NCBI GenBank assembly: GCA_000997355.1 | Contig: LCBS01000004.1 | Coordinates: forward strand, 1 to 47,478 | Source of the DNA: a candidate division WWE3 bacterium GW2011_GWB1_41_6 | GTDB lineage: Bacteria > Patescibacteriota > WWE3 > UBA101185 > UBA10185 | Length of the DNA stretch: 47,478 nt | Reading direction: 5' to 3' | Shown here: positions 1 to 47,478 of the stretch, in pieces | Numbering within the stretch: position 1 is the stretch's first letter | Layout of the letters: each line of letters begins with the position of its first letter | Notes under the pieces: generated by a model | Told to the model about the DNA's origin: nothing | Seen by the model: only the letters and a program-made list of their open reading frames with translations | The model's database searches: none | Program-made: the position numbers and the translations under genes

Positions 1-840
1 TTAGTATATTCGTACGAACCCTCAATATCCGAAAACGGGAGGTACGTGGCATTCACGTCGTTCACTTCGAACGTTGAAGCAGAAGACGCAAGTGGTCAGG
101 ATAGTAATATTTACGTCCATGATCTTGAAACAGGTGAGACGACCATCGCCTCAGTATCTTCAACCGGTGAGCAGGGAAACGGTTATTCCGGTTTGTCGTC
201 GATAAATGCCGATGGACGTTTCGTCGCTTTTGTATCGACCTCAAGTAATTTAGGTGGCATTGGGTCAAGTGGTCTCTACGCCTACGTACACGACCGGTTG
301 ACTGGAGATACAACTCTCGTTTCCAGATCGAGCACCGGAGAGGCGGGAGAGGTTTACCCGGCACAGCCAGACATGTCCGGAAACGGCCGCTACGTTGCGT
401 TCGTATCGGGTGCGAGTAATCTTGTCATGCCCGACACAAACGGCACTAACGATGTGTTCGTACACGACACGCAGACCGACATCACTACAAGGGTTTCGGT
501 ATCCTCAACCGGTGAACAGGGTAACGGTGTGTCATGGGAGCCGTCGCTGAATTACGACGGCACGATCGTGGCGTTCGTATCCACAGCTTCCAATCTGGTT
601 CCGAAGGACACAAACCAAATCAGTGATATCTTTGTTCACAACCTGGTAACAGGCGTAACAGAACGTGTGAACATGTCTTATACTGATCTGCAAAGTGAGG
701 GGCAGGCGGATAGCTTCTCGGACTTCACCTCGATCTCGGGCGACGGGAGGTTCGTTGCATTTAGTTCCCAGGCCAGCAACCTCGTCGAGGGCGACAATAA
801 CGGGGTGTACGATATTTTCGTCCACGACAGGGAGAAGTGA
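1..840 (+). CDS. PD40/TolB-like beta-propeller repeat protein, C-terminal part (5-prime end lies upstream of the window)
   Basis: Frame 1 is open from nt 1. LVYSYEPSISENGRYVAFTS precedes the first ATG at 46 and already matches the repeat. There are five ~47-aa repeats of the form SSTGEQGNG..S..PS...DGR(F/Y)VAF.S.ASNLV..DTNG..D(I/V)FVHD..TG.T..VS, typical of PD40 (TolB-type) blades. Stop TGA at 838-840. Confidence 0.8.
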   Translation, partial: LVYSYEPSISENGRYVAFTSFTSNVEAEDASGQDSNIYVHDLETGETTIASVSSTGEQGNGYSGLSSINADGRFVAFVSTSSNLGGIGSSGLYAYVHDRLTGDTTLVSRSSTGEAGEVYPAQPDMSGNGRYVAFVSGASNLVMPDTNGTNDVFVHDTQTDITTRVSVSSTGEQGNGVSWEPSLNYDGTIVAFVSTASNLVPKDTNQISDIFVHNLVTGVTERVNMSYTDLQSEGQADSFSDFTSISGDGRFVAFSSQASNLVEGDNNGVYDIFVHDREK

Positions 841-873
841 CAGCGGAAAAGTAATAGTAGTTTTTGATCTGTA

Positions 874-912
874 AGAGTTATTCCAGTAAATAAAATGGAA
901 TAGCTCTTTTTT
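874..912 (+). terminator. Rho-independent terminator after the PD40 gene
   Basis: 12-bp stem agagttattcca (874-885) / tggaatagctct (896-907) with one G-U pair and a 10-nt loop, followed by TTTTT (908-912). Confidence 0.6.
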
Positions 913-924
913 AACTTTAGTAGT

Positions 925-1650
925 TTACTTTAGACTCTCGTACATTCCAATACTTGCGGCCACATGTAAGTTCAGCGAATCGATATTTTTTGAATGAGGG
1001 ATGTATACACTTGTTCCGATATTGCTGAAATTGGAGGAAAGTCCGCTTGATTCTTTACCAAATATCAAAGTAAACGGTTTATTAAATGTGATATCTTTTA
1101 ATTTATTTTTGCCGTGTAGTACGAATGGATATAAGTTATGGCCGGTAAATCTCTTTACATACTGGTCAAAGCTGTCAAAATATTCAAATTTCAGGTCAAA
1201 AACGCTACCCATTGATGCACGGACGACTTTAGGATCAAAGGCGTCAACGGCGGGGCGGATAACAGCGAGATCGTTAAAGTCAAAACCAACCATACTTCTG
1301 ATTATTGTTCCAAGATTGCCGGGATTACTTGGATTCATTAATAACACGTGATTAGCATTTGGTACGACGCTTGTCCTATATTTCTTAAAAACTCCTATCG
1401 CGTAGGTATTTTCTTTTGCAGATATCCTATCAATTGCTTTTGATGCAATCTCAAATTTAATACTATGCTTTCGGCAAAGTTCTTTTAATGCTCTCCCTCC
1501 GTCGCTTTTCTCACCGTCCGAATGTATTAAAACTAAACGTACTATTTCCGGCTTTTTTAGCAACAACTCAATAGTCGGTGAAACACCAAATGTATAGGAA
1601 AAATCATATTTTTTATCGTATTTTTTAAGTTTCATATGTTTCTTGTTCAA
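925..1650 (-). CDS. SpoU/TrmH-family RNA 2-prime-O-methyltransferase
   Basis: 241-aa ORF with SPOUT motifs NPGNLGTIIRSMVGFDF, LIFGKESSGLS and IPHSKNIDSLNLHVAASIGMYE. An N-terminal substrate-binding-like region is present. Confidence 0.85.
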   Translation of the reverse strand: MNKKHMKLKKYDKKYDFSYTFGVSPTIELLLKKPEIVRLVLIHSDGEKSDGGRALKELCRKHSIKFEIASKAIDRISAKENTYAIGVFKKYRTSVVPNANHVLLMNPSNPGNLGTIIRSMVGFDFNDLAVIRPAVDAFDPKVVRASMGSVFDLKFEYFDSFDQYVKRFTGHNLYPFVLHGKNKLKDITFNKPFTLIFGKESSGLSSNFSNIGTSVYIPHSKNIDSLNLHVAASIGMYESLK

Positions 1651-1782
1651 TACGATTATATCAGAGCATAGCTATAAGTTAACGGATTTGAATTGAGATA
1701 GAAGTCATTTTCGCCACAATTAACTTTATTCGTACCCAACTGAAAGTGTATAATACGCAAAAACAGATAGGAGGAAAGAGGC

Positions 1783-2268
1783 ATGGTTAAGAAAACGACA
1801 TTTTTCGACCTGGTACCAAATGACTATGCGGTGTTCTCGGGTGAAGATTTAGCGACTCTGCTTACGTTTGCACAGGCTGAGAGCGATTGGGAGGATAGAG
1901 TCAAAAATTTAGCTTACACGAAAGTATCTATACAGTATCTTTGGTATATACTGTCTACTCTAAAGAAACTGCACGGCAAAAGGGTTTTTAACAAGGTAAC
2001 AAGGTTACGCTATTGGGACGTTTCCCTGATCATGGTCGACACCAAATACTTAACTGATGTGGAACTTATCAACGCACTGAATATAGTGAAAAAACAATTG
2101 ACCTCGTATGGCATTTTACCCGAAAACGACCCCTACGCCCGCCAAATCATCAGTTCTATCCTATATGGTCTGATGGGTCTGCATAGGGAAATGAATTACA
2201 AAATCCAGACCAGGACCAGAACTCCGGGATGGGAAGATATAAGCCCTGAAATGGACCTGTATCGATAG
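1783..2268 (+). CDS. hypothetical protein
   Basis: 161-aa ORF with a strong SD (AGGAGGAAAGAGGC) directly upstream of the ATG, followed by a good terminator. No family recognised. Confidence 0.6.
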   Translation: MVKKTTFFDLVPNDYAVFSGEDLATLLTFAQAESDWEDRVKNLAYTKVSIQYLWYILSTLKKLHGKRVFNKVTRLRYWDVSLIMVDTKYLTDVELINALNIVKKQLTSYGILPENDPYARQIISSILYGLMGLHREMNYKIQTRTRTPGWEDISPEMDLYR

Positions 2269-2290
2269 GTCAAGGCCAGTTCATCTGTAA

Positions 2291-2329
2291 AGCGCTTGTT
2301 TATTACCGAACAAGCGCTATTTTATTTTT
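2291..2329 (+). terminator. Rho-independent terminator
   Basis: Perfect 10-bp stem agcgcttgtt (2291-2300) / aacaagcgct (2309-2318) with an 8-nt loop, followed by a T-rich tract (attttattttt). Confidence 0.65.
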
Positions 2330-2618
2330 CTTTCTGTAATGATATAATCCCCATTGTTATGTGTAACGTAATGAATAAATCTCAACTTAATACTATCGGC
2401 GCAAAACCCTATAAAGCAGGGGAAGTCTTTGCACTTCAAAATATTCTGTTTGAGGAATTTACGCAGAACCATTAATTTTGTCCAGCTTAAAGGCCTCTAA
2501 ACAAGGCCATTTTTCATTTTACAAAATTTAAAAACCAACTTTAGAGGTCTCTATAGCTTCACAAAAAGAAGCTAGAACTAAAGTTCTTTGAGAATCTAAT
2601 CAGATAGGAGAGACAAAA

Positions 2619-3779
2619 ATGAGTCCAAAGTTGGTTTTTTACGTAATCCAGTTCCTTGAAGGTCTTGGTATGGGGTCGTTCTTCCCGATATACACACCCT
2701 GGCTGGAATTTCATGGAATGAACTTTCTGAGAATGGGGGTAGTGAACTTCTTTTACCATATTTCTACATCGGTATTCGATCCGTTCACGGGGCATATTGC
2801 TGACAAGTTTGGTAAAAGAAAAACGTTCATAATCGGGCAGATAATGTGGACGTCCACCCAGTATATCTATGGAGCCAGTACAAAAATGGGGGGCTTTTTT
2901 CTGGCTGAGGGTGTGGCGGCTGTAGGTCATTCCCTAAAGAGCGATGCCCTTGAAAGTTGGCTGCAAAACAGACTAGGTGAAGTCGAAGCAAGCCGGGTGA
3001 TGGGAAGGTCCAGAATGTTGTTCACGGTTGGGCAGATTTCAACAAGTATTCTGGCCGGATATATCTCAGCGGTATTTGGAATGAAAATAGCCTGGTTCGT
3101 GTCCGGAACCTTTTTCCTGATCGCAACGGTATTAGGAAGCGTAGTTCTCTTAAAAGCAGGGGATGACCTTGCGGAATATTCTGAACCCGACATGAACGAA
3201 CCCGATGCAAGTTTGAAACAAATCTTTTCGCTTGCGGTTAAAAATAGGAAAATCGTGGGGGCTACTTCCTTGATTGTTGCATATAGTTTCGCAAGCAAAC
3301 CTGTATTCATGTACTGGCCTCAAATTGTGAAGTACCTTGGGATGCCCGAAGCTGAGCGTGGGTGGGCTATTTTGATGATCGCGATACCTACGATGTTCGG
3401 GGGACTGCTTGCCGGACATAACATGCTATTTACACGGAATAAGCGGGGGTTGTTGAGGATTCTCACACTGCTAGGTATAGGTATGGTCATCTCAGGATCA
3501 GCAAGTCAACTTTCAATGTTCTTCCTGGGGTTGATTCTGATCGAAGTTGCCTACGGCTCAGTGAATATTGTGATGTATGGACACTTATTTAATGAGATAC
3601 ATCCCAGGCATAGGTCGACCGTAAACTCAATGATAAGCGCTACGCGTACATTAGGCGGAGCTGCCTCTCTATTGATTATGGGAAAACTTGCAGATGTGTA
3701 CTCGCCCCAAGTAACGCTGACTTTGGGAGGAATGCTGGTTCTGCTGACAACGGTTTTCTACGTTAGATCAAAAACTTAG
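2619..3779 (+). CDS. MFS transporter
   Basis: 386-aa ORF, about 12 predicted hydrophobic helices in two halves. The loop 2-3 motif GHIADKFGKRKTFIIG is typical of the major facilitator superfamily. SD AGGAGA lies upstream. Confidence 0.85.
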   Translation: MSPKLVFYVIQFLEGLGMGSFFPIYTPWLEFHGMNFLRMGVVNFFYHISTSVFDPFTGHIADKFGKRKTFIIGQIMWTSTQYIYGASTKMGGFFLAEGVAAVGHSLKSDALESWLQNRLGEVEASRVMGRSRMLFTVGQISTSILAGYISAVFGMKIAWFVSGTFFLIATVLGSVVLLKAGDDLAEYSEPDMNEPDASLKQIFSLAVKNRKIVGATSLIVAYSFASKPVFMYWPQIVKYLGMPEAERGWAILMIAIPTMFGGLLAGHNMLFTRNKRGLLRILTLLGIGMVISGSASQLSMFFLGLILIEVAYGSVNIVMYGHLFNEIHPRHRSTVNSMISATRTLGGAASLLIMGKLADVYSPQVTLTLGGMLVLLTTVFYVRSKT

Positions 3780-3790
3780 CTAATAAAATA

Positions 3791-3828
3791 CCCCTGTTAT
3801 TTCTTATATAACAGGGGTAACATTTTTT
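3791..3828. terminator. bidirectional hairpin terminator between convergent genes
   Basis: Perfect 10-bp stem cccctgttat (3791-3800) / ataacagggg (3808-3817) with a 7-nt loop. An A-tract lies upstream and TTTTTT downstream, so it can serve both the MFS gene (+) and 3827..4183 (-). Confidence 0.65.
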
Positions 3829-4183
3829 ACCATTTCTTTAGCTTGTTACCAGGAATCCACCAAAACACTGCAGGAAGTAACTTTCTGGAAAACCATATCC
3901 ACACTTTCAAATGTAGAGGTGTGAATTTTTTGTAAGCGAGTTCTCCGTGAAACATAGTCGTAGCACAGCCAAGTTTATTTGGGTTTAACCTACCCTTTGT
4001 TGCAGCGATCTTCATAGCCTCACCTGTCATTTTAGTGCCGCCCCAACCCCCGCCACAGTGGCGGACACATCCGCCGGGAGGGCAACCCAATCGTACTTTT
4101 CTTCTGTTATGTTTGGGTCCGTGCCAAACCTCTACTATTTGTACTGGTTTTTTGCTCACTGTTTTCTCTCCTTTGGTTAACAA
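3827..4183 (-). CDS. hypothetical Cys/Gly/Trp-rich basic protein
   Basis: 118-aa ORF containing LGCPPGGCVRHCGGGWGG and a Trp-rich C-terminus (VWIWFSRKLLPAVFWWIPGNKLKKW). It ends at the bidirectional terminator. No family recognised. Confidence 0.55.
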   Translation of the reverse strand: MLTKGEKTVSKKPVQIVEVWHGPKHNRRKVRLGCPPGGCVRHCGGGWGGTKMTGEAMKIAATKGRLNPNKLGCATTMFHGELAYKKFTPLHLKVWIWFSRKLLPAVFWWIPGNKLKKW

Positions 4184-4270
4184 TAGTTAATTTATTGATA
4201 TAACTATATGTATAACAATAGAGTTATTCTAGCTTGGAGCTGCCACAAATAAAAGAAGTTTAGAAAACCA

Positions 4271-4299
4271 TTGACGAGTTTCATTTGTAAGTTAATACT
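4271..4299 (+). promoter_or_regulatory. candidate sigma70-type promoter (orphan)
   Basis: TTGACG (4271-4276), 17-nt spacer, AATACT (4294-4299). No plus-strand ORF follows, only a terminator about 60 nt downstream. Confidence 0.25.
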
Positions 4300-4381
4300 T
4301 ACCTTAGTGTCCAATTATAAATGTCTAAAAATCAATAGACTATATCGTTTTTTATCGTAACCGCTACCAAGCGGTTTTTTT
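4300..4381 (+). ncRNA. candidate small RNA (~75-85 nt) between the orphan promoter and the orphan terminator
   Basis: It is bounded by the promoter-like element at 4271-4299 and the terminator at 4359-4381. The longest plus-strand ORF I found by eye between 4184 and 4360 is 14 codons. Its 5-prime end (cttaccttagtgtccaatt, 4298-4316) matches the 3-prime end of repeat copy B (5109-5127) at 17 of 19 positions. Confidence 0.25.
4359..4381 (+). terminator. orphan Rho-independent terminator
   Basis: Stem aaccgct (4359-4365) / agcggtt (4370-4376), ACCA loop, then a run of 7 T (4375-4381) and a second T-run at 4386-4392. No annotated plus-strand gene lies upstream. Confidence 0.6.
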
Positions 4382-4730
4382 ACGCTTTTTTTGGATACTT
4401 GATGAAGATAAGGACAATAGTATTAATTAACCTGAGGCTGGGTTCCCACCTTGTTAACGGAGAAGTTGATTATGCAGTACTACATTATTTGCATAGTTTA
4501 CTTCTCCGTGTCCTTTTATCAAAAGATATTTCATTTGAATATATTTTTCAGAGACTTGATGTAATAAAGTTGTATAAAAAGGGCAAAGCTAGGACGGGCT
4601 GTATTTGATAGATGGGAAGAATGAAAGCTTTCGCAGTCAGACTGGGTTCCCGTTTCTCATTTACATTCCACGATCCTAGCTTCTAATCCCTCTTTTCTTC
4701 TTATCCTTCTGGTCATCGTAAATTAGGGCC

Positions 4731-4800
4731 AAGGGTTTAGCAACTTTCGCCGCTAGTGGGGATTGTAGGGCAGTTAAGCTCTAGTTTTCCTTTACCTTAG
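4731..4800. repeat. non-coding repeat, copy A (70 nt)
   Basis: aagggtttagcaactttcgccgctagtggggattgtagggcagttaagctctagttttcctttaccttag. It differs from copy B by 3 substitutions and one 1-nt indel. Stop codons occur in all six frames across the unit. Confidence 0.85.
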
Positions 4801-4874
4801 ATCCTAAGATTCATTGGATTTGACTCCGCTGAAGTAGCTTTGAGTTACCTCTTAGCTATCTACGATTTTTGCTT

Positions 4875-4902
4875 ACTATCCTTTGCAGGTGTCACAAACT
4901 GA
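4875..4902. repeat. diverged partial copy of the repeat leader segment
   Basis: actatcctttgcaggtgtcacaaactga aligns with actatcctccaggtgtaacaactga (5021-5045), the sequence immediately 5-prime of copy B. A weaker match, ttatccttctggtcat, precedes copy A (4701-4716). Confidence 0.6.
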
Positions 4903-5049
4903 CTTCGCCGTTAAGCTAGGTCCGGATTTGGTTCTTCCAACGGATGGCCTGACGGTCATTCGCTTCAGTTTACCGACGAAAACTATGAATTTCTTCAATG
5001 CTTTCGATGCCTTTTTGTAAACTATCCTCCAGGTGTAACAACTGATCTT

Positions 5050-5118
5050 AAGGGTGTAGCAACTTTCGCTGCTAGTGGGGATCGTAGGGCAGTTAAGCTC
5101 TAGTTTCCTTTACCTTAG
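5050..5118. repeat. non-coding repeat, copy B (69 nt)
   Basis: aagggtgtagcaactttcgctgctagtggggatcgtagggcagttaagctctagtttcctttaccttag. It lies 319 nt downstream of copy A in direct orientation. Confidence 0.85.
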
Positions 5119-5459
5119 TGTTCAATTCCAAAGATTACCGTCGGCAACCGAAGTCGCTTTTGGCTCCCTGGGAGTGTCATTGAGTTTCCTCGCAGACTCT
5201 GTTACGTATTCTGTTGTCAAGAGAGACGTGGAGGTAAATATACTCGGTAATGAATTAATGTCAAGCTTTTACATATTTTATGTTATCGGATTTTATAATT
5301 ATACTGTGGTTGAAACTATATTAGGCGGTATCAGACTAAAAGATCTTTTATTAAAATACAATATTTGCACAAAATAATAGTTCAATTTTTATTTTTTGCT
5401 AATAAAATGTTTGAGTTTAACTGTTTCTTTTAACAAATTACAACCAAGCCTATAGCTCC

Positions 5460-5488
5460 TTGCAAAGTTTTGACATGTCTGCTATACT
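5460..5488 (+). promoter_or_regulatory. candidate sigma70-type promoter for the DEAD-box helicase gene
   Basis: TTGCAA (5460-5465), 17-nt spacer, TATACT (5483-5488). This would give a ~140-nt AT-rich leader before the start at 5632. Confidence 0.35.
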
Positions 5489-5631
5489 AACTCGTTAAAA
5501 GATAGCGCTATAAATCTGCTTGATATTAGTTTGTACGTTTAGCACAGATAAAAGATATCCAGAATTTCATTATAAATGTATCTTTTCACTAGCCTACTAC
5601 AATTTTAGGCAGTTTTATTGCGCTATTAAAT

Positions 5632-6846
5632 ATGTATATGAGAAACAGATATCAAAGAGGGGAACGAAGATCCAATTTTTCAAGATTCCCCAATAAAAAT
5701 AAGAATAACGCACAATACGCATGGTCTGAAAAAGACCTGGTAAAGTCTATCGAATACTCTAAAAAAAACCGCCGTTTTGAGCCTGAAACCAACTATACAC
5801 CAGTGAGTTGTTTTGACGATCTCCCAATAAACAGACAACTAAAAATAAATATTAAGAACAAAGGTTTTAAAACTGCAACTCCTATACAAGACCAGGCAAT
5901 ACCTCATATTCTAGAGGGAAAAGACTTGATCGGAATTGCGAACACTGGAACAGGTAAAACTGCTGCGTTCTTGATACCTTTATTAGATAAAACCTCAAAA
6001 GACCGCAACCAAAAAGTATTAATTGTTGCTCCTACCAGAGAACTTGCTGAACAAATTAGTAATGACATGAAAGCACTGTCTCAAAATATGCATATATACT
6101 CTGCACTGATAATCGGAGGGACAAGTATGTTCAAACAGATCCATGATCTGAAACGCGACCCGGAAATCGTTATAGGCACACCCGGAAGGTTAAAAGACCT
6201 TGTTAATAAGAAAATCCTTGACCTGTCACAATACAATAATGTAGTTCTTGATGAAACCGACAGAATGGTTGATATCGGCTTTGTAAACGAAATAAAATTC
6301 TTTATCTCCTTGCTTCCCAAACAAAGACAGTCATTGTTCTTCTCAGCCACTGTTTCAAAGAAAGTCCAGGACATATTGGCAGCCTTCGTTCACGATCCGA
6401 TAACAGTAAGTGTGAAGAAACATGATACCTGTGCAAATATCTACCAGGATATAGTACGCGTCTCAAAAAACCAACGAAAGGTTGACACATTGATCCAGCT
6501 TTTGACGCAAAAAGAGTTCAATAAAGTGATAGTTTTTGGAAATACCAAATGGGGAATCCAAAAGTTAACTGACGAACTTATACACAACGGTCTTAGAGCA
6601 GATGCTATTCACGGCGATAAAAGACAAAACCAAAGACAGTCTATACTTCAAAAGTTCAAGAGAAGTGAGATTAGTGTTCTCTTGGCAACAGATGTTGCTG
6701 CAAGAGGACTTGATATCAGCGATGTAAGCCACGTTATCAATTACGAACTTCCAATGTCCTACAATGACTACGTTCACAGAATCGGAAGAACCGGCAGGGC
6801 AGACAAGAACGGCATCGCTTTAACATTCGTAAGTGACTTCAATTAA
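5632..6846 (+). CDS. DEAD-box ATP-dependent RNA helicase (motif II variant DETD)
   Basis: Q motif TATPIQ, motif I ANTGTGKT, Ia PTRELA, II DETD, III SAT, V ARGLD, VI HRIGRTGR. It has a basic N-terminal extension. The start could also be the ATG at 5638. Confidence 0.93.
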   Translation: MYMRNRYQRGERRSNFSRFPNKNKNNAQYAWSEKDLVKSIEYSKKNRRFEPETNYTPVSCFDDLPINRQLKINIKNKGFKTATPIQDQAIPHILEGKDLIGIANTGTGKTAAFLIPLLDKTSKDRNQKVLIVAPTRELAEQISNDMKALSQNMHIYSALIIGGTSMFKQIHDLKRDPEIVIGTPGRLKDLVNKKILDLSQYNNVVLDETDRMVDIGFVNEIKFFISLLPKQRQSLFFSATVSKKVQDILAAFVHDPITVSVKKHDTCANIYQDIVRVSKNQRKVDTLIQLLTQKEFNKVIVFGNTKWGIQKLTDELIHNGLRADAIHGDKRQNQRQSILQKFKRSEISVLLATDVAARGLDISDVSHVINYELPMSYNDYVHRIGRTGRADKNGIALTFVSDFN

Positions 6847-7709
6847 AACAACCACTTGTAATAAGGGAGGCTGTAATACACTACCTCTCCGTTAAATTCC
6901 CGTTTATAATGTGAATACTCCTCCCATTTTTTGCTTAGATTTTTTAAACGGACATCACTGACCCCACCAAGGTCCATTTTCTTATAACCTAACGGGATAA
7001 AGTAGGGGATACAGTCATATAAGAGTTTATAACCACCCGTACTTTTTTGACCTAGTTCAGTCGTACCGCTATGCACACCCCAAACCCCACCACAATGACC
7101 AAGGAATAGTTTTGTTCCGAGAAGCCGGTCTTTTGAGTCAAAAACATTACATATGAAAGAATCAACCCCAAAAACATTTACTTTTTTTTGGATGTCCTTC
7201 AGACCGAGAATCGTAAACTTCTTTTTCTTTGCCCGTAATGACAATGTTTTATAAAAATCCAGCGTCTCGGCCGGTGTAGGGTTTCTGACTATTTCCGTAT
7301 AACACCCATCTCTGTTAGCTTTATTTATTGAGTACCTGCAGCTTCTGGTAAAAAGTGAAAATAGGTTTTCCGCTCCTAAAGACAAATCCAAAAACACGGT
7401 ATTCGGTATTAATTCTATTTGATTCGTCTGCTTATAACCACGATCTTCCAAAAAGCTGACATCTTGTTTATGATTAGGAGATATTTTTAATATATGTACA
7501 TCACTTCTACGGCAAATGTTTTCTATTTCCTCAAGATCCTTTGAGGATAACTCGGAGGGAATTTGAAGATTAGCCCTACAGGTTAAAAAGTTTCCATTAA
7601 TCCTTAATATAGAACCATTTCTAGTCTTAATGGACTTCCACCCGTATAATGCTAAATACTTGGACCAATTATCGGATTGTCGTATATCGGTTATTTCATT
7701 CAAGTACAA
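6843..7709 (-). CDS. FemAB-family (peptidoglycan interpeptide-bridge aminoacyltransferase-like) protein
   Basis: 288-aa ORF whose overall pattern resembles FemX/FemAB GNAT-fold proteins (CRYSINKANRDG, GHCGGVWGVHSGTT..G...GGYKLLY). The assignment is from memory of the family and needs HMM confirmation. Confidence 0.6.
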   Translation of the reverse strand: MYLNEITDIRQSDNWSKYLALYGWKSIKTRNGSILRINGNFLTCRANLQIPSELSSKDLEEIENICRRSDVHILKISPNHKQDVSFLEDRGYKQTNQIELIPNTVFLDLSLGAENLFSLFTRSCRYSINKANRDGCYTEIVRNPTPAETLDFYKTLSLRAKKKKFTILGLKDIQKKVNVFGVDSFICNVFDSKDRLLGTKLFLGHCGGVWGVHSGTTELGQKSTGGYKLLYDCIPYFIPLGYKKMDLGGVSDVRLKNLSKKWEEYSHYKREFNGEVVYYSLPYYKWLF

Positions 7710-7720
7710 TAATTATACAC

Positions 7721-8434
7721 ATGCATATATTAGAAGGCCTGTTGCCAAAAACAATTTATCAGGGAAGTACTCCTTTCAATAAAGATATTAAAGTTATTCA
7801 GGCATGGAAAACACGAAAACTGATCGTCGACGGCTTAGTGCAGTCGTGTAGCATTGATTCGGATTATTACAAACATAAGGTATGGCATGAACTTGCAAAA
7901 GCCATCCGCGCCAATAAACCTGAAGTTAAAAACTTACTGATGCTAGGTACGGGAGCAGGAACAGTCGTTCAGATCATGAATAAGAAGTTTAAAATGAACG
8001 GGATCAATACGATATTAGTAGAAATAGACAAAGAGATAGTTGATATTTCCCGTAAGTACTTTGACCTGGATCTAATAACTAACAGCCGGATAATCATTGC
8101 TGACGCAAACGAGGTTCTTCAAGAACCGGAAACATATATGATAAACAGCAGTCCGGAGTGCATTTTAGTGGATACATTTATGGGGGACAAGTATCCGGTG
8201 AGCGTTGATAGTGCGCAGTTCTTAAAAAATCTATTTAAGTTGGCGGATAACGGAACTTTTATTATTTTCAACCGGGTATTTAATAAAGACGGGAAGGGGG
8301 CCGGTCAATTTAAACACGAGTTAGGTATCTATATGGATAAAATTGAAACAAAAGTGGTAAAAGGTTCCACCACATCACAGAACGTCGTGTTTTATGGATA
8401 CAAATCGACAGATAAATTACCAGTTCCTGTGTAA
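7721..8434 (+). CDS. spermidine synthase-like SAM-dependent methyltransferase-fold protein
   Basis: SAM-binding motif LLMLGTGAGTVVQ followed by LVEIDKEIVDISRKYF and IIIADA. I chose the ATG at 7721, because the track start at 7649 would overlap the divergent gene. Confidence 0.65.
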   Translation: MHILEGLLPKTIYQGSTPFNKDIKVIQAWKTRKLIVDGLVQSCSIDSDYYKHKVWHELAKAIRANKPEVKNLLMLGTGAGTVVQIMNKKFKMNGINTILVEIDKEIVDISRKYFDLDLITNSRIIIADANEVLQEPETYMINSSPECILVDTFMGDKYPVSVDSAQFLKNLFKLADNGTFIIFNRVFNKDGKGAGQFKHELGIYMDKIETKVVKGSTTSQNVVFYGYKSTDKLPVPV

Positions 8435-8656
8435 TTAAGACTTATAAAATGCGCCCATCCTCGCAGGAGTACCAAGCTTTTCTCATATGACCCAATTTAA
8501 CTAAAATTTCGGCTGACGATTAATCGATCGAATACCTAGCCGGATCTAACTTGGAATATAAGATACTTCTGGTCAGTTTCTTCTATTTATCCATTTATAA
8601 ATATTCTTACAATTCTATAACACACTTATTGCCATTATTTTGTTAGAGTTAAATAT

Positions 8657-9433
8657 ATGCGTCGTGTAATAATGATTATAGCTATTGTCATATTGGCAGC
8701 CACAGCAGGTTACTACTTTTTTATAATTACAAAAAGCAGGCAGCAAAAACTTTCAAATACGTCAAAATCTGAAAGTAACAACCGGATTATAGATACAAGT
8801 ACCGCAGAAAATCTTGACTTTACGAATCCTAAGAAAAGCGCCCATTATGAAACTAACACTCCGGCACATGGTGAGATTTTGGCAGGTGTTCCGATAAACG
8901 TTGTTATTGATTTTAATTTTGATCTCGCAAGTCCTTCTGAAATTAAAATAAATATGAACGGAAAAGACTTTGGAGTAGGGAATACTGTAATAGACGACGG
9001 TGGTCTTTCTATGAGAAGGGCGATGAAAAACGATGCTCCCGATGGGATTTATTCTGTATTCTACAATGCCTGCTGGCCTGACGGAAGTTGCCATAATGGA
9101 TCTTTTCAGTTTGCCGTTAACCGCTCGTTATCATCAGATTTTAGTGACCTTACAAATAATCCCGAGGTCACTATTGATATGAACAGTTTACAGTTCTCTG
9201 ATGAAAAAATTAGGATCTCTAATGGAACAAAAGTCACATGGAACAATCTTGAGAATGTTGCACACTTTATTAACACCAACCCACACCCTGCACACTCATA
9301 CTACCCAGTAATGAATTCCCGGAGTATCGGCCAAGGAGAGAGTTTTTCGGTCACATTTAACGAAGCAGGTATATATCTTTACCATTGTTCCGCACACCCG
9401 TTAACAATGCGCGGTTACATTCTAGTAGAATAA
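8657..9433 (+). CDS. membrane-anchored CopC-like domain fused to a cupredoxin (type-1 copper) domain
   Basis: N-terminal TM anchor, then a CopC-like segment HYETNTPAHGEILAGVPINVVIDFNFDL...DGIYSVFYNACWPDGSCHNGSFQFAV. The C-terminal cupredoxin carries the ligand pattern H...YHCSAHPLTM. Confidence 0.7.
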   Translation: MRRVIMIIAIVILAATAGYYFFIITKSRQQKLSNTSKSESNNRIIDTSTAENLDFTNPKKSAHYETNTPAHGEILAGVPINVVIDFNFDLASPSEIKINMNGKDFGVGNTVIDDGGLSMRRAMKNDAPDGIYSVFYNACWPDGSCHNGSFQFAVNRSLSSDFSDLTNNPEVTIDMNSLQFSDEKIRISNGTKVTWNNLENVAHFINTNPHPAHSYYPVMNSRSIGQGESFSVTFNEAGIYLYHCSAHPLTMRGYILVE

Positions 9434-9551
9434 GTATCCTGTTAGAAAAAGTGCAATCTGGCGTTTAAGTCTAATTTTTAAATGTGCTTAGGAAGAACCA
9501 ATCTCTTTATAAAATTAGATTAGACTTGTGGGGGATTTTTAAAGTAATTAA

Positions 9552-10622
9552 TTATAATTTCTTCCAAATATCCTTATCTTCCCCTCCCAAACGCCAGAAA
9601 GTAAATCTGTTATACCCATATTCTTTTGCAACTTTCATCTTCTCCGCAACACTGACCGCATCCTGGTACCAAACCGTATGCTTTTGGTCATTCTGAGTAT
9701 AGTTAAAATTCAGTTCGCCTGATTTTCTATCTCTGATCGGCTGGACTTTATATTCTTTAACAATCTCACCTGTTTTTTCAAAATCTATGGGAACACCTCT
9801 GTCTCCAACCCAGTCGTAACCGTATAGGGGCAAACCTACTACCACTTTCTCCCGGGGTAAAACTTTATTAGCGTACGATAGAACATCCCTTAAATTATCA
9901 ACAGGAGTGATTGGACCCGCCACTGACCCTTTATTATGAAAGTCATAGACCATTATTCTTACAACATCGACCGTATTACCAATGCCTTCCCAATCGTGAC
10001 CTTTAGCTCCGCTCCAATCCGCTACCGTTCCTGTCTGTGCGTGGACCGTGACGGAAAGAATAAGCCCCTCCTCTTTAAACCTTCCTGAAGTCTTATTTAT
10101 AAACTGAACGAACAACTCCCTGTCTTCTTCATAAACTTGTTCAAAATTAACATCCCACCCGTCGTAAGCCTCTTCTCTTGCCAGACTTACAAGTTCGTTA
10201 GTAAAAGTATCCATTTTTTCCTCATTTTTCAGGAACTCGGATACACGTACAGGATCAAAATCGTTTTGTATAGTCGGTATTAATTTTACACCAGTTCCTA
10301 ATAGTAAATTTCTGATGTTTCTATCCTCGACAGGCTCTATTTTTAAAAGACTGCCTTCTGGGTCAATCTTATACCAGACGGGAAGTACTGTACTCAGTTT
10401 ATTTTTGGAATATTCCAAACTGTCAAGCACTTTCTCCTGGTCCCAATAGGGAATCCAAATGTCATATGTGACGTTTATCTCCCTACCCGGTTTTTCTGAT
10501 ACTTTACCTTGGAACAGTTGCTTCATTGAACTTATACCATTTTGCTGAACGTGGAAGACTACCGCAATGAAAATAACGATTAGCACAGGAACAATTAATT
10601 GTTTAATAACAGATCTGTTCAT
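9552..10622 (-). CDS. GH18-family glycoside hydrolase (chitinase-like), membrane anchored or secreted
   Basis: N-terminal TM/signal anchor. The GH18 active-site signature YDGWDVNFE (nt 10140-10166) is essentially the PROSITE-type pattern [DN]-G-x-[DN]-x-[DN]-x-E. Confidence 0.75.
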   Translation of the reverse strand: MNRSVIKQLIVPVLIVIFIAVVFHVQQNGISSMKQLFQGKVSEKPGREINVTYDIWIPYWDQEKVLDSLEYSKNKLSTVLPVWYKIDPEGSLLKIEPVEDRNIRNLLLGTGVKLIPTIQNDFDPVRVSEFLKNEEKMDTFTNELVSLAREEAYDGWDVNFEQVYEEDRELFVQFINKTSGRFKEEGLILSVTVHAQTGTVADWSGAKGHDWEGIGNTVDVVRIMVYDFHNKGSVAGPITPVDNLRDVLSYANKVLPREKVVVGLPLYGYDWVGDRGVPIDFEKTGEIVKEYKVQPIRDRKSGELNFNYTQNDQKHTVWYQDAVSVAEKMKVAKEYGYNRFTFWRLGGEDKDIWKKL

Positions 10623-10624
10623 AT

Positions 10625-10768
10625 CTATTTTGCGCGTCTATTTTTAGCAAATATAGATTTTATCCTCAACAATGTTTTTTTACCTCCAATAACCAAAACA
10701 CCTATCACTAAGACAACAAGATGAAATATTATTGGCAAAATGTTTATAGATACAATATAAGGCCACAT
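10625..10768 (-). CDS. unannotated 47-aa single-pass membrane miniprotein (sORF below the track cutoff)
   Basis: My own translation is MWPYIVSINILPIIFHLVVLVIGVLVIGGKKTLLRIKSIFAKNRRAK, a hydrophobic helix plus a basic tail. Its ATG lies 5 nt after the GT2 stop and its TAG lies 2 nt before the GH18 ATG, so it exactly fills the only gap in the operon. Confidence 0.5.
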   Translation of the reverse strand: MWPYIVSINILPIIFHLVVLVIGVLVIGGKKTLLRIKSIFAKNRRAK

Positions 10769-10773
10769 AAAAA

Positions 10774-11874
10774 TTATTCCGAAAAAACAATTTTATTTTC
10801 GTCCAAATACTTATACCTTTGGGTCCTGTCCCAATGTAACAGATCAACACCGAAGATTATCCTTACCAAACTATGAAGAAAAATTAAACCACTGTAAAAT
10901 CTGATGAAGTATAAGTGGGGAAGATACAAGAATATTTTCCACGAGTTATTTCTTACCGATGTGAAAACCATCGTCGGTATCATTAACAGCAGCAGGTCCA
11001 AAATTATCTGTAAAAACACAAATTTTAATAGAAATGGATTGTAAATACTCAATATTAATAACCCAACCTCTCCCAATATGAACAAACTGTTTGCCACACC
11101 ACCAAGTGCTAGTAATGCAACCTCAAAATCAAGTATCTGACCACCCCACGGGATTTTATGCTTCACAATATTCTGCCAAAAACCTGAATACCACCGGTTA
11201 AGCTGCTTAGTAAGAATCTTTAGATTTATGGGATCCTGTGTGTATACAAGTGCATTATCCTGGTAAACAATCCTTCCCAATTTTTTCCTATGAATAGTAA
11301 ATGTTAGGTCCATATCCTCGGTTACGGTGTCCTCGGGAAATGTCAGTTCACTAAAAACAGAACTTTTATAAATAGTCGCACAGCCAGAACAAACCGAAAT
11401 TGCGTTGATGAAGCTCTGTGCATTTTTAAGAATTGTGTGACCGATCTCATACTCCCAAATCCTGTAATAAGTAATGTAGCTGTTACCCTCGCTTTTAATC
11501 CGCCCCACAACAGCTACGATAGTGTGTTTTTTATCCGTTTTGAACAACCTTAAACTGCGTTTTATCATAGTTTTGGCAACCTTTGTGTCGGCATCGATCG
11601 GCATTATATACTTATACTTTTTCGGAAGATGAAAATGCGCGATACCCCTGTTCAATGACCCGGCCTTTCCTGTTTTAATATCATTTTTTAAAATGTTCTC
11701 TCGTGGTATTTCCTTTTCCGCGAGTGCAGTTGTGTTATCAGAAGAATTATCGTTAACAAGATAGATATGTTCCTTCCGAACTATTTTTTTGATTGAATGT
11801 AAAGTATTATCTAAAACAAGTCCTTCGTTTCTTGCAGCTATTATTATTGCTATTTCATTTTTTCTTTTTTTCAT
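10774..11874 (-). CDS. processive family-2 glycosyltransferase (PgaC/IcaA/NodC-like N-acetylglucosaminyl polymer synthase)
   Basis: IIIAARNEG, NDNSSDNT, GKAGSLN, PIDADT, TEDMDLT and the Q-x-x-RW motif (QLNRWYSG), followed by C-terminal TM helices. Confidence 0.88.
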   Translation of the reverse strand: MKKRKNEIAIIIAARNEGLVLDNTLHSIKKIVRKEHIYLVNDNSSDNTTALAEKEIPRENILKNDIKTGKAGSLNRGIAHFHLPKKYKYIMPIDADTKVAKTMIKRSLRLFKTDKKHTIVAVVGRIKSEGNSYITYYRIWEYEIGHTILKNAQSFINAISVCSGCATIYKSSVFSELTFPEDTVTEDMDLTFTIHRKKLGRIVYQDNALVYTQDPINLKILTKQLNRWYSGFWQNIVKHKIPWGGQILDFEVALLALGGVANSLFILGEVGLLILSIYNPFLLKFVFLQIILDLLLLMIPTMVFTSVRNNSWKIFLYLPHLYFIRFYSGLIFLHSLVRIIFGVDLLHWDRTQRYKYLDENKIVFSE

Positions 11875-11882
11875 ACTAATAT

Positions 11883-12740
11883 TTATTTGATCGACAAAAC
11901 CTCAGCGGGAAGCACCACCTTCAAATCCAGTCTTTCTACAGCATTTAATATTTCATTCATTGTTTTTATGTCATTCCCATAAAGATTTTCCTTATCTTCA
12001 ACTTGGTGGAACATCAGTATTAGCCACATATTCTTTCTTTTCGCCTCACCCATCCACCACTCAATTTCGATTAGAGGTGTTTCCAAATCAACTCCTATGA
12101 CTTCCAACGTGTATGGATCACGTACCGGCAGAACGTTTAAATTGTGGCCGATTAGCCTTAAAGATTTGTAGTGTTTTTTCACAAGTCGGACCAATTCGTC
12201 GGATACTTTACCACACGGTGTGACGTAATTATCAAACATTAAACCTTCCCTCAACAGCGCGCGCTTGGATTCTACAAGTTCCTGCTCGATATTGTTTATG
12301 TCTTCTTCTATATACGCGCAGTCATGTGAAACTGAATGTGACGTAACTTCCCATCCATTTTTCTGCAAATCTCTTAACTGATCCCAAGAGAGGTAACTTT
12401 CATAACCTATATACTCTGTAGGAACAGCGATCGTACCTTTATACCCACGTTCTTTTAACATTGGGTATGCATTTTCGTACTGAGACAACCACGCATCGTC
12501 AAACCATAAAGTAATTAGACCTTCGCCCTCCCATTTAAAAGACGAGAAATCCGGTCTTTCGACCACGTAACCTGCAACCTCTTCTGGTAAATTGCCCGTA
12601 TTACCAAACGCCCTAGGCTTCCACCCGGGTGGAACCTCACGGTAAATTAACTCCATAACAAATATGCTCATTAGAAGCATGGGTACGAATATCCAACCTG
12701 TCATGGATATCTTTAGCCTGCGTTTATTTGATTCTTTCAT
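11883..12740 (-). CDS. polysaccharide deacetylase (CE4, NodB homology domain)
   Basis: CE4 motifs LWFDDAW (TFDD-type) and HSVSH, plus an N-terminal TM helix. I chose the ATG at 12740, which has AGGAG 10 nt upstream. The track start at 12785 is an alternative. Confidence 0.85.
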   Translation of the reverse strand: MKESNKRRLKISMTGWIFVPMLLMSIFVMELIYREVPPGWKPRAFGNTGNLPEEVAGYVVERPDFSSFKWEGEGLITLWFDDAWLSQYENAYPMLKERGYKGTIAVPTEYIGYESYLSWDQLRDLQKNGWEVTSHSVSHDCAYIEEDINNIEQELVESKRALLREGLMFDNYVTPCGKVSDELVRLVKKHYKSLRLIGHNLNVLPVRDPYTLEVIGVDLETPLIEIEWWMGEAKRKNMWLILMFHQVEDKENLYGNDIKTMNEILNAVERLDLKVVLPAEVLSIK

Positions 12741-12860
12741 ATACGTAAAACTCCTTTTCTCTATACACAAGTGAGTAATTTTCATTTAACTTGGAATATA
12801 CAATCTGTGCGATATATTTATGAGTTTTATACCTTTCGTGAAGATTTCCATTAATCTGTA

Positions 12861-14162
12861 TTATGTCAAAAAACTTGTCATCCATTGCTGATTCATATGC
12901 TTCGTAACCTTTAAGGTTCTTATATTCGTCGGATCGTTAACGTCGTACAGGTCGAGGGCAACATGAGGTCCTATTTCACTAAGCACTTTGTCCCCATTCT
13001 GAACTTTGTGGTAGAGAAACGTGCTTAAATTCTCTGTGTCATACCAAGGGCGTGGGGCGCTTTCATGTAAATAAAAAGTGTAGTAGTACCAACCTAAAAA
13101 AAGTACCGTAAACATAAAACACAATTTAACAAACGACTCTAAATACTTCGACTTAACAACCGAAATAAGTTCCGTCATACCAACTCCGGAAAGAATGCTT
13201 AAAAACACGACTGGTAAGTACACGTGCCGATCAAAGGATATTATTCGGTGTGTGACTATTTGGAATAAAATCACAGGTAGGATAAAAAATAGAATTGCGA
13301 TTAATGTGATAAATTTCTTCCTTAAGATCAGACCAATTGCTCCGGCAGCTGCTAAGGGAAGTACAGGAAAAGCAAATTGGTAAAACGTTCCTAATACTGT
13401 CCGGATATCGGCAAACTCCTGGTCGATCTGTGTGTAATAGTAATAAACAAAACTTTCGAGTCTAAAGTAGGTAAATATGGTCAAACCAAGAACCAGCGGT
13501 GTAAAAAAATAGATCAGTATCGTCGTCCCTTTTCCTTTGTTATTAATGAGGTAGATTGACATTATTAGCAGGGTCAAAGGAAGGAACAAACCGGTTATGA
13601 TCTTTGTGGTAATGGATAAGAGCAATAACAGAGACGCGAGAAGAAAGTACGCAGGTAATGTCGGGCTCCGTTTTGTAGCAATCAGCAAACACGCTAATCC
13701 GCCCATAAGTAACATAGTGCTTTGCATATCCGCTGTAGCAAGTTTATTAATTGTATAGGATATGGGTATTATTGTTGCTATCAAAGCTGTAACAAAACCT
13801 GAGAACAACTTTATATTTTTGTTTTCCGAACTAACTGAGAAATAAGCGATAATACCGATCGATATTAATGTGAATAGTCCAAAAAGCAAACTCAAGATCC
13901 TGGAACCGGCGTACCCTCCAACTGTATAAGCGATGGCTGTAAGGGAAGGATACAAATAGTAATCTCCGGGTATCCAATTTTGAGGATTATATGCGCTCCA
14001 ATCATATTCAAACAAACCCATCTTTCCCACTAGAATGTAAATGGATTCGTCGTTAATATATGTGGTATCGGCAGAAAGGTTGTGAAACCTCAGCGAGTAA
14101 AATATAACTATAGTAACTATAAGTAAGTTATTAATGTTAAGATATTGTCTAACTTTTGTCAT
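12861..14162 (-). CDS. polytopic membrane protein, probable GT-C fold glycosyltransferase (ArnT/PMT-like)
   Basis: 433 aa with about 11 or more hydrophobic helices. A DE motif sits in the first loop (YINDESIYILVGKMG), as in the two GT-C paralogues at 39348 and 40970. Confidence 0.6.
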   Translation of the reverse strand: MTKVRQYLNINNLLIVTIVIFYSLRFHNLSADTTYINDESIYILVGKMGLFEYDWSAYNPQNWIPGDYYLYPSLTAIAYTVGGYAGSRILSLLFGLFTLISIGIIAYFSVSSENKNIKLFSGFVTALIATIIPISYTINKLATADMQSTMLLMGGLACLLIATKRSPTLPAYFLLASLLLLLSITTKIITGLFLPLTLLIMSIYLINNKGKGTTILIYFFTPLVLGLTIFTYFRLESFVYYYYTQIDQEFADIRTVLGTFYQFAFPVLPLAAAGAIGLILRKKFITLIAILFFILPVILFQIVTHRIISFDRHVYLPVVFLSILSGVGMTELISVVKSKYLESFVKLCFMFTVLFLGWYYYTFYLHESAPRPWYDTENLSTFLYHKVQNGDKVLSEIGPHVALDLYDVNDPTNIRTLKVTKHMNQQWMTSFLT

Positions 14163-14471
14163 TTATCTCATCTTCACTAATGTTCAGTAAATCTTATGTA
14201 AATACCATTATGCTATAGGCATTAAGAAGTTATTTTTATACAAACATTTGATAATTATAAAGGCTGTTGTATAAATGTAGATGCAATATTGCGGGGTTTA
14301 TACCCGCAAAATTTTGTTTGTTATACCTATAACAATGGGAGCTTGTTTTAATAATATACAGGTTTTTTTATATTTGTACATATACTTTTATTATAAGTCT
14401 GTAAGAATATTTACTTTATAACCTATATTCTTATTATTACGCGAAAATAACAAATAGAGTATAATGTTTAT

Positions 14472-15137
14472 ATGAAAAATAAAGGTATCATCCTAATAAT
14501 ATCGGCTATCATACTTCTATCTCTCGCAGTATTCTTATATAACAATTTAGACCGTACAAAAGGTATACCATCACAGCAAACTGATCAGGAACTTCTAGGG
14601 ACGGAGCTGGAAAGCGAAACTTCAAGTGACTTATCTTTAAGGGGAAGTCTTTTTGATCTAGTTAAACTAGGGAAAACACTACAATGCACCTATAACGGAA
14701 CTTCCGAAGGAACGACATTTTCAGGTACATCTTATGTGTCCGGAAATAAAATGAGGGGAGATTACGATATAGTTACAGGTGGCAGTGAGACAATAGAAGG
14801 CCATATGATCATGGATGGTGACTGGGTTTACACATGGACGTCTCAACTACCCCAAGGGTTTAAGATGAATGTAAGTGAAATTGAGGATATTGCAGGCGAA
14901 GATAGCTCAACCGATAATAAAACCCTCGAAAGCTTAGGAACTGATTACGATTACAATTGCTCAGCGTGGTCGGAAGACAGCTCGTTATTTGAAATCCCTC
15001 AAAACATCACATTCACTGACTTTTCGGCGACACTCAAAAAGTTTGAAAACAATCAGGGAAATCTTTGTTCAGCATGTGATCTCATACCTAATGACAGCGA
15101 TAAAACAGCCTGTAAAGAGCGTCTTAATTGCGAGTAA
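14472..15137 (+). CDS. secreted or membrane-anchored hypothetical protein
   Basis: 221-aa ORF with an N-terminal signal anchor (IILIISAIILLSLAVFLY), Ser/Thr/Gly-rich with several Cys. No family recognised. Confidence 0.6.
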   Translation: MKNKGIILIISAIILLSLAVFLYNNLDRTKGIPSQQTDQELLGTELESETSSDLSLRGSLFDLVKLGKTLQCTYNGTSEGTTFSGTSYVSGNKMRGDYDIVTGGSETIEGHMIMDGDWVYTWTSQLPQGFKMNVSEIEDIAGEDSSTDNKTLESLGTDYDYNCSAWSEDSSLFEIPQNITFTDFSATLKKFENNQGNLCSACDLIPNDSDKTACKERLNCE

Positions 15138-15175
15138 GTTAAATATTTGCTTTTACTACCGTCAGAATTTAATAT

Positions 15176-15898
15176 TTAGTCCTTAGTTGCCCTAGCTTTT
15201 GTTTCTAAGTTCAATTCTATTTCTACATCCATTTTTTCTTTTGTCAGTTTCGGGTCTCTTCTACACTTGTATTCAATTATGCTTGATGAACGATGGGCTT
15301 TGGAATAGTTCAGCCCTTTAAACATTAAATATCTTTCATGAAGTTCGTGCAACAAAACAAATTTTATCTCATCATGATTTAGATCGTCATCCAGCCAAAC
15401 CTCGTGAAAAGGAACGAAATCGTAAACAAAATGATGCCCACCCTCAGTAAAATCGATAAAATATAGATCACGGACCAGTTCGCCGCTTATAATCCAAATT
15501 TTTGGATATTCGTAGTTTTTTATACGTTTTTTATATATTTCTTTTGGAACTTCTTTATGCTTCCATTCAGACTCAGATGTTACTTTCATCATCAGTTCGG
15601 ACTTTTTTCTTTCCGTTATCTCATTTTTGTCGGCAACACCGATTGCGTGATCGTAAGACCGTCCCGCATGCATCAAATGCCACTCTATTAACATATGGTT
15701 CACAAAATATTCTGTTTCTCCTTTTGAGAACTCCTTATCTATCCAAAATTCATGCACGGGAATAAAAGGAAAACGGTAATGCTGTCCAAAGTTCGTAAAC
15801 TCACGGTTCATTGTGTTCCGGATATGCTCGCCATCAACCTCCCATACTTCAAAATCTTCGATCTCCAGGATCTTTTTCAAATACAACAGTTTGTTCAT
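15176..15898 (-). CDS. hypothetical protein made of two tandem copies of an unknown ~100-aa domain
   Basis: Internal duplication: FEVWEVDGEHIRN...FIPVHEFWIDKEF..ETEYFVNHMLIEWHLMHAGRSYDHA aligns with KIWIISGELVRD...FVPFHEVWLDDDL..EIKFVLLHELHERYLMFKGLNYSKA. Confidence 0.65.
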   Translation of the reverse strand: MNKLLYLKKILEIEDFEVWEVDGEHIRNTMNREFTNFGQHYRFPFIPVHEFWIDKEFSKGETEYFVNHMLIEWHLMHAGRSYDHAIGVADKNEITERKKSELMMKVTSESEWKHKEVPKEIYKKRIKNYEYPKIWIISGELVRDLYFIDFTEGGHHFVYDFVPFHEVWLDDDLNHDEIKFVLLHELHERYLMFKGLNYSKAHRSSSIIEYKCRRDPKLTKEKMDVEIELNLETKARATKD

Positions 15899-15945
15899 TC
15901 TTTAATTATAAACAATTTTCACTCTCTTTTTGCTAGAATTTATAT

Positions 15946-16947
15946 GTGGAATCTATTTCTGCCATACAACCTGATCAAAAATACCCACCCGACTCTGTAG
16001 GTCAGTTGATAGAACCGAATGTACCGGTAGTTTCTCCTCATACTTCCGTTCTGGAAATAAAGGAACTTATTAACAAGAACATTGATGAATTCAGAACGAT
16101 TAATTATATCTATATTACAGATCATTCAAATAAATTAACGGGTGTTGTCTCTATAAGAGAAGTACTCAAACACGATAACCATAGACATGTTTCGGAAATA
16201 ATGACCACGGATCTAATCTATACACATCCGTACACTCATCAGGAAAGAGCTGCGTATATGGCATTAAAGAAAAAGGTTAAAGCTGTTCCGGTCCTTGATA
16301 AAGATCACCATTTCCTGGGGGTAATACCATACGATACGTTACTTTCTGTCCTATATCAAGAAATTAGCGAGGATTTATTAAAGTTCGCGGGTTTAACTAG
16401 AGGACACAGTGAAACCGATGATGTAATGAGCCTAAAAGTACTTACTTCACTAAAACACCGGCTACCTTGGATCATAATCGGTTTGGCAGGAGGTCTTTTG
16501 ATCGCGCGGACGATCGGTGCTTTTGAAAGTACATTACAAAATAACCTTATATTGGCCGCATTCATACCATTAATGGTTTATATGAGTAACGCAGTAGGTC
16601 AACAAGTCAGCGCTTTTGTCATCAGAGACTCAGCACTTACCGATAAACTACCTTTCAGAAAATATTTCATAAAGCAAAGCAGCATTGTTCTATTGATAGC
16701 TTTGATTATGTCCACGATCCTCTTTGGTATAAGTGTGTTATTTTATGGCGATTTTAATATTGCAAAGATCCTGAGCGTTTCACTATTCGGAACAATAACT
16801 TCTTCCATACTTACAGGTTTAACAATACCATACGTATTCGTAAAATTACGCTTTGATCCGGCAAACGCTAGCGGGCCGGTCGGTACGGTTATTCAGGATT
16901 TCTTAAGTGTGTTAATATACTTCACGATCGCAAGTTTGCTGATTTAG
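15946..16947 (+). CDS. mgtE: magnesium transporter MgtE, short form (CBS pair plus TM domain, no N-domain)
   Basis: CBS-pair region (VSPHTSVLEIKELI... AVPVLDKDHHFLGVIPYDTLL) followed by the MgtE membrane domain (RLPWIIIGLAGGLL... PLMVYMSNAVGQQ... DPANASGPVGTVIQD). GTG start. At 333 aa it lacks the usual ~130-aa N-terminal domain. Confidence 0.85.
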   Translation: MESISAIQPDQKYPPDSVGQLIEPNVPVVSPHTSVLEIKELINKNIDEFRTINYIYITDHSNKLTGVVSIREVLKHDNHRHVSEIMTTDLIYTHPYTHQERAAYMALKKKVKAVPVLDKDHHFLGVIPYDTLLSVLYQEISEDLLKFAGLTRGHSETDDVMSLKVLTSLKHRLPWIIIGLAGGLLIARTIGAFESTLQNNLILAAFIPLMVYMSNAVGQQVSAFVIRDSALTDKLPFRKYFIKQSSIVLLIALIMSTILFGISVLFYGDFNIAKILSVSLFGTITSSILTGLTIPYVFVKLRFDPANASGPVGTVIQDFLSVLIYFTIASLLI

Positions 16948-16950
16948 CTC

Positions 16951-17880
16951 ATGTTTATGAATAAAAAAAGACTATTTTTCCTGTTTTTATTATTGTTAAT
17001 ATCCGTAACCACGCTATTTTTTAGAAAAGACTTAAATTCCCTTTATCAAAGAGTCGCATATTTCTCATTTTGTGAAAAACCTATCTTATACAGAATAGGG
17101 AACATAGATTCGCGCTTTGAACTTACTAAACAGGAGCTTATGGATAGAACGTCTACAGCCGCCGAGATCTGGAACAGGTCTTATGAAAACACACTGTTTG
17201 AGTACTCTCCGGAAGGGGACTTGGAGATTAATCTGGTCTTTGACGAAAGACAAACGCTTTTAAATAAGATAAACCGAATGAACGGCTCCGTTAGTGACGA
17301 GCGTAACTCACTTGAAAGCAGGATTGCAAATTTTAAAAGATGGCAAGAGGAAATCGAGCAGGAAATGGACGCTTTGAATAAGGAAATAGAATCCTGGAAC
17401 GATAAAGGGGGAGCTCCGCCTGAAAAATACGATGAACTGAACAGGAAACAAAAAGAGCTAAGGGTGGAGATCAATGAACTTAACAAAACCGCTCAAGAGC
17501 TAAACCAAACTACAACAAATATAAACCAACGCGTGACTAATCTGAACGAAACGATCTCATCTTTTAACTCTATACTGCAAGTTAAACCCGAGGAGGGGGT
17601 ATTCATTCCATACGAGAATAAGATAGAGGTTTACTTTTATACAAATGATGACGAACTTGTACATACCATTGCTCACGAAATGGGGCACGCTTTGGGCCTT
17701 GGGCATTTAAATCACACCGATGCTCTAATGAACCCGATAGTGTCGGAAAACACACAGCTTAGTAACGAAGACCTGTCACTATTAAATACATTCTGTTCGG
17801 AGCAGAATAGGTTCGAGTTGTTGAAAAACGACATGAGAACGCTTGTGAATAATTACATTACCAGAATCAATAAAAATTAA
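16951..17880 (+). CDS. membrane-anchored metzincin (matrixin-like) zinc protease with a coiled-coil insertion
   Basis: HEMGHALGLGH (HExxHxxGxxH, starting at nt 17674) followed by ALMNP (a Met-turn candidate). There is an N-terminal TM helix. A heptad-like, charged ~110-aa segment (about nt 17245-17586) lies between the N-terminal strands and the catalytic helix. Confidence 0.8.
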   Translation: MFMNKKRLFFLFLLLLISVTTLFFRKDLNSLYQRVAYFSFCEKPILYRIGNIDSRFELTKQELMDRTSTAAEIWNRSYENTLFEYSPEGDLEINLVFDERQTLLNKINRMNGSVSDERNSLESRIANFKRWQEEIEQEMDALNKEIESWNDKGGAPPEKYDELNRKQKELRVEINELNKTAQELNQTTTNINQRVTNLNETISSFNSILQVKPEEGVFIPYENKIEVYFYTNDDELVHTIAHEMGHALGLGHLNHTDALMNPIVSENTQLSNEDLSLLNTFCSEQNRFELLKNDMRTLVNNYITRINKN

Positions 17881-17955
17881 TGATAAATCAACCATAATTT
17901 GCTGTCCACGATCGGTTTTTTCTGTTAAGATTTTCATATAGATTTGAAGTAAAAA

Positions 17956-19401
17956 ATGAGTCATCGCCTGACCCGATTTACATTTGTAATAACGGTAATC
18001 ATCCCGCTTTTATTGCTGGTGTTTGGTGTTTTCACACAACTCGTCGAAGCAGCCCCCATTAATATCAACACTACATCCACAAATAACGCTACATATCCCG
18101 GAGTAATGAACCATATGGTTGTTACTTCGGATAATACTATTCACACTTTCTTGCAGTTAGGCACAGAAACTATGACTTGCGATGGTGCACCTACAAACGG
18201 TCTTGTATGGGTAATGTCAACAGATTCAGGCGCTACCTGGGATTGTCAGGGACAGTTATCTTCCGATACTACAAATTTAAAATTCGCTTCAGCCCAAAAG
18301 GACAGTTTTGATAACATTTATGTTGTTTATTCAGGAATTGATAATACCCTAAGCACTGCCTACGATGTTTTATATAGAAAACTCACAAAAGGCGCTGGCT
18401 CCACATGGACATTTGAGGATGAGCAGGTTCTACTGGACGGAACTGCCGCAGAATCCTACAGCTATGCAACAATCGCCATTGAGGGTACAACGAGGCTATG
18501 GGTCTCAGCAAGAATTGACGTACTGGTTTACTATTCCAACGGCTTTACTACAGCTCCATCATGGACACTTGGACATAAGAGGTTTTTTGAGAAAATATGG
18601 AGCTTTGATGGAACCTCCACATATACTGATGAAACTACTGATGCATCAAACCTAACAAGTGCTGATGTTACGATGGTTTCGGTACCTAACTCCGCAATTT
18701 ACTTTGGACATAGTACAAAATTCGATTCCATTGCATGGATGCTGTCAACAATCGGAGTCGCGGGAACAATAGACTGGGAATATTATAACGGTAGTACCTG
18801 GAAACAAATCGAAGGATTTCAGATAGATCAGGTGAACGGAAATTTTACCAGCGTTAACAACGGCTATATTAATTTCACTATTCCCACAGATTGGGCTACT
18901 ACTTCCATAAACGGTGAAGGGGGTTCTTACTACTATGTTAGGGCTAGGGCAGCAACAAACTTCACAACACCTCCCGTCGGTACGAGAGTTGCTTCTACGA
19001 TCGCTAATCCTTCTCAGCGGACAACAGGAGGTATTCCTTCTATTGTAAGGTTCGGTTCCAAAATTGGTTTGATGTTTTTGGACGGTACTACAAGCTACAC
19101 ATTTACTTTCCGTTACCGCGCTGATACGGATGCTTTGGGATTATGGAGCTATGAGACCTTCTCTCCCACAACCGCTTCGAACATGACCACAATTACAAAT
19201 TTCAGTGCAGTAGGCAACACAAATGGTCACATTTACGTAATGTTCTTTAAAACAGGTGCAAACGATGTTTTCTTTGAGTTCTATGATGGAAACTCATGGC
19301 ATGACAAGAGTACCCGCCTTGACGATAATGCTGTGATTAGTAACCTTGGCTTATCAACAGACGGGGTGAATGTATGGGTGTTCTATACGGACAATATCTA
19401 A
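17956..19401 (+). CDS. giant surface protein, N-terminal segment (signal peptide, BNR-like region with one inserted WEYYNG/YYYVRAR module), terminated by an in-frame TAA
   Basis: Signal peptide MSHRLTRFTFVITVIIPLLLLVFGVFTQLVEAAP. Asp-box STDSGATW (18217-18240). Module signature WEYYNG (18775) ... GEGGSYYYVRARA (about 18928-18948). It shares its frame with the next ORF. Confidence 0.85.
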   Translation: MSHRLTRFTFVITVIIPLLLLVFGVFTQLVEAAPININTTSTNNATYPGVMNHMVVTSDNTIHTFLQLGTETMTCDGAPTNGLVWVMSTDSGATWDCQGQLSSDTTNLKFASAQKDSFDNIYVVYSGIDNTLSTAYDVLYRKLTKGAGSTWTFEDEQVLLDGTAAESYSYATIAIEGTTRLWVSARIDVLVYYSNGFTTAPSWTLGHKRFFEKIWSFDGTSTYTDETTDASNLTSADVTMVSVPNSAIYFGHSTKFDSIAWMLSTIGVAGTIDWEYYNGSTWKQIEGFQIDQVNGNFTSVNNGYINFTIPTDWATTSINGEGGSYYYVRARAATNFTTPPVGTRVASTIANPSQRTTGGIPSIVRFGSKIGLMFLDGTTSYTFTFRYRADTDALGLWSYETFSPTTASNMTTITNFSAVGNTNGHIYVMFFKTGANDVFFEFYDGNSWHDKSTRLDDNAVISNLGLSTDGVNVWVFYTDNI

Positions 19402-19503
19402 ACAGGAAATGTTTTCTATAAAAAAATCAACACACCCTTCGATGCCTGGTATAGACCTTACACAGATGACGGTGATCACGGAGATGCGGAGAAATTTGGT
19501 CAC

Positions 19504-22500
19504 TTGGTGAACCCTTTCGACAAAGTATGGTTATACAGAAACAGCTCATATTCCGATAAAACAACTTTTAACTCTCAAACTAGCTTGCACAACCTTGATG
19601 ATTATATTGCTTACAACACGCCGGGATTTGCATATGTTCATAATGTTACCGAAGCTGCTTCATCTACAGCTAACGATACATATTTTGGAAGCGATGCATC
19701 CGAATGGACCGTATTCGGTTCACTTGAGCAGTTTACATCTTTATATTGGACGCTAGGAACTAACGGAACCGACGGAACTATGGACTGGCAGTACTGGAAT
19801 GGTAGTTCGTGGGCGAGTTTGACTTTAACTGAATCCAGTAACCCTAACTTCACAGCCGGTGGTTATGCCAAATTCTCGACCCCCGGCGATTGGGTTAAAA
19901 GAAGAATAGCGGACCCACTTAATTCACAGATGGATAATGGTGAGTTTTACTATGTTAGAGCCGCTGTAAATACACCTTACACTGTAGCCCCGAAAGGAAC
20001 AAAGTTCTACAAAGATATACTCCTTAAAGATGCGGGTGATATTGCATATTTTGGTGAGAATGGAACATTCGAAAGTGTTTCTTACAGCTTAAGCTACGAG
20101 GGTTCGGGTGGAACTGTTGTCTGGGAGTATTGGAATGGTGGTACCTGGACAACGCTTACGACTACTGCTTCATCTAACCCTAATTTTGAAAATGCAGGAT
20201 ATATTGATTTTTCTCCTCCCGGTGACTGGGCTGTGACTAGTGTGAACGGGGAGGGTTCCGCCTATTATTATGTGAGGGCTAGAGTAAGTGTTGCTTTTAC
20301 ACAATACCCATCGGATGCATTAGCCTCACCAAACCGTCAAATGAACAACATAATTGTATCCAACAATCCGGTTTCAGATACCATACATGTGGTCTGGACC
20401 CAAAATATTGCATCTCCTGCTACTATCAAATCCGACACCATATCCGTTACAACCGCAGCAACTCCGGCATCAGCAGAATTCATAAACAACAACCAGATAA
20501 CTTATACCGGCGGAGCGGACTCTGGTCTGGAAAACCTTGGTAATGAGAACTATATTAAGACAAGTGATGGAACACTTCACTTATTCACAACAACTTCCAA
20601 CCTTAGTGTTAAGTGCGGCAGTATATATACCGTAGGGCTATTGTACTATCAGTCAACTGACGGAAGCACATGGACGTGCCAGGGAGAGATAACGAACCAT
20701 CCATCAGCACTTGTACCTTCCGTAGCAAAGGACAGTTCCGACAATATTTACTTGGTCTATGCCAAGGCAGGACTAGGCACGTCCTCAGCTACACTGGACG
20801 CAGACCTATGGTTCAGAAAATTAACTTATTCGGGCGGCACATGGACCATAGGATCACAACGGGTTATAGCAGCTGGAGCAACGTCGACGCTTGGTTATGC
20901 CTTACCCTCTATAGTGGTCGAAGATACTGACAGAATTTGGGTTACAGCAACCATCGAAGATACTTCAAGAAACTATAATAGAACTGTTTTGTATTACTCT
21001 AGTGACCTGACAGATAATCCGACATGGACAGAATCGTACACAGGTATTTACTTTGACAAAGTATGGAGTTACTACTCAAGTGTATATTCTAATGAAACAA
21101 CAGACGCGGGTAATACTACAACGGCCGATGTCCAAATGGCAAAGAATACTGGCGACATTATTTATTTTGGCAGAACAGCACAGTTCAATCACGTTTCATG
21201 GAGTCTTTCTACAAATGGTACATCCACAGGAAGAGTAGCATGGGAGTATTACGATGGGGATTCATGGGAACTGTTAGCTCTTAACAGTGCTAATCCTTAT
21301 AGTACCGAAAACACACACTTTAACACAAGTACCTCGGTAATGTTTCCAGTACCGTCTGATTGGGCGACCACTTCAATAAATGGTGAAGGGGACTCCTACT
21401 ATTACGTTAGAGCCAGGGTTACTAACTCATACACAACAGCACCGGTTGGAACTATTATGATGAACGCATTTAGTAGCCCTGCTAATAATTTAGATGTGAC
21501 GGACGATAGTGCACAACTAGTGAGGTATGGAACAGATAAAGTTGCTGTCATATTCAGTGATGATAACTACCAGTACTATATGAGAACTAGAACCGATACG
21601 GATCCTGCAGGCCAATGGAGTGATCCGCCAACCAGGATAACTCCGCATGCGGATGGGGGAAATTTGTACGGTACAGACTTTAAAGCACTTGGAACCTCAT
21701 CAGGTAATATCCTCATGGTATACAAACAGTACTATTACAATCCCGAAATAAGATTTACCTATTATAACGGAGCCACATGGTCATTACCGGTAACTCTATT
21801 CTACAACACACCTTTAGACAGAAACTTCGAAGAGTACGGGCAGCTCATTGACCTTGCAACGGATGACACCAATGTGTGGGTTTTCTCCTATGACACATCA
21901 CAATTAACTTCCAAGGAATACACAAACAGAGACTGGCTTGGTACAACCGGGCAAGGGATACTTTCATATAAAAAGGGGGTTCCTCCCTTTACGTCTAGTG
22001 ATTTTGATGCCAATGCCACGCCTGTAATATCTTATAACGGATTCTTCGATAATGTATGGACCTTCGATTCTAGTGCTACTACGTATTCAAATAAAACAAG
22101 TGAAGCAATGTCCAAAGGGGAGCCTTCCCAGATATGGAGATACACAAACAGCACTTATACCGACTACGATCAGTACAGCATTGATATGGAGCCCTATTTC
22201 AGTCGGGCATGGACATACGCTTCAGGTGCATTCACCGATGCTACATACAATGTTGCACAAGCGGGATCGCCGTCGGCATCTACATTAATGACTTCGACAG
22301 GCGATATACTTTATCTAGGAAATGATAAACAGATAGATTCCGTAGGATGGACATTATCAACACCAGGCGCAGGCGGTACGGTAGAGTGGGAGTATTGGAA
22401 TGGTGCATCGTGGTCATCGTTGTCACTAATAAGCTCAAACAACATAAACCTTACAGGAAACGGTGATATTATCTTTACGGTTCCCGGTGACTGGGTTACT

Positions 22501-25500
22501 ACAACTCTAGGCTCTGATAATTCAGCAAAGTATTATATAAGGGCACGGGCAACCGGAAATTATTCAACACCTCCTGTCGAATCCTATCTAGGACCTAATG
22601 TCCCGTTAGCAGATAATGGTGACATAATTTATCTTGGCGGCGAAACTTCATTTTCATTCCTGATGTGGTACATAGAAAGACGCGGGGTTATAGCTGACGA
22701 CAGCTTTATCTGGGAGTATTGGAACGGTACTACATGGTCATCCCTCGAAAGCTACTATATCTGGCATGATTTCACACACGACTTCTCATCTTGGTCAGAT
22801 TTCCTGTTCTTCAACAAACCTGCCGACTGGGCAACAACATCAGTCAACGGAGAAGGTGGATCTTATTACTATGTCAGGGGAAGAGCTACCGCTGATTATT
22901 CAGAAATACCGTTCGGGACACTTGATTTCGAACTCGCAGGTGACCTTCCAATACCTGGAGATATTGACGATATAACATATTACGGTAAATCTACCAAATT
23001 CGAAACTGTTAACATGGATCAGATCGACGGACCTTCTACATATTACACGTCGAATGGCGCCAGGGGCGGCTCAGTAGTTTGGGAATATTATAACGGAAGC
23101 GCGTGGGCACCATTAACTAAATTTACGGAAGTCGCCGGTGCAAATTACTATGGTAGAGAGTATTGGCAGTATGTTAGCTTTAAACCACCCGGTGATTGGT
23201 CCACAACCGCAGTTAACGGTGAGGGTACTTCATACTACTATGTAAGGTCACGGGTAACTCAAGAATATTCGGACCCTCCGATACTATCACAAGTGTTAGC
23301 AGCGCAACCAACCACATGGGCTGTAGTTGAGAGTACTGTAGAATCTGAAGCCTATAACATTGCCTGGGTTGATGGGATGGCTAACACCGGTATAGCGGAC
23401 AATAATACCAATTATGTAGCCATCCGAGGGAATTTTATCGGTGGAGGCGGGGAGCCATCCAACACAACACCAAACAGTCCCTCTACCCTAACGCAGTACA
23501 AATCAGATGGAACAACCGACGAAACAACAGTTGTACTTAAGATGACTGTCAGCGATACAGATAATCCAGAGGTTCTGACACCTCAATTTGAAGTCCGGGA
23601 AGTCGGTACGGCTTTCTCAAATACCTCTACTAATACGGGATCTAATGTTAATTACTCAGGAACTCCTCTTACAGCAAGTGTGACTGTGAACGGGCTTGTG
23701 AACGACTCTTCATACCATTGGCAAGCCCGGGTCTGCGACGATGAAAGTGCTTGTTCTGCATGGGTCGCCTATGGAGGAAACCTCGAATCGGCCGCAGATT
23801 TTATTATCGACACCGGAGCCGTGGGTACGGGACCAACCGGCACGATAGTTATTAACAACGGTGACGGTTACACAGATTCGGTTGGTGTAACGCTAAGTTT
23901 AACTGTAGAAGACGATACAACAGCTGATGCCGACATAGACATGCTTCTCTCCAACGTATCTGATTTCGCCGGAGCGTCGTGGGAAGATTTTTCAGCAACA
24001 AGATTATGGACTCTTTCTTCAGGTGACGGCATAAAAACTGTATACGTAAAGTACAGAGATACCGACACAAATGAATCAAGTTCGTATAACGACACTATAA
24101 TACTGGATGCTAACAGGGCCCCTACAGGCAGGCTTGTTATCAATTCCGATAACGGGAAAGCATCAGGAGATTCCGCTGAATATACTAATGACCGTAGTGT
24201 CAAATTATACATATCGGTGGACCAAGATGGCGGTACCAAGGTTCAGCAAATGAAGATCTCTAACGATAAAAATTTCCGGGATGCGGATTGGGAATCATAT
24301 GCTGAAGAAAAGGACTGGAGGCTAACCAATAACGACGGATTAAAGACTGTATACATTAAAATCAGAGACGAAGCAGGTAACGAGTCGAACAGGTTCAGCG
24401 AATCAATTACCCTGGACACAACACCCCCCGAACTTCAGATAACACGAATCGAAACTGCACAAAGCAGCGGAGGTACCTACTACTCAACTTCTACAAACTT
24501 ATCTTTTTACGGTATTGCTGAAGCTGATTCCAAAGTGAAAATGGTATTAAACGGTTCAGCCGATACTAGTGAGACCGATGTCCTGGGCGATAAAAAATGG
24601 CAATTTACTGACACTACATTAAACAATGGAAATAATGGAGTTTTATTTGAAGCAAAAGATAACGCAAACAATAGGACCATATTAAGCGTACATGTCGTTG
24701 TAGATAGTTCGGGCGAATCCTTCCCGGATGAAGTTAACGAGCAGATCGGTTTACAGGTTCCTATTGGAAGTCCTATAAAAGAACCTAAACTTACTAATAT
24801 CACCACCCGCGAAGTAGTAGAAGATACAGACCTATGCTACAAACCTATGACCTACGAGGGTAAAGTGTTCGACTTTTTCACATTCGAAAAGAAAGTTAAA
24901 CTGCCAAAAGTGAACGGAACATTCTACGCTATCGAACCTGACGGCGAAGGAGGGTGGTTTATTGGCGGTAAATTCAATAAAGTCGGTAAGGAAATTGTGA
25001 GTAATGTTGTTCATATTTTACCGAACGGACAGGTTGACAAGAATTGGGCAGCGTTTATTGACGGCGAGGTATATACGATCGAATTAGATAAGCAAAATGA
25101 GATGGTGTACCTTGGCGGTAATTTTACTTATGTAAATGATATTCAGAAGAAGAATATAGCAGCCGTAAGCACAGAAACAGGTATACTAACTAAATTCAAC
25201 CCTAAAGTTAATTCAGTTGTACTCTCACTCGAAAAACATGTTTCCGAACCCACCCTGTACGCCGCGACATGTACCGGACCGGAGGTTATAGATCCGGCGA
25301 CTACCGAACCGTATTTTGACAGTGAACTTAGAGCTCCTACAATAAACACAGTCGATTATATATATGAACCACAGACCGGGACTTCGGTAGCGTTAATCTC
25401 CTGGGTAAACCCCGAAAGCGCACCTGTCAGTTATGTAGATGTAAGTACGGATCCCGACTTTAAGACTTATTACAACAAACATGTTCCTGGAACCGACAAT

Positions 25501-27003
25501 ACTGTGGGTCCGGTCGGTTTTGATAATACAAGTAAAACATCGACACAAGCAGAACTTACAATATACCCGGACTCCATATACTATGCCCGTTTGTATAATG
25601 GGGAACACAGCCCATCCACATCATTCTCAATTAAGTCAAAAAAGAACGCGGTAGACACCTACCCTCCCGAACCTCCAAAACCCGCCCAGGGACAAAAACC
25701 CGATGAAGACCTAAACGCCCCGTGGTTCATACTACCCGAGGGGATTGATATGAGCGAACCTGACGACACTCTGGTAACAATACTGTGGGTAAATCCCCAT
25801 AAGAAAGTAACATATGTAGATATAAGCACAGAACCGGAATTCGACGACTACTTCAATAAAAAAGTAACACCGTTTCCGGAGACTATGGCATCAGAAGGTT
25901 TCAGGCTGGAAGAAAGTACCACGCTTACGGAGTCGATCGGGGGTATGTTCGACACGCAAGATAAAGAACCTCCCGGCCAAGTCAAAAAACAGACTCAATT
26001 AAAATTAAGGCCGTATACAAGATATTACGTCAGACTTTACAACGGAAAGCATAGTCCGGTCACGTCGTTCGTTCTTCCGGAAATAACGGCCGAGCCGGAC
26101 ACAACAGTACCGGACGTTATTATCAATAAAACTTTGGACGAGTCAACAGTTCAACCTCCCACTACGACCGATCCAATACAGACAGTGACAGAAACTACAC
26201 TACCGGATACATCACAAGAAACACCAACGTACTCGTACGTTGAGGAGCCTAACTTCATTACAGTAGACACAGAAACTTCGGATGTTTCAGAAGGACCACC
26301 CGTAGGAGGCACAGTACTTGGCATCGCTTCAGACTCCAACACATCTCATATTTATATCGCCGGCTCGTTCAACGAGGTTATCAACGAACGGCGTGAACAG
26401 TTAGCCGCCATAGATACCTATAACACACAAACCACAGATTGGGACCCAAGCGCAAACGATTCCGTAACAAACATAGTTTACGAACCATCAGGTAATAAGA
26501 TCTACGCAGCAGGACTGTTTGATATGATCGGGGGCAAAAACAGAAACGGTGTTGCTCAAATAGATCCAAGAACTGGAGAGGTTACCAACTGGAACCCATA
26601 CTGCTACTGGTGGCTGATCCTTTCCATAGCGGCTTTTGTTATAACATCAATGTATTACGGCTTAATTGCCAATCAGGATGAAAGACCTTTCATGTGGTGG
26701 TTCGTTCCACTGCTTACCGGTATAGCAGCGTTATTAGGCGACCAGTATGCTCATAACTTCTACATCCCAACACGATACGATCACTTCATGTGGTTATTTG
26801 TACTCATAGCACTCGCAATCCCGTCTATTTCCTACATTTTGTACACAAAGAGGGATGAGAAGAAAAGAGTGAATAAAATATTCGGCGGACCAACTGCTCC
26901 TCAAGATACTGCCCAAAACACACCTCAAAACCCGGCTTCAGTACCTTACTTCCCATCACCACCACAGCCCATGCAGCCATCCATCCAACCCGGGATCTCA
27001 TAA
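19504..27003 (+). CDS. giant repeat-rich surface protein (2499 aa from the first start codon; the frame is actually open from 19402)
   Basis: It holds six WEYWNG...YYYVRAR modules, a second BNR-like region (STDGSTW, 20653-20673) and an HWQAR-type Ig/FN3-like domain. Two modules carry the signature (G)(I/L)KTVY(V/I)K.RD...NES, followed by TLDTTPPEL. Delta-60/DUF5122-like propeller blades are split by two FN3-like repeats. The C-terminus has three TM helices and a Pro/Gln-rich tail. There is no signal peptide at the TTG start. Confidence 0.9.
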   Translation: MVNPFDKVWLYRNSSYSDKTTFNSQTSLHNLDDYIAYNTPGFAYVHNVTEAASSTANDTYFGSDASEWTVFGSLEQFTSLYWTLGTNGTDGTMDWQYWNGSSWASLTLTESSNPNFTAGGYAKFSTPGDWVKRRIADPLNSQMDNGEFYYVRAAVNTPYTVAPKGTKFYKDILLKDAGDIAYFGENGTFESVSYSLSYEGSGGTVVWEYWNGGTWTTLTTTASSNPNFENAGYIDFSPPGDWAVTSVNGEGSAYYYVRARVSVAFTQYPSDALASPNRQMNNIIVSNNPVSDTIHVVWTQNIASPATIKSDTISVTTAATPASAEFINNNQITYTGGADSGLENLGNENYIKTSDGTLHLFTTTSNLSVKCGSIYTVGLLYYQSTDGSTWTCQGEITNHPSALVPSVAKDSSDNIYLVYAKAGLGTSSATLDADLWFRKLTYSGGTWTIGSQRVIAAGATSTLGYALPSIVVEDTDRIWVTATIEDTSRNYNRTVLYYSSDLTDNPTWTESYTGIYFDKVWSYYSSVYSNETTDAGNTTTADVQMAKNTGDIIYFGRTAQFNHVSWSLSTNGTSTGRVAWEYYDGDSWELLALNSANPYSTENTHFNTSTSVMFPVPSDWATTSINGEGDSYYYVRARVTNSYTTAPVGTIMMNAFSSPANNLDVTDDSAQLVRYGTDKVAVIFSDDNYQYYMRTRTDTDPAGQWSDPPTRITPHADGGNLYGTDFKALGTSSGNILMVYKQYYYNPEIRFTYYNGATWSLPVTLFYNTPLDRNFEEYGQLIDLATDDTNVWVFSYDTSQLTSKEYTNRDWLGTTGQGILSYKKGVPPFTSSDFDANATPVISYNGFFDNVWTFDSSATTYSNKTSEAMSKGEPSQIWRYTNSTYTDYDQYSIDMEPYFSRAWTYASGAFTDATYNVAQAGSPSASTLMTSTGDILYLGNDKQIDSVGWTLSTPGAGGTVEWEYWNGASWSSLSLISSNNINLTGNGDIIFTVPGDWVTTTLGSDNSAKYYIRARATGNYSTPPVESYLGPNVPLADNGDIIYLGGETSFSFLMWYIERRGVIADDSFIWEYWNGTTWSSLESYYIWHDFTHDFSSWSDFLFFNKPADWATTSVNGEGGSYYYVRGRATADYSEIPFGTLDFELAGDLPIPGDIDDITYYGKSTKFETVNMDQIDGPSTYYTSNGARGGSVVWEYYNGSAWAPLTKFTEVAGANYYGREYWQYVSFKPPGDWSTTAVNGEGTSYYYVRSRVTQEYSDPPILSQVLAAQPTTWAVVESTVESEAYNIAWVDGMANTGIADNNTNYVAIRGNFIGGGGEPSNTTPNSPSTLTQYKSDGTTDETTVVLKMTVSDTDNPEVLTPQFEVREVGTAFSNTSTNTGSNVNYSGTPLTASVTVNGLVNDSSYHWQARVCDDESACSAWVAYGGNLESAADFIIDTGAVGTGPTGTIVINNGDGYTDSVGVTLSLTVEDDTTADADIDMLLSNVSDFAGASWEDFSATRLWTLSSGDGIKTVYVKYRDTDTNESSSYNDTIILDANRAPTGRLVINSDNGKASGDSAEYTNDRSVKLYISVDQDGGTKVQQMKISNDKNFRDADWESYAEEKDWRLTNNDGLKTVYIKIRDEAGNESNRFSESITLDTTPPELQITRIETAQSSGGTYYSTSTNLSFYGIAEADSKVKMVLNGSADTSETDVLGDKKWQFTDTTLNNGNNGVLFEAKDNANNRTILSVHVVVDSSGESFPDEVNEQIGLQVPIGSPIKEPKLTNITTREVVEDTDLCYKPMTYEGKVFDFFTFEKKVKLPKVNGTFYAIEPDGEGGWFIGGKFNKVGKEIVSNVVHILPNGQVDKNWAAFIDGEVYTIELDKQNEMVYLGGNFTYVNDIQKKNIAAVSTETGILTKFNPKVNSVVLSLEKHVSEPTLYAATCTGPEVIDPATTEPYFDSELRAPTINTVDYIYEPQTGTSVALISWVNPESAPVSYVDVSTDPDFKTYYNKHVPGTDNTVGPVGFDNTSKTSTQAELTIYPDSIYYARLYNGEHSPSTSFSIKSKKNAVDTYPPEPPKPAQGQKPDEDLNAPWFILPEGIDMSEPDDTLVTILWVNPHKKVTYVDISTEPEFDDYFNKKVTPFPETMASEGFRLEESTTLTESIGGMFDTQDKEPPGQVKKQTQLKLRPYTRYYVRLYNGKHSPVTSFVLPEITAEPDTTVPDVIINKTLDESTVQPPTTTDPIQTVTETTLPDTSQETPTYSYVEEPNFITVDTETSDVSEGPPVGGTVLGIASDSNTSHIYIAGSFNEVINERREQLAAIDTYNTQTTDWDPSANDSVTNIVYEPSGNKIYAAGLFDMIGGKNRNGVAQIDPRTGEVTNWNPYCYWWLILSIAAFVITSMYYGLIANQDERPFMWWFVPLLTGIAALLGDQYAHNFYIPTRYDHFMWLFVLIALAIPSISYILYTKRDEKKRVNKIFGGPTAPQDTAQNTPQNPASVPYFPSPPQPMQPSIQPGIS

Positions 27004-27042
27004 AATGGTTGTCATATTAATAAATATACATATAATTCAGAC

Positions 27043-27963
27043 GTGCTTAAACTATATTATAAGAACATCAGAAATAACGAACTAACCGCAATCCAAGAAT
27101 TTAAAAAGGGAAGTTGGATTTATTCCGAAAACCCAACCCCCGAAGAAATAGCTCAACTGGTATCCGTATATAAACTGGACGAAGGGCTTTTATTAGACTC
27201 GCTTGACCCATACGAAGTTCCAAGAACCGAACTGGAGGACGGTATACTGTATATTTTCTCGCGTTTCCCTTATGAAGAAAATTCCCACATATTAACTACC
27301 CCCTTACTTATTGCTATCGGAGAGGATTTTTTACTGACCATATCCAAAAACCAAAACCCGCTTCTCCAACACTTTCTTGACGGAAAAACGGAGTTCACAA
27401 CAACTCAAAAGGCAAAATTCCTATTACAGATTCTTATTAAAACCAACAGCTTATACAAACGCCATATTCACCAAATAAGCAGAAAAATAAAAGAACTCAG
27501 CACACGCCTGGAAAACATTGACAATCACGATATTATTAAATTCGTAGACTATGAAGGGATACTAAACGACTTTTTATCTGCTTTGATCCCATCTGAGTTA
27601 ATATTTGAACGTTTAATGCAGGAACACATGCTTATGCTATTCGAGGAAGATATGGAGCTGGTCGAGGATCTTTCTCTGAGTAATAGACAATTAATAGAAA
27701 TCGCGAAGTCCAATTTAAAAAATATAGTTAACGTCCGCGAAGCGTATTCAACGATAATGACAAACAATCTGAACAAAACAATGAAAACGCTCACTTCCAT
27801 CACGGTAATACTTACAATACCAACCATCGTTGCAAGTTTTTTCGGTATGAACGTAGATTTGCCTTTTGATAATCACCCGCTTGCTTATGTGTTCATATTA
27901 TTACTGACATTTATTGTCGGAGGAATAGTGGTTTACTTTCTGATAAAACGTAAACTTCTTTAA
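27043..27963 (+). CDS. corA: CorA-family magnesium/cobalt transporter
   Basis: 306 aa with two C-terminal TM helices and the signature GMN motif (FFGMNVDLPF). GTG start 40 nt after the giant gene. Confidence 0.85.
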   Translation: MLKLYYKNIRNNELTAIQEFKKGSWIYSENPTPEEIAQLVSVYKLDEGLLLDSLDPYEVPRTELEDGILYIFSRFPYEENSHILTTPLLIAIGEDFLLTISKNQNPLLQHFLDGKTEFTTTQKAKFLLQILIKTNSLYKRHIHQISRKIKELSTRLENIDNHDIIKFVDYEGILNDFLSALIPSELIFERLMQEHMLMLFEEDMELVEDLSLSNRQLIEIAKSNLKNIVNVREAYSTIMTNNLNKTMKTLTSITVILTIPTIVASFFGMNVDLPFDNHPLAYVFILLLTFIVGGIVVYFLIKRKLL

Positions 27964-28080
27964 CATAAGCTTTTCTTAAGCTTAACGTTTCTTACAACTC
28001 TCTTACTAATTCTCAACATCTTATTGAACCCATACTAATAGAATGACGTAAATTCATAAAGTATAAAGGGGGTAATACTA

Positions 28081-28359
28081 TTGGACAAAAACGAATACTT
28101 AGAAAATCTGGCACTGGAGCTTGAAGAAATAGACAATAAATTAACTGAGTTAAGAATAAAGATTGTCAGTGAAGTGGAGGAAATGATATACGAGGATGAG
28201 ATTAAAAATCTGGAGGAAAAAAGGGAGGAACTCGACAGGAAAATCAAACGAGCTGAAATATCAGCTGACACATCATGGGAACAGTTCAAAAATGACGTTG
28301 AAAGCGCATTCTACGAAGTGAGGGAGGGTGTTAACGATATATTCGATCAGATGAAGTAG
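28081..28359 (+). CDS. hypothetical coiled-coil protein
   Basis: 92-aa highly charged heptad-like ORF with a TTG start and GGGGG about 10 nt upstream. The antisense ORF at 28035..28289 looks like a low-complexity artefact. Confidence 0.5.
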   Translation: MDKNEYLENLALELEEIDNKLTELRIKIVSEVEEMIYEDEIKNLEEKREELDRKIKRAEISADTSWEQFKNDVESAFYEVREGVNDIFDQMK

Positions 28360-28414
28360 CGTATCAAGAACATATACTATGTAAACTTGCACGGACTTTT
28401 GATAGAATTTAGAT

Positions 28415-28846
28415 GTGCAGATTATTAGTATATTTAAAAAGTACGCTCTTTATTTAGCCTGGGTCGTGGCACTGATCGCAACAGGAGGAAGTCTGTATTT
28501 TAGTGAGGTGTTAAAATACCCCCCTTGTTCCTTATGCTGGTATCAGCGTATTGCTATGTATCCACTTATTTTTATATTACCTGTTGCCGTATACCGAAAA
28601 GATAAACATATACCATTCTATGTTCTTCCTTTAACTTTGATCGGAACTTTGTTCGCCGGATACCATAGTCTCCTTTACTACGGCTTCCTCCCTGAGAGTA
28701 CGATTTCCTGCGCTTATGGTATTTCCTGTACTAGTACTTATGTTGAATGGTTCGGGTTTATAACAATTCCATTATTATCACTTTTAGCATTTTTGGTAAT
28801 TAGTGCCGCGATGGTAACTTTCTTCACGGACAGAAAAGGGGAGTAA
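28415..28846 (+). CDS. disulfide bond formation protein (DsbB/BdbC family)
   Basis: Four TM helices, a CxxC in the first loop (PPCSLCWYQRIAMYP) and a second Cys pair (SCAYGISC). Confidence 0.8.
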   Translation: MQIISIFKKYALYLAWVVALIATGGSLYFSEVLKYPPCSLCWYQRIAMYPLIFILPVAVYRKDKHIPFYVLPLTLIGTLFAGYHSLLYYGFLPESTISCAYGISCTSTYVEWFGFITIPLLSLLAFLVISAAMVTFFTDRKGE

Positions 28847-28866
28847 CGCACTCCATTTAAAAACCT

Positions 28867-29472
28867 TTATCTAGAATAAAATCCGATAATAAGATCCTCG
28901 TTTATATCCTTATCCATCTCATCCCGTTCAGGAACCCTTAAAACATGACCCGCACCTTCTTTTACCTCCATCCAAGCCGGGATATACTGTGTCTGCTTTA
29001 GAATGTCCAGAACAAATGGGTTTGCAAACATTTTCTGCGTCATACTTATAACATCACCGGGTTTTACAATGTATGACGGTACGTTTAATACAGCACTATT
29101 CACAAGAATATGCCCCTGTGATACGAACTGCCGTGCCTGTGGCCGCGTCTTTGCCATGCCTAACCTATAAACTACATTATCGAGTCTCTGTTCAAGAAGT
29201 TGCAGTAAAGCTGTACCTGTCGGTATGTCTTTGTTCTTATAAGCAAGAACAAGAAAACGTTTGAACTGTCTTTCCCTCAAACCGTACATTCTTTTTACAC
29301 CTTGCTTTTCCCTGAATTGAACACCATAGGTTGACATTCTTGATGCCCTTCGCTCCCCGTGCTGCCCGGGAGGCTGCTTCAGCCGTCTTTGCAAAGCTTC
29401 ACGCTGCCTTCCAAACAATTCTTTTCCTTCCCTGCGGGAAAGTCTGTCTTTTGGTCCTGTATAACGTCCCAT
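28867..29472 (-). CDS. rpsD: 30S ribosomal protein S4
   Basis: MGRYTGPKDRLSRREG...LEQRLDNVVYRLGMAKTRPQARQFVSQGHILVNS (S4 domain). I chose the start at the conserved MGRYTGP; the track ORF extends 14 codons further upstream. Confidence 0.95.
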   Translation of the reverse strand: MGRYTGPKDRLSRREGKELFGRQREALQRRLKQPPGQHGERRASRMSTYGVQFREKQGVKRMYGLRERQFKRFLVLAYKNKDIPTGTALLQLLEQRLDNVVYRLGMAKTRPQARQFVSQGHILVNSAVLNVPSYIVKPGDVISMTQKMFANPFVLDILKQTQYIPAWMEVKEGAGHVLRVPERDEMDKDINEDLIIGFYSR

Positions 29473-29628
29473 ACGCAGCATTATACTAATTTTTCCCTGT
29501 AAATGAAAACTCATAAATAGCCAATTTCCTGTAGAATAAGCCTATCCAGGCAAACTTTACTTATGTATTTGACATAAACACAGCACAGGATATACTTTTT
29601 TAATATTTTGTTAGGATTTTGTTAGAGT

Positions 29629-30117
29629 ATGGTAAGAGTTATCACCACCGCGCCGACCAAGGCTTCACAACTTGTTTATAAAACCGTTCATTTTTCTCTT
29701 GTTGTTGAGGTAAATAATGCTACTACCGAAATACTTTTTATGATAGATCCTAAAAAGCTTCATACCGGTAATTGTACTAACACCATAGAAATTCTGACTA
29801 CCAGTATTCCGGAGGTTCTGGAAAATAAGTGTTATAACTCTAAGAACCTGCCTTTTTCCGAAGAGGTTCTCAATACACCTATTGCGCATCTTTTTGAACA
29901 TATCCTTCTGCAAAGCCTTTTTAACGAACGTAAATCCGCATCCAATATGGTTTTGATATACAGAGGCTCAACCAAATGGAACTGGAAGAATGAACTGATC
30001 GGAACATACCATATCAGAATAAACGCAAATATAAGAGATATGGATATTATCCGCTCTGCGGTGGAAAATACGGTTAACGTAACGCACGCGGTAATAGCAT
30101 CAAGCGAGCAGGTTTAG
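29629..30117 (+). CDS. hypothetical protein
   Basis: 162-aa ORF, no family recognised. It is more plausible than the overlapping antisense ORF at 29665..29913. Confidence 0.45.
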   Translation: MVRVITTAPTKASQLVYKTVHFSLVVEVNNATTEILFMIDPKKLHTGNCTNTIEILTTSIPEVLENKCYNSKNLPFSEEVLNTPIAHLFEHILLQSLFNERKSASNMVLIYRGSTKWNWKNELIGTYHIRINANIRDMDIIRSAVENTVNVTHAVIASSEQV

Positions 30118-30152
30118 ATGCACCTGCCCGCTCAATCGCTGCTATAAACTTT

Positions 30153-30431
30153 TTACATATCATCTTCTTTTGTAGGTATCCAGAAACCGTCAGGATCTAG
30201 GTAACCGCCCGTATCCTCTTCGGGTGTGCCGGATTCCTTTCTCATCCTCGCTCTTCTTTCACGCTCCTCATCAGTCATTCCCGCGGTTTCACCTCCGAGT
30301 TCGCCTTCTTCCACATCTATTTCCACATCCTCCATCCCACCCATGTCAGGTTCTGCACCCATTTCACGTTCCCTTTCTTTTCTTCTCTTTTTCATCTCTT
30401 CGGTATCTTTGTTATGAGCCATGTAGCTCAC
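30153..30431 (-). CDS. hypothetical highly charged (Glu/Asp/Arg/Met-rich) small protein
   Basis: 92-aa ORF preceded by a near-perfect SD (AAGGAGGTGA) 5 nt upstream of the ATG. The sequence is low complexity and probably disordered. Confidence 0.6.
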   Translation of the reverse strand: MSYMAHNKDTEEMKKRRKEREREMGAEPDMGGMEDVEIDVEEGELGGETAGMTDEERERRARMRKESGTPEEDTGGYLDPDGFWIPTKEDDM

Positions 30432-30548
30432 CTCCTTTAGAAATTTATTAAGTGAAGTTTAAGCAATATTCATTAGGACGCAGTTATACGTATGTTAGAG
30501 TTAAGTAAAAGGATAGATAATTAAAGCAACCCGGGAAAATGTGTTAAA

Positions 30549-31694
30549 ATGCCCGCAGTGAAAAGAAAGACAATACTTCTAACATTAATCACACTTATGA
30601 TCATTCCGGCCGTTTTTTGGTCGGTATATGGATCATTCTTCAGCGCTAAGAACGATATCCCAAATATAAGTTCTGCCAACCCTGTTACAAGTTCTTCAAG
30701 CGAAAATCTCATTAACACCGGATCAAGCTCAGCGGAACCTTTAACTATGCAACTCCCAAATAACTATCTTATAAATAACATCAAACATACATATCAAACT
30801 TTCAATAATTGCGGCCCTGCAGGATTATCTATGCTTTTAAGTTATTATGGTATCAACGAGCCTCAAAACACCATAGCCGTTGAAATACGCCCATACCAAC
30901 ACCCACAAGGAGATAATGACGACAAATCTGTATCATTTGAAGAATTTGCAACATATATTAAAAGGTTCAGTCTCGAATCGATACACAGACCAAGTGGGGA
31001 TATTGATCTTCTTAAAACCTTCATAGCCAACGATGTACCGGTTTTGGTAAGGGCGTGGCTTAACCCAAATGACGATATTGGGCATTTCAGGCTGATCCGT
31101 GGTTATGATGAAAGCAAACGGGTTGTGATACAGGACGATTCCTACCACGGTTCTAAACTATCTTTAACTTATATCGAATTTTTATCAATGTGGGAACCAT
31201 TCGGTTTTGAGTATTTTGTGATTTTCCCCGAAAAAGACCGGGAGAAGATTGAATCTATTATCGGAAGTGACATGGACATTAATAACGCCTGGAACGAACT
31301 TGCAGCAAGGTCGGAAAAGGGCATGGCAGCCAATCCCAATAACCCATACCATGGGTTTAACCTTTCCGTTGCAAGCTACCATCTAGGCAACTACCAAAAA
31401 ACCGTAGAATCCTTTGAGTCGGTCGAAAGCAAACTACCCAGGAGAATGCTTTGGTACCAGATTGAACCGATCCTTGGATATCAAAAGACGGGACAATATA
31501 ACAAAGCTCTAGCGAAAATAGAGAATATCTTAAACAACGGTAACAGAGCGTTTTCCGAATTGTACCTGGTAAGAGGCGAGATCTACCTTGAACAGGGAAA
31601 TACAGCGGGTGCACGAAACGAGTTCGAAAAAGCAGTGCTTTACAATAAATACTATATACCGGCAAAAACAGCCTTGGATGACCTGGACAGGTAA
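30549..31694 (+). CDS. C39-like cysteine peptidase domain protein with C-terminal TPR repeats
   Basis: N-terminal TM anchor, catalytic-Cys context QTFNNCGPAGLSMLLSYYG, a His candidate in DDIGHFRLIRGYD, and TPR-like repeats at the C-terminus. Confidence 0.75.
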   Translation: MPAVKRKTILLTLITLMIIPAVFWSVYGSFFSAKNDIPNISSANPVTSSSSENLINTGSSSAEPLTMQLPNNYLINNIKHTYQTFNNCGPAGLSMLLSYYGINEPQNTIAVEIRPYQHPQGDNDDKSVSFEEFATYIKRFSLESIHRPSGDIDLLKTFIANDVPVLVRAWLNPNDDIGHFRLIRGYDESKRVVIQDDSYHGSKLSLTYIEFLSMWEPFGFEYFVIFPEKDREKIESIIGSDMDINNAWNELAARSEKGMAANPNNPYHGFNLSVASYHLGNYQKTVESFESVESKLPRRMLWYQIEPILGYQKTGQYNKALAKIENILNNGNRAFSELYLVRGEIYLEQGNTAGARNEFEKAVLYNKYYIPAKTALDDLDR

Positions 31695-31780
31695 TATTTC
31701 ATTGCATGTATCGATAAACCTGTATATAATAAGCAAATACTTTTGTACTTAAATTTCCATTTGAATAGGAGGTGTTTTTA

Positions 31781-32530
31781 ATGAAAAGAATACTATTATT
31801 AGCAATAATCACAGTTTCCGGTACTTTTTTTGTATCCCGACAGTTAACCGCCAACGCATCACAAAACATGCCAAAGGGAATTGAAGATAGGGGACCGTTA
31901 TCCAAAGTTACATTTATCCATTACAAAAAAGAGAAAGAGAATGCGAAACCGCCGTCAGCAGGCAATAAGAAGAAAACGGACGCTTGTTACACGTTTATTT
32001 CGGCAGGTGCTAAATGGAAGAAACTTGAGCCTTATTTTGTAAATCCTTTGAACGCAAGCACATCTTTATCCAATAATGCAGTTTATGACGCATTTAACGG
32101 AGGCGTAACGGCATGGGAAAACGGCAGTGGCAAGGACATTTTTGGCAACGGGACCCTGGATGTGAACGTGGTATATGACCCGGATAGAGTTGACGACAAA
32201 AACGTTGCTGCTTTTGGGCCCTACGGTGATAGTAGAGTTATCGCAGTTACTACAGTATGGGGATATTTCTCAGGCCCGGAAACGTGGAGAGAAATAGTAG
32301 AATGGGATATGCTCTTTAACACTAACTTCAAGTGGAGTATTTCATCATCCGATGCTATGGATATCCAAAATATAGCCACACATGAAATGGGACACAGCGC
32401 AGGACTGGGTGATCTATACACAACATCCTGTAGCATAGAAACAATGTACGGTTACTCCGTTAATGGGGAAACCAGCAAAAGGACTCTCGAAACCGGGGAT
32501 ATCGCAGGAATCAAAAGCTTGTACAACTAA
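31781..32530 (+). CDS. secreted metzincin, snapalysin/matrixin-like (HExxHxxGxxD)
   Basis: GGAGG lies 7 nt upstream of the ATG at 31781. Signal peptide present. Zinc site HEMGHSAGLGD, followed by a Met-turn candidate (ETMYGY). Confidence 0.8.
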   Translation: MKRILLLAIITVSGTFFVSRQLTANASQNMPKGIEDRGPLSKVTFIHYKKEKENAKPPSAGNKKKTDACYTFISAGAKWKKLEPYFVNPLNASTSLSNNAVYDAFNGGVTAWENGSGKDIFGNGTLDVNVVYDPDRVDDKNVAAFGPYGDSRVIAVTTVWGYFSGPETWREIVEWDMLFNTNFKWSISSSDAMDIQNIATHEMGHSAGLGDLYTTSCSIETMYGYSVNGETSKRTLETGDIAGIKSLYN

Positions 32531-32551
32531 AAGAACAGCTGTCAAAAACTC

Positions 32552-32586
32552 ACACACCTTGTAATTCGGGTGTGTTGGTTTTTTTA
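32552..32586 (+). terminator. Rho-independent terminator
   Basis: Stem acacacc (32552-32558) / ggtgtgt (32569-32575) with a 10-nt loop, then a run of 7 T (32579-32585). Confidence 0.7.
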
Positions 32587-32609
32587 TTAGCCTCTGTTAT
32601 ACTTTCTCA

Positions 32610-33335
32610 ATGGAAAATAATAATGATCAAACTAATAATGAGTCTGCAGAAGATACTATCGAGGAACCCTTTGAAGAAACCGTAGATGAAATTGAGGAAG
32701 AAGTTGTTAAAGAAACGCACACACCCTCAAGAGCAACCGTAAAAATAAGTAAAAGAACCCTTAAAAAATATATCATTATCACCCTTGTTGCAGCAATACT
32801 CGCCACCGCGGGTTACTATTTAAAAAGCTATTTTATCGCAGCCACCGTTAACGGAAAACCTATTTCTCGAGTTCAGGTTATAAAAGAGCTTGAGAAACAA
32901 GGCGGAAAACAGACTCTCGATTCGGAAATTACAAAAACACTAATCCTACAGGAAGCTGTTAAATCTAATGTTGACGTATCTCAGGAAACATTAGATCAAC
33001 AAATTAAGGAGATCGAAACATCTTTGACCACCCAAGGCCAGACTCTAGAATCGGCTTTAGAATTACAGGGCATGACGCGTGAGGATCTATATGAACAGCT
33101 AAAACTTCAAAAGATCATCGAGGTCATGCTTCAGGATAGAACGGCTGTAACCGACGCCGAAATCGACGCTTATATCCAAGAGAATAAAGATTTCCTTCCA
33201 AAGGAAGCTACTCAGGAAGAAATTGTCACGGATGTCCGTGAACAGCTAAAGCAGCAAAAATTCGCAACCGAATTTCAGTCCTGGGTTACCGAGCTGAAAG
33301 AAAACGCAAAAATAAACTACTACACAAATTACTAG
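32610..33335 (+). CDS. SurA N-terminal-like / PrsA-like chaperone domain protein (no obvious PPIase domain)
   Basis: Acidic N-terminus and a TM anchor, then ATVNGKPISRVQVIKELEKQGGKQTLDSEITKTLILQEAVK, typical of the SurA_N/PrsA N-terminal region. Confidence 0.6.
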   Translation: MENNNDQTNNESAEDTIEEPFEETVDEIEEEVVKETHTPSRATVKISKRTLKKYIIITLVAAILATAGYYLKSYFIAATVNGKPISRVQVIKELEKQGGKQTLDSEITKTLILQEAVKSNVDVSQETLDQQIKEIETSLTTQGQTLESALELQGMTREDLYEQLKLQKIIEVMLQDRTAVTDAEIDAYIQENKDFLPKEATQEEIVTDVREQLKQQKFATEFQSWVTELKENAKINYYTNY

Positions 33336-33369
33336 ACAAAATAGTAATTCTCTCTGCTATAATTATTTC

Positions 33370-33576
33370 ATGGAATTTATAGAGAAATATTCTCTCTTGA
33401 TAGCAGTTATAATCATATGGGAAATGATATGGAAAGGTGTTGCTTTGTGGAGAGCGGGACGAAATAATCAAAGATACTGGTTCGTCGCTTTACTAGTAAT
33501 AAATACAATAGGTATCTTGGAGATCGTCTATCTGAAGTTCTTTCAGAAAAAACCTTCTCATTCTCACAAAAGTTAA
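33370..33576 (+). CDS. small two-helix membrane protein (DUF5652-like)
   Basis: 68 aa. IIIWEMIWKGVALWRAGRNNQRYWFVALLVINTIGILEIVYL matches my recollection of the DUF5652 family, which is common in Patescibacteria. Confidence 0.55.
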   Translation: MEFIEKYSLLIAVIIIWEMIWKGVALWRAGRNNQRYWFVALLVINTIGILEIVYLKFFQKKPSHSHKS

Positions 33577-34289
33577 CGTAATACCCTCAGTTCAGGGCGC
33601 CTTAAGGCTACCGCTGTAATTCCATAACCCCTCAATAATGAACCTGCTAAACTTTGAGGATCTTCCGAAACCGCCATTAGAACGTGCTCCGGTTCTATCT
33701 TTTGGGAATTATATTCTTTTGCGTTTACTAAGGCGTTTTGCAACACTTCCACAGAAGTATCAGATAGAGGTAGTTTAAGAGGATTAGTCGTAAAGACGTA
33801 TTGCTCACGCTTTTCTGCTGATTTGTCAATAGCGTTCCTCACCTCTACTTTATCCACTCCAATCAGATCCAAAAGTAAAACAACTATTTCATCACTCAAC
33901 AGAGCATAGAGCAGATGTTCGACATCTATAACACTCTTCCTATAACTAAGTGCAACATCACCGGAATCAATAACAATCTGCTTCAGTTCGTCAGACATCC
34001 TTTTGTCCAATTCAAAGAATTCTTTGCTTTGAGTTGCAACGTATGAGATGTTAGTAACAGGCAGGACATCTTCATCATCCAAACTGTCATCAAATAGTTC
34101 TGAAAGAGGATCATTGCTTGAATAATCACCCATACCGTATGACTTTTTTTGCAGAAAATCCAAAGCCATATAATCAAGCTCGCAAAGCTCCAGAATCGTC
34201 TGCAGACCATTTTGGATTACTAAGGCGTTCATTATAGCAGGTCTAACCCCGCAAATATCACAAATTTTATCTTTCTTCTTCGGTAACAT
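33573..34289 (-). CDS. Clp N-terminal (Clp R) repeat domain protein without an ATPase module
   Basis: Two Clp_N repeats (VIDVEHLLYALLSDE and IEPEHVLMAVSEDPQSLAGSLLRGYGIT) follow an N-terminal Cys-containing segment (KICDICGVRPA...LCELDY). Confidence 0.7.
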   Translation of the reverse strand: MLPKKKDKICDICGVRPAIMNALVIQNGLQTILELCELDYMALDFLQKKSYGMGDYSSNDPLSELFDDSLDDEDVLPVTNISYVATQSKEFFELDKRMSDELKQIVIDSGDVALSYRKSVIDVEHLLYALLSDEIVVLLLDLIGVDKVEVRNAIDKSAEKREQYVFTTNPLKLPLSDTSVEVLQNALVNAKEYNSQKIEPEHVLMAVSEDPQSLAGSLLRGYGITAVALRRPELRVLR

Positions 34290-34386
34290 GACGATATTTT
34301 ATGACTGGATAATGAGACGATCATAAAAGATGTGTAACAATACAGTAAGAACTGGTGCTAAGGAACACCGGAGTAACATTACATAG

Positions 34387-35583
34387 TTAAGAGCTCTTAA
34401 TATAGCGTTTTCCTTTTAGTTTATCCGGCAGATATGAACTTCCCTTCACGGGATATTGTTCGTAGTCCTTGCCGTACCCAAGCTCTTTCATTAATTTAGT
34501 TGGGGCATTGCGTATATTCAGGGGAATACTTAAGTTTCCAAGCCTCTTAACATCCTCAAGCGCTTCAAAATAAGCATTATAAGAAGAGCGGTCTTTGTCT
34601 GCGTTCGCGAGATACACTGTTCCGTGTGCTAGGTTTATCTGACATTCGGGGTATCCTATGGTTTCACAAGCTTTAAATACTTCGTTTGCGATCACCAAAG
34701 CGTGAGGATCTGCCAAACCTATATCTTCTGATGCAAAAATAACCATCCGTCTTGCAATAAATTTAGGATCCTCCCCTCCATCAACCATTCTTGCCAGATA
34801 ATACAATGCCGCGTCAACATCGCCGGCTCTCATACTTTTTATGTACGCGCTAATAGTGTCGTAATGTTCCTCACCGCCCTTGTCATACCTGTTCAACTTT
34901 TCCTGGAGTATTCTTTGGAGCTGTGAGATATCGGCGGTGGTAACTCCTGATCTTGCCAACACATCAACTGAGTTTAGTAATGTACGGACATCCCCGTTGG
35001 ATAAATTCACAAGAAATGACTTACCGGAATCGTCTATTACAAGCTTAATCCCATTAGTATTTAGATACCCAAGTGTTTTTTCCAACAAACCTTTCATTTG
35101 CTCACTGCTTATTGGTATGAACTTATAAACACGTGTTCTGGACAGTAAAGGCGATACGATCTCAAAAGAGGGGTTCTCAGTAGTTGCGCCAATCAGTACG
35201 ATAGTACCATTCTCAACATGGGGTAAAAGGTAATCCTGCTGAGCTTTATTGAACCTGTGTATCTCGTCGACGAATAATATTGTCAACTCCTTTTCACCAA
35301 AAAACTCTTTATTAGCATTTTCAACCGCCAGTTTAATATCTTTCACTCCTGATGTAGTAGGGGATATCTCAATGAAGTTCGCGTTTAGTGTACTTGCAAT
35401 TATTCTAGCCAACGTGGTCTTTCCAGTTCCGGGTGGGCCCCAAAAAAGCATTGAGTGTGCGGATTTATTCTCGATAAGCTTTCTTACAGGACCGTCAGTT
35501 CCAAGCAGGTGTTCCTGCCCTACAAACTCGTCGAGAGAATACGGCCGCAGTATCTCAGGTAAAGGTTTTTTAAGTAGTGACAC
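34387..35583 (-). CDS. rarA: replication-associated recombination protein A (AAA+ ATPase MgsA/RarA)
   Basis: Walker A GPPGTGKTT, Walker B LFVDEIHRFNKAQQD, sensor GATTENP and the MgsA C-terminal domain (HYDTISAYIKSMRAGDVDAALYYLARM). Confidence 0.93.
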   Translation of the reverse strand: MSLLKKPLPEILRPYSLDEFVGQEHLLGTDGPVRKLIENKSAHSMLFWGPPGTGKTTLARIIASTLNANFIEISPTTSGVKDIKLAVENANKEFFGEKELTILFVDEIHRFNKAQQDYLLPHVENGTIVLIGATTENPSFEIVSPLLSRTRVYKFIPISSEQMKGLLEKTLGYLNTNGIKLVIDDSGKSFLVNLSNGDVRTLLNSVDVLARSGVTTADISQLQRILQEKLNRYDKGGEEHYDTISAYIKSMRAGDVDAALYYLARMVDGGEDPKFIARRMVIFASEDIGLADPHALVIANEVFKACETIGYPECQINLAHGTVYLANADKDRSSYNAYFEALEDVKRLGNLSIPLNIRNAPTKLMKELGYGKDYEQYPVKGSSYLPDKLKGKRYIKSS

Positions 35584-35635
35584 TAAAATATAATATACCG
35601 AATATGTACCGAAGGCAAATCCTACCTAGGGGTGA

Positions 35636-37840
35636 TTATTTACAAGAGTTGTAGTAGTTTTGGAGCATGTTCACTTTATTCTGCCATACACTCTTCCAGT
35701 CGTTTTGAAGTATTCCTCCGGTGTCACTGGAGTTAGGATTCCAATCCCAGTAGAATGAGTTGCATATTTTCTTGGATTTAAAGTAGGAAACTATGGCATC
35801 CTGCCAGACTTTATCCTCGGAGACCCCTCCATTGCCATACTTACCACCCCATTCACCGGGAACTATAGTGTACCCTTTATCAGCCAGATACCCAAAGTGG
35901 GGATTCCATATCGCCGGCATGTTGCTGGGGAAATTAGATGCTGAGAAATATGATTGCCAGTAAACATCGGGTCCATAGACGTGGGGGGAGAAAACCAGCT
36001 TATCTGCGGGAATATAAGCGTTGTTGACCGAAGCGCATGCTACCGGTTCAAGGTTTCCTCCCCACCAATGTGCCGTCGATGAAGTGCAGGACGGGTTGTC
36101 CTGCACCCCCTGAACGAATATTAATAAATTAGGATTAGCATTTAAAACTTCTTTGCCGGCTTTTTCAGCTGCGATTTTCCAGTCTGTCTTAACGTCGCCG
36201 GTTCCCCATGTTGCTGCTCCCTGAGGTTCGTTTTTGATATCCATTCCCATAAAGTATGGGAGACTCTTGTACCTGTTGGCAACATTTTTCAGATCGTTTA
36301 TCCATTGCTGTTCTGAGTACGAGCCTGTATACCAAAGGCTTGTAATTGTTTTACAATCAGGCGTGTGGTGATCCATTAGTATATACATCCCCTGGTCGTT
36401 GATTTCTTTTACCACCTTGTCCATTATTTGCAGACTGTTTAGACCCCGCAAGTCGTCATTTTTTGAATAATCTATCGATGTTGGTGTTTTGCCTTGTAAA
36501 GTCGCAGGGCAAAAAGGTACCCTAACGGCATTGAATCCGGTGTTTTTTATCTGGGTGACCATTTCTTTCCAGTTTCGCTGCCATAATCCATGCACTACAT
36601 TCGCACTCGTTTCAAACCCGAACCAGCTGACACCTTTTAGCTGTACAGGACTTCCATTCCTATATATCACATTCTTACTGGCTTTATACGTACCTTCAGA
36701 GGAAGCCGGAGCCTGGTCTGGTGTGGGCTGCTGAGGAGCAGGTAGTTTATCGGGCTCCGGCTGAGTGGTTGAATCTTGGTTTTCCAGTGTAAAGTAAGTA
36801 CCTCCGCTAATAGAGATATTATCGATAAATAGAGAAATGTTTGTATGTTCGCTTCCGTTATGAATAGCAATACCTTTAATTGGCCTCATACTTGGGTTAA
36901 GTTCCGAAATCTTTATACTGTAGTTTTTCCATGTACTTCCCGGCTGTCCGCCCATTTTATCCAAACTCTTAAACTCGGCGAAAGACATATCATCAGCACC
37001 GAACAATGCTATTTTGTAATTATTACCGGTCTTTTCGGTTTTCAACGAGAAATTGACTGTTGAGTAGCCGGATACATCCATCTGTTCTTTTGTATGAACA
37101 TAGAACGCTGCCCAAAGCGCAGTTTGTTTAAATTCGATCAAGTCGGTAAATGAGCTCCTCCCACCCCATGACCAATCGGACCACTTACTATTTAGTGAGT
37201 TTTCAAATATCAGATAGTTATTGCTTGCCGAGTCGGTACTTGAATTAGAATTTGAAACGGGGGCAGTTTCCGTTTGCGTTTCAAATGAAATATCGTCAAT
37301 AAATATTGCCGAATCGTTGATACCTTTTCCTTCTTGGATCGCAACACCTTTGATTTCTTTTGTTTCGGTTTTTAATTTATCAAGAGGAATATCTACCTTA
37401 GTCCACTTATTTGGTGCAAGTCCGTCCGTGTATTCACTAACCGTAAATTCTGTATTCAATTTTTTATTATATTTATCGAAAAATAGAACACGGAAGTCCT
37501 GACCGGATTTTGTGGGATAAAGGAAAAACCGGAAAGTTTTATATCCATCAATATTCCGGATCTGTTCATTGTGGAAGTACAATCCTCCCCACGCACCGGA
37601 AGTATAATTAATAGACTTTTCTCCGGTGCGGGTTGGATTGGAATTCTTAAAATTGACGCTGCTTTTCCAGGACCAATTTTCCCATCCCTGTGCAACATCG
37701 TCAGTATAAATCGGGCGTTGGCTAATTACGGACTCTTGTGCGTCTACTTTTTTTGCTACTTGGCTAAGTATAAAAAAAGAAGCAAAAAGTGTGAGCACTA
37801 GTAAAGCGGCTTTTTTTGATGTTACGTTAGTAACTTTCAT
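35636..37840 (-). CDS. secreted GH5 endoglucanase (cellulase) with two tandem N-terminal CBM-like modules
   Basis: Signal peptide. Two paralogous ~140-aa modules (W.NWSW / WSDWSW ... IKG(V/I)AI ... (I/L)FIDxIS) at about 37283-37711 and 36806-37219, then a Pro/Gln linker. The GH5 catalytic domain has the acid/base motif MDIKNEP and the nucleophile motif PGEWGG. Confidence 0.9.
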   Translation of the reverse strand: MKVTNVTSKKAALLVLTLFASFFILSQVAKKVDAQESVISQRPIYTDDVAQGWENWSWKSSVNFKNSNPTRTGEKSINYTSGAWGGLYFHNEQIRNIDGYKTFRFFLYPTKSGQDFRVLFFDKYNKKLNTEFTVSEYTDGLAPNKWTKVDIPLDKLKTETKEIKGVAIQEGKGINDSAIFIDDISFETQTETAPVSNSNSSTDSASNNYLIFENSLNSKWSDWSWGGRSSFTDLIEFKQTALWAAFYVHTKEQMDVSGYSTVNFSLKTEKTGNNYKIALFGADDMSFAEFKSLDKMGGQPGSTWKNYSIKISELNPSMRPIKGIAIHNGSEHTNISLFIDNISISGGTYFTLENQDSTTQPEPDKLPAPQQPTPDQAPASSEGTYKASKNVIYRNGSPVQLKGVSWFGFETSANVVHGLWQRNWKEMVTQIKNTGFNAVRVPFCPATLQGKTPTSIDYSKNDDLRGLNSLQIMDKVVKEINDQGMYILMDHHTPDCKTITSLWYTGSYSEQQWINDLKNVANRYKSLPYFMGMDIKNEPQGAATWGTGDVKTDWKIAAEKAGKEVLNANPNLLIFVQGVQDNPSCTSSTAHWWGGNLEPVACASVNNAYIPADKLVFSPHVYGPDVYWQSYFSASNFPSNMPAIWNPHFGYLADKGYTIVPGEWGGKYGNGGVSEDKVWQDAIVSYFKSKKICNSFYWDWNPNSSDTGGILQNDWKSVWQNKVNMLQNYYNSCK

Positions 37841-37956
37841 GAGCAGGCACGTTTGCGTTCACAAACCTTAGCATTCTCTCAAACATAAAATACCTTGTCA
37901 AAAAACGGTAAGAATAATGTTAGAAATGTGTAAGAACATGTACGGTTTTTTGTCGG

Positions 37957-37965
37957 TGGTACAAT
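37957..37965 (+). promoter_or_regulatory. candidate extended -10 promoter element for the DUF4112 gene
   Basis: TGgTACAAT lies about 45 nt upstream of the ATG at 38010. No good -35 element is present. Confidence 0.25.
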
Positions 37966-38009
37966 GAATGCAAGACTGTAAGAAGGTGTAATATTAGTTT
38001 GGGGAACTT

Positions 38010-38348
38010 ATGCAAAAAGAGATAAAAATAGCTGAATATTTGGTAGACCTACTTGAGAACAGGTTCAGAATCTTAAATTTTAGGTTTGGTCTGGATCCAT
38101 TATTAGGATTGGTACCGGGATTAGGCGATGCCTTATCCTTTGTTCTTGCAACTTATATATTATATGCCGGGGTAAAAGCAGGTCTGCCGCATAAAAAGAT
38201 ATATAGAATGTTTTTAAATATTGTCATTGACCTAATAGTCGGTCTTTTACCTGTGGTAGGGGACTTGGGGGATTTTGTTTACAAAGCGAACACAAAGAAT
38301 TTGGAAATTCTTAAATCCAACATAGACGGCACTCTATTCCGAGGGTAG
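38010..38348 (+). CDS. DUF4112-like small membrane protein
   Basis: FGLDPLLGLVPGLGDALSFVLATYIL and LLPVVGDLGDFVYKAN match my recollection of the DUF4112 signature. Confidence 0.7.
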   Translation: MQKEIKIAEYLVDLLENRFRILNFRFGLDPLLGLVPGLGDALSFVLATYILYAGVKAGLPHKKIYRMFLNIVIDLIVGLLPVVGDLGDFVYKANTKNLEILKSNIDGTLFRG

Positions 38349-39326
38349 GGAAGGGTCACTAAACGGAGTTGGGTCACATACATTATCCTGACAACCGTAC
38401 TGCATAAATTCATAGAACACTTCAGGACTGCCGTTTATTGCATATATAACTTTATTGACCTTGCCATCCTGCATTAATGTCTTATCTATCTGCGAAAAGA
38501 ACTGGACACCCGCACAGCTGGCACTTATGTTCGGAATCACACTTCTTAGATCCGTCAGATCCACATACGCAGTACCCTGCCACACTCTAACTGTATTTAA
38601 AATACCCGCCGTCTGATCCGAAAATGGCGAGCTATAACCTTCGCTTTTTTCTCCGGATGTCGGTCCCTCAAAAAGCATTCTTAAAACCGCATCCGCTTTT
38701 TCTCTGTATGAACTATCAAATAACTTAGTCCTGTCTATCGTCCTCTCAACGGGATATACAAGCCTGCAGTCGCTGGTACCTTCGGAAAACAAATTTTCGT
38801 TCGAATAAAACAATGAAACCTTCTCTTCGCCCGTAAGTTCATTTCCTTCCGTCGGCTGTAAACCCGCAGGACATATAACTTTATCGATTTTCCAATTTTT
38901 CCGGTCTTTTATAAGTTCTATGCTAAATATACTTCCAGACTCACCGAAATTATTGTCGACTTGAACATATGCTTTATCTTCACCTTCATAAACAGGGTCA
39001 TGGATATTTATTCCCAAAGGTTTATTTTCACTACAGAATAATGACGGGTATAAGATCGCGTCTTTGGCTGATGAATTTACGCTCTTCTTAAAGGTGTCGG
39101 TAACGTAAGGGCTTTCCTTATAAATGTCCATAACGATCTTATCCTCTTCTTTCTGCAGATAATTCTCGTAGAATAACTCAACGGCTTTTGCGGGTAATAG
39201 AACTCCTTCCACACGTACCGGTGCACCTCCCATACTTTTTACTACTATATATCCGATTACCATTAATGTGACAAAAACAACTGCAACAGAGATATAAAGT
39301 TTTTTATTCATAGGTTTATTATACAT
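38334..39326 (-). CDS. membrane-anchored protein with a C-terminal GerMN-like domain
   Basis: N-terminal TM helix. The C-terminal segment (LFYSNENL..., VLRMLFEGPTSGEKSEGYSSPF, TAYVDLT, VNKVIYAINGSPE) resembles GerMN (germination/sporulation-associated) domains. It is the last gene of the minus-strand operon. Confidence 0.6.
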   Translation of the reverse strand: MYNKPMNKKLYISVAVVFVTLMVIGYIVVKSMGGAPVRVEGVLLPAKAVELFYENYLQKEEDKIVMDIYKESPYVTDTFKKSVNSSAKDAILYPSLFCSENKPLGINIHDPVYEGEDKAYVQVDNNFGESGSIFSIELIKDRKNWKIDKVICPAGLQPTEGNELTGEEKVSLFYSNENLFSEGTSDCRLVYPVERTIDRTKLFDSSYREKADAVLRMLFEGPTSGEKSEGYSSPFSDQTAGILNTVRVWQGTAYVDLTDLRSVIPNISASCAGVQFFSQIDKTLMQDGKVNKVIYAINGSPEVFYEFMQYGCQDNVCDPTPFSDPSLPSE

Positions 39327-39347
39327 CCAAGAGGTTAAGAGAAAAGG

Positions 39348-40964
39348 TTAGAGATATAAATAACCACCGGATAAAGTGACATCATTACCCGATGGAAACA
39401 CTTTATGGATCTCAACTCCCCATTCATTACCCATATACTCAATTACTTTTTCGGACTTTTTTAAAGCCTCACGTGTCAATGCAAGCTTAGGGTTGTTATT
39501 GATATCTCTTATCATTTGGGGAGTTGCCGCAACGTAATCAATGTTATCATAATTGTTCGAGAGAAGTACGTTCGAGATATCAGGGTCAAAGTCCACTTTC
39601 CAGTAATATTCAAACTTGCGGCCGGTTAAAGTGTTACGGGCGTTTAGATCGATATATGCATAATTGTCTATCACTATTACCATATTATCTGAAGTATTGT
39701 TTAGCAACCACCAAACCGCCTCTTTTTGAGGACCGGTTTGATCATCACTAAATATGTTGAACTTATCTTTTACATTCCCTGAGTAATGAACGATCATAAG
39801 AAACAGCATCACCGCCACCGATAGTGCAGGAATAACACTTAACGTTACAACACCAATAGACATATATCTCCTTTTAATTAAACGACGCAAATATATAGTA
39901 ATGTATGAAATATTCATTGCCATAAAAGGAAGAACAGGTATTATGAAAAACTCAAGAACAAACCCGCTTAAAAGTAAAAATGCCCAATACGAAATAGACA
40001 GCAGCGACAAAACTAGCGCATTTCTGTTCTTCAAGCCAAAGTATAGATTTATCAACGATGCCGCTAAACCGGTAACTATATAAAGGGGATCTTCTTTAAG
40101 CCAGTTAACAATGTTAATCCAAATATCAGTATTTCTAATATCGGCAAAACTTCCGCTTCTGCGCGACCATTGTTCAAGAAATGTATGAACTAAACTCACG
40201 CCGCTGTCTGAAGGTAATAACTCACCCCTAATAAAGGCAAGAAGGGGATATAGCAAGACAATGAACAAAAACATAAGCAACCATATAACCGCGCCGCCGA
40301 TCGATCTATTATCCATAGTAGTCAATGAGCTAATGGAACCAATCCCACCCCTCAAAACCAGATTAAAGATGTACGCATAAACCGGCAGGAATATTATCGC
40401 CGGTTCTTTAGTAAGAACCGCTATTGCTAATACTACAGCGCTTAAATAAATAGTCTTTGAGGACATTTTTGAATATAAAATAATAAACAAGGATAAAAGT
40501 AGCCAAAAGGTCATTATATTATCCAAAAGAATACGCCGGTGTAGATAAATACCAAGAGGCGAAGCTGAAAAAATAAGAACGGTTAGCAATCCCCCTAAAC
40601 GGCTGTCTGTTAACCTTCTTGCTATAAAATACAATAGAATGCTAGATACTGTTTGTAGAACCAGCATAAAGACCCGCCCTGAGTTTAGTGAAAATCCAAA
40701 AGCAAAAATACCACCCGTGATGTGTGTCCAAAAAGAGATAAAGATCCAACCTAACGGCGGGTGGTCGTAAATATATTTATAAGGCGAAAGTTTTCCGGAT
40801 GTGGAAAAAGACCATGCTTGAGACATATAGGTTCCCTCATCAGATTCGAAGTAAGGGAAATTAAGCATGTTATACGAATGAAGAAATGCTGTTACAACTA
40901 CCAAAAAAGCAATAATTATAATCTCAAATCTATTTTCGGACAAAATATGGCTTATGTTTCTCAT
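39348..40964 (-). CDS. GT-C fold glycosyltransferase (GT39/GT83, ArnT/PMT-like)
   Basis: 538 aa, more than 10 TM helices, a first-loop acidic motif (FESDEGTYMSQAW) and a soluble C-terminal domain. Confidence 0.75.
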   Translation of the reverse strand: MRNISHILSENRFEIIIIAFLVVVTAFLHSYNMLNFPYFESDEGTYMSQAWSFSTSGKLSPYKYIYDHPPLGWIFISFWTHITGGIFAFGFSLNSGRVFMLVLQTVSSILLYFIARRLTDSRLGGLLTVLIFSASPLGIYLHRRILLDNIMTFWLLLSLFIILYSKMSSKTIYLSAVVLAIAVLTKEPAIIFLPVYAYIFNLVLRGGIGSISSLTTMDNRSIGGAVIWLLMFLFIVLLYPLLAFIRGELLPSDSGVSLVHTFLEQWSRRSGSFADIRNTDIWINIVNWLKEDPLYIVTGLAASLINLYFGLKNRNALVLSLLSISYWAFLLLSGFVLEFFIIPVLPFMAMNISYITIYLRRLIKRRYMSIGVVTLSVIPALSVAVMLFLMIVHYSGNVKDKFNIFSDDQTGPQKEAVWWLLNNTSDNMVIVIDNYAYIDLNARNTLTGRKFEYYWKVDFDPDISNVLLSNNYDNIDYVAATPQMIRDINNNPKLALTREALKKSEKVIEYMGNEWGVEIHKVFPSGNDVTLSGGYLYL

Positions 40965-40969
40965 CTTGT

Positions 40970-42514
40970 CTACTCCTTTGAAGCGGTCTGTGTGTTAATG
41001 GACGGATACTCCGCCTGATAAACAGACACCCAAACGAACTTAGAAAACTGATGTTTTTCCAAACGTGTGTAATTCAGATCAAGGTAATTTTGTACTGTAT
41101 ACCCACCAGCCAGATCCAGTGTTGCAATTAAAAATATCCTCTTATGTCCCTGCTGTATCATCGTAGAATCTTCTTTTAACCTTTCGTCGTTTATTTCGGG
41201 TATATTGAGCTGAGTTCTATCCCATACAGGCATCGAAATTAATTTACTGGGATTATTGTAATAGTAGTAAACAGGGTAAAGAGTATAAGGCGGACTTACA
41301 ACTACGACATCTCTGTTCGTAGAATTATTGTTAACAAACTCAACAGCCTCTCTGTAGTTCTCCTTTGTAGGTATATCCGGACTTAATACCTGATTATGCA
41401 ACGAAAGCATTATCCCCGCAAAGAACATCCCTCCAACTACATACTGAACTCTTCCCCGCATTTCCATCAAAAGCCAAGCTAACAAAATGTAATATAAAGG
41501 TGTTGAACTAATAAGGTACCGTGTCAGATACATCGGCTGGAACAATAAACTAACAACATAAACTATCACGATAGGGGAGAATGCTCCTAAGAATGCCAAA
41601 TATATTCCGGGACCCAACGGGTCTTTGCGTTTTTTCAAGAAAACGAACCCAATCAGAACGGTTAACGGCCATAGTGCGATAATTGCGGCGGTCGTGTTTT
41701 CAGGCTGGTAACCTAGTGTAAATTCGAACAAACTTAGTACTATATTAAAACTTGAGGGGGATTTTAAATCAGGTGATAAGTTCCCACCCATAGTATTTCT
41801 GGCCTGAAAATACGCCCACGGAAGAAATGCTAAAATAAGTACGATAGCTGATGCAACAAATAATTTGAACACACTTTTAGCGTAATATTTTAACCTCGGT
41901 TCCAAGCCTGTTCTCCAAAGAATAAGAAAATAAACCACCTGAACCAATAACACCAAACTAAAAAAATAGTGTGTATAAATACCAACGAGGTTTATTAGGG
42001 TGTACGTAGCCACGTTACGCCATGTAGACTCTTTAATAATTTTTAAGAAAAAGTAATAGGATAAGGTTGAAACCAGTGTAAGCAACGTATACATTCTTAT
42101 TTCTCTGCTATACCAAATCCAAAAAGGGGATATCGAGGCTATCGTTAGAGCCATAATTGCTTTTTTTCTGTTTGCAAGGATCTCTTTTGATAATAGATAG
42201 ATAGCGGGCAAAGACAATATCCCCGGTATTGCTGATAGTACTCTTACGGACATCGCACTAGCACCGAAAATCCGCATCCATAAATGAAGTAGTGAGTTAT
42301 GTAGCGGAAGATGAACGTTCTGCGCCATATAATTCCTGATAAATTCCAGTGAATGCGAAGCTTGCCAAATACTTTGAGCTTCATCCAACCGTATGCTTTC
42401 CTTGTCCAGTTGGTGAAGGCGCAAATATGCTCCCAATACAATAATAAGTATTACGACAGTATTTATTACCAGATCATTATTTTGTTTAATTATCGTATTC
42501 CCTTTAGTCTTCAT
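40970..42514 (-). CDS. GT-C fold glycosyltransferase (GT39/GT83, ArnT/PMT-like), paralogue
   Basis: 514 aa, polytopic, with first-loop motif IRLDEAQSIWQASH and a soluble C-terminal domain. It lies 5 nt upstream of the next GT-C gene. Confidence 0.75.
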   Translation of the reverse strand: MKTKGNTIIKQNNDLVINTVVILIIVLGAYLRLHQLDKESIRLDEAQSIWQASHSLEFIRNYMAQNVHLPLHNSLLHLWMRIFGASAMSVRVLSAIPGILSLPAIYLLSKEILANRKKAIMALTIASISPFWIWYSREIRMYTLLTLVSTLSYYFFLKIIKESTWRNVATYTLINLVGIYTHYFFSLVLLVQVVYFLILWRTGLEPRLKYYAKSVFKLFVASAIVLILAFLPWAYFQARNTMGGNLSPDLKSPSSFNIVLSLFEFTLGYQPENTTAAIIALWPLTVLIGFVFLKKRKDPLGPGIYLAFLGAFSPIVIVYVVSLLFQPMYLTRYLISSTPLYYILLAWLLMEMRGRVQYVVGGMFFAGIMLSLHNQVLSPDIPTKENYREAVEFVNNNSTNRDVVVVSPPYTLYPVYYYYNNPSKLISMPVWDRTQLNIPEINDERLKEDSTMIQQGHKRIFLIATLDLAGGYTVQNYLDLNYTRLEKHQFSKFVWVSVYQAEYPSINTQTASKE

Positions 42515-44099
42515 GATCCGTATGTAAACTCGTATCTATCTCCACAAAAGGAAAGGCAAATTCTTCTGCTACTTCCTGCTCTAACCCTAGTGTGACGGGT
42601 TTTGTTAATTTCTCAAACACAGTCTCCCATGGGTAAGCCACGCGTAAGAAACCGGAGAAAAAAATGATATTAAAAATCGCCCAGGAAGCGTTTGTCACAA
42701 CCGATGGAACGATCCCATCCCTGATAACCGCCACAACGATCGCTATGATAGTCAGGACAATATAAATCATGTGAGGAATAACTAATTTAAGATAATTTCC
42801 CGATTCTTTTGATTTGGACGTAACCTTAAACTTAACTTTGATATTGAGTGCTGCAGAAATCGTAGCGGTAAAAAAGACAAAAAAGGAACTCATGGACATT
42901 TGAATTGCGTTGAATGTAATTTGGTTACGAGTTGACATCATCAGCAGAAATATCGTTGAAAAAATGAAAGGGAAAAAGTAGACCATAAAATCACTTGTTT
43001 CAGCACTTACAGGCAAAGCGTCAAAACCTAACGCGAGTAAAGGAATTGCGGCATCTATCAGAACTATTATTCCATTTAGGTAGTAACCTGATGAGTATAA
43101 ATACTGCATTTTCTGAGCCCAGGAAAGACCTCGCCTAAATAATGGGTTGTATTTGAAAATCACTTCAAGAGAACCTCTTGCCCATCTGAACTGCTGGTTC
43201 ACATAATCTTCTAGATTGTGAGGGGCCAAACCTTTGGCAAGAATCTCGGGAATATATATCGTACTCCAACCTTGTTCATGTAAAAACAAGCTAGCCAGGA
43301 AATCTTCCGCAATATTATCTTCGGGAACACCACCGATACTTTCGATTGCCTTACGTTTTATAATTGCGTTTGTTCCGCACCAGAATGTAGCGTTACTTTT
43401 ATTTTTACCGTTGCAAATCGGCCCAAAGAATAGCTCTTGCTGTTCCCACGCCGCTCTTGTTAAAAAATTATCTCCTTTGTTTACGTAATACTGGGGAGTC
43501 TGCACTAGTGCCATCTTTTCATCATTAAAATAACCCATTGTTCTGATTAAAAAGTTCTTTTCGGGTATTTGATCCGCATCAAAAATTGCTATATACGGTG
43601 CTTTGGTAAGTCTCATTGCGTTGTTTACATTACCTGCTTTAAAACCTTTGTTTGTCGGGCGGGATATCGGTACTGCTCCGTATCGTTCCGCCATTATGTC
43701 AATATCCTCCCAGTTATCTTTGCCTGCACCTTTACTGTCATTCAAAACATATGCATTAAAATATGGGTAGGATATATCCATTACTGCTCTTACAGTTTTT
43801 TCAACAACTTCAACAGGCTCCCCGCACACCGTTATGTATATATCTACCGGATGGTAGTATTTTGCCATTTTAAAGGGAATTCTTTTCTGATTGTATATAG
43901 TATACGCGTAACCCAACGCCTGCCACACGTGGAATATCTCCCCAACCACAAGAAATGTATATAACACCGGGTGGCCTGCATTATTAATGTTAAGCCACCA
44001 TGTAAAATATATTAAAGTCAGTAAAACTGCTGTTGATATCAACAGCTTAGAAACTTTTGCGTAGTTTGTTAAAATGATTGGGTCCTTTTCATTGCTCAC
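42504..44099 (-). CDS. cellulose synthase-like processive GT2 (BcsA-like catalytic subunit, no PilZ domain)
   Basis: Motifs GFKAGNVNNA, FDADQIP, FWCGTNA, IAEDF (TED-type) and QQFRWARG (QxxRW), with flanking TM helices. At 531 aa it ends shortly after the last TM helix. The GTG start overlaps the GH8 stop (GTGA). Confidence 0.88.
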   Translation of the reverse strand: MSNEKDPIILTNYAKVSKLLISTAVLLTLIYFTWWLNINNAGHPVLYTFLVVGEIFHVWQALGYAYTIYNQKRIPFKMAKYYHPVDIYITVCGEPVEVVEKTVRAVMDISYPYFNAYVLNDSKGAGKDNWEDIDIMAERYGAVPISRPTNKGFKAGNVNNAMRLTKAPYIAIFDADQIPEKNFLIRTMGYFNDEKMALVQTPQYYVNKGDNFLTRAAWEQQELFFGPICNGKNKSNATFWCGTNAIIKRKAIESIGGVPEDNIAEDFLASLFLHEQGWSTIYIPEILAKGLAPHNLEDYVNQQFRWARGSLEVIFKYNPLFRRGLSWAQKMQYLYSSGYYLNGIIVLIDAAIPLLALGFDALPVSAETSDFMVYFFPFIFSTIFLLMMSTRNQITFNAIQMSMSSFFVFFTATISAALNIKVKFKVTSKSKESGNYLKLVIPHMIYIVLTIIAIVVAVIRDGIVPSVVTNASWAIFNIIFFSGFLRVAYPWETVFEKLTKPVTLGLEQEVAEEFAFPFVEIDTSLHTDHED

Positions 44100-45340
44100 C
44101 TTCTCACTCCCTCCGAACTAAATAAATTCAAAAGACGATCCTGGTACATTGCCATTCCGAACCAAGCCCAGTTCGAGGAATAATATCCAATATCACCATG
44201 AAAATCTTCGCTATCCGGGTTGAACTGTTCTGCAAGTTTGTCGTTGTAAATCTGACCTGCTATCTCCGGCGATATAACTAAGAAGTAGGGGAGCACGGCT
44301 CCGTACATACTTAAAGACTCATCAGATACCAGCGGTTTTCCGTCAAGAGTATAAGCCGATCTGATCGCGCCATACTCGTCCCATTCCGCTTTCAGGAAGC
44401 TAACTTTTGTAAAGTATTCTTTCGCCCGTCTTTCCTGATGCCATTCCCAATCCAAACCTACCCGCCAAAACACTCTTAACGCATCATGGGAAAAAGCAGG
44501 TTCCTCGTCACTAAAAGAATGGGGAATAACCTCTAAAGTGGCGGGGTTTATTTTGATCCAGTCAGGCGGTAGAACTACAGTCGACTTTTCTAATATTTCA
44601 TAGGATGTATCTTTTACTGCCATCCAATCGTGAATTGGATCTACTTTTGAGAATATAGAATATGCCGCCGGTGATAAGTACGAGGGATTAATGATGGGCT
44701 CCGCTTCTAGTTTTGCCCAGTTTCCCGCAGTCATGTATGGTTTGTCTTGGATTATTATTACCTCCTGCTCCCATATGTCATTTAAAATACGCCGAGCTTG
44801 TTCTAAGTAATGAGGTTGGTTCCACCTGTGATATGCAAAAATCAATGCAAGTGCAATATCCTGATCAGCATCCGACGCAGAGTTAAGCCCTCCCTCGCTT
44901 TCAAGGACACCCCAGTTACCCGGACTCAATTCACCCCATTTCCACGCAAATAGATTATCTCCGCGTTTTTTCAGGTTGTGATTTGTCCAAAGAAGAGTCG
45001 CGTCAAATGTCTCTTTATCGTCTAGCCACACAGAGCGGAGAAGGGTATAAGACTGCCCTTCTGAGGTTGTCAGGAAATTTTGTGCTCTATCCATTGTTCT
45101 GCCGTCTTTTTGAACATACTCTCTTTTGTATGCATCCCATAACTGGTTTAAAGTAGCATCGGGATATGTGTCGACATAAACTTTTTCGATCCGATCTCTA
45201 TTAAAAAGTTCACCGGTATGTAATAAAGGTATTTTCGAAAATGGATTAAATCGGAGAATAATTAATACACCGGTTGTTATAAACACCAGTGCCGTGATAA
45301 ACAATAATGCCTTGGAAACGTAAAACTCTTTGTATTGCAA
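44096..45340 (-). CDS. GH8 endoglucanase (BcsZ-like)
   Basis: The GH8 signature ASDADQDIALALIFAYHRW is matched essentially perfectly, with TSEGQSYTLL upstream (catalytic Glu context). N-terminal TM anchor. Confidence 0.88.
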   Translation of the reverse strand: MQYKEFYVSKALLFITALVFITTGVLIILRFNPFSKIPLLHTGELFNRDRIEKVYVDTYPDATLNQLWDAYKREYVQKDGRTMDRAQNFLTTSEGQSYTLLRSVWLDDKETFDATLLWTNHNLKKRGDNLFAWKWGELSPGNWGVLESEGGLNSASDADQDIALALIFAYHRWNQPHYLEQARRILNDIWEQEVIIIQDKPYMTAGNWAKLEAEPIINPSYLSPAAYSIFSKVDPIHDWMAVKDTSYEILEKSTVVLPPDWIKINPATLEVIPHSFSDEEPAFSHDALRVFWRVGLDWEWHQERRAKEYFTKVSFLKAEWDEYGAIRSAYTLDGKPLVSDESLSMYGAVLPYFLVISPEIAGQIYNDKLAEQFNPDSEDFHGDIGYYSSNWAWFGMAMYQDRLLNLFSSEGVRR

Positions 45341-45443
45341 TATAATATCTCCTAATTAAGTACATCGGTTATTGCTGTAGAATAACTTTTGTATTTGAAT
45401 TGGGCATTAAATTTGTGTTAGAATTTTGTTAGAGGAATATATC

Positions 45444-45746
45444 GTGAAAGGATTTTTAACATTTATCAGAGAACAAGGGATAATTGGACTTGCGATGGGG
45501 TTTGTCTTAGGCGGTTCCGTTTCAAAGCTCGTTACTTCATTTGTAAATGATATTATTAATCCGATAATCGGTATCGGACTTGGCAAGGTCGGTCAATTAA
45601 ACAGCCTCGTAATACCACTAGGCCCTGCCAGGATCATGATAGGAAATTTTATTAGCGTACTGATAGATTTCCTTATAATTGCCGGCACTGTTTACTTTAT
45701 ATTTAAACAACTCAAATTGGATAGACTCGACAAGAAAAAAGATTAA
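45444..45746 (+). CDS. mscL: large-conductance mechanosensitive channel
   Basis: (M)KGFLTFIREQGIIGLAMGFVLGGSVSKLVTSFVNDIINPIIG ... FISVLIDFLIIAGTVYFIFK ... KKKD gives full-length similarity to MscL. I chose the GTG at 45444, which has AGAGGA 7 nt upstream. The track TTG at 45426 is an alternative. Confidence 0.9.
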   Translation: MKGFLTFIREQGIIGLAMGFVLGGSVSKLVTSFVNDIINPIIGIGLGKVGQLNSLVIPLGPARIMIGNFISVLIDFLIIAGTVYFIFKQLKLDRLDKKKD

Positions 45747-45764
45747 TCCAATAATTTATTATTA

Positions 45765-46340
45765 ATGAAGCATACCCGCAATTTTTATTCTAGAGATACT
45801 AAAGACGTCGCCAAAGAACTACTGGGAATGGTGTTGGTACACGGCTATTTTTCCGGATACATCACCGAGACGGAAGCTTACATAGGCACTGAAGATAAGG
45901 CAAGTCATGCCAGTTGGCGTAAGAAAGAAACTTGTTTTCCCATGTGGGGTCCTGCCGGATTCACATACGTTTATTTTACATACGGTATGCACCATATGCT
46001 TAACATTGTTACAGAACAACCCGAACTTCCGGCTGCGGTTCTTATAAGAAGTCTGGAACCCGTCACAGGTATAGATACAATGATCAAGAACCGGAATACC
46101 GAAAATGTTCAAAACCTTACTACGGGGCCGGGTAAACTTACTCAAGCTTTGGGAATTGATAAATCGCACAACAACATTGATATAACGGAGAGTGATCTAA
46201 TTTATATAACGAATGAGGGGGCATTAGAAAACTTCGGGATCGTTACCGCTACGAGGATAGGCATAGATTACGCGGAAGAGCACAAGGACAAATTCTGGAG
46301 ATACTACATAAAGGATAATCCTTTTGTGTCGCGTACATAA
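45765..46340 (+). CDS. mpg: DNA-3-methyladenine glycosylase (MPG/AAG family)
   Basis: FYSRDTKDVAKELLG, ITETEAYIGTEDKASHA and GFTYVYFTYGMHHMLNIVT are typical of the MPG family. Confidence 0.9.
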   Translation: MKHTRNFYSRDTKDVAKELLGMVLVHGYFSGYITETEAYIGTEDKASHASWRKKETCFPMWGPAGFTYVYFTYGMHHMLNIVTEQPELPAAVLIRSLEPVTGIDTMIKNRNTENVQNLTTGPGKLTQALGIDKSHNNIDITESDLIYITNEGALENFGIVTATRIGIDYAEEHKDKFWRYYIKDNPFVSRT

Positions 46341-46358
46341 ACCGTACGATCCAGTTGT

Positions 46359-47249
46359 CTATCCCAGAAAAAATCCCTTTTCCCTGAGTCTGGATAAAGA
46401 TTCTATCCCAAATAGAACTATACCGGTAAGCCACTTAGGGTATTTGTTCTTGTAGTGTTTATCATAGAACAACCTCATCGCGCGGGTCGTTTCTTTTTTC
46501 ATCTTTTTTCTTGTTTCCTGGCTTGCAGTCGAAATATCAGTTGTCTGTTTCCTTATCCCAACGGTAACACCTTTATAATGCAGAACAGAGAATTGTGGAA
46601 GGTACATTATTTTAAATCCCGCTTCTTTTGTACGGTAACAGAAATCCACATCCTCCCCGTATAGGAAAAACTGTTCATCCCATTTTCCGATCCGATCAAA
46701 AACCACTCTCCTTATAAACATAAAATGGGCTATACAGAGATCTATTTCGTGAGGTTGTTTCATATCTAAGCCACCTAGAAAGTAACGGTTGAAAAAACGG
46801 GAGTCAGGAAATATTTTATTTATTTTAGTAAAGTGTGTAAACGCAGCCCATGGGGTAGGAAAGCCGCGGTGCGCATCCATGTCTACAGTTCCGTCACGAA
46901 GAACTAGCTTTGCAGTTGAAATACCCACGTTGTTATTTTCTTCCATATACTCGATCATCCCACTCACCGTCTCAGAAGTCGGGTAAGCGTCGGTACCCAT
47001 ATACAAAACATAATCTCCACGCGATCTTTCCAAACCCAAATTACTTCCTGCGGCTAAACCGTTATTTGTGGTTTCAATAAGTAATACCTCGTTGAATTCA
47101 TTACGGACCATTTCCGCAGAACCATCGGAGGAGCCGTTATCTACAACGATTATTTCCTTTTCAGGGTAGATACTTAGGAGGTTGACCAGGCATTTCTGCA
47201 AAAGGTCACGGGTATTGTAATTTATTATTACTATTGAAAGGAACGGCAT
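46359..47249 (-). CDS. family-2 glycosyltransferase (rhamnosyltransferase-like)
   Basis: MPFLSIVIINYNTRDLL, VVDNGSSDGS and a DxD-type motif (YMGTDAY). I prefer the ATG at 47249 to the GTG at 47273. Confidence 0.85.
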   Translation of the reverse strand: MPFLSIVIINYNTRDLLQKCLVNLLSIYPEKEIIVVDNGSSDGSAEMVRNEFNEVLLIETTNNGLAAGSNLGLERSRGDYVLYMGTDAYPTSETVSGMIEYMEENNNVGISTAKLVLRDGTVDMDAHRGFPTPWAAFTHFTKINKIFPDSRFFNRYFLGGLDMKQPHEIDLCIAHFMFIRRVVFDRIGKWDEQFFLYGEDVDFCYRTKEAGFKIMYLPQFSVLHYKGVTVGIRKQTTDISTASQETRKKMKKETTRAMRLFYDKHYKNKYPKWLTGIVLFGIESLSRLREKGFFLG

Positions 47250-47295
47250 CTTTATGATTATAGATGTTCGCACCCCGATAGTCTAACGGAACTTG

Positions 47296-47478
47296 TCATT
47301 TACACTTAAAAATAAAAACTACCGGAGTATTCTTAGGACCAAAACTTTTTTCCATAACCGGACATAGTTCATATTCAATATTCCTGCGGTCAAAGTCCAA
47401 TGACGCTACAATGTAATCGGTAGTTTCGCTCAGATCACGTTGTATGTTCCCCTTATAGTAGTACGAAAAGGATTCAAA
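47296..47478 (-). CDS. 3-prime end of an ORF entering from the right edge of the window (hypothetical)
   Basis: The minus-strand frame is open from nt 47478 down to the TGA (47296-47298). It reads FESFSYYYKGNIQRDLSETTDYIVASLDFDRRNIEYELCPVMEKSFGPKNTPVVFIFKCK. It is absent from the track because it has no start codon in the window. Confidence 0.3.
   Translation of the reverse strand, partial: FESFSYYYKGNIQRDLSETTDYIVASLDFDRRNIEYELCPVMEKSFGPKNTPVVFIFKCK

Follow-up and report, generated by a model that had tools for sequence, protein, structure and literature searches.

The centre of the intergenic island at positions 4184–5631 of the window (the whole stretch of 47,478 nucleotides analysed here) is supported by computational evidence as the gene for an undescribed, highly structured, and free-standing noncoding RNA (ncRNA) on the minus strand, which is accompanied by a convergent plus-strand unit with a predicted small RNA. 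Taken as a whole, the region is quite likely to be explained best by a large structured RNA gene plus this convergent unit, acting in trans as an architectural RNA, and we judge from sequence comparison that the large RNA represents a new RNA family.

An earlier note on the window had described the island as free of open reading frames (ORFs), with a GC-richer centre. Indeed, only short ORFs are present, the longest ones corresponding to 100 aa (5075–5377, plus strand) and 69 aa (4399–4608, plus strand), and the GC content is 0.43–0.47 over 4600–5200 versus 0.27–0.335 in the flanks. The 1.45 kb do not constitute a single feature, as the note had assumed; the right end (5446–5631) belongs to the helicase gene, being its conserved promoter and 5′ leader, and is distinct from the island centre. 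The left end was also considered as a duplicate of this helicase leader, and the idea was dropped, the alignment score being within those of shuffled sequences. Genes neighbouring the window RNA and its homologues encode a DEAD-box helicase, an orphan 118-aa protein, GNAT acetyltransferases, a C39-like peptidase, an amino-acid kinase, and a response regulator.

The note had further placed the conservation elsewhere than at the protein level, and had found no resemblance to RNase P, tmRNA, SRP, 6S, group I/II introns, or riboswitches. Both statements hold: no frame is conserved, none of the six frames of the island matches Pfam, and the only ORF shared with the homologues is broken by indels in one of them (L032); at gathering thresholds, no Rfam 15 family matches anywhere in the window (including, besides those named above, OLE, GOLLD, ROOL, HEARO, and raiA). 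Only noise of at most 20 bits, far below the thresholds, was obtained for 4100–5700 at E ≤ 10, and four homologous loci yielded nothing on the RNA at E ≤ 1. Likewise, literature searches turned up no account of an RNA of this kind.

Promoter, ends, and strand of the large RNA

The predicted gene is composed of the following elements, given in the direction of transcription.

5259–5264, minus strand: −35 hexamer TTGACA, the best sigma-70-type match in the region (11/12)
5237–5242, minus strand: −10 hexamer TATATT (TAATAT or TAGTAT in homologues)
4576–5233, minus strand: large structured ncRNA of 658 nt, both ends being predicted from the promoter and the U-run
5224–5232, minus strand: 5′ block UCCACGUCU, identical in all lineages
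5128–5172, minus strand: 5′ hairpin with a UUCG cap (GCGA in homologues); helices 3–5, four compensatory pairs; UNCG and GNRA interchange between lineages
5047–5118, minus strand: junction module 1 (copy B of the earlier note); closing helix UAAGG/CCUUA, variable arm, and invariant GAAA-capped hairpin at 5057–5074
5019–5042, minus strand: block X1, GUUGUUACACC(N3)AGGAUAGUU; 20/23 positions identical in all lineages
4923–5010, minus strand: central domain of two hairpin domains, one GAAA-capped; helices 10–12, seven compensatory pairs
4872–4899, minus strand: block X2, GUGAC(A/G)CC..AAGGAUA, a diverged copy of X1
4860–4866, minus strand: 5′ strand AUCGUAG of the long-range helix around module 2 (partner UUACGAU, 4715–4721)
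4729–4800, minus strand: junction module 2 (copy A of the earlier note); GAAA-capped hairpin at 4738–4755 (helix 19)
4700–4714, minus strand: block X3, GACC.GA(A/C)GGAUAA, conserved and followed by a purine-rich tract to about 4680
4576–4695, minus strand: 3′ domain, in which an 11-bp long-range stem AAGCUAGGAUC/GUCCUAGCUU encloses GGGAACCCAG (4642–4651) and a GCGAAAGC hairpin; ends in GCCCUUUUU

The TTGACA hexamer is invariant in 4/4 lineages, with the 16-nt spacer free to vary, and orthologous promoters were found independently in the homologous loci L028 and L032. Common to the four lineages are thus the TTGACA-16-TAnnAT promoter, a conserved 5′ end, and a long stem at the 3′ end followed by a U-run.

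The earlier note had read the repeat unit of the island on the plus strand; it is the minus strand that is informative, on which the unit hairpins carry GAAA tetraloops. All five conserved hairpin loops of the RNA are of the GNRA/UNCG type, on the minus strand only, and two of them differ from one lineage to another without leaving this class (UUCG or GCGA in one, GAAA or GCAA in the other). The fold energies compared with shuffled sequences gave z = −3.4 to −4.7 for the minus strand and −0.6 to −0.8 for the plus strand, with coding controls at about 0; the RNA body is singled out by the full-length and domain-level folds and not by local 150-nt z-scores. The RNAalifold energy is lower for the plus strand (−118 vs −91 kcal/mol) because this strand is rich in U and G, and the wobble count (20 G·U vs 15 A·C on the helices shared by the predictions for both strands) is uninformative as a strand test.

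Homologues, covariation, and repeated modules

Three further lineages recovered from metagenomes carry an RNA of about 745 nt that is about 60% identical to the window RNA (L028, 2835–3579; L029, 2835–3580; L032, 2835–3580), and homologues are also present in L027, L030, L031, L033, and L034. The family was found only via a spurious ORF on a homologue, detected by translating the RNA. The carriers are a few related uncultivated groundwater bacteria, with one large RNA per contig in every lineage. Since the homologues of the four lineages sit in unrelated gene neighbourhoods without a constant neighbouring gene, the large RNA is not the leader of any gene; a constant class of downstream gene on the same strand, the mark of a cis-regulatory leader or riboswitch, was not found.

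The nearest relative, a sister species, has no island at the syntenic site. A search via the 118-aa protein led no further than this species and a single sister species, the latter without the island, and in relatives found via helicase synteny BipA or the 118-aa gene lies directly beside the helicase, again without the island, so that the helicase leader was all that this second route yielded. The earlier note had counted lack of conservation in related genomes, together with lack of transcription, as a refutation. The nearest relative indeed lacks the island, and more distant lineages carry the RNA at other loci, so that the conservation test would mislead. BLASTN searches with the large RNA against plasmids, phages, and Escherichia coli genomes gave no match, as did IMG/VR, phage records, and plasmid collections, and no tRNA gene occurs in the window or in L006, L028, L029, L031, and L032. 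Scans of genome contigs for an exact 20-mer of the unit, and of metagenome contigs and IMG/VR for a gapped 22-base pattern, were empty and are uninformative on copy number; the pattern recovers known loci, but the arm it covers is different in the homologues, and neither this species nor a close relative is represented in the collections.

In the consensus structure, 22 of the 136 pairs show compensatory changes (0–6 in slid controls) and 94% of the cells are paired (33–45% in slid controls), none of 500 shuffles reaching the observed values; the pairs were counted on the same alignment that gave the structure, three of the four lineages are 85–90% alike, and the covariation statistics rest largely on one deep split among the only four lineages known. 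Because the promoter, the terminators, and the 22 compensatory pairs are kept at 60% identity, the large RNA appears to be under purifying selection and not in decay. A covariance model of the 3′ domain (R1) scored 108–139 bits on the minus strand in every lineage, with one copy per locus, and had no match in the sister-species loci. This domain contributes five compensatory pairs in helices 20–24, and its loop, GAAA in three of the lineages, is GCAA in L032. The long-range helix around module 2 (helix 15) consists of seven pairs, is 100% paired, and shows one U-A to A-U compensatory change, whereas the invariant helix 2, formed by UCCACGUCU with GGAGGAU of block X1, is a predicted pairing only. 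At the strain level, two SNPs in the 5′ hairpin (5128–5172) retain pairing (G·U to A-U, and C-G to U·G). The purine-rich tract after X3 has 11 substitutions in three strains, of which 10 are transitions.

The two direct copies of a 70-nt unit reported in the earlier note (4731–4800 and 5050–5118) do differ by three substitutions and one indel (94.3% identity), with the unit hairpin tagggc-agttaa-gctcta located at 4766–4783 and 5085–5102; no further copy was found elsewhere in the 47-kb window (0 expected by chance). The unit is predicted to be a multi-helix junction module, with a closing helix, an arm that varies, and a C-GAAA-G hairpin that is invariant, and is found twice per large RNA in every lineage. 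The two modules are 92% alike within the window RNA and 69–75% within the other RNAs, while the likeness between lineages is about 50%. The alignments thus indicate that the two modules evolve in concert, being kept alike within each lineage. In module 1, the GAAA hairpin (helix 9) shows a single compensatory change, from C-G to U-A, and a single change from G·U to G-C. In module 2, the substitutions of strains L018 and L013 at 4750, 4766, and 4768–4769 keep or improve pairing on the minus strand and break that on the plus strand; they also alter a residue in the single frame checked (by reading by hand, not by a tool).

The partial copies that the note had assigned to the same repeat family fared differently. 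The motif called a leader there (4875–4902, 5021–5045, and 4701–4716) is real, the homologues keeping GUUGUUACACC..AGGAUAGUU and the AAGGAUA blocks on the minus strand, and both copies of ctgggttccc (4438–4447 and 4642–4651) are kept in all full-length homologues. The proposed 3′ end, cttaccttagtgt(c/t)caatt, is a genuine repeat within the window (4298–4316 and 5109–5127; 20/23 nt) that is not conserved elsewhere, and gttaagct(c)tagg at 4908–4918 is likewise confined to the window.

The convergent plus-strand unit

Facing the large RNA gene, the left part of the island contains the following elements.

4271–4299, plus strand: small-RNA promoter, TTGACG, 17 nt, AATACT; spacer variable
4306–4383, plus strand: predicted small RNA of ~80 nt, its start being placed from the promoter; variable 5′ part and conserved hairpin GUCUA..UAGAC at 4323–4340
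4359–4381, plus strand: intrinsic terminator T1 of the small RNA, AACCGCUACCAAGCGGUU then a U-run; hairpin identical in all lineages
4436–4447, strand of action not assigned: 12-nt block GGCTGGGTTCCC, the plus-strand reading of which is complementary to GGGAACCCAGUC of the 3′ domain of the large RNA
4457–4509, plus strand: T2, a terminator-like long hairpin with a U-rich tail (inverted repeat I1)

Every full-length locus has kept the small RNA gene, T1, the 12-nt block, and T2. An orthologous promoter (TTGACT-17-AATACT) was found independently in L028 and L032, and in L028 the gene upstream of the small RNA has its own separate terminator. With its own promoter and Rho-independent terminator, both conserved independently of the flanking genes, 4306–4383 has the properties of a trans-encoded sRNA gene. 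The 12-nt block is an invariant core in 4/4 lineages amid otherwise diverged sequence. T2 is kept in L028, L029, and L032, where U8 or UAUUUUUU follows on the plus strand; its local fold has z = −9.4 on the plus strand, and its consensus fold is more stable there (−16.8 kcal/mol) than on the minus strand (−10.9 kcal/mol), with G·U pairs where the minus strand has A·C. The large RNA and small-RNA units are predicted not to overlap because their terminators face each other ~55 nt apart.

Natural deletion alleles exist in L030 and L031, in which the small RNA and the 12-nt block are deleted and the large RNA is intact; the small RNA and the block are therefore dispensable. Pairing of the small RNA 5′ end with the large RNA was rejected as a general mechanism, as it is found in the window (z = −5.2) and is absent in the other lineages. 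No conserved small ORF is present, the mark of a type I toxin–antitoxin system being a conserved small hydrophobic ORF on the long RNA that the antisense RNA overlaps. GGCUGGGUUCCC in the plus-strand unit and GGGAACCCAGUC in the 3′ domain are candidate antisense pairing partners.

Possible function, rival explanations, and relation to known RNAs

As to the role of the large RNA, our most plausible guess is that it serves in trans as a scaffold or assembly RNA, with two docking modules that are equivalent. We lean towards regarding it as a new class of ornate ncRNA of 0.66–0.75 kb in a few lineages of the candidate phyla radiation (CPR), with two GAAA-capped modules evolving in concert, which forms a portable ~1-kb cassette with the small RNA and the 12-nt antisense match. 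The two equivalent modules and the three AAGGAUA blocks may provide paired docking sites, to which a protein partner, possibly a dimer, would bind. Alternatively, tertiary or quaternary RNA contacts might be made through the tetraloops, a kind of contact known from other large ornate RNAs of bacteria. Transcription that reads through T1 would yield an antisense segment capable of pairing with the 3′ domain and thereby modulating folding or stability. No tetraloop receptor was recognised, and nothing at the loci points to a protein partner. An RNA of this class could serve as the core of a ribonucleoprotein, assemble with itself, or act as a ribozyme.

Its purine blocks suggest another role, in which the GGA motifs (AAGGYAAAGGAAA twice, and AAGGAUA three times) titrate a small RNA-binding protein in the manner of a Csr/Rsm-type sponge. 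The large RNA shares with CsrB and RsmZ similar repeated GGA-rich modules in a free-standing ncRNA, its modular repeats evolve in concert, the blocks AAGGAUA and AAGGYAAAGGAA recur within the RNA and are conserved, and each RNA contains 17–21 GGA versus 11–12 expected (about 1.6-fold; reached by at most 3 of 300 shuffles in each lineage). The GGA density of only ~2.7 per 100 nt is, however, much lower than that of CsrB, which has about 6 per 100 nt; several GGA blocks are predicted to be paired (helices 1, 2, and 7), the modules are three-way or four-way junctions in place of the simple GGA hairpins of CsrB/RsmZ, and the extensive long-range, covarying structure is far beyond that of known sponges. 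No CsrA-like gene was seen near any copy within the loci covered, and no cognate protein is known in these organisms; a sponge is an unlikely reading. A large ribozyme, whether it processes itself or acts on some other substrate, appears more doubtful still: the size, the dense conserved structure, the invariant single-stranded blocks, and the multiple GNRA loops are typical of large ribozymes, but no ribozyme or intron model in Rfam matches even at E ≤ 10, the RNA has its own promoter and terminator and is not inserted in a gene, and no recognisable catalytic core is seen.

Among three candidates left undecided in the earlier note, a large structured ncRNA with repeated subdomains is favoured by the comparative data; a cluster of sRNAs is borne out in part, as a distinct small RNA gene, whose promoter and terminator are its own and are conserved, is located at ~4271–4383; and decayed miniature mobile elements find no support, with one copy per contig in every lineage and conservation at the level of RNA structure. 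The broader idea of a remnant mobile or horizontally acquired non-coding element (MITE-like or satellite), in which the repeats are decayed copies devoid of cellular function, would accommodate the presence of the island in this species and its absence from the syntenic site in the nearest relative, the different neighbourhoods of the RNA in each lineage, the frequent breaks of assemblies inside it, and the deletion alleles. Nevertheless, we consider it very improbable: no second copy lies elsewhere in the 47-kb window, the terminal inverted repeats are unconvincing (the only end-proximal inverted pair, I9, is 13 nt, AT-rich, 85% complementary, and outside the conserved module), comparison with the empty site in L009 and L005 reveals no target-site duplication, and the maintained promoter, terminators, and compensatory pairs noted above speak against decay. 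It is even harder to regard the RNA as a long structured 5′ leader regulating in cis the downstream minus-strand 118-aa gene (3827–4183). In the window the two share a strand, with no strong minus-strand terminator from 4576 to 4183, but the sister species encodes a homologue of the 118-aa protein (70% identical) where no island is present, the gene next to the RNA is convergent in L028 and unrelated in L029 and L032, the large RNA ends in a conserved stem and U-run, and the convergent small RNA gene lies in between. A decayed protein gene containing an internal repeat is the least credible of all. Over 77 codons one minus-strand frame stays open, and its translation resembles a 51-aa ORF of another metagenome (58% over 38 aa); this ORF, however, is located on the homologous RNA, a 1-nt deletion interrupts it in L032, the window offers no start codon for it, Pfam is silent in six frames, the three other matches of the library search are unrelated repeat proteins, and the two unit copies are mutually out of frame (spacing 318 and 319 nt).

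To our knowledge, very few bacterial ncRNAs above ~500 nt have a complex conserved structure (rRNAs, group II introns, OLE, GOLLD, ROOL, and a handful more), and each such RNA known to us has proved to be a catalyst or to build unusual assemblies. We know of no counterpart in OLE of the duplicated module or the convergent small RNA. The window RNA has the same size range as OLE and the same architecture of helices and invariant blocks, whereas it shows no sequence or structure match to OLE, occurs in CPR bacteria, and has its own promoter and no constant neighbour. OLE RNA (RF01071) is ~600–750 nt long, has many conserved helices and invariant single-stranded blocks, and is thought to be the core of a ribonucleoprotein (PMC12265935, PMC9723947); it is associated with oap genes and found in Bacillota (PMC7936274, PMC12054373). 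The window RNA lies outside this context, its organism being related to candidate division WWE3. Like ROOL and GOLLD, it is a large, ornate, free-standing RNA gene with a patchy distribution. ROOL and GOLLD are typically located near tRNA genes and in prophages, in contrast to the window RNA, which has no Rfam match, no tRNA in any locus examined, and no phage, IMG/VR, or plasmid match. Cryo-EM has shown that ROOL and GOLLD form RNA-only homo-oligomers (PMC12286853). By analogy, we propose that symmetric docking of this type via the repeated elements might occur in the window RNA, its oligomerisation being pure conjecture.

CPR bacteria have tiny, densely packed genomes, and their RNA biology is largely unexplored. 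Given such genomes, the conservation of a ~1-kb non-coding cassette that has promoters of its own implies strong selection. If our reading is right, bacteria with minimal genomes keep an RNA of this kind even though 1 kb of non-coding DNA is costly to them. The concerted modules and the conserved antisense block offer testable handles for structure determination and partner identification, and the route through translation of an ORF on the RNA may uncover other rare RNAs.

A probable large RNA on the minus strand

The island at 4184–5631 is flanked by a minus-strand 118-aa ORF (3827–4183) and a plus-strand DEAD-box helicase gene (5632–6846); its longest internal ORFs have 100 and 69 aa, and no frame matched Pfam. 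The GC content is 0.43–0.47 over 4600–5200 against 0.27–0.335 to both sides, in agreement with the ORF-poor stretch with a GC-richer centre described in the earlier note. Comparison of the two direct 70-nt copies reported there (4731–4800 and 5050–5118) reproduced the 3 substitutions and one indel, with no third copy in the 47,478-nt window. The failure to recognize a known RNA class was also borne out: Rfam gave 0 matches for the whole window at gathering thresholds and nothing but noise for the island at E ≤ 10, and ARAGORN found neither tRNA nor tmRNA in the window. CTAG and AGCT are 7-fold and 4-fold commoner, respectively, in 4576–5233 than in the window overall; the CTAG enrichment is absent from the homologous RNAs described below.

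The top promoter match in the region is located on the minus strand, consisting of TTGACA (5264–5259) and TATATT (5242–5237) spaced by 16 nt (11 of 12 positions). Compared with dinucleotide shuffles, the minus strand of 4570–5232 showed fold z-scores of −4.66 (20 shuffles) and −3.39 (40 shuffles), versus −0.63 and −0.80 for the plus strand and −0.34 to +0.87 for two equal-length coding controls. Because the region does not stand out in local 150-nt fold windows, thermodynamics alone would be weak evidence. Each 70-nt unit carries UAGC(A/G)GC-GAAA-GUUGCUA on the minus strand, where the difference between the copies is A-U versus G·U; the plus strand would give an A·C mismatch.

Predicted elements of the large RNA
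5264–5237, minus, promoter (TTGACA/TATATT)
5232–5224, minus, conserved 5′ block
5172–5128, minus, UUCG-capped hairpin
5118–5047, minus, module 1 (70-nt repeat copy)
5042–5019, minus, conserved block X1
5010–4923, minus, central hairpin domains
4899–4872, minus, conserved block X2
4866–4860 paired with 4721–4715, minus, long-range helix
4800–4729, minus, module 2 (70-nt repeat copy), enclosed by the long-range helix
4714 to about 4680, minus, conserved block X3 and purine tract
4695–4576, minus, 3′ domain, containing GGGAACCCAG and the GCGAAAGC hairpin
4580–4576, minus, U-run

Homologues and conserved structure

Searches for exact motifs of the 70-nt unit came back empty; the genome collection contains no close relative. 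The translation of the longest open minus-strand stretch (4879–5109), searched against a representative library of 1.84 billion proteins, gave one meaningful match, a 51-aa ORF with 58% identity over 38 residues. On its contig (L027), two acetyltransferase genes are followed by a sequence clearly homologous to the minus strand of the window, with the similarity beginning at a TTGACA promoter. A degenerate DNA probe from the pseudo-protein alignment of the window and L027 recovered seven loci in the metagenome collection. The three further lineages, L028 (with L027, L030, and L031), L029, and L032 (with L033 and L034), are ~60% identical to the window and 85–90% among themselves, and their RNA is about 745 nt long, the surplus being an extra arm on each module. 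In every lineage, a covariance model built on the 3′ domain scored 108–139 bits on the strand of the RNA and found one copy per locus; it had no match in the sister-species loci or the other candidate-phyla-radiation loci compared.

All four lineages have a −35 TTGACA and a TAnnAT −10 element, separated by 16 nt whose sequence is free and immediately followed by the block (C/U)UCCACGUCU, and share a 3′ end composed of a long stem and ACCC/GCCC with a U-run; the promoter scan independently recovered the orthologous promoters in L028 and L032. The five conserved tetraloops on the minus strand are all GNRA or UNCG, and two differ among lineages while staying within these two classes (GAAA becomes GCAA, and UUCG becomes GCGA). 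Three lines of evidence underlie the assignment to the minus strand: conservation of the promoter and terminator, the z-scores against shuffles, and the tetraloop classes. The wobble count in helices common to both-strand predictions (20 G·U versus 15 A·C) is strand-neutral and uninformative, and the RNAalifold energy is lower for the plus strand, which is U/G-rich.

RNAalifold predicted 136 consensus pairs from a five-sequence alignment, on which the pair counts were also made; with four lineages underlying the covariation, three of them close to each other, 94.1% of cells are paired versus 33–45% after a shift of the 3′ partners by 1–3 columns, and 22 pairs changed on both sides versus 0–6 in the slid controls. 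None of 500 shuffles matched the observed cells paired, double-change pairs, or covariation score. Compensatory pairs occur in the 5′ hairpin (4), the central domain (7), and the 3′ domain (5), and such changes are also found in both GAAA hairpins and the long-range helix around module 2. Among strains of the window's species, two of four SNPs in the 5′ domain turn G·U into A-U and C-G into U·G, and the changes at 4750, 4766, and 4768–4769 (L018 and L013) keep or improve minus-strand pairing and break plus-strand pairing. A protein-coding reading was rejected: the sole ORF common to L028 and L029 has no start in the window and is disrupted in L032, where 1 nt is deleted, the 70-nt copies are mutually out of frame, and no Pfam match exists; in a hand check, module 2 strain substitutions alter the residue in the single frame considered. 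Of the candidates in the earlier note, the large structured RNA with repeated subdomains is the one supported by this comparison, and we consider it probable that the minus strand carries a genuine structured RNA gene that had not been described before. The finding merits follow-up, its support being limited by the small number of lineages.

Modules 1 and 2 are 92% alike in the window RNA and 69–75% in the other RNAs, versus only about 50% between lineages, while the module edges remain position-specific. This pattern is the signature of gene conversion and points to a need for the two modules to stay equivalent.

As for strain variation, the purine-rich minus-strand tract at 4687–4723, which separates module 2 from the 3′ domain, has 11 substitutions, 10 of them transitions (L015, L018, and L013), so that its sequence varies with purine richness retained. 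The AT-rich spacer that precedes the promoter of the large RNA (5250–5465) is ~10% diverged (23 substitutions) in strains L016 and L017, with both promoter hexamers and the adjacent large RNA (4823–5249) unchanged.

A predicted small-RNA unit on the plus strand

Conservation extends downstream of the large RNA into a plus-strand unit.

Predicted elements of the small-RNA unit
4271–4299, plus, small-RNA promoter, TTGAC(G/T), 17 nt, AATACT
4323–4340, plus, conserved hairpin of the small RNA (~80 nt, predicted)
4359–4381, plus, invariant terminator of the small RNA (T1)
4436–4447, invariant 12-nt block GGCTGGGTTCCC
4457–4509, plus, long hairpin, then U-run (T2)

Hairpin T2 folds better on the plus strand, with G·U pairs where the minus strand has A·C. 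The small-RNA promoter and terminator were also found by scans in L028 and L032, and the protein gene upstream of the small RNA in L028 has its own separate terminator. The earlier suggestion of an sRNA cluster holds in part: a separate ~80-nt small-RNA gene is predicted next to the probable large RNA. Deletions of 192 and 221 nt occur in two contigs from the species of L028; they have an identical left breakpoint, and both take out the entire plus-strand unit and leave the large RNA intact. From these alleles, the large RNA appears to be the core under constraint, with the small unit as an accessory. Compared with L028:3560–3990, the deletion alleles lie at L030:1191–1400 (221 nt) and L031:3560–3800 (192 nt), with the shared left breakpoint inside T2 and differing right breakpoints, which may reflect recombination at the hairpin or an assembly artefact.

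The 12-nt block read on the plus strand is complementary to GGGAACCCAGUC of the large RNA's 3′ domain, with which a read-through transcript of the small-RNA unit might pair; since neither partner varies, covariation cannot bear on this pairing. In the window, the small-RNA 5′ end (4300–4316, plus) is also complementary to the 5′ edge of module 1 (5105–5133, minus), with a duplex energy of −24.1 kcal/mol (z = −5.2 against shuffles), and nothing comparable was found in the three other lineages.

Alternative readings, distribution, and neighbouring genes

A leader of an adjacent gene was rejected, as the neighbours of the large RNA change from lineage to lineage: a helicase and an orphan protein in the window, and, in the other lineages, acetyltransferases, an amino-acid kinase, a response regulator, and genes of no known kind. 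The context is not GOLLD- or ROOL-like, with neither tRNA genes in the loci nor matches to phages or plasmids, and no known Rfam family matched the large RNA in the window or the homologous loci. The mobile-element (MITE) option of the earlier note is not convincing, given one copy per contig and no terminal repeats or target duplication; horizontal movement of the cassette is possible because of the presence/absence pattern and the varying gene context. A protein sponge, in which GGA motifs of the large RNA titrate a protein, is kept alive by a 1.6-fold GGA enrichment in all lineages, although the GGA density is low.

The computational evidence supports a trans-encoded RNA with its own promoter and terminator, a constrained structure, two homogenised junction modules, and an accompanying small-RNA unit. 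It might be an architectural RNA, in which the paired modules, both of which bear a GAAA tetraloop, and the repeated AAGGAUA blocks would dock one partner twice, either a protein, perhaps a dimer, or an RNA via tetraloop contacts. Docking of the latter type would resemble the tetraloop contacts of other large ornate RNAs (PMC12286853). We regard each particular mode of action as tentative and rather unlikely to be the right one. No description of such an RNA was found in Rfam 15 or the searchable literature; it is new as a family, and conceptually it adds one more to the few large bacterial RNAs whose function is unknown.

The named relatives of the helicase belong to candidate division WWE3 and Levybacteria (57–63% identity), which places the window, by sequence, in a candidate-phyla-radiation bacterium. 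Its species recurs in many aquifer assemblies and NCBI GCA_000997495.1, with the island 98–99.7% identical across strains. In the nearest other species (118-aa protein, 70–72% identical; helicase, 77%), the divergent 118-aa and helicase genes are about 263 nt apart, and alignment with L005, L008, and L009 showed no counterpart of roughly 4236–5430 in the syntenic region. Sister species thus differ in having or lacking the island, and more distant lineages carry the cassette elsewhere in their genomes. At 4605–4916, several independent assemblies break or have an N-gap (L012, L013, L014, L018, and L019), suggesting strain heterogeneity or repeat-caused trouble; the NCBI assembly of the species stops at 4641, that contig being without most of the large RNA.

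The only neighbour common to lineages is a C39-like peptidase/TPR gene, ~1.5 kb upstream of the large RNA in L028, L029, and L032; its homologue in the window (30750–31688, plus; 48–51% identity) is 25 kb off, and therefore rearrangement has affected the cassette or the DNA around it. The segment 5446–5631, at the right edge of the interval given in the earlier note, is a separate feature. It contains a conserved helicase promoter (TTGCAA-17-TATACT, 5460–5488, plus) and a leader of ~140 nt with 74–82% nucleotide identity where the helicase protein is 67–77% identical; the conservation extends to loci with a helicase identity of just 67–71%. With a predicted long-range stem AUCUGCUU/AGGCAGUU (6 double-change pairs in 4 sequences) and no Rfam match, 5446–5631 is a candidate cis-regulatory helicase leader. 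On the other side, 3827–4183 (minus) encodes an orphan protein of 110–118 aa with a Cys/Gly-rich motif, CPPGGCVRHCGGGWGGT, and no Pfam family; it forms three clusters in 5.8 billion proteins, from the window's species, one sister species, and one fragment.

What the first reader, a model, noticed from the sequence alone, without database searches (positions are those of the whole stretch)
19399..19503. A single in-frame TAA splits one 3014-codon giant surface-protein gene into a 481-aa and a 2499-aa ORF
ORFs 17956..19401 and 19504..27003 share a frame (offset 1548 = 516 x 3). I translated the spacer myself: ...VWVFYTDNI * TGNVFYKKINTPFDAWYRPYTDDGDHGDAEKFGHLVNPFDKVWLYRN... The TAA at 19399-19401 is the only stop; all 34 following codons are open.

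Homology runs straight through the stop. The paralogous junction later in the same protein reads NVWVFSYDTSQ...GQGILSYKKGVPPFTSSDF...FFDNVWTFDSS, with the same NVWVF / YKK..PF / FD(K/N)VW landmarks.

Only the upstream piece has a signal peptide and only the downstream piece has the C-terminal membrane anchor, so neither half looks complete alone. Possible explanations are a fresh nonsense mutation (pseudogenisation or on/off variation of a costly adhesin), an assembly or population-consensus artefact, programmed readthrough, or reinitiation at TTG 19504 / GTG 19507.
Basis: seen in the sequence. Interest (0 to 1): 0.8.

Follow-up and report, generated by a model that had tools for sequence, protein, structure and literature searches.

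The report
Private nonsense mutation in giant gene
One assembled strain of a groundwater CPR bacterium (candidate division WWE3) carries a single T-to-A change that turns a leucine codon into a stop inside a 3029-codon surface-protein gene; nine other assemblies of the same species have the leucine codon there, and two of them carry the whole gene uninterrupted, so this is an ordinary strain-specific knockout, or less likely a base error, not recoding.

Summary
Window 17956-27003 is one reading frame of 3016 codons with a single internal stop, TAA at 19399-19401. Homology to the protein family runs through that stop.

The explanation is mundane. Nine other assemblies of the same species (about 99.2-99.6% identical; candidate division WWE3, Rifle groundwater) all read TTA (Leu) at this codon. 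Two of them encode an uninterrupted 3029-aa protein with the same signal peptide and the same C-terminal membrane anchor. The window therefore carries a private T-to-A change at 19400.

TAA is the normal terminator in this genome (28 of 39 large ORFs). The stop is not conserved. No RNA structure, repeat or convincing restart signal accompanies it. Between strains the gene shows pN/pS of about 0.05-0.07, and the downstream 7.6 kb shows no further decay, so the event is very recent.

It is most likely a real strain-specific truncation allele. It would yield a 481-aa signal-peptide fragment without the anchor. A consensus error is less likely.

A sister MAG and a Logan assembly carry an independent 16-bp frameshift in the same gene. 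That is the only mildly interesting point. Interest is low.

The parts
17956..27003 (+). The whole giant surface-protein gene (3014 sense codons plus one internal TAA plus the terminal TAA). Its intact allele in sister assemblies is 3029 codons.
17956..19401 (+). Upstream piece: 481 aa ending in the premature TAA. It holds the signal peptide (hydrophobic aa 8-26, nt 17977-18033) and a sialidase-like beta-propeller with an inserted WEYWNG...YYYVRAR domain.
19399..19401 (+). Premature stop TAA. Base 19400 is A in the window and T (TTA, Leu) in all 9 other conspecific assemblies that cover it.
19402..19503 (+). 34 open codons between the stop and the first possible restart codon. They encode the conserved YKK..PF strand that completes the hairpin begun by NVWVFY.
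19504..27003 (+). Downstream piece: 2499 aa from TTG 19504. NCBI annotates 2498 aa from GTG 19507. It has no signal peptide of its own.
26614..26841 (+). C-terminal hydrophobic (transmembrane) segments, aa 2887-2905 and 2944-2962. This is the membrane anchor that is lost after the premature stop.
18515..18516 (+). Site of a private 18-bp in-frame deletion (removes WDGTMY). It lies within a private tract of mostly synonymous SNPs at 18462-18496.
23508..23509 (+). Site of a private 24-bp in-frame deletion (removes GTTVIATG) between 10-bp direct repeats GGAACAACCG.
20162..20177 (+). 16 bp present in the window but deleted in the sister MAG GW2011_GWA1_41_8.

Best explanation
The window is a whole 47,478-bp contig of a candidate division WWE3 (CPR) MAG from Rifle groundwater. 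Its giant gene is the same gene that sister assemblies of the same species encode as one 3029-aa protein. That protein has an N-terminal signal peptide, two sialidase-like beta-propeller modules each with an inserted WEYWNG/YYYVRAR domain, several further such domains, Ig-like domains, and C-terminal transmembrane helices.

In the window's strain a single transversion, TTA (Leu) to TAA at base 19400, created a premature stop in the loop of a beta-hairpin of the first propeller.

- Shown: the change is private to this sequence, the ancestral state is a sense codon, and the gene has otherwise been under strong purifying selection.
- Inferred: translation ends at codon 481 and yields an exported 481-aa fragment with an incomplete propeller and no anchor. 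The downstream 2533 codons are then untranslated, or at most give a cytoplasmic product with no signal peptide. This makes it a very recent loss-of-function or truncation allele segregating in the population.
For: - All 9 conspecific assemblies covering the site (L017-L023, L027, L028; about 99.2-99.6% identical where measured) read TTA there; the window alone reads TAA.
- Two further protein records also have Leu at this position: P0292 from another NCBI WWE3 MAG, and the Logan product P0295.
- Full-length 3029-aa ORFs P0296 and P0297 run from the same start to the same C-terminus.
- The 481-aa product is on record for one contig only, the 47,478-bp one.
- pN/pS between the window allele and the intact alleles is 0.045-0.068. 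SNPs are mostly at third codon positions.
- If the downstream 7.6 kb were evolving neutrally, a second stop would be 95% likely by about 0.8-1.1% divergence. None is present.
- TAA terminates 28 of 39 large ORFs in the window.
- 26 homologous modules in 9 other genomes are uninterrupted across the equivalent junction. At least 15 representative proteins align across the stop position in a single stretch.
- The AF2 model places the stop between strand 441-447 and strand 454-459.
- Inference: a base seen in no other strain cannot arise from mixing strains in a consensus, and Illumina consensus substitution errors are far rarer than real SNPs.
Against: - No reads were available, so a consensus error cannot be excluded.
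- The same contig carries three other private deletions (25 bp frameshifting, 18 bp and 24 bp in frame). That could mean a lower-quality assembly rather than a divergent strain.
- The fate of either product (secretion, degradation) is untested.
Confidence: 0.72

Rival explanations
1. The TAA is a base-calling or consensus error in this one MAG. The organism really has TTA and a plain 3015-codon version of the gene.
For: - The variant is a singleton among 10 assemblies.
- The contig has other private oddities: a 25-bp frameshifting deletion in a neighbouring gene and two in-frame deletions.
- Sister MAG names suggest single-digit coverage. GW2011_GWA1_41_8 reads by the naming convention as GC 41%, coverage about 8x; this is my reading of the name, not a tool result.
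- Another family member at 1.4x coverage also shows a lone in-frame stop.
Against: - Substitution errors in Illumina consensus are rare compared with the real private SNPs on this contig.
- Those private SNPs are mostly synonymous, so they are biological rather than errors.
- The other private differences are indels with microhomology or direct repeats typical of real slippage.
- Strain mixing cannot create a base that no other strain has.
Confidence: 0.2
2. This is adaptive population-level on/off variation. Independent truncating alleles of the giant anchored protein are favoured, for example to escape a phage or host response that targets it, or to release a soluble propeller fragment.
For: - Two different disruptive alleles fall in the first quarter of the same gene within one species. 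One is the nonsense codon at 482 (window). The other is a 16-bp frameshift near codon 742, seen in NCBI GW2011_GWA1_41_8 and implied by a Logan assembly whose product differs by one residue.
- Both alleles keep the signal peptide and lose the anchor.
- The gene lies in a segment absent from a relative whose MgtE is 70% identical.
- The closest non-conspecific homologue is a stand-alone 516-aa protein.
Against: - A 9-kb gene is simply a large mutational target.
- pN/pS of about 0.06 shows the intact protein is normally needed.
- Only 2 of about 12 sequences are disrupted, and no allele frequencies are known.
- The Logan run may not be independent of the NCBI MAG.
Confidence: 0.12
3. Programmed stop-codon readthrough or local recoding of TAA produces the full-length protein.
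For: The frame is open and homologous on both sides of a single stop.
Against: - The stop is absent from every conspecific and every family relative examined.
- TAA is the main genuine terminator here.
- There is no stable RNA structure downstream (z = +0.95).
- There is no Rfam match and no tRNA in the window.
- From general knowledge, UAA is read by both release factors and is the least leaky stop in bacteria.
Confidence: 0.02
4. The two ORFs are a functional split gene. The second is expressed by reinitiation at TTG 19504 or GTG 19507.
For: - GGAG motifs lie 12-15 nt upstream of TTG/GTG.
- NCBI annotates a 2498-aa protein starting at GTG 19507.
Against: - The restart site is 102 nt from the stop.
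- The SD-like spacing is poor, and most genes here lack an SD and look leaderless.
- There is no promoter or terminator signal above the shuffled expectation.
- The product would lack a signal peptide.
- Sister strains have one ORF.
Confidence: 0.03

Closest known systems
Premature-stop-codon (PMSC) alleles of Listeria monocytogenes inlA (PMC6558679 and the references it cites)
   Same: A point nonsense mutation hits a surface protein that has an N-terminal signal peptide and a C-terminal anchor. Full-length alleles coexist in the same species. Several independent truncating mutation types occur. The predicted product keeps the export signal and loses the anchor.
   Different: InlA is a LRR protein of about 800 aa (size and domain type from my own knowledge), which PMC6558679 describes as anchored to the cell wall. 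The protein here is 3029 aa of propeller and beta-sandwich modules with C-terminal transmembrane helices, in an uncultivated CPR bacterium. Secretion and phenotype are shown for InlA and are not tested here.
Giant genes of uncultivated bacteria whose integrity is obscured by assembly fragmentation (bioRxiv 10.1101/2023.11.21.568195)
   Same: A very long single ORF for a multidomain protein appears as several shorter genes in public annotation.
   Different: That work concerns far larger Omnitrophota proteins with other domains. The problem there is assembly fragmentation, not a point nonsense change. No homology to those proteins was tested or claimed here.
Stop-codon reassignment or recoding: code 25 in Gracilibacteria/Absconditabacteria, and recoded phages (bioRxiv 10.1101/2021.08.26.457843)
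   Same: An in-frame stop lies inside conserved coding sequence in a CPR genome.
   Different: TAA is the main terminator here and the in-frame stop is unique to one assembly. Recoding requires many conserved in-frame stops.
Phase-variable (contingency) surface-protein genes switched by simple-sequence repeats
   Same: Both give on/off heterogeneity of a large surface protein within a population.
   Different: The change here is a base substitution outside any repeat. The nearby A7 run at 19420-19426 is identical in all assemblies. The change is not readily reversible.

Membership tests
Strain-specific premature-stop (truncation) allele of an anchored surface protein | An intact full-length allele exists in the same species | tested here: met
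   P0296 and P0297 are 3029 aa, on L027 and L028. L018 is open for at least 2947 aa.
Strain-specific premature-stop (truncation) allele of an anchored surface protein | A single-nucleotide change converts a sense codon to a stop | tested here: met
   TTA in 9 assemblies against TAA in the window, at base 19400.
Strain-specific premature-stop (truncation) allele of an anchored surface protein | The truncated product keeps the export signal and loses the anchor | tested here: met
   Hydropathy shows a hydrophobic segment at aa 8-26 upstream of the stop. The only other strongly hydrophobic segments are at aa 2887-2962.
Strain-specific premature-stop (truncation) allele of an anchored surface protein | The truncated protein is made and released, and the variant is real in the reads | not testable with these tools
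   No reads, proteomics or culture were available.
Programmed stop-codon readthrough | The stop codon is conserved at the same position in relatives | tested here: not met
   The stop is absent in 9 conspecific assemblies, in 26 modules from 9 other genomes, and in at least 15 representative proteins that align across the site.
Programmed stop-codon readthrough | A leaky stop context or a stimulatory downstream RNA structure | tested here: not met
   The context is TAA-A. The downstream 120 nt fold no better than shuffles (z = +0.95). There is no Rfam hit.
Alternative genetic code with TAA reassigned | TAA is not used as a terminator and recurs in frame at conserved positions in many genes | tested here: not met
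   28 of 39 large ORFs end in TAA. There is only one in-frame TAA in this gene. Neighbouring genes give full-length Pfam matches.
Phase-variable contingency locus | A simple-sequence repeat or invertible element at the switch site | tested here: not met
   There are no meaningful direct or inverted repeats in 19300-19520. The change is a substitution.
Functional split gene (two independently expressed halves) | The second half has its own start signals and its own export signal, and the split is conserved | tested here: not met
   There is no signal peptide after the stop. The SD-like motif is weak and poorly spaced. There is no promoter or terminator enrichment. The split is not conserved.
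CPR giant propeller/WEYWNG surface-protein family (unnamed; members in Daviesbacteria, Woesebacteria, WWE3) | Repeated modules of a sialidase-like propeller plus a WEYWNG...YYYVRAR domain, in one ORF of 1200-3200 aa that starts with a signal peptide or TM segment | tested here: met
   - Related loci L004-L015 carry single ORFs of 1240-3227 aa.
- The independent profile hits the window sequence.
- Foldseek matches are to sialidases and propeller lectins, but TM-scores are low (~0.3) and the model is of moderate quality, pLDDT 63.5.
- No Pfam family passes its threshold.

The most novel reading that the evidence does not exclude
The nonsense allele (window) and the independent 16-bp frameshift allele (GW2011_GWA1_41_8 and a Logan assembly) are not random damage. 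They would be recurrent, selected truncations that detach the N-terminal propeller part of a giant anchored protein from the cell. This would give a groundwater CPR population a mixture of armed and disarmed (or secreting) cells, for instance under pressure from phage or from the host cell it attaches to.
Probability: 0.12. Interest if true: 0.5.

Novelty: new member of a known kind. Interest (0 to 1): 0.2.

Why it matters
- Annotation: two 'hypothetical proteins' in the public record (481 aa and 2498 aa) are really one 3029-aa surface protein carrying a private nonsense mutation. Gene catalogues for CPR genomes will miscount and mis-size such proteins.
- Biology: it adds a documented case of within-population truncation alleles, two independent ones, in a giant and probably attachment-related protein of an uncultivated episymbiont lineage.
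- Limits: it does not bear on genetic-code variation or translational recoding.

Tried and rejected
- Global TAA reassignment: rejected. TAA ends 28 of 39 ORFs.
- The run of five consecutive ORFs in frame 1 (15946, 16951, 17956, 19504, 27043) as a sign of wider readthrough: rejected. They are unrelated genes: MgtE, an M10 peptidase, the giant gene and CorA.
- Single-protein scans of genome contigs and metagenome contigs with the post-stop region found nothing.
- A profile search of the 5.8-billion-protein set with A2 returned only P0001, so that search was wasted.
- Exact look-ups of the 481-aa ORF and of rpsD found nothing. The window's own proteins appear to be masked, or were called with other start codons.
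- The route that worked was to search the conserved neighbour MgtE and then fetch the contigs that encode the identical protein.
- P0001, a stand-alone 516-aa homologue, was considered as evidence for a natural two-gene arrangement. It is rejected as decisive: it is only 43% identical, not syntenic, sits on a 2-kb contig, and extends about 30 aa beyond the stop-equivalent position.
- Gene conversion from elsewhere in the window as the source of the private SNP tract at 18462-18515: no donor was found.
- Sequence search of the PDB with ORF1 found nothing.
- A suppressor tRNA or known RNA element in the window: none.

Full report
**1. The observation**

Window 19399-19401 is TAA. It lies in frame between ORF 17956..19401 (481 aa) and ORF 19504..27003 (2499 aa from TTG). 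Translating 17956-27003 gives 3016 codons with a single internal stop, at codon 482.

Fused residues 32-620 align with the second copy of the module (about 835-1487) in one BLASTP HSP of 305 bits, E 9e-94, which runs through the stop.

I also built a profile only from 26 modules of nine other genomes, with no window sequence in it. It aligns the fused sequence as one domain over profile positions 1-178 of 230. ORF1 alone ends at position 115, the spacer's YKK..PF falls at 128-139, and FDKVW at 156-160. The 34-residue spacer alone is not significant (1.3 bits); the evidence is colinearity.

Hydropathy confirms a hydrophobic N-terminal segment (aa 8-26), C-terminal membrane segments (aa 2887-2905 and 2944-2962), and nothing hydrophobic just after the stop.

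**2. Not a code change or a recoding signal**

- TAA ends 28 of 39 large ORFs in the window; TAG ends 9 and TGA ends 2.
- Neighbouring genes are ordinary and intact: MgtE, an M10-like peptidase, CorA, DsbB and rpsD.
- The window has no tRNA and no Rfam match.
- The 120 nt from the stop onward fold no better than shuffled sequence (z = +0.95).
- There are no repeats or inverted repeats at the site.
- Promoter-like and terminator-like sites do not exceed the shuffled expectation.
- The possible restart codons are TTG 19504 and GTG 19507, 102 nt downstream. They have only a poorly spaced GGAG. Most genes here lack an SD and instead have a TATAAT-like box just before the start codon.

**3. The protein family**

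The 481-aa ORF has few homologues, mostly fragments. A scan of GTDB genomes with a conserved-motif alignment found 13 loci. They are in Daviesbacteria, Woesebacteria and other Patescibacteria MAGs, plus several records labelled otherwise (uncultured Gammaproteobacteria or Pseudomonadales, Nanoarchaeia, Dehalococcoidales).

In nine of these loci the match lies in one long ORF of 1240-3227 aa. Several of these start with the same signal peptide and propeller arrangement as the window's ORF1. Every one of the 27 junction-type modules in them is uninterrupted.

A full HMMER scan of 1.84 billion representative proteins found no close orthologue; listed identities to the query are 27-44%. At least 15 representatives align across the stop position in a single stretch, and most of them are 1100-3200 aa.

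A shallow-alignment AlphaFold2 model (pLDDT 63.5, pTM 0.60) puts the stop in the turn between strand 441-447 (NVWVFYT) and strand 454-459 (NVFYKK). Foldseek matches are to sialidases, endosialidases and propeller lectins, with low TM-scores of about 0.3. The 'sialidase-like propeller' label is therefore tentative. No Pfam model passes its threshold.

**4. The decisive evidence: conspecific assemblies**

The neighbouring MgtE protein is found with 100% identity on at least 23 public contigs. The loci fetched (L017-L025) are about 99.2-99.6% identical to the window over 12-21 kb. They come from Rifle groundwater data: PRJNA268031 re-assemblies, 'ANAN16' scaffolds, and NCBI GCA_000997575.1.

A cluster look-up names the organism as candidate division WWE3 bacterium (GW2011_GWA1_41_8 for L017). 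It also shows that the window is a whole 47,478-bp NCBI contig. On that contig the two pieces are annotated as separate proteins of 481 aa (P0293) and 2498 aa (P0290, starting at GTG 19507).

At the stop codon, all seven loci from that look-up that reach the site read TTA. So do the two loci that carry full-length genes. Two further protein records, P0292 and the Logan product P0295, have Leu there. The window alone has TAA.

Two ENA assemblies encode an uninterrupted 3029-aa protein with the same N- and C-termini (P0296 on a 53,936-bp scaffold, P0297 on a 16,059-bp contig). The arithmetic fits exactly: 3014 sense codons + Leu482 + 6 residues (an 18-bp indel after 18515) + 8 residues (a 24-bp indel after 23508) = 3029.

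The closest non-conspecific homologue, P0001, also has TTA at the aligned codon.

**5. Age and selection**

- Between the window allele and the intact alleles, pN/pS is 0.045-0.068.
- Strain SNPs are overwhelmingly at third codon positions and occur in blocks. These include a private block at 18462-18496 next to the 18-bp deletion. The window therefore represents a genuinely distinct strain of a gene kept under strong purifying selection.
- The change at 19400 is an isolated singleton.
- If the 7.6 kb downstream were evolving neutrally, a further stop would be 95% likely by 0.8-1.1% divergence, even ignoring indels. There is none.
- Downstream of the stop, the window's private changes at the protein level are one missense change and one in-frame deletion.
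- The disruption is therefore very recent, or not real.

**6. Real mutation or error?**

No reads are available here.

Arguments for a real variant:
- No other strain has this base, so strain mixing cannot produce it.
- Consensus substitution errors are far rarer than the real private SNPs on this contig.

Arguments for caution:
- It is a singleton.
- The same contig has a private 25-bp frameshifting deletion in the neighbouring 487-aa gene and two private in-frame deletions.
- These MAGs appear to be low coverage, judging from the naming convention.

I put a real nonsense allele at about 0.7 and an error at about 0.2.

**7. Mechanism and consequences (inferred)**

Termination at codon 481 would give an exported fragment. 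It would carry the signal peptide and a propeller lacking its final conserved strand (YKK..PF), and it would have no membrane anchor. The downstream ORF has no export signal.

The closest known analogue is the premature-stop alleles of Listeria inlA, which yield secreted, unanchored protein (PMC6558679).

**8. The one point of wider interest**

The sister MAG GW2011_GWA1_41_8 (L017) carries an independent 16-bp deletion at window 20162-20177. It splits the same gene into 760 + 2264 aa.

This makes two independent truncating alleles in the first quarter of one gene in one population. The gene also sits in a segment absent from a relative whose MgtE is 70% identical. This pattern could reflect selection for loss or shedding. 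It could equally reflect only the large mutational target of a 9-kb gene. Allele frequencies from reads would decide.

**9. Verdict**

Readthrough, recoding and functional reinitiation are not supported. This is a new instance of a well-known kind of event, and interest is low.

Noticed in passing
window 12926-12927 (minus-strand ORF 12861..14162): There is a private 25-bp deletion relative to 8 sister assemblies. It frameshifts the 487-aa hypothetical membrane protein: the window ORF is 433 aa and the last ~72 residues are replaced by an out-of-frame tail. This is a second disrupted gene on the same contig.
   Followed up: yes
window 20162-20177; L017 near 14290: NCBI WWE3 bacterium GW2011_GWA1_41_8 lacks these 16 bp. 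The deletion frameshifts the same giant gene into 760 aa + 2264 aa. A Logan assembly of SRR29904083 shows the same split (DNA not available). This is a disruption independent of the window's TAA.
   Followed up: yes
window 18462-18516 and 23508-23509: The window allele has a private tract of 9 mostly synonymous SNPs ending in an 18-bp in-frame deletion (removes WDGTMY). It also has a 24-bp in-frame deletion between 10-bp direct repeats GGAACAACCG. No donor for the SNP tract was found elsewhere in the window.
   Followed up: partly
L006 9869-19381 (GTDB MAG DBS2-1.bin136, contig coverage 1.4x): This family member has a 3170-codon frame containing exactly one in-frame TGA, at the invariant Gly of the IVRFG motif (IVRF*TNIGVIY). 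TGA also ends other long ORFs there, so it looks like a GGA-to-TGA error or mutation rather than code 25.
   Followed up: partly
window, upstream of many start codons (e.g. 14472, 15898(-), 15946, 27043, 28415): Many genes lack a Shine-Dalgarno motif and instead have a TATAAT-like box 6-10 nt before the start codon. This suggests that leaderless mRNAs are common in this WWE3 genome.
   Followed up: no
L026 1149-5367: A relative whose MgtE is 70% identical has the order MgtE, M10 peptidase, DsbB, C39 peptidase, SurA_N. It has no giant gene, CorA or rpsD in between, so the giant gene lies in a variable segment.
   Followed up: no
L001 259-1809 (P0001): The closest non-conspecific homologue (43% identity, same propeller-with-insert layout) is a stand-alone 516-aa protein. 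It ends about 30 aa after the stop-equivalent position and may be followed by a convergent ORF. The N-terminal module may therefore exist naturally as a short secreted protein.
   Followed up: partly
L002 8772-8812; L003/L014 4300-8727: Other metagenomic copies of the family are broken by frameshifts: one in a Logan contig, and many in a long-read Woesebacteria assembly. Fragmented annotation of these giant genes is common.
   Followed up: partly
window 15946, 16951, 17956, 19504, 27043: Five consecutive plus-strand ORFs start in the same reading frame. Apart from the two pieces of the giant gene, they are unrelated genes (MgtE, M10 peptidase, CorA), so this is coincidence.
   Followed up: yes

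Follow-up and report, generated by a model that had tools for sequence, protein, structure and literature searches.

The seven repeated modules described here are paralogous copies of a single beta-sandwich domain, ancient and mobile, that belongs to a large family without a catalogue entry. The same domain is a peripheral domain of the baseplate wedge proteins of contractile injection systems (CIS) and of the nozzle protein of a T7-like phage; we hold its identity and its homology to these phage and CIS domains with high confidence. In the window (the whole 47,478-nt stretch of WWE3 bacterium DNA that was analysed), the copies alternate with two sialidase-like beta-propellers, each of which holds one module between its blades. 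It is a new domain family, though of a familiar kind. Taking domain identity, homology, architecture and a putative adhesive function together, we lean slightly towards accepting the reading as a whole.

Seven divergent copies of one module

An initial annotation had read seven paralogous modules of ~100 aa from the translation, and profile searching recovered them at the same positions. The profile, built from diverse family members and applied to a six-frame translation of the whole window, returned exactly 7 copies, all in frame +0, with i-Evalues of ~8.1e-26 to 1.2e-33; the next best match anywhere in the window had E=0.66. The copies and their leaders are as follows.

18583-18687 (+): leader 1 (FFEKIWSF...YTDETTDAS...DV), matched by profile positions 29-53 and conserved across family classes
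18688-18990 (+): module 1 core, between propeller blades; i-E 1.2e-33, AF2 pLDDT 91.6
19516-19695 (+): leader 2 (FDKVWLY...YSDKTT...); motif and profile match
19696-20004 (+): module 2 core, the most divergent copy, NGEG loop replaced; i-E 8.1e-26
20032-20313 (+): module 3 core, without leader, straight after module 2; i-E 1.9e-30
21052-21147 (+): leader 4 (FDKVWSY...YSNETTDAG...DV); motif and profile match
21148-21456 (+): module 4 core, within propeller 2; i-E 2.9e-31
22045-22296 (+): three tandem leader-like motifs (FDNVW.., QIWRY.., FSRAW..); motif search
22297-22584 (+): module 5 core; i-E 1.6e-31
22615-22920 (+): module 6 core; i-E 2.3e-26
22963-23295 (+): module 7 core; i-E 1.9e-27

Each landmark motif listed in the initial annotation lies where it had been placed: YFG/YLG at nt 18700, 19681, 20047, 21163, 22312 and 22630; W(E/Q)Y(W/Y)(N/D)G at nt 18775, 19786, 20122, 21241, 22387, 22711 and 23080; and YYYVR at nt 18928, 20263, 21397, 22864 and 23233. 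Leaders of the FDKVW type, reported ahead of several modules, do lie at nt 19516, 21052, 22045 and 22198, but in many family members the leader is itself part of the domain; the full unit spans ~135 aa with it and the core ~100 aa.

Copy 1 shares 38-45% identity with the others, and the seven-segment alignment holds 14 invariant columns. Because DNA identity among copies is merely 60-82% even in the best-conserved motifs of 48-61 nt, the modules arose by old duplications, have been kept by purifying selection and cannot be put down to faulty assembly. All invariant residues are glycine, proline or core aromatics (G, W, Y, P, F), and they look like fold determinants; the loops between the WxYxxGxxW and FxxPxDW strands are free to vary in length and sequence. 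Five of the seven copies keep a subfamily-specific loop, DWATTS(V/I)NGEGxSYYYVR, which also occurs on viral contigs and in relatives from other phyla.

A large family shared with phage and injection-system tails

Scans of the seven modules and 100+ relatives against Pfam, NCBIfam and PHROGs found no model that matches the modules. No curated family therefore covers them, in line with the original failure to assign a known domain family, and no described CBM or Ig family gave a confident match. The label "unrecognised" holds for the catalogues, but homologues already sit, unnamed, in solved cryo-EM structures and the family is not rare. An exhaustive profile search matched at least 7,356 cluster representatives (clusters defined at 50% identity) at E<=1e-3 and 3,126 at E<=1e-10. 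Tandem arrays reach eight copies among family members, and CPR relatives exist.

The compact beta-sandwich anticipated from the conservation pattern is also what AF2 predicts, with eight strands and a pLDDT of 91.6. The proposed structural search places this model among phage and CIS tail proteins: the top four Foldseek matches in the PDB, all at prob 1.00, are chain M of the LME-1 portal-tail (9efk_M; TMq 0.78, rmsd 2.2 A) and, at TMq 0.68-0.71, 6j0n_J (PVC baseplate), 7b5h_AH (Anabaena CIS baseplate) and 9qgl_A (PlPVC1 baseplate). The predicted fold is thus the one seen in the solved exemplars, and four viral models in BFVD match at E<1e-3. By sequence, the whole ~100-aa core is matched significantly. 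The diverse-module profile aligns end to end (profile positions 2-101) with residues 532-632 of LME-1 orf18 at E=5.3e-14; a profile made from TIGR02243 modules only matches 9gtp_1K (8.5e-9), Cis11 (1.2e-6), orf18 (1.9e-6), Afp11 (3.9e-5) and Alg11 (5.6e-4); and HHalign pairs the window modules with the TIGR02243 modules at a probability of 99.2% (E=3.4e-19, 95 columns).

In the TIGR02243 baseplate wedge proteins, the domain homologous in sequence and fold is peripheral and unnamed, and lies at ~221-317 of Afp11 (6RAO), ~818-910 of Cis11/All3317 (7B5H), ~682-759 of Alg11 (7AEB) and in chain 1K of 9GTP. The CIS baseplate domains are merely numbered in the literature, without a name or function (PMC8894135, PMC8894136). 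Window and CIS modules have in common the landmarks WEYWNGxxW...PxD(W/M)...W(I/V)RAR. The window modules, unlike those of CIS baseplates, keep the leader and the subfamily-specific NGEGxSYYY loop, and seven modules in an unrelated host protein contrast with one to three in the baseplate proteins. The window protein is not itself a TIGR02243/Baseplate_J protein, as its two annotated ORFs (A and B, below) are without a match at a cutoff of 155.8 bits; five module-bearing positive controls (P0108, L055, L067, L074 and L070) scored 168-358 bits. P0108 and five further module-bearing ORFs exceed the TIGR02243 cutoff and also match the phrog_6 baseplate wedge family.

The module's best match in both sequence and structure is orf18 of LME-1, the nozzle of a T7-like Legionella phage (9EFK chain M). 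This nozzle is the best structural match of the whole ORF A model as well (E=8.7e-7 over 350 columns), and both proteins pair a beta-propeller with this sandwich domain. The LME-1 nozzle, however, forms a hexameric channel in the virion and has platform and tip domains but a single module, whereas the window protein is a predicted membrane-anchored multi-domain giant with sialidase-type Asp-box propellers. We rejected its assignment as a T7-like nozzle (gp12/tail tubular protein B), since only the propeller-plus-module part is similar (global TMq 0.25); ORF A also had no match among PHROGs. A common ancestry of the CPR propeller-and-module unit, the podophage nozzle propeller-plus-dock and the CIS baseplate accessory domains is conceivable, and we regard it as doubtful.

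A giant gene split by one stop codon

The modules are spread over two annotated ORFs, ORF A (17956-19401, 481 aa) and ORF B (19504-27003, 2499 aa), which are really one gene that a single in-frame TAA interrupts. The 102 nt 3' of the stop still encode an FYKK..PFD linker conserved in relatives, and in Woesebacteria and Saccharibacteria the relatives each run as one uninterrupted ORF (3,224 and 3,202 aa). ORF B as annotated is without a signal peptide. Given the in-frame stop, the locus could be a pseudogene. The protein is laid out as follows, with signal peptide and membrane helices called by hydropathy alone.

17956-27003 (+): predicted giant surface-protein reading frame, ~3,015 codons, all seven modules; same frame, one stop at codon 482
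17962-18066 (+): N-terminal hydrophobic segment, aa 3-37, putative signal peptide/signal anchor; Kyte-Doolittle, AF2 helix 3-25
18088-18585 (+): beta-propeller 1, N-terminal blades, Asp-box STDSGATW at nt 18217-18240; AF2 and Foldseek
19003-19398 (+): beta-propeller 1, C-terminal blades; paralogue alignment, AF2 model
19399-19401 (+): single in-frame TAA, ORF A/ORF B boundary; frame analysis
20458-21048 (+): beta-propeller 2, N-terminal blades, paralogue of ORF A aa 32-215; sequence alignment
21466-22038 (+): beta-propeller 2, C-terminal blades; paralogue alignment
23296-26610 (+): remaining predicted extracellular region with Ig-like repeats, DUF5122-type propeller repeats and Pro/Thr-rich linkers; sub-threshold Pfam matches only
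26611-26850 (+): two C-terminal hydrophobic helices, putative membrane anchor; codons 2886-2906 and 2943-2965 of the joined frame

The Asp-box of ORF A (aa 88-95; S88-x-D90-x-G92-x-T94-W95) is conserved in relatives. Propeller 1 gives a weak BNR_2 match in Pfam (E=0.079), and the ORF A model matches the six-bladed, sialidase-type propellers of neuraminidases and related GH proteins at Foldseek E-values of 1e-5 to 1e-4, with a low TM owing to the module insertion and to the pLDDT of the model (74.9). Propeller 2 repeats this arrangement: ORF B aa 319-797 aligns with ORF A aa 32-479 at 35% identity (E 8e-83). Further downstream and outside the modules, a Big_13 match falls below cutoff (nt 24487-24705, aa 1662-1734 of ORF B; E=8e-5), and DUF5122-type propeller repeats match weakly at nt 26494-26568. 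The two-helix C-terminal arrangement recurs in relatives from WWE3 (L016) and Gottesmanbacteria (L013).

Cellular context and viral relatives

The gene neighbourhood is cellular. The ten neighbouring ORFs comprise MgtE, a matrixin-like protease, CorA, DsbB, ribosomal protein S4, a C39 peptidase and unknowns, and a DEAD-box helicase and a GH5 endoglucanase lie further from the gene. The closest cellular relatives are giant Patescibacteria proteins with N-terminal anchors and four modules ~540 aa apart, at 47-55% identity, and orthologous giant genes with predicted signal anchors recur in many Patescibacteria genomes. Judged from the best hits of this single protein, its source is likely a Patescibacteria (CPR) bacterium. 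One relative, P0007, includes a peptidoglycan endopeptidase domain of the M23 family; CBM96 and LamG are also among the domains associated with the module, and an archaeal relative joins it to a Ycf48/BNR propeller.

The best structural matches of the module are all phage or CIS tail proteins and the ORF A model is closest to the LME-1 nozzle, which would suit a component or remnant of a phage-tail-like machine (a prophage or CIS) in place of a cellular adhesin. We consider this origin of the window gene very improbable: ORFs A and B are without TIGR02243, Baseplate_J or PHROG matches, the neighbours are cellular, no phage or CIS genes (sheath, tube, spike, gp25-like) were found near the gene among the ORFs scanned, and the orthologous giants with predicted signal anchors are spread over many Patescibacteria genomes.

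In IMG/VR, 267 stretches encode a relative of the module. The carriers on viral contigs match tail tube, sheath, baseplate wedge, minor tail, tail protein and minor head families, and since the module is fused to so many different virion proteins, it appears to act as a promiscuous surface decoration.

Proposed function

From this context we infer that the protein would be exported and held at the cell surface by its N-terminal signal or anchor and its C-terminal membrane anchor. The seven modules and the propellers would then act together as a multivalent binding array, and the target would be a polymer or protein on the surface of another cell, probably an episymbiont's host. Context favours adhesion or ligand binding as the function of the module, a reading in which our confidence is evenly balanced; if the module does bind, a glycan is a tentative candidate for its ligand. 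We recognised no binding site, no ligand, no conserved surface patch and no sugar-binding or Ca2+-binding residues in the module.

The role of the homologous domain in the solved assemblies may be to make contact with other proteins, for instance to dock a fibre or pack the wedge, and not to capture a ligand. By extension, the module could be a docking domain that holds another protein, whether a trimeric fibre, a subunit next to it or a partner adhesin; on the CPR giant, its copies would recruit partners or self-assemble into a surface layer or appendage, without direct contact with the target cell. The module of LME-1 orf18 sits between the propeller and the C-terminal ~185 residues, where T7 gp12 has a jelly-roll "fiber dock" on its outer surface that links the propeller end to the platform (PMC6702177), and CIS baseplates anchor their fibres at Afp11/12-type proteins (PMC12923769; PMC8894135). 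The conserved residues also appear structural, unlike a sugar-binding site. The equation of the LME-1 module with the fiber dock, however, is drawn from its position only, and the domain occurs on tail tube, sheath and head proteins that dock no fibre, which a generic decoration fits better. Moreover, arrays as long as eight copies are a more usual trait of avidity-type adhesins, and no fibre-like or partner gene is evident among the ten ORFs neighbouring the window gene. Docking seems to us rather unlikely.

Less likely still is a passive spacer or stabiliser, a sandwich that extends, stiffens and protease-proofs extracellular proteins and virion parts without a specific ligand. Invariant positions confined to core aromatics, Gly and Pro, inter-strand loops that vary freely among the seven copies, and tolerance of insertion in many unrelated scaffolds would all fit such an element. 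Retention of the DWATTS(V/I)NGEGxSYYYVR loop in most copies and in distant relatives, despite the low DNA identity, instead indicates selection on more than the module core, and the association with propellers, CBM96, LamG and the M23 peptidase fits targeting better.

Should the doubtful common ancestry with the nozzle and baseplate units hold, Patescibacteria episymbionts (and some archaea and Chloroflexota) would have built host-attachment and host-wall-attacking proteins from the receptor-engagement hardware of phage tails; in the alternative direction, phages would have taken theirs from such surface proteins. Phages, injection systems and ultra-small symbionts would then have a "cell-surface engagement" toolkit in common, with the module as its mark. 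Predicted anchored giants that carry seven modules along with sialidase-like propellers, joined in one relative by an M23 cell-wall peptidase, offer a candidate route for episymbiont-host attachment. The module also resides on engineerable injection systems and phage tails, where knowledge of its binding partner could matter for retargeting. For want of a family entry, part of the sequence lacks annotation in thousands of proteins from phage tails, injection systems and giant CPR surface structures; a family definition would improve the annotation of viral and CPR dark matter and name the domains that are only numbered in the Afp, PVC, AlgoCIS, Anabaena CIS and LME-1 cryo-EM papers.

Resemblance to other beta-sandwich domains

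Phage virions carry Ig-like decoration domains (Big_2, I-set, FN3 on the tail tube, Hoc and similar), which may give weak accessory adhesion and are also used in bacterial surface proteins. The module is like them in the promiscuous fusion of a small beta-sandwich to tail tube, sheath, baseplate and head proteins. It is not an Ig-like domain, as it has no Ig, FN3 or Big match in Pfam and its top structural neighbours are jelly-roll-like.

The CBM32/discoidin and CBM6 domains (galactose-binding-domain-like) are jelly-roll beta-sandwiches of similar size. The sequence does not support assignment to CBM32 or CBM6, with no F5_F8_type_C, CBM_6 or other CBM match in Pfam among 7+42 module instances, even at E<=1 to 10. 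Behind the four top structures, Foldseek places CBM32, CBM6 and GOLD jelly-rolls at TMq 0.45-0.52. The weak CBM32 and CBM6 matches (TMq 0.44-0.52, E 0.1-1) are compatible with a shared jelly-roll topology without being specific for it; they include 4zxe_A (prob 0.98, TMq 0.50), CBM6 2cdp and CBM32 4a42. Finally, a beta-galactosidase accessory domain (8q2h_A) gives a partial profile match (E=0.003) with a similar YWDGxxWxxV strand.

Seven module copies in one reading frame

A profile of the diverse module family, searched against the six-frame translation of the 47.5-kb window, recovered exactly seven cores, all in frame +0 and with i-Evalues between 1e-26 and 1e-33. This confirms the seven paralogous modules that the initial annotation had read from the translation. 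With the same profile and translation, the best score in the remaining window was only E=0.66.

Open reading frames and module cores (profile matches) of the giant gene
17956-19401, + strand, ORF A, 481 aa
18688-18990, + strand, module 1 core
19504-27003, + strand, ORF B, 2,499 aa, TTG start
19696-20004, + strand, module 2 core
20032-20313, + strand, module 3 core
21148-21456, + strand, module 4 core
22297-22584, + strand, module 5 core
22615-22920, + strand, module 6 core
22963-23295, + strand, module 7 core

The landmark motifs described for the modules were all found at the nucleotides where they had been placed, and the FDKVW-type leader attributed to several copies is seen upstream of modules 1, 2, 4 and 5; modules 3, 6 and 7 directly follow the preceding module. 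An alignment of the seven segments features 14 invariant columns, with 38-45% identity to the first copy. Because only the most conserved motifs are detectable across copies at the DNA level, and these are merely 60-82% identical, the copies are old and maintained by selection on the protein. Three leader-like motifs (FDNVWTF..., QIWRYTNSTYTD... and FSRAWTYASGAFTD...) stand one after another ahead of module 5 (22045-22296), with no module cores between them.

A giant protein with predicted sialidase-like propellers

ORFs A and B share one frame and are parted by a single TAA (19399-19401). The 102 nt between them (19402-19503) translate to TGNVFYKKINTPFD...NPFDKVW, the conserved FYKK..PFD linker that is found after the last propeller blade in relatives. 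The joined frame comprises 3,015 codons with one stop and harbors a hydrophobic N-terminus (aa 3-37) and, near the C-terminus, two hydrophobic helices; ORF B by itself, from its TTG start, has no signal sequence. Relatives encoded by single ORFs with N-terminal anchors are present in Woesebacteria (3,224 aa) and Saccharibacteria (3,202 aa), and the C-terminal helices also occur in WWE3 and Gottesmanbacteria relatives. From these sequence features we conclude that all seven modules are, or were, part of one giant protein predicted to be exported and membrane-tethered. The TAA could be a sequencing error, a recent nonsense mutation or a readthrough site. With a single stop in 3,015 codons and all other ORFs normal under table 11, a recoded genetic code was rejected as its cause. 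An exact-sequence look-up of ORF A gave no match.

Residues 32-479 of ORF A align with residues 319-797 of ORF B (35% identity, E=8e-83), and the larger repeat unit is therefore ~480 aa. The AF2 model of ORF A is all-beta (pLDDT 74.9, pTM 0.71); its best PDB match is the nozzle protein of LME-1, followed by many six-bladed propellers of the sialidase/neuraminidase type. An Asp-box, STDSGATW, is conserved at ORF A aa 88-95, and the Pfam family BNR_2 matches ORF A only weakly. The remainder of ORF B has only sub-threshold matches to Big_13 (Ig-like) and DUF5122. In ORF A, in ORF B residues 319-797 and in one relative (P0149), the module lies between N- and C-terminal propeller blades; in most other relatives it follows a complete propeller (alignment of relatives; compare P0154, P0155, P0131, P0146 and P0156). 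The arrangement in the window (18583-19002 and 21052-21465) reflects either domain insertion or a phase shift of a tandem repeat.

Homology to a domain of phage and contractile injection system tail machines

The initial annotation suggested a compact beta-sandwich, which is borne out by an AF2 model based on a 12-sequence alignment (eight strands, pLDDT 91.6, pTM 0.82). The annotation could assign the module to no domain family that it knew; curated models likewise lack it, but a homologous domain is already present in deposited tail-machine structures. Neither the seven copies nor 42 diverse relatives matched Pfam, NCBIfam or PHROGs, and no model from these collections spans the module in either ORF or in more than 100 relatives. 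In a Foldseek search of the PDB, the four leading matches all had a probability of 1.00 and were all tail-machine proteins: chain M of the LME-1 portal-tail complex (TMq 0.78, rmsd 2.2 A), which ranked first, and the baseplates of PVC (6j0n_J), the Anabaena contractile injection system (CIS; 7b5h_AH) and PlPVC1 (9qgl_A). The CBM32, CBM6 and GOLD jelly-rolls that came next reached TMq of ~0.45-0.52 with non-significant E-values. Among viral structure models, four matches at E<1e-3 were all unnamed.

Sequence profiles converge on the same proteins. The seven-copy profile alone found the CIS baseplate wedge protein Afp11 at E=0.04; a 42-sequence profile matched residues 532-632 of the LME-1 nozzle protein, orf18, end to end (E=5.3e-14), as well as two Baseplate-J-like chains and Afp11 (E ~1e-3). 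Furthermore, several module-bearing proteins are bona fide "putative baseplate assembly proteins" of TIGR02243 (168-358 bits; cutoff 155.8) that also match the baseplate wedge family phrog_6, and their modules sit N-terminal to the Baseplate-J core. A profile of these TIGR02243 modules only matched 9gtp_1K (8.5e-9), residues 818-910 of Cis11/All3317 (1.2e-6) and orf18 (1.9e-6), and more weakly residues 221-317 of Afp11 (3.9e-5), residues 682-759 of Alg11 (5.6e-4) and 9rce_A (2e-3). Compared directly by HHalign, this profile and the window's seven modules gave a probability of 99.2% (E=3.4e-19). Since sequence profiles and fold agree, homology of the window module to the baseplate/nozzle domain is well supported, and we consider this identity very probable.

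The domain is unnamed in the literature on AlgoCIS, Anabaena CIS and LME-1 (PMC8894135, PMC8894136, PMC12407071). In the AlgoCIS paper, the domains of Alg11 carry the numbers I-VI, and just one of them, domain IV (residues 278-643), is described as CBM-like; the module match falls outside it (PMC8894135). The Anabaena CIS paper refers merely to "extra domains" (PMC8894136), and the LME-1 paper identifies the hexameric nozzle protein without dissecting it (PMC12407071). None of the papers searched in full text contains the motif strings WEYWNG, WEYYNG, WEYWDG or YYYVRAR. The module family is new to curated databases, though visible in deposited structures.

The window protein was tested for a defining feature of TIGR02243/Baseplate_J and one of nozzle proteins and lacks both; it shares one domain with each group and is a member of neither. 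For CBM32/CBM6 and for Ig-like families, too, a defining feature was looked for and not found, and the protein is not a member of these. Accessory domains of a beta-galactosidase (8q2h_A, residues 1066-1134 and 1583-1606) matched the profile in part (E=0.003) and have a strand of similar sequence, YWDGTAWKDV, a possible sign that the module is very distantly connected to discoidin/CBM32-like sugar-binding domains. CBM32/discoidin membership, for which the evidence is the weak fold scores and this single partial match, was not accepted.

Distribution and fusion partners

A word-indexed homologue search with the module profiles returned 5 matches and then 1, misleadingly few relative to an exhaustive HMM search, which recovered 7,356 representatives at E<=1e-3, 3,126 at <=1e-10 and 148 at <=1e-30; single proteins carry as many as eight copies. 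Among the best 150 matches, 31 have window-type propeller flanks, typically in giant proteins with units ~540 aa apart, 12 belong to a class of 420-580 aa in which two or three modules are joined to a conserved C-terminal domain, and one is a baseplate protein. Most others of the 150 have no Pfam domain, and a few have PSII_BNR, Sortilin-Vps10, Kelch, CBM96 or LamG.

Members of the 420-580-aa class include P0027, P0050, P0072, P0075, P0079, P0082, P0084, P0107, P0113, P0127 and P0132, and their C-terminal domain of ~100 aa reads ...SGSxADSxFLLxNxTxG...TWTK...LVQxxEDGSTEF.... ORFs of ~440 aa are frequent on IMG/VR contigs, about ten of them on viral loci L110-L161, and may belong to this class. 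The three members scanned (P0027, P0084 and L110) had no PHROG or Pfam match. Two long proteins, P0016 (4,023 aa) and P0148 (2,897 aa), gave 17 and 9 partial matches, respectively, which cover only the centre of the module profile (positions ~84-128) and lie ~155 aa apart; these repeats may represent a different family with a common WxYxxGxxW strand.

The closest relatives in species-representative genomes come from Woesebacteria, Daviesbacteria, Saccharibacteria, Gottesmanbacteria, WWE3 and other Patescibacteria MAGs and show 47-55% identity; remoter copies were seen in Dehalococcoidia, Ignavibacteria, Myxococcota, Burkholderiales, haloarchaea and others. Judged by the best hits of this one protein, the organism is most likely a member of the Patescibacteria. 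Several MAGs labelled "uncultured Gammaproteobacteria" or "Pseudomonadales" (loci L009, L012, L015, L017, L019-L021, L027 and L049) also encode CPR-type giant module proteins with 42-51% identity to the window, and the contigs concerned may be mis-binned or mislabelled Patescibacteria. A Halobacteriales MAG (CAYVGY010000005.1, locus L022) encodes a 1,293-aa protein (ORF 3580-7461) with two modules and a propeller of the Ycf48/BNR type, so that the pairing of propeller and module is not confined to bacteria.

IMG/VR yielded 267 stretches that encode a relative. The carrier ORFs (234-1,581 aa) match PHROG/Pfam families for major tail/tube, tail sheath, baseplate wedge, minor tail protein, tail assembly protein, "tail protein", virion structural protein and minor head protein. 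Because so many different tail and head families are represented, the module is a promiscuous add-on to exposed virion parts. A tblastn search of 50,697 GenBank phage records with one module and its leader, and with the phage-type P0084, found no match; at single-sequence sensitivity, cultured and annotated phages therefore have no close relatives.

Proposed function of the module array

The module is a repeated, conserved beta-sandwich homologous to a peripheral domain of phage/CIS tail machines, and the giant protein that carries it has predicted signals for export and anchoring as well as predicted sialidase-like propellers. We propose that this protein would be displayed on the cell surface, where modules and propellers would act together as a multivalent array that binds some surface component of a different cell, analogous to the Ig-like and CBM-like accessory decorations of phages and to giant adhesins. 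This proposal is based on consistently exposed fusion partners, the occurrence of modules in tandem arrays, the presence of propellers, CBM96, LamG and an M23 wall hydrolase alongside them, and the conserved subfamily loop DWATTSxNGEGxSYYY. The window protein plausibly works like phage Ig-like decorations and CBMs, and we put adhesion as the function at roughly even odds.

Alternatively, the main rival is that the module serves in protein-protein docking: judged by where it lies and by its type of fold, the LME-1 copy would be the counterpart of the jelly-roll "fiber dock" in T7 gp12 (PMC6702177), and fibres are anchored by Afp11/12-type proteins (PMC12923769). A purely structural spacer is less likely.

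The M23 domain is found in a giant Patescibacteria relative with four propeller-plus-module units (P0007; HVZ66924.1, contig DASZRC010000012.1, locus L011), which NCBI lists as a peptidoglycan DD-metalloendopeptidase family protein. The domain lies at aa ~205-325 (E=1e-10 to zoocin A, lysostaphin and LytM) and suggests that some giant module proteins attack the walls of other cells.

Overall, the module is a small beta-sandwich surface element of a well-known sort. The annotation value of the family is high; the tie between phage/CIS hardware and CPR giant surface proteins is suggestive, without a demonstrated new principle.

Gene neighbourhood

The neighbours of the giant gene encode MgtE, a matrixin-like metalloprotease, CorA, DsbB, ribosomal protein S4 and a C39 peptidase-TPR protein, with a DEAD-box helicase and a GH5 endoglucanase farther off. 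The window has no tRNA genes or Rfam families, and its G+C is ~35-45%. The locus is cellular DNA; the ten neighbouring ORFs and the absence of core families led to the rejection of a CIS or prophage, and a cryptic tail-machine component is a less likely reading of the window protein.

Directly upstream of the giant gene, 75 nt away on the same strand, a matrixin-like zinc metalloprotease (16951-17880, + strand; Peptidase_M10, E=4e-9) features a long coiled-coil insert, and its gene may be co-transcribed with the giant gene. Finally, a 734-aa protein (35636-37840, - strand) combines an N-terminal CBM-like region with a C-terminal GH5 endoglucanase domain that is very similar to the major extracellular endoglucanase of Xanthomonas (4tuf_A, E=5e-141), which would be notable if this is a reduced CPR genome.
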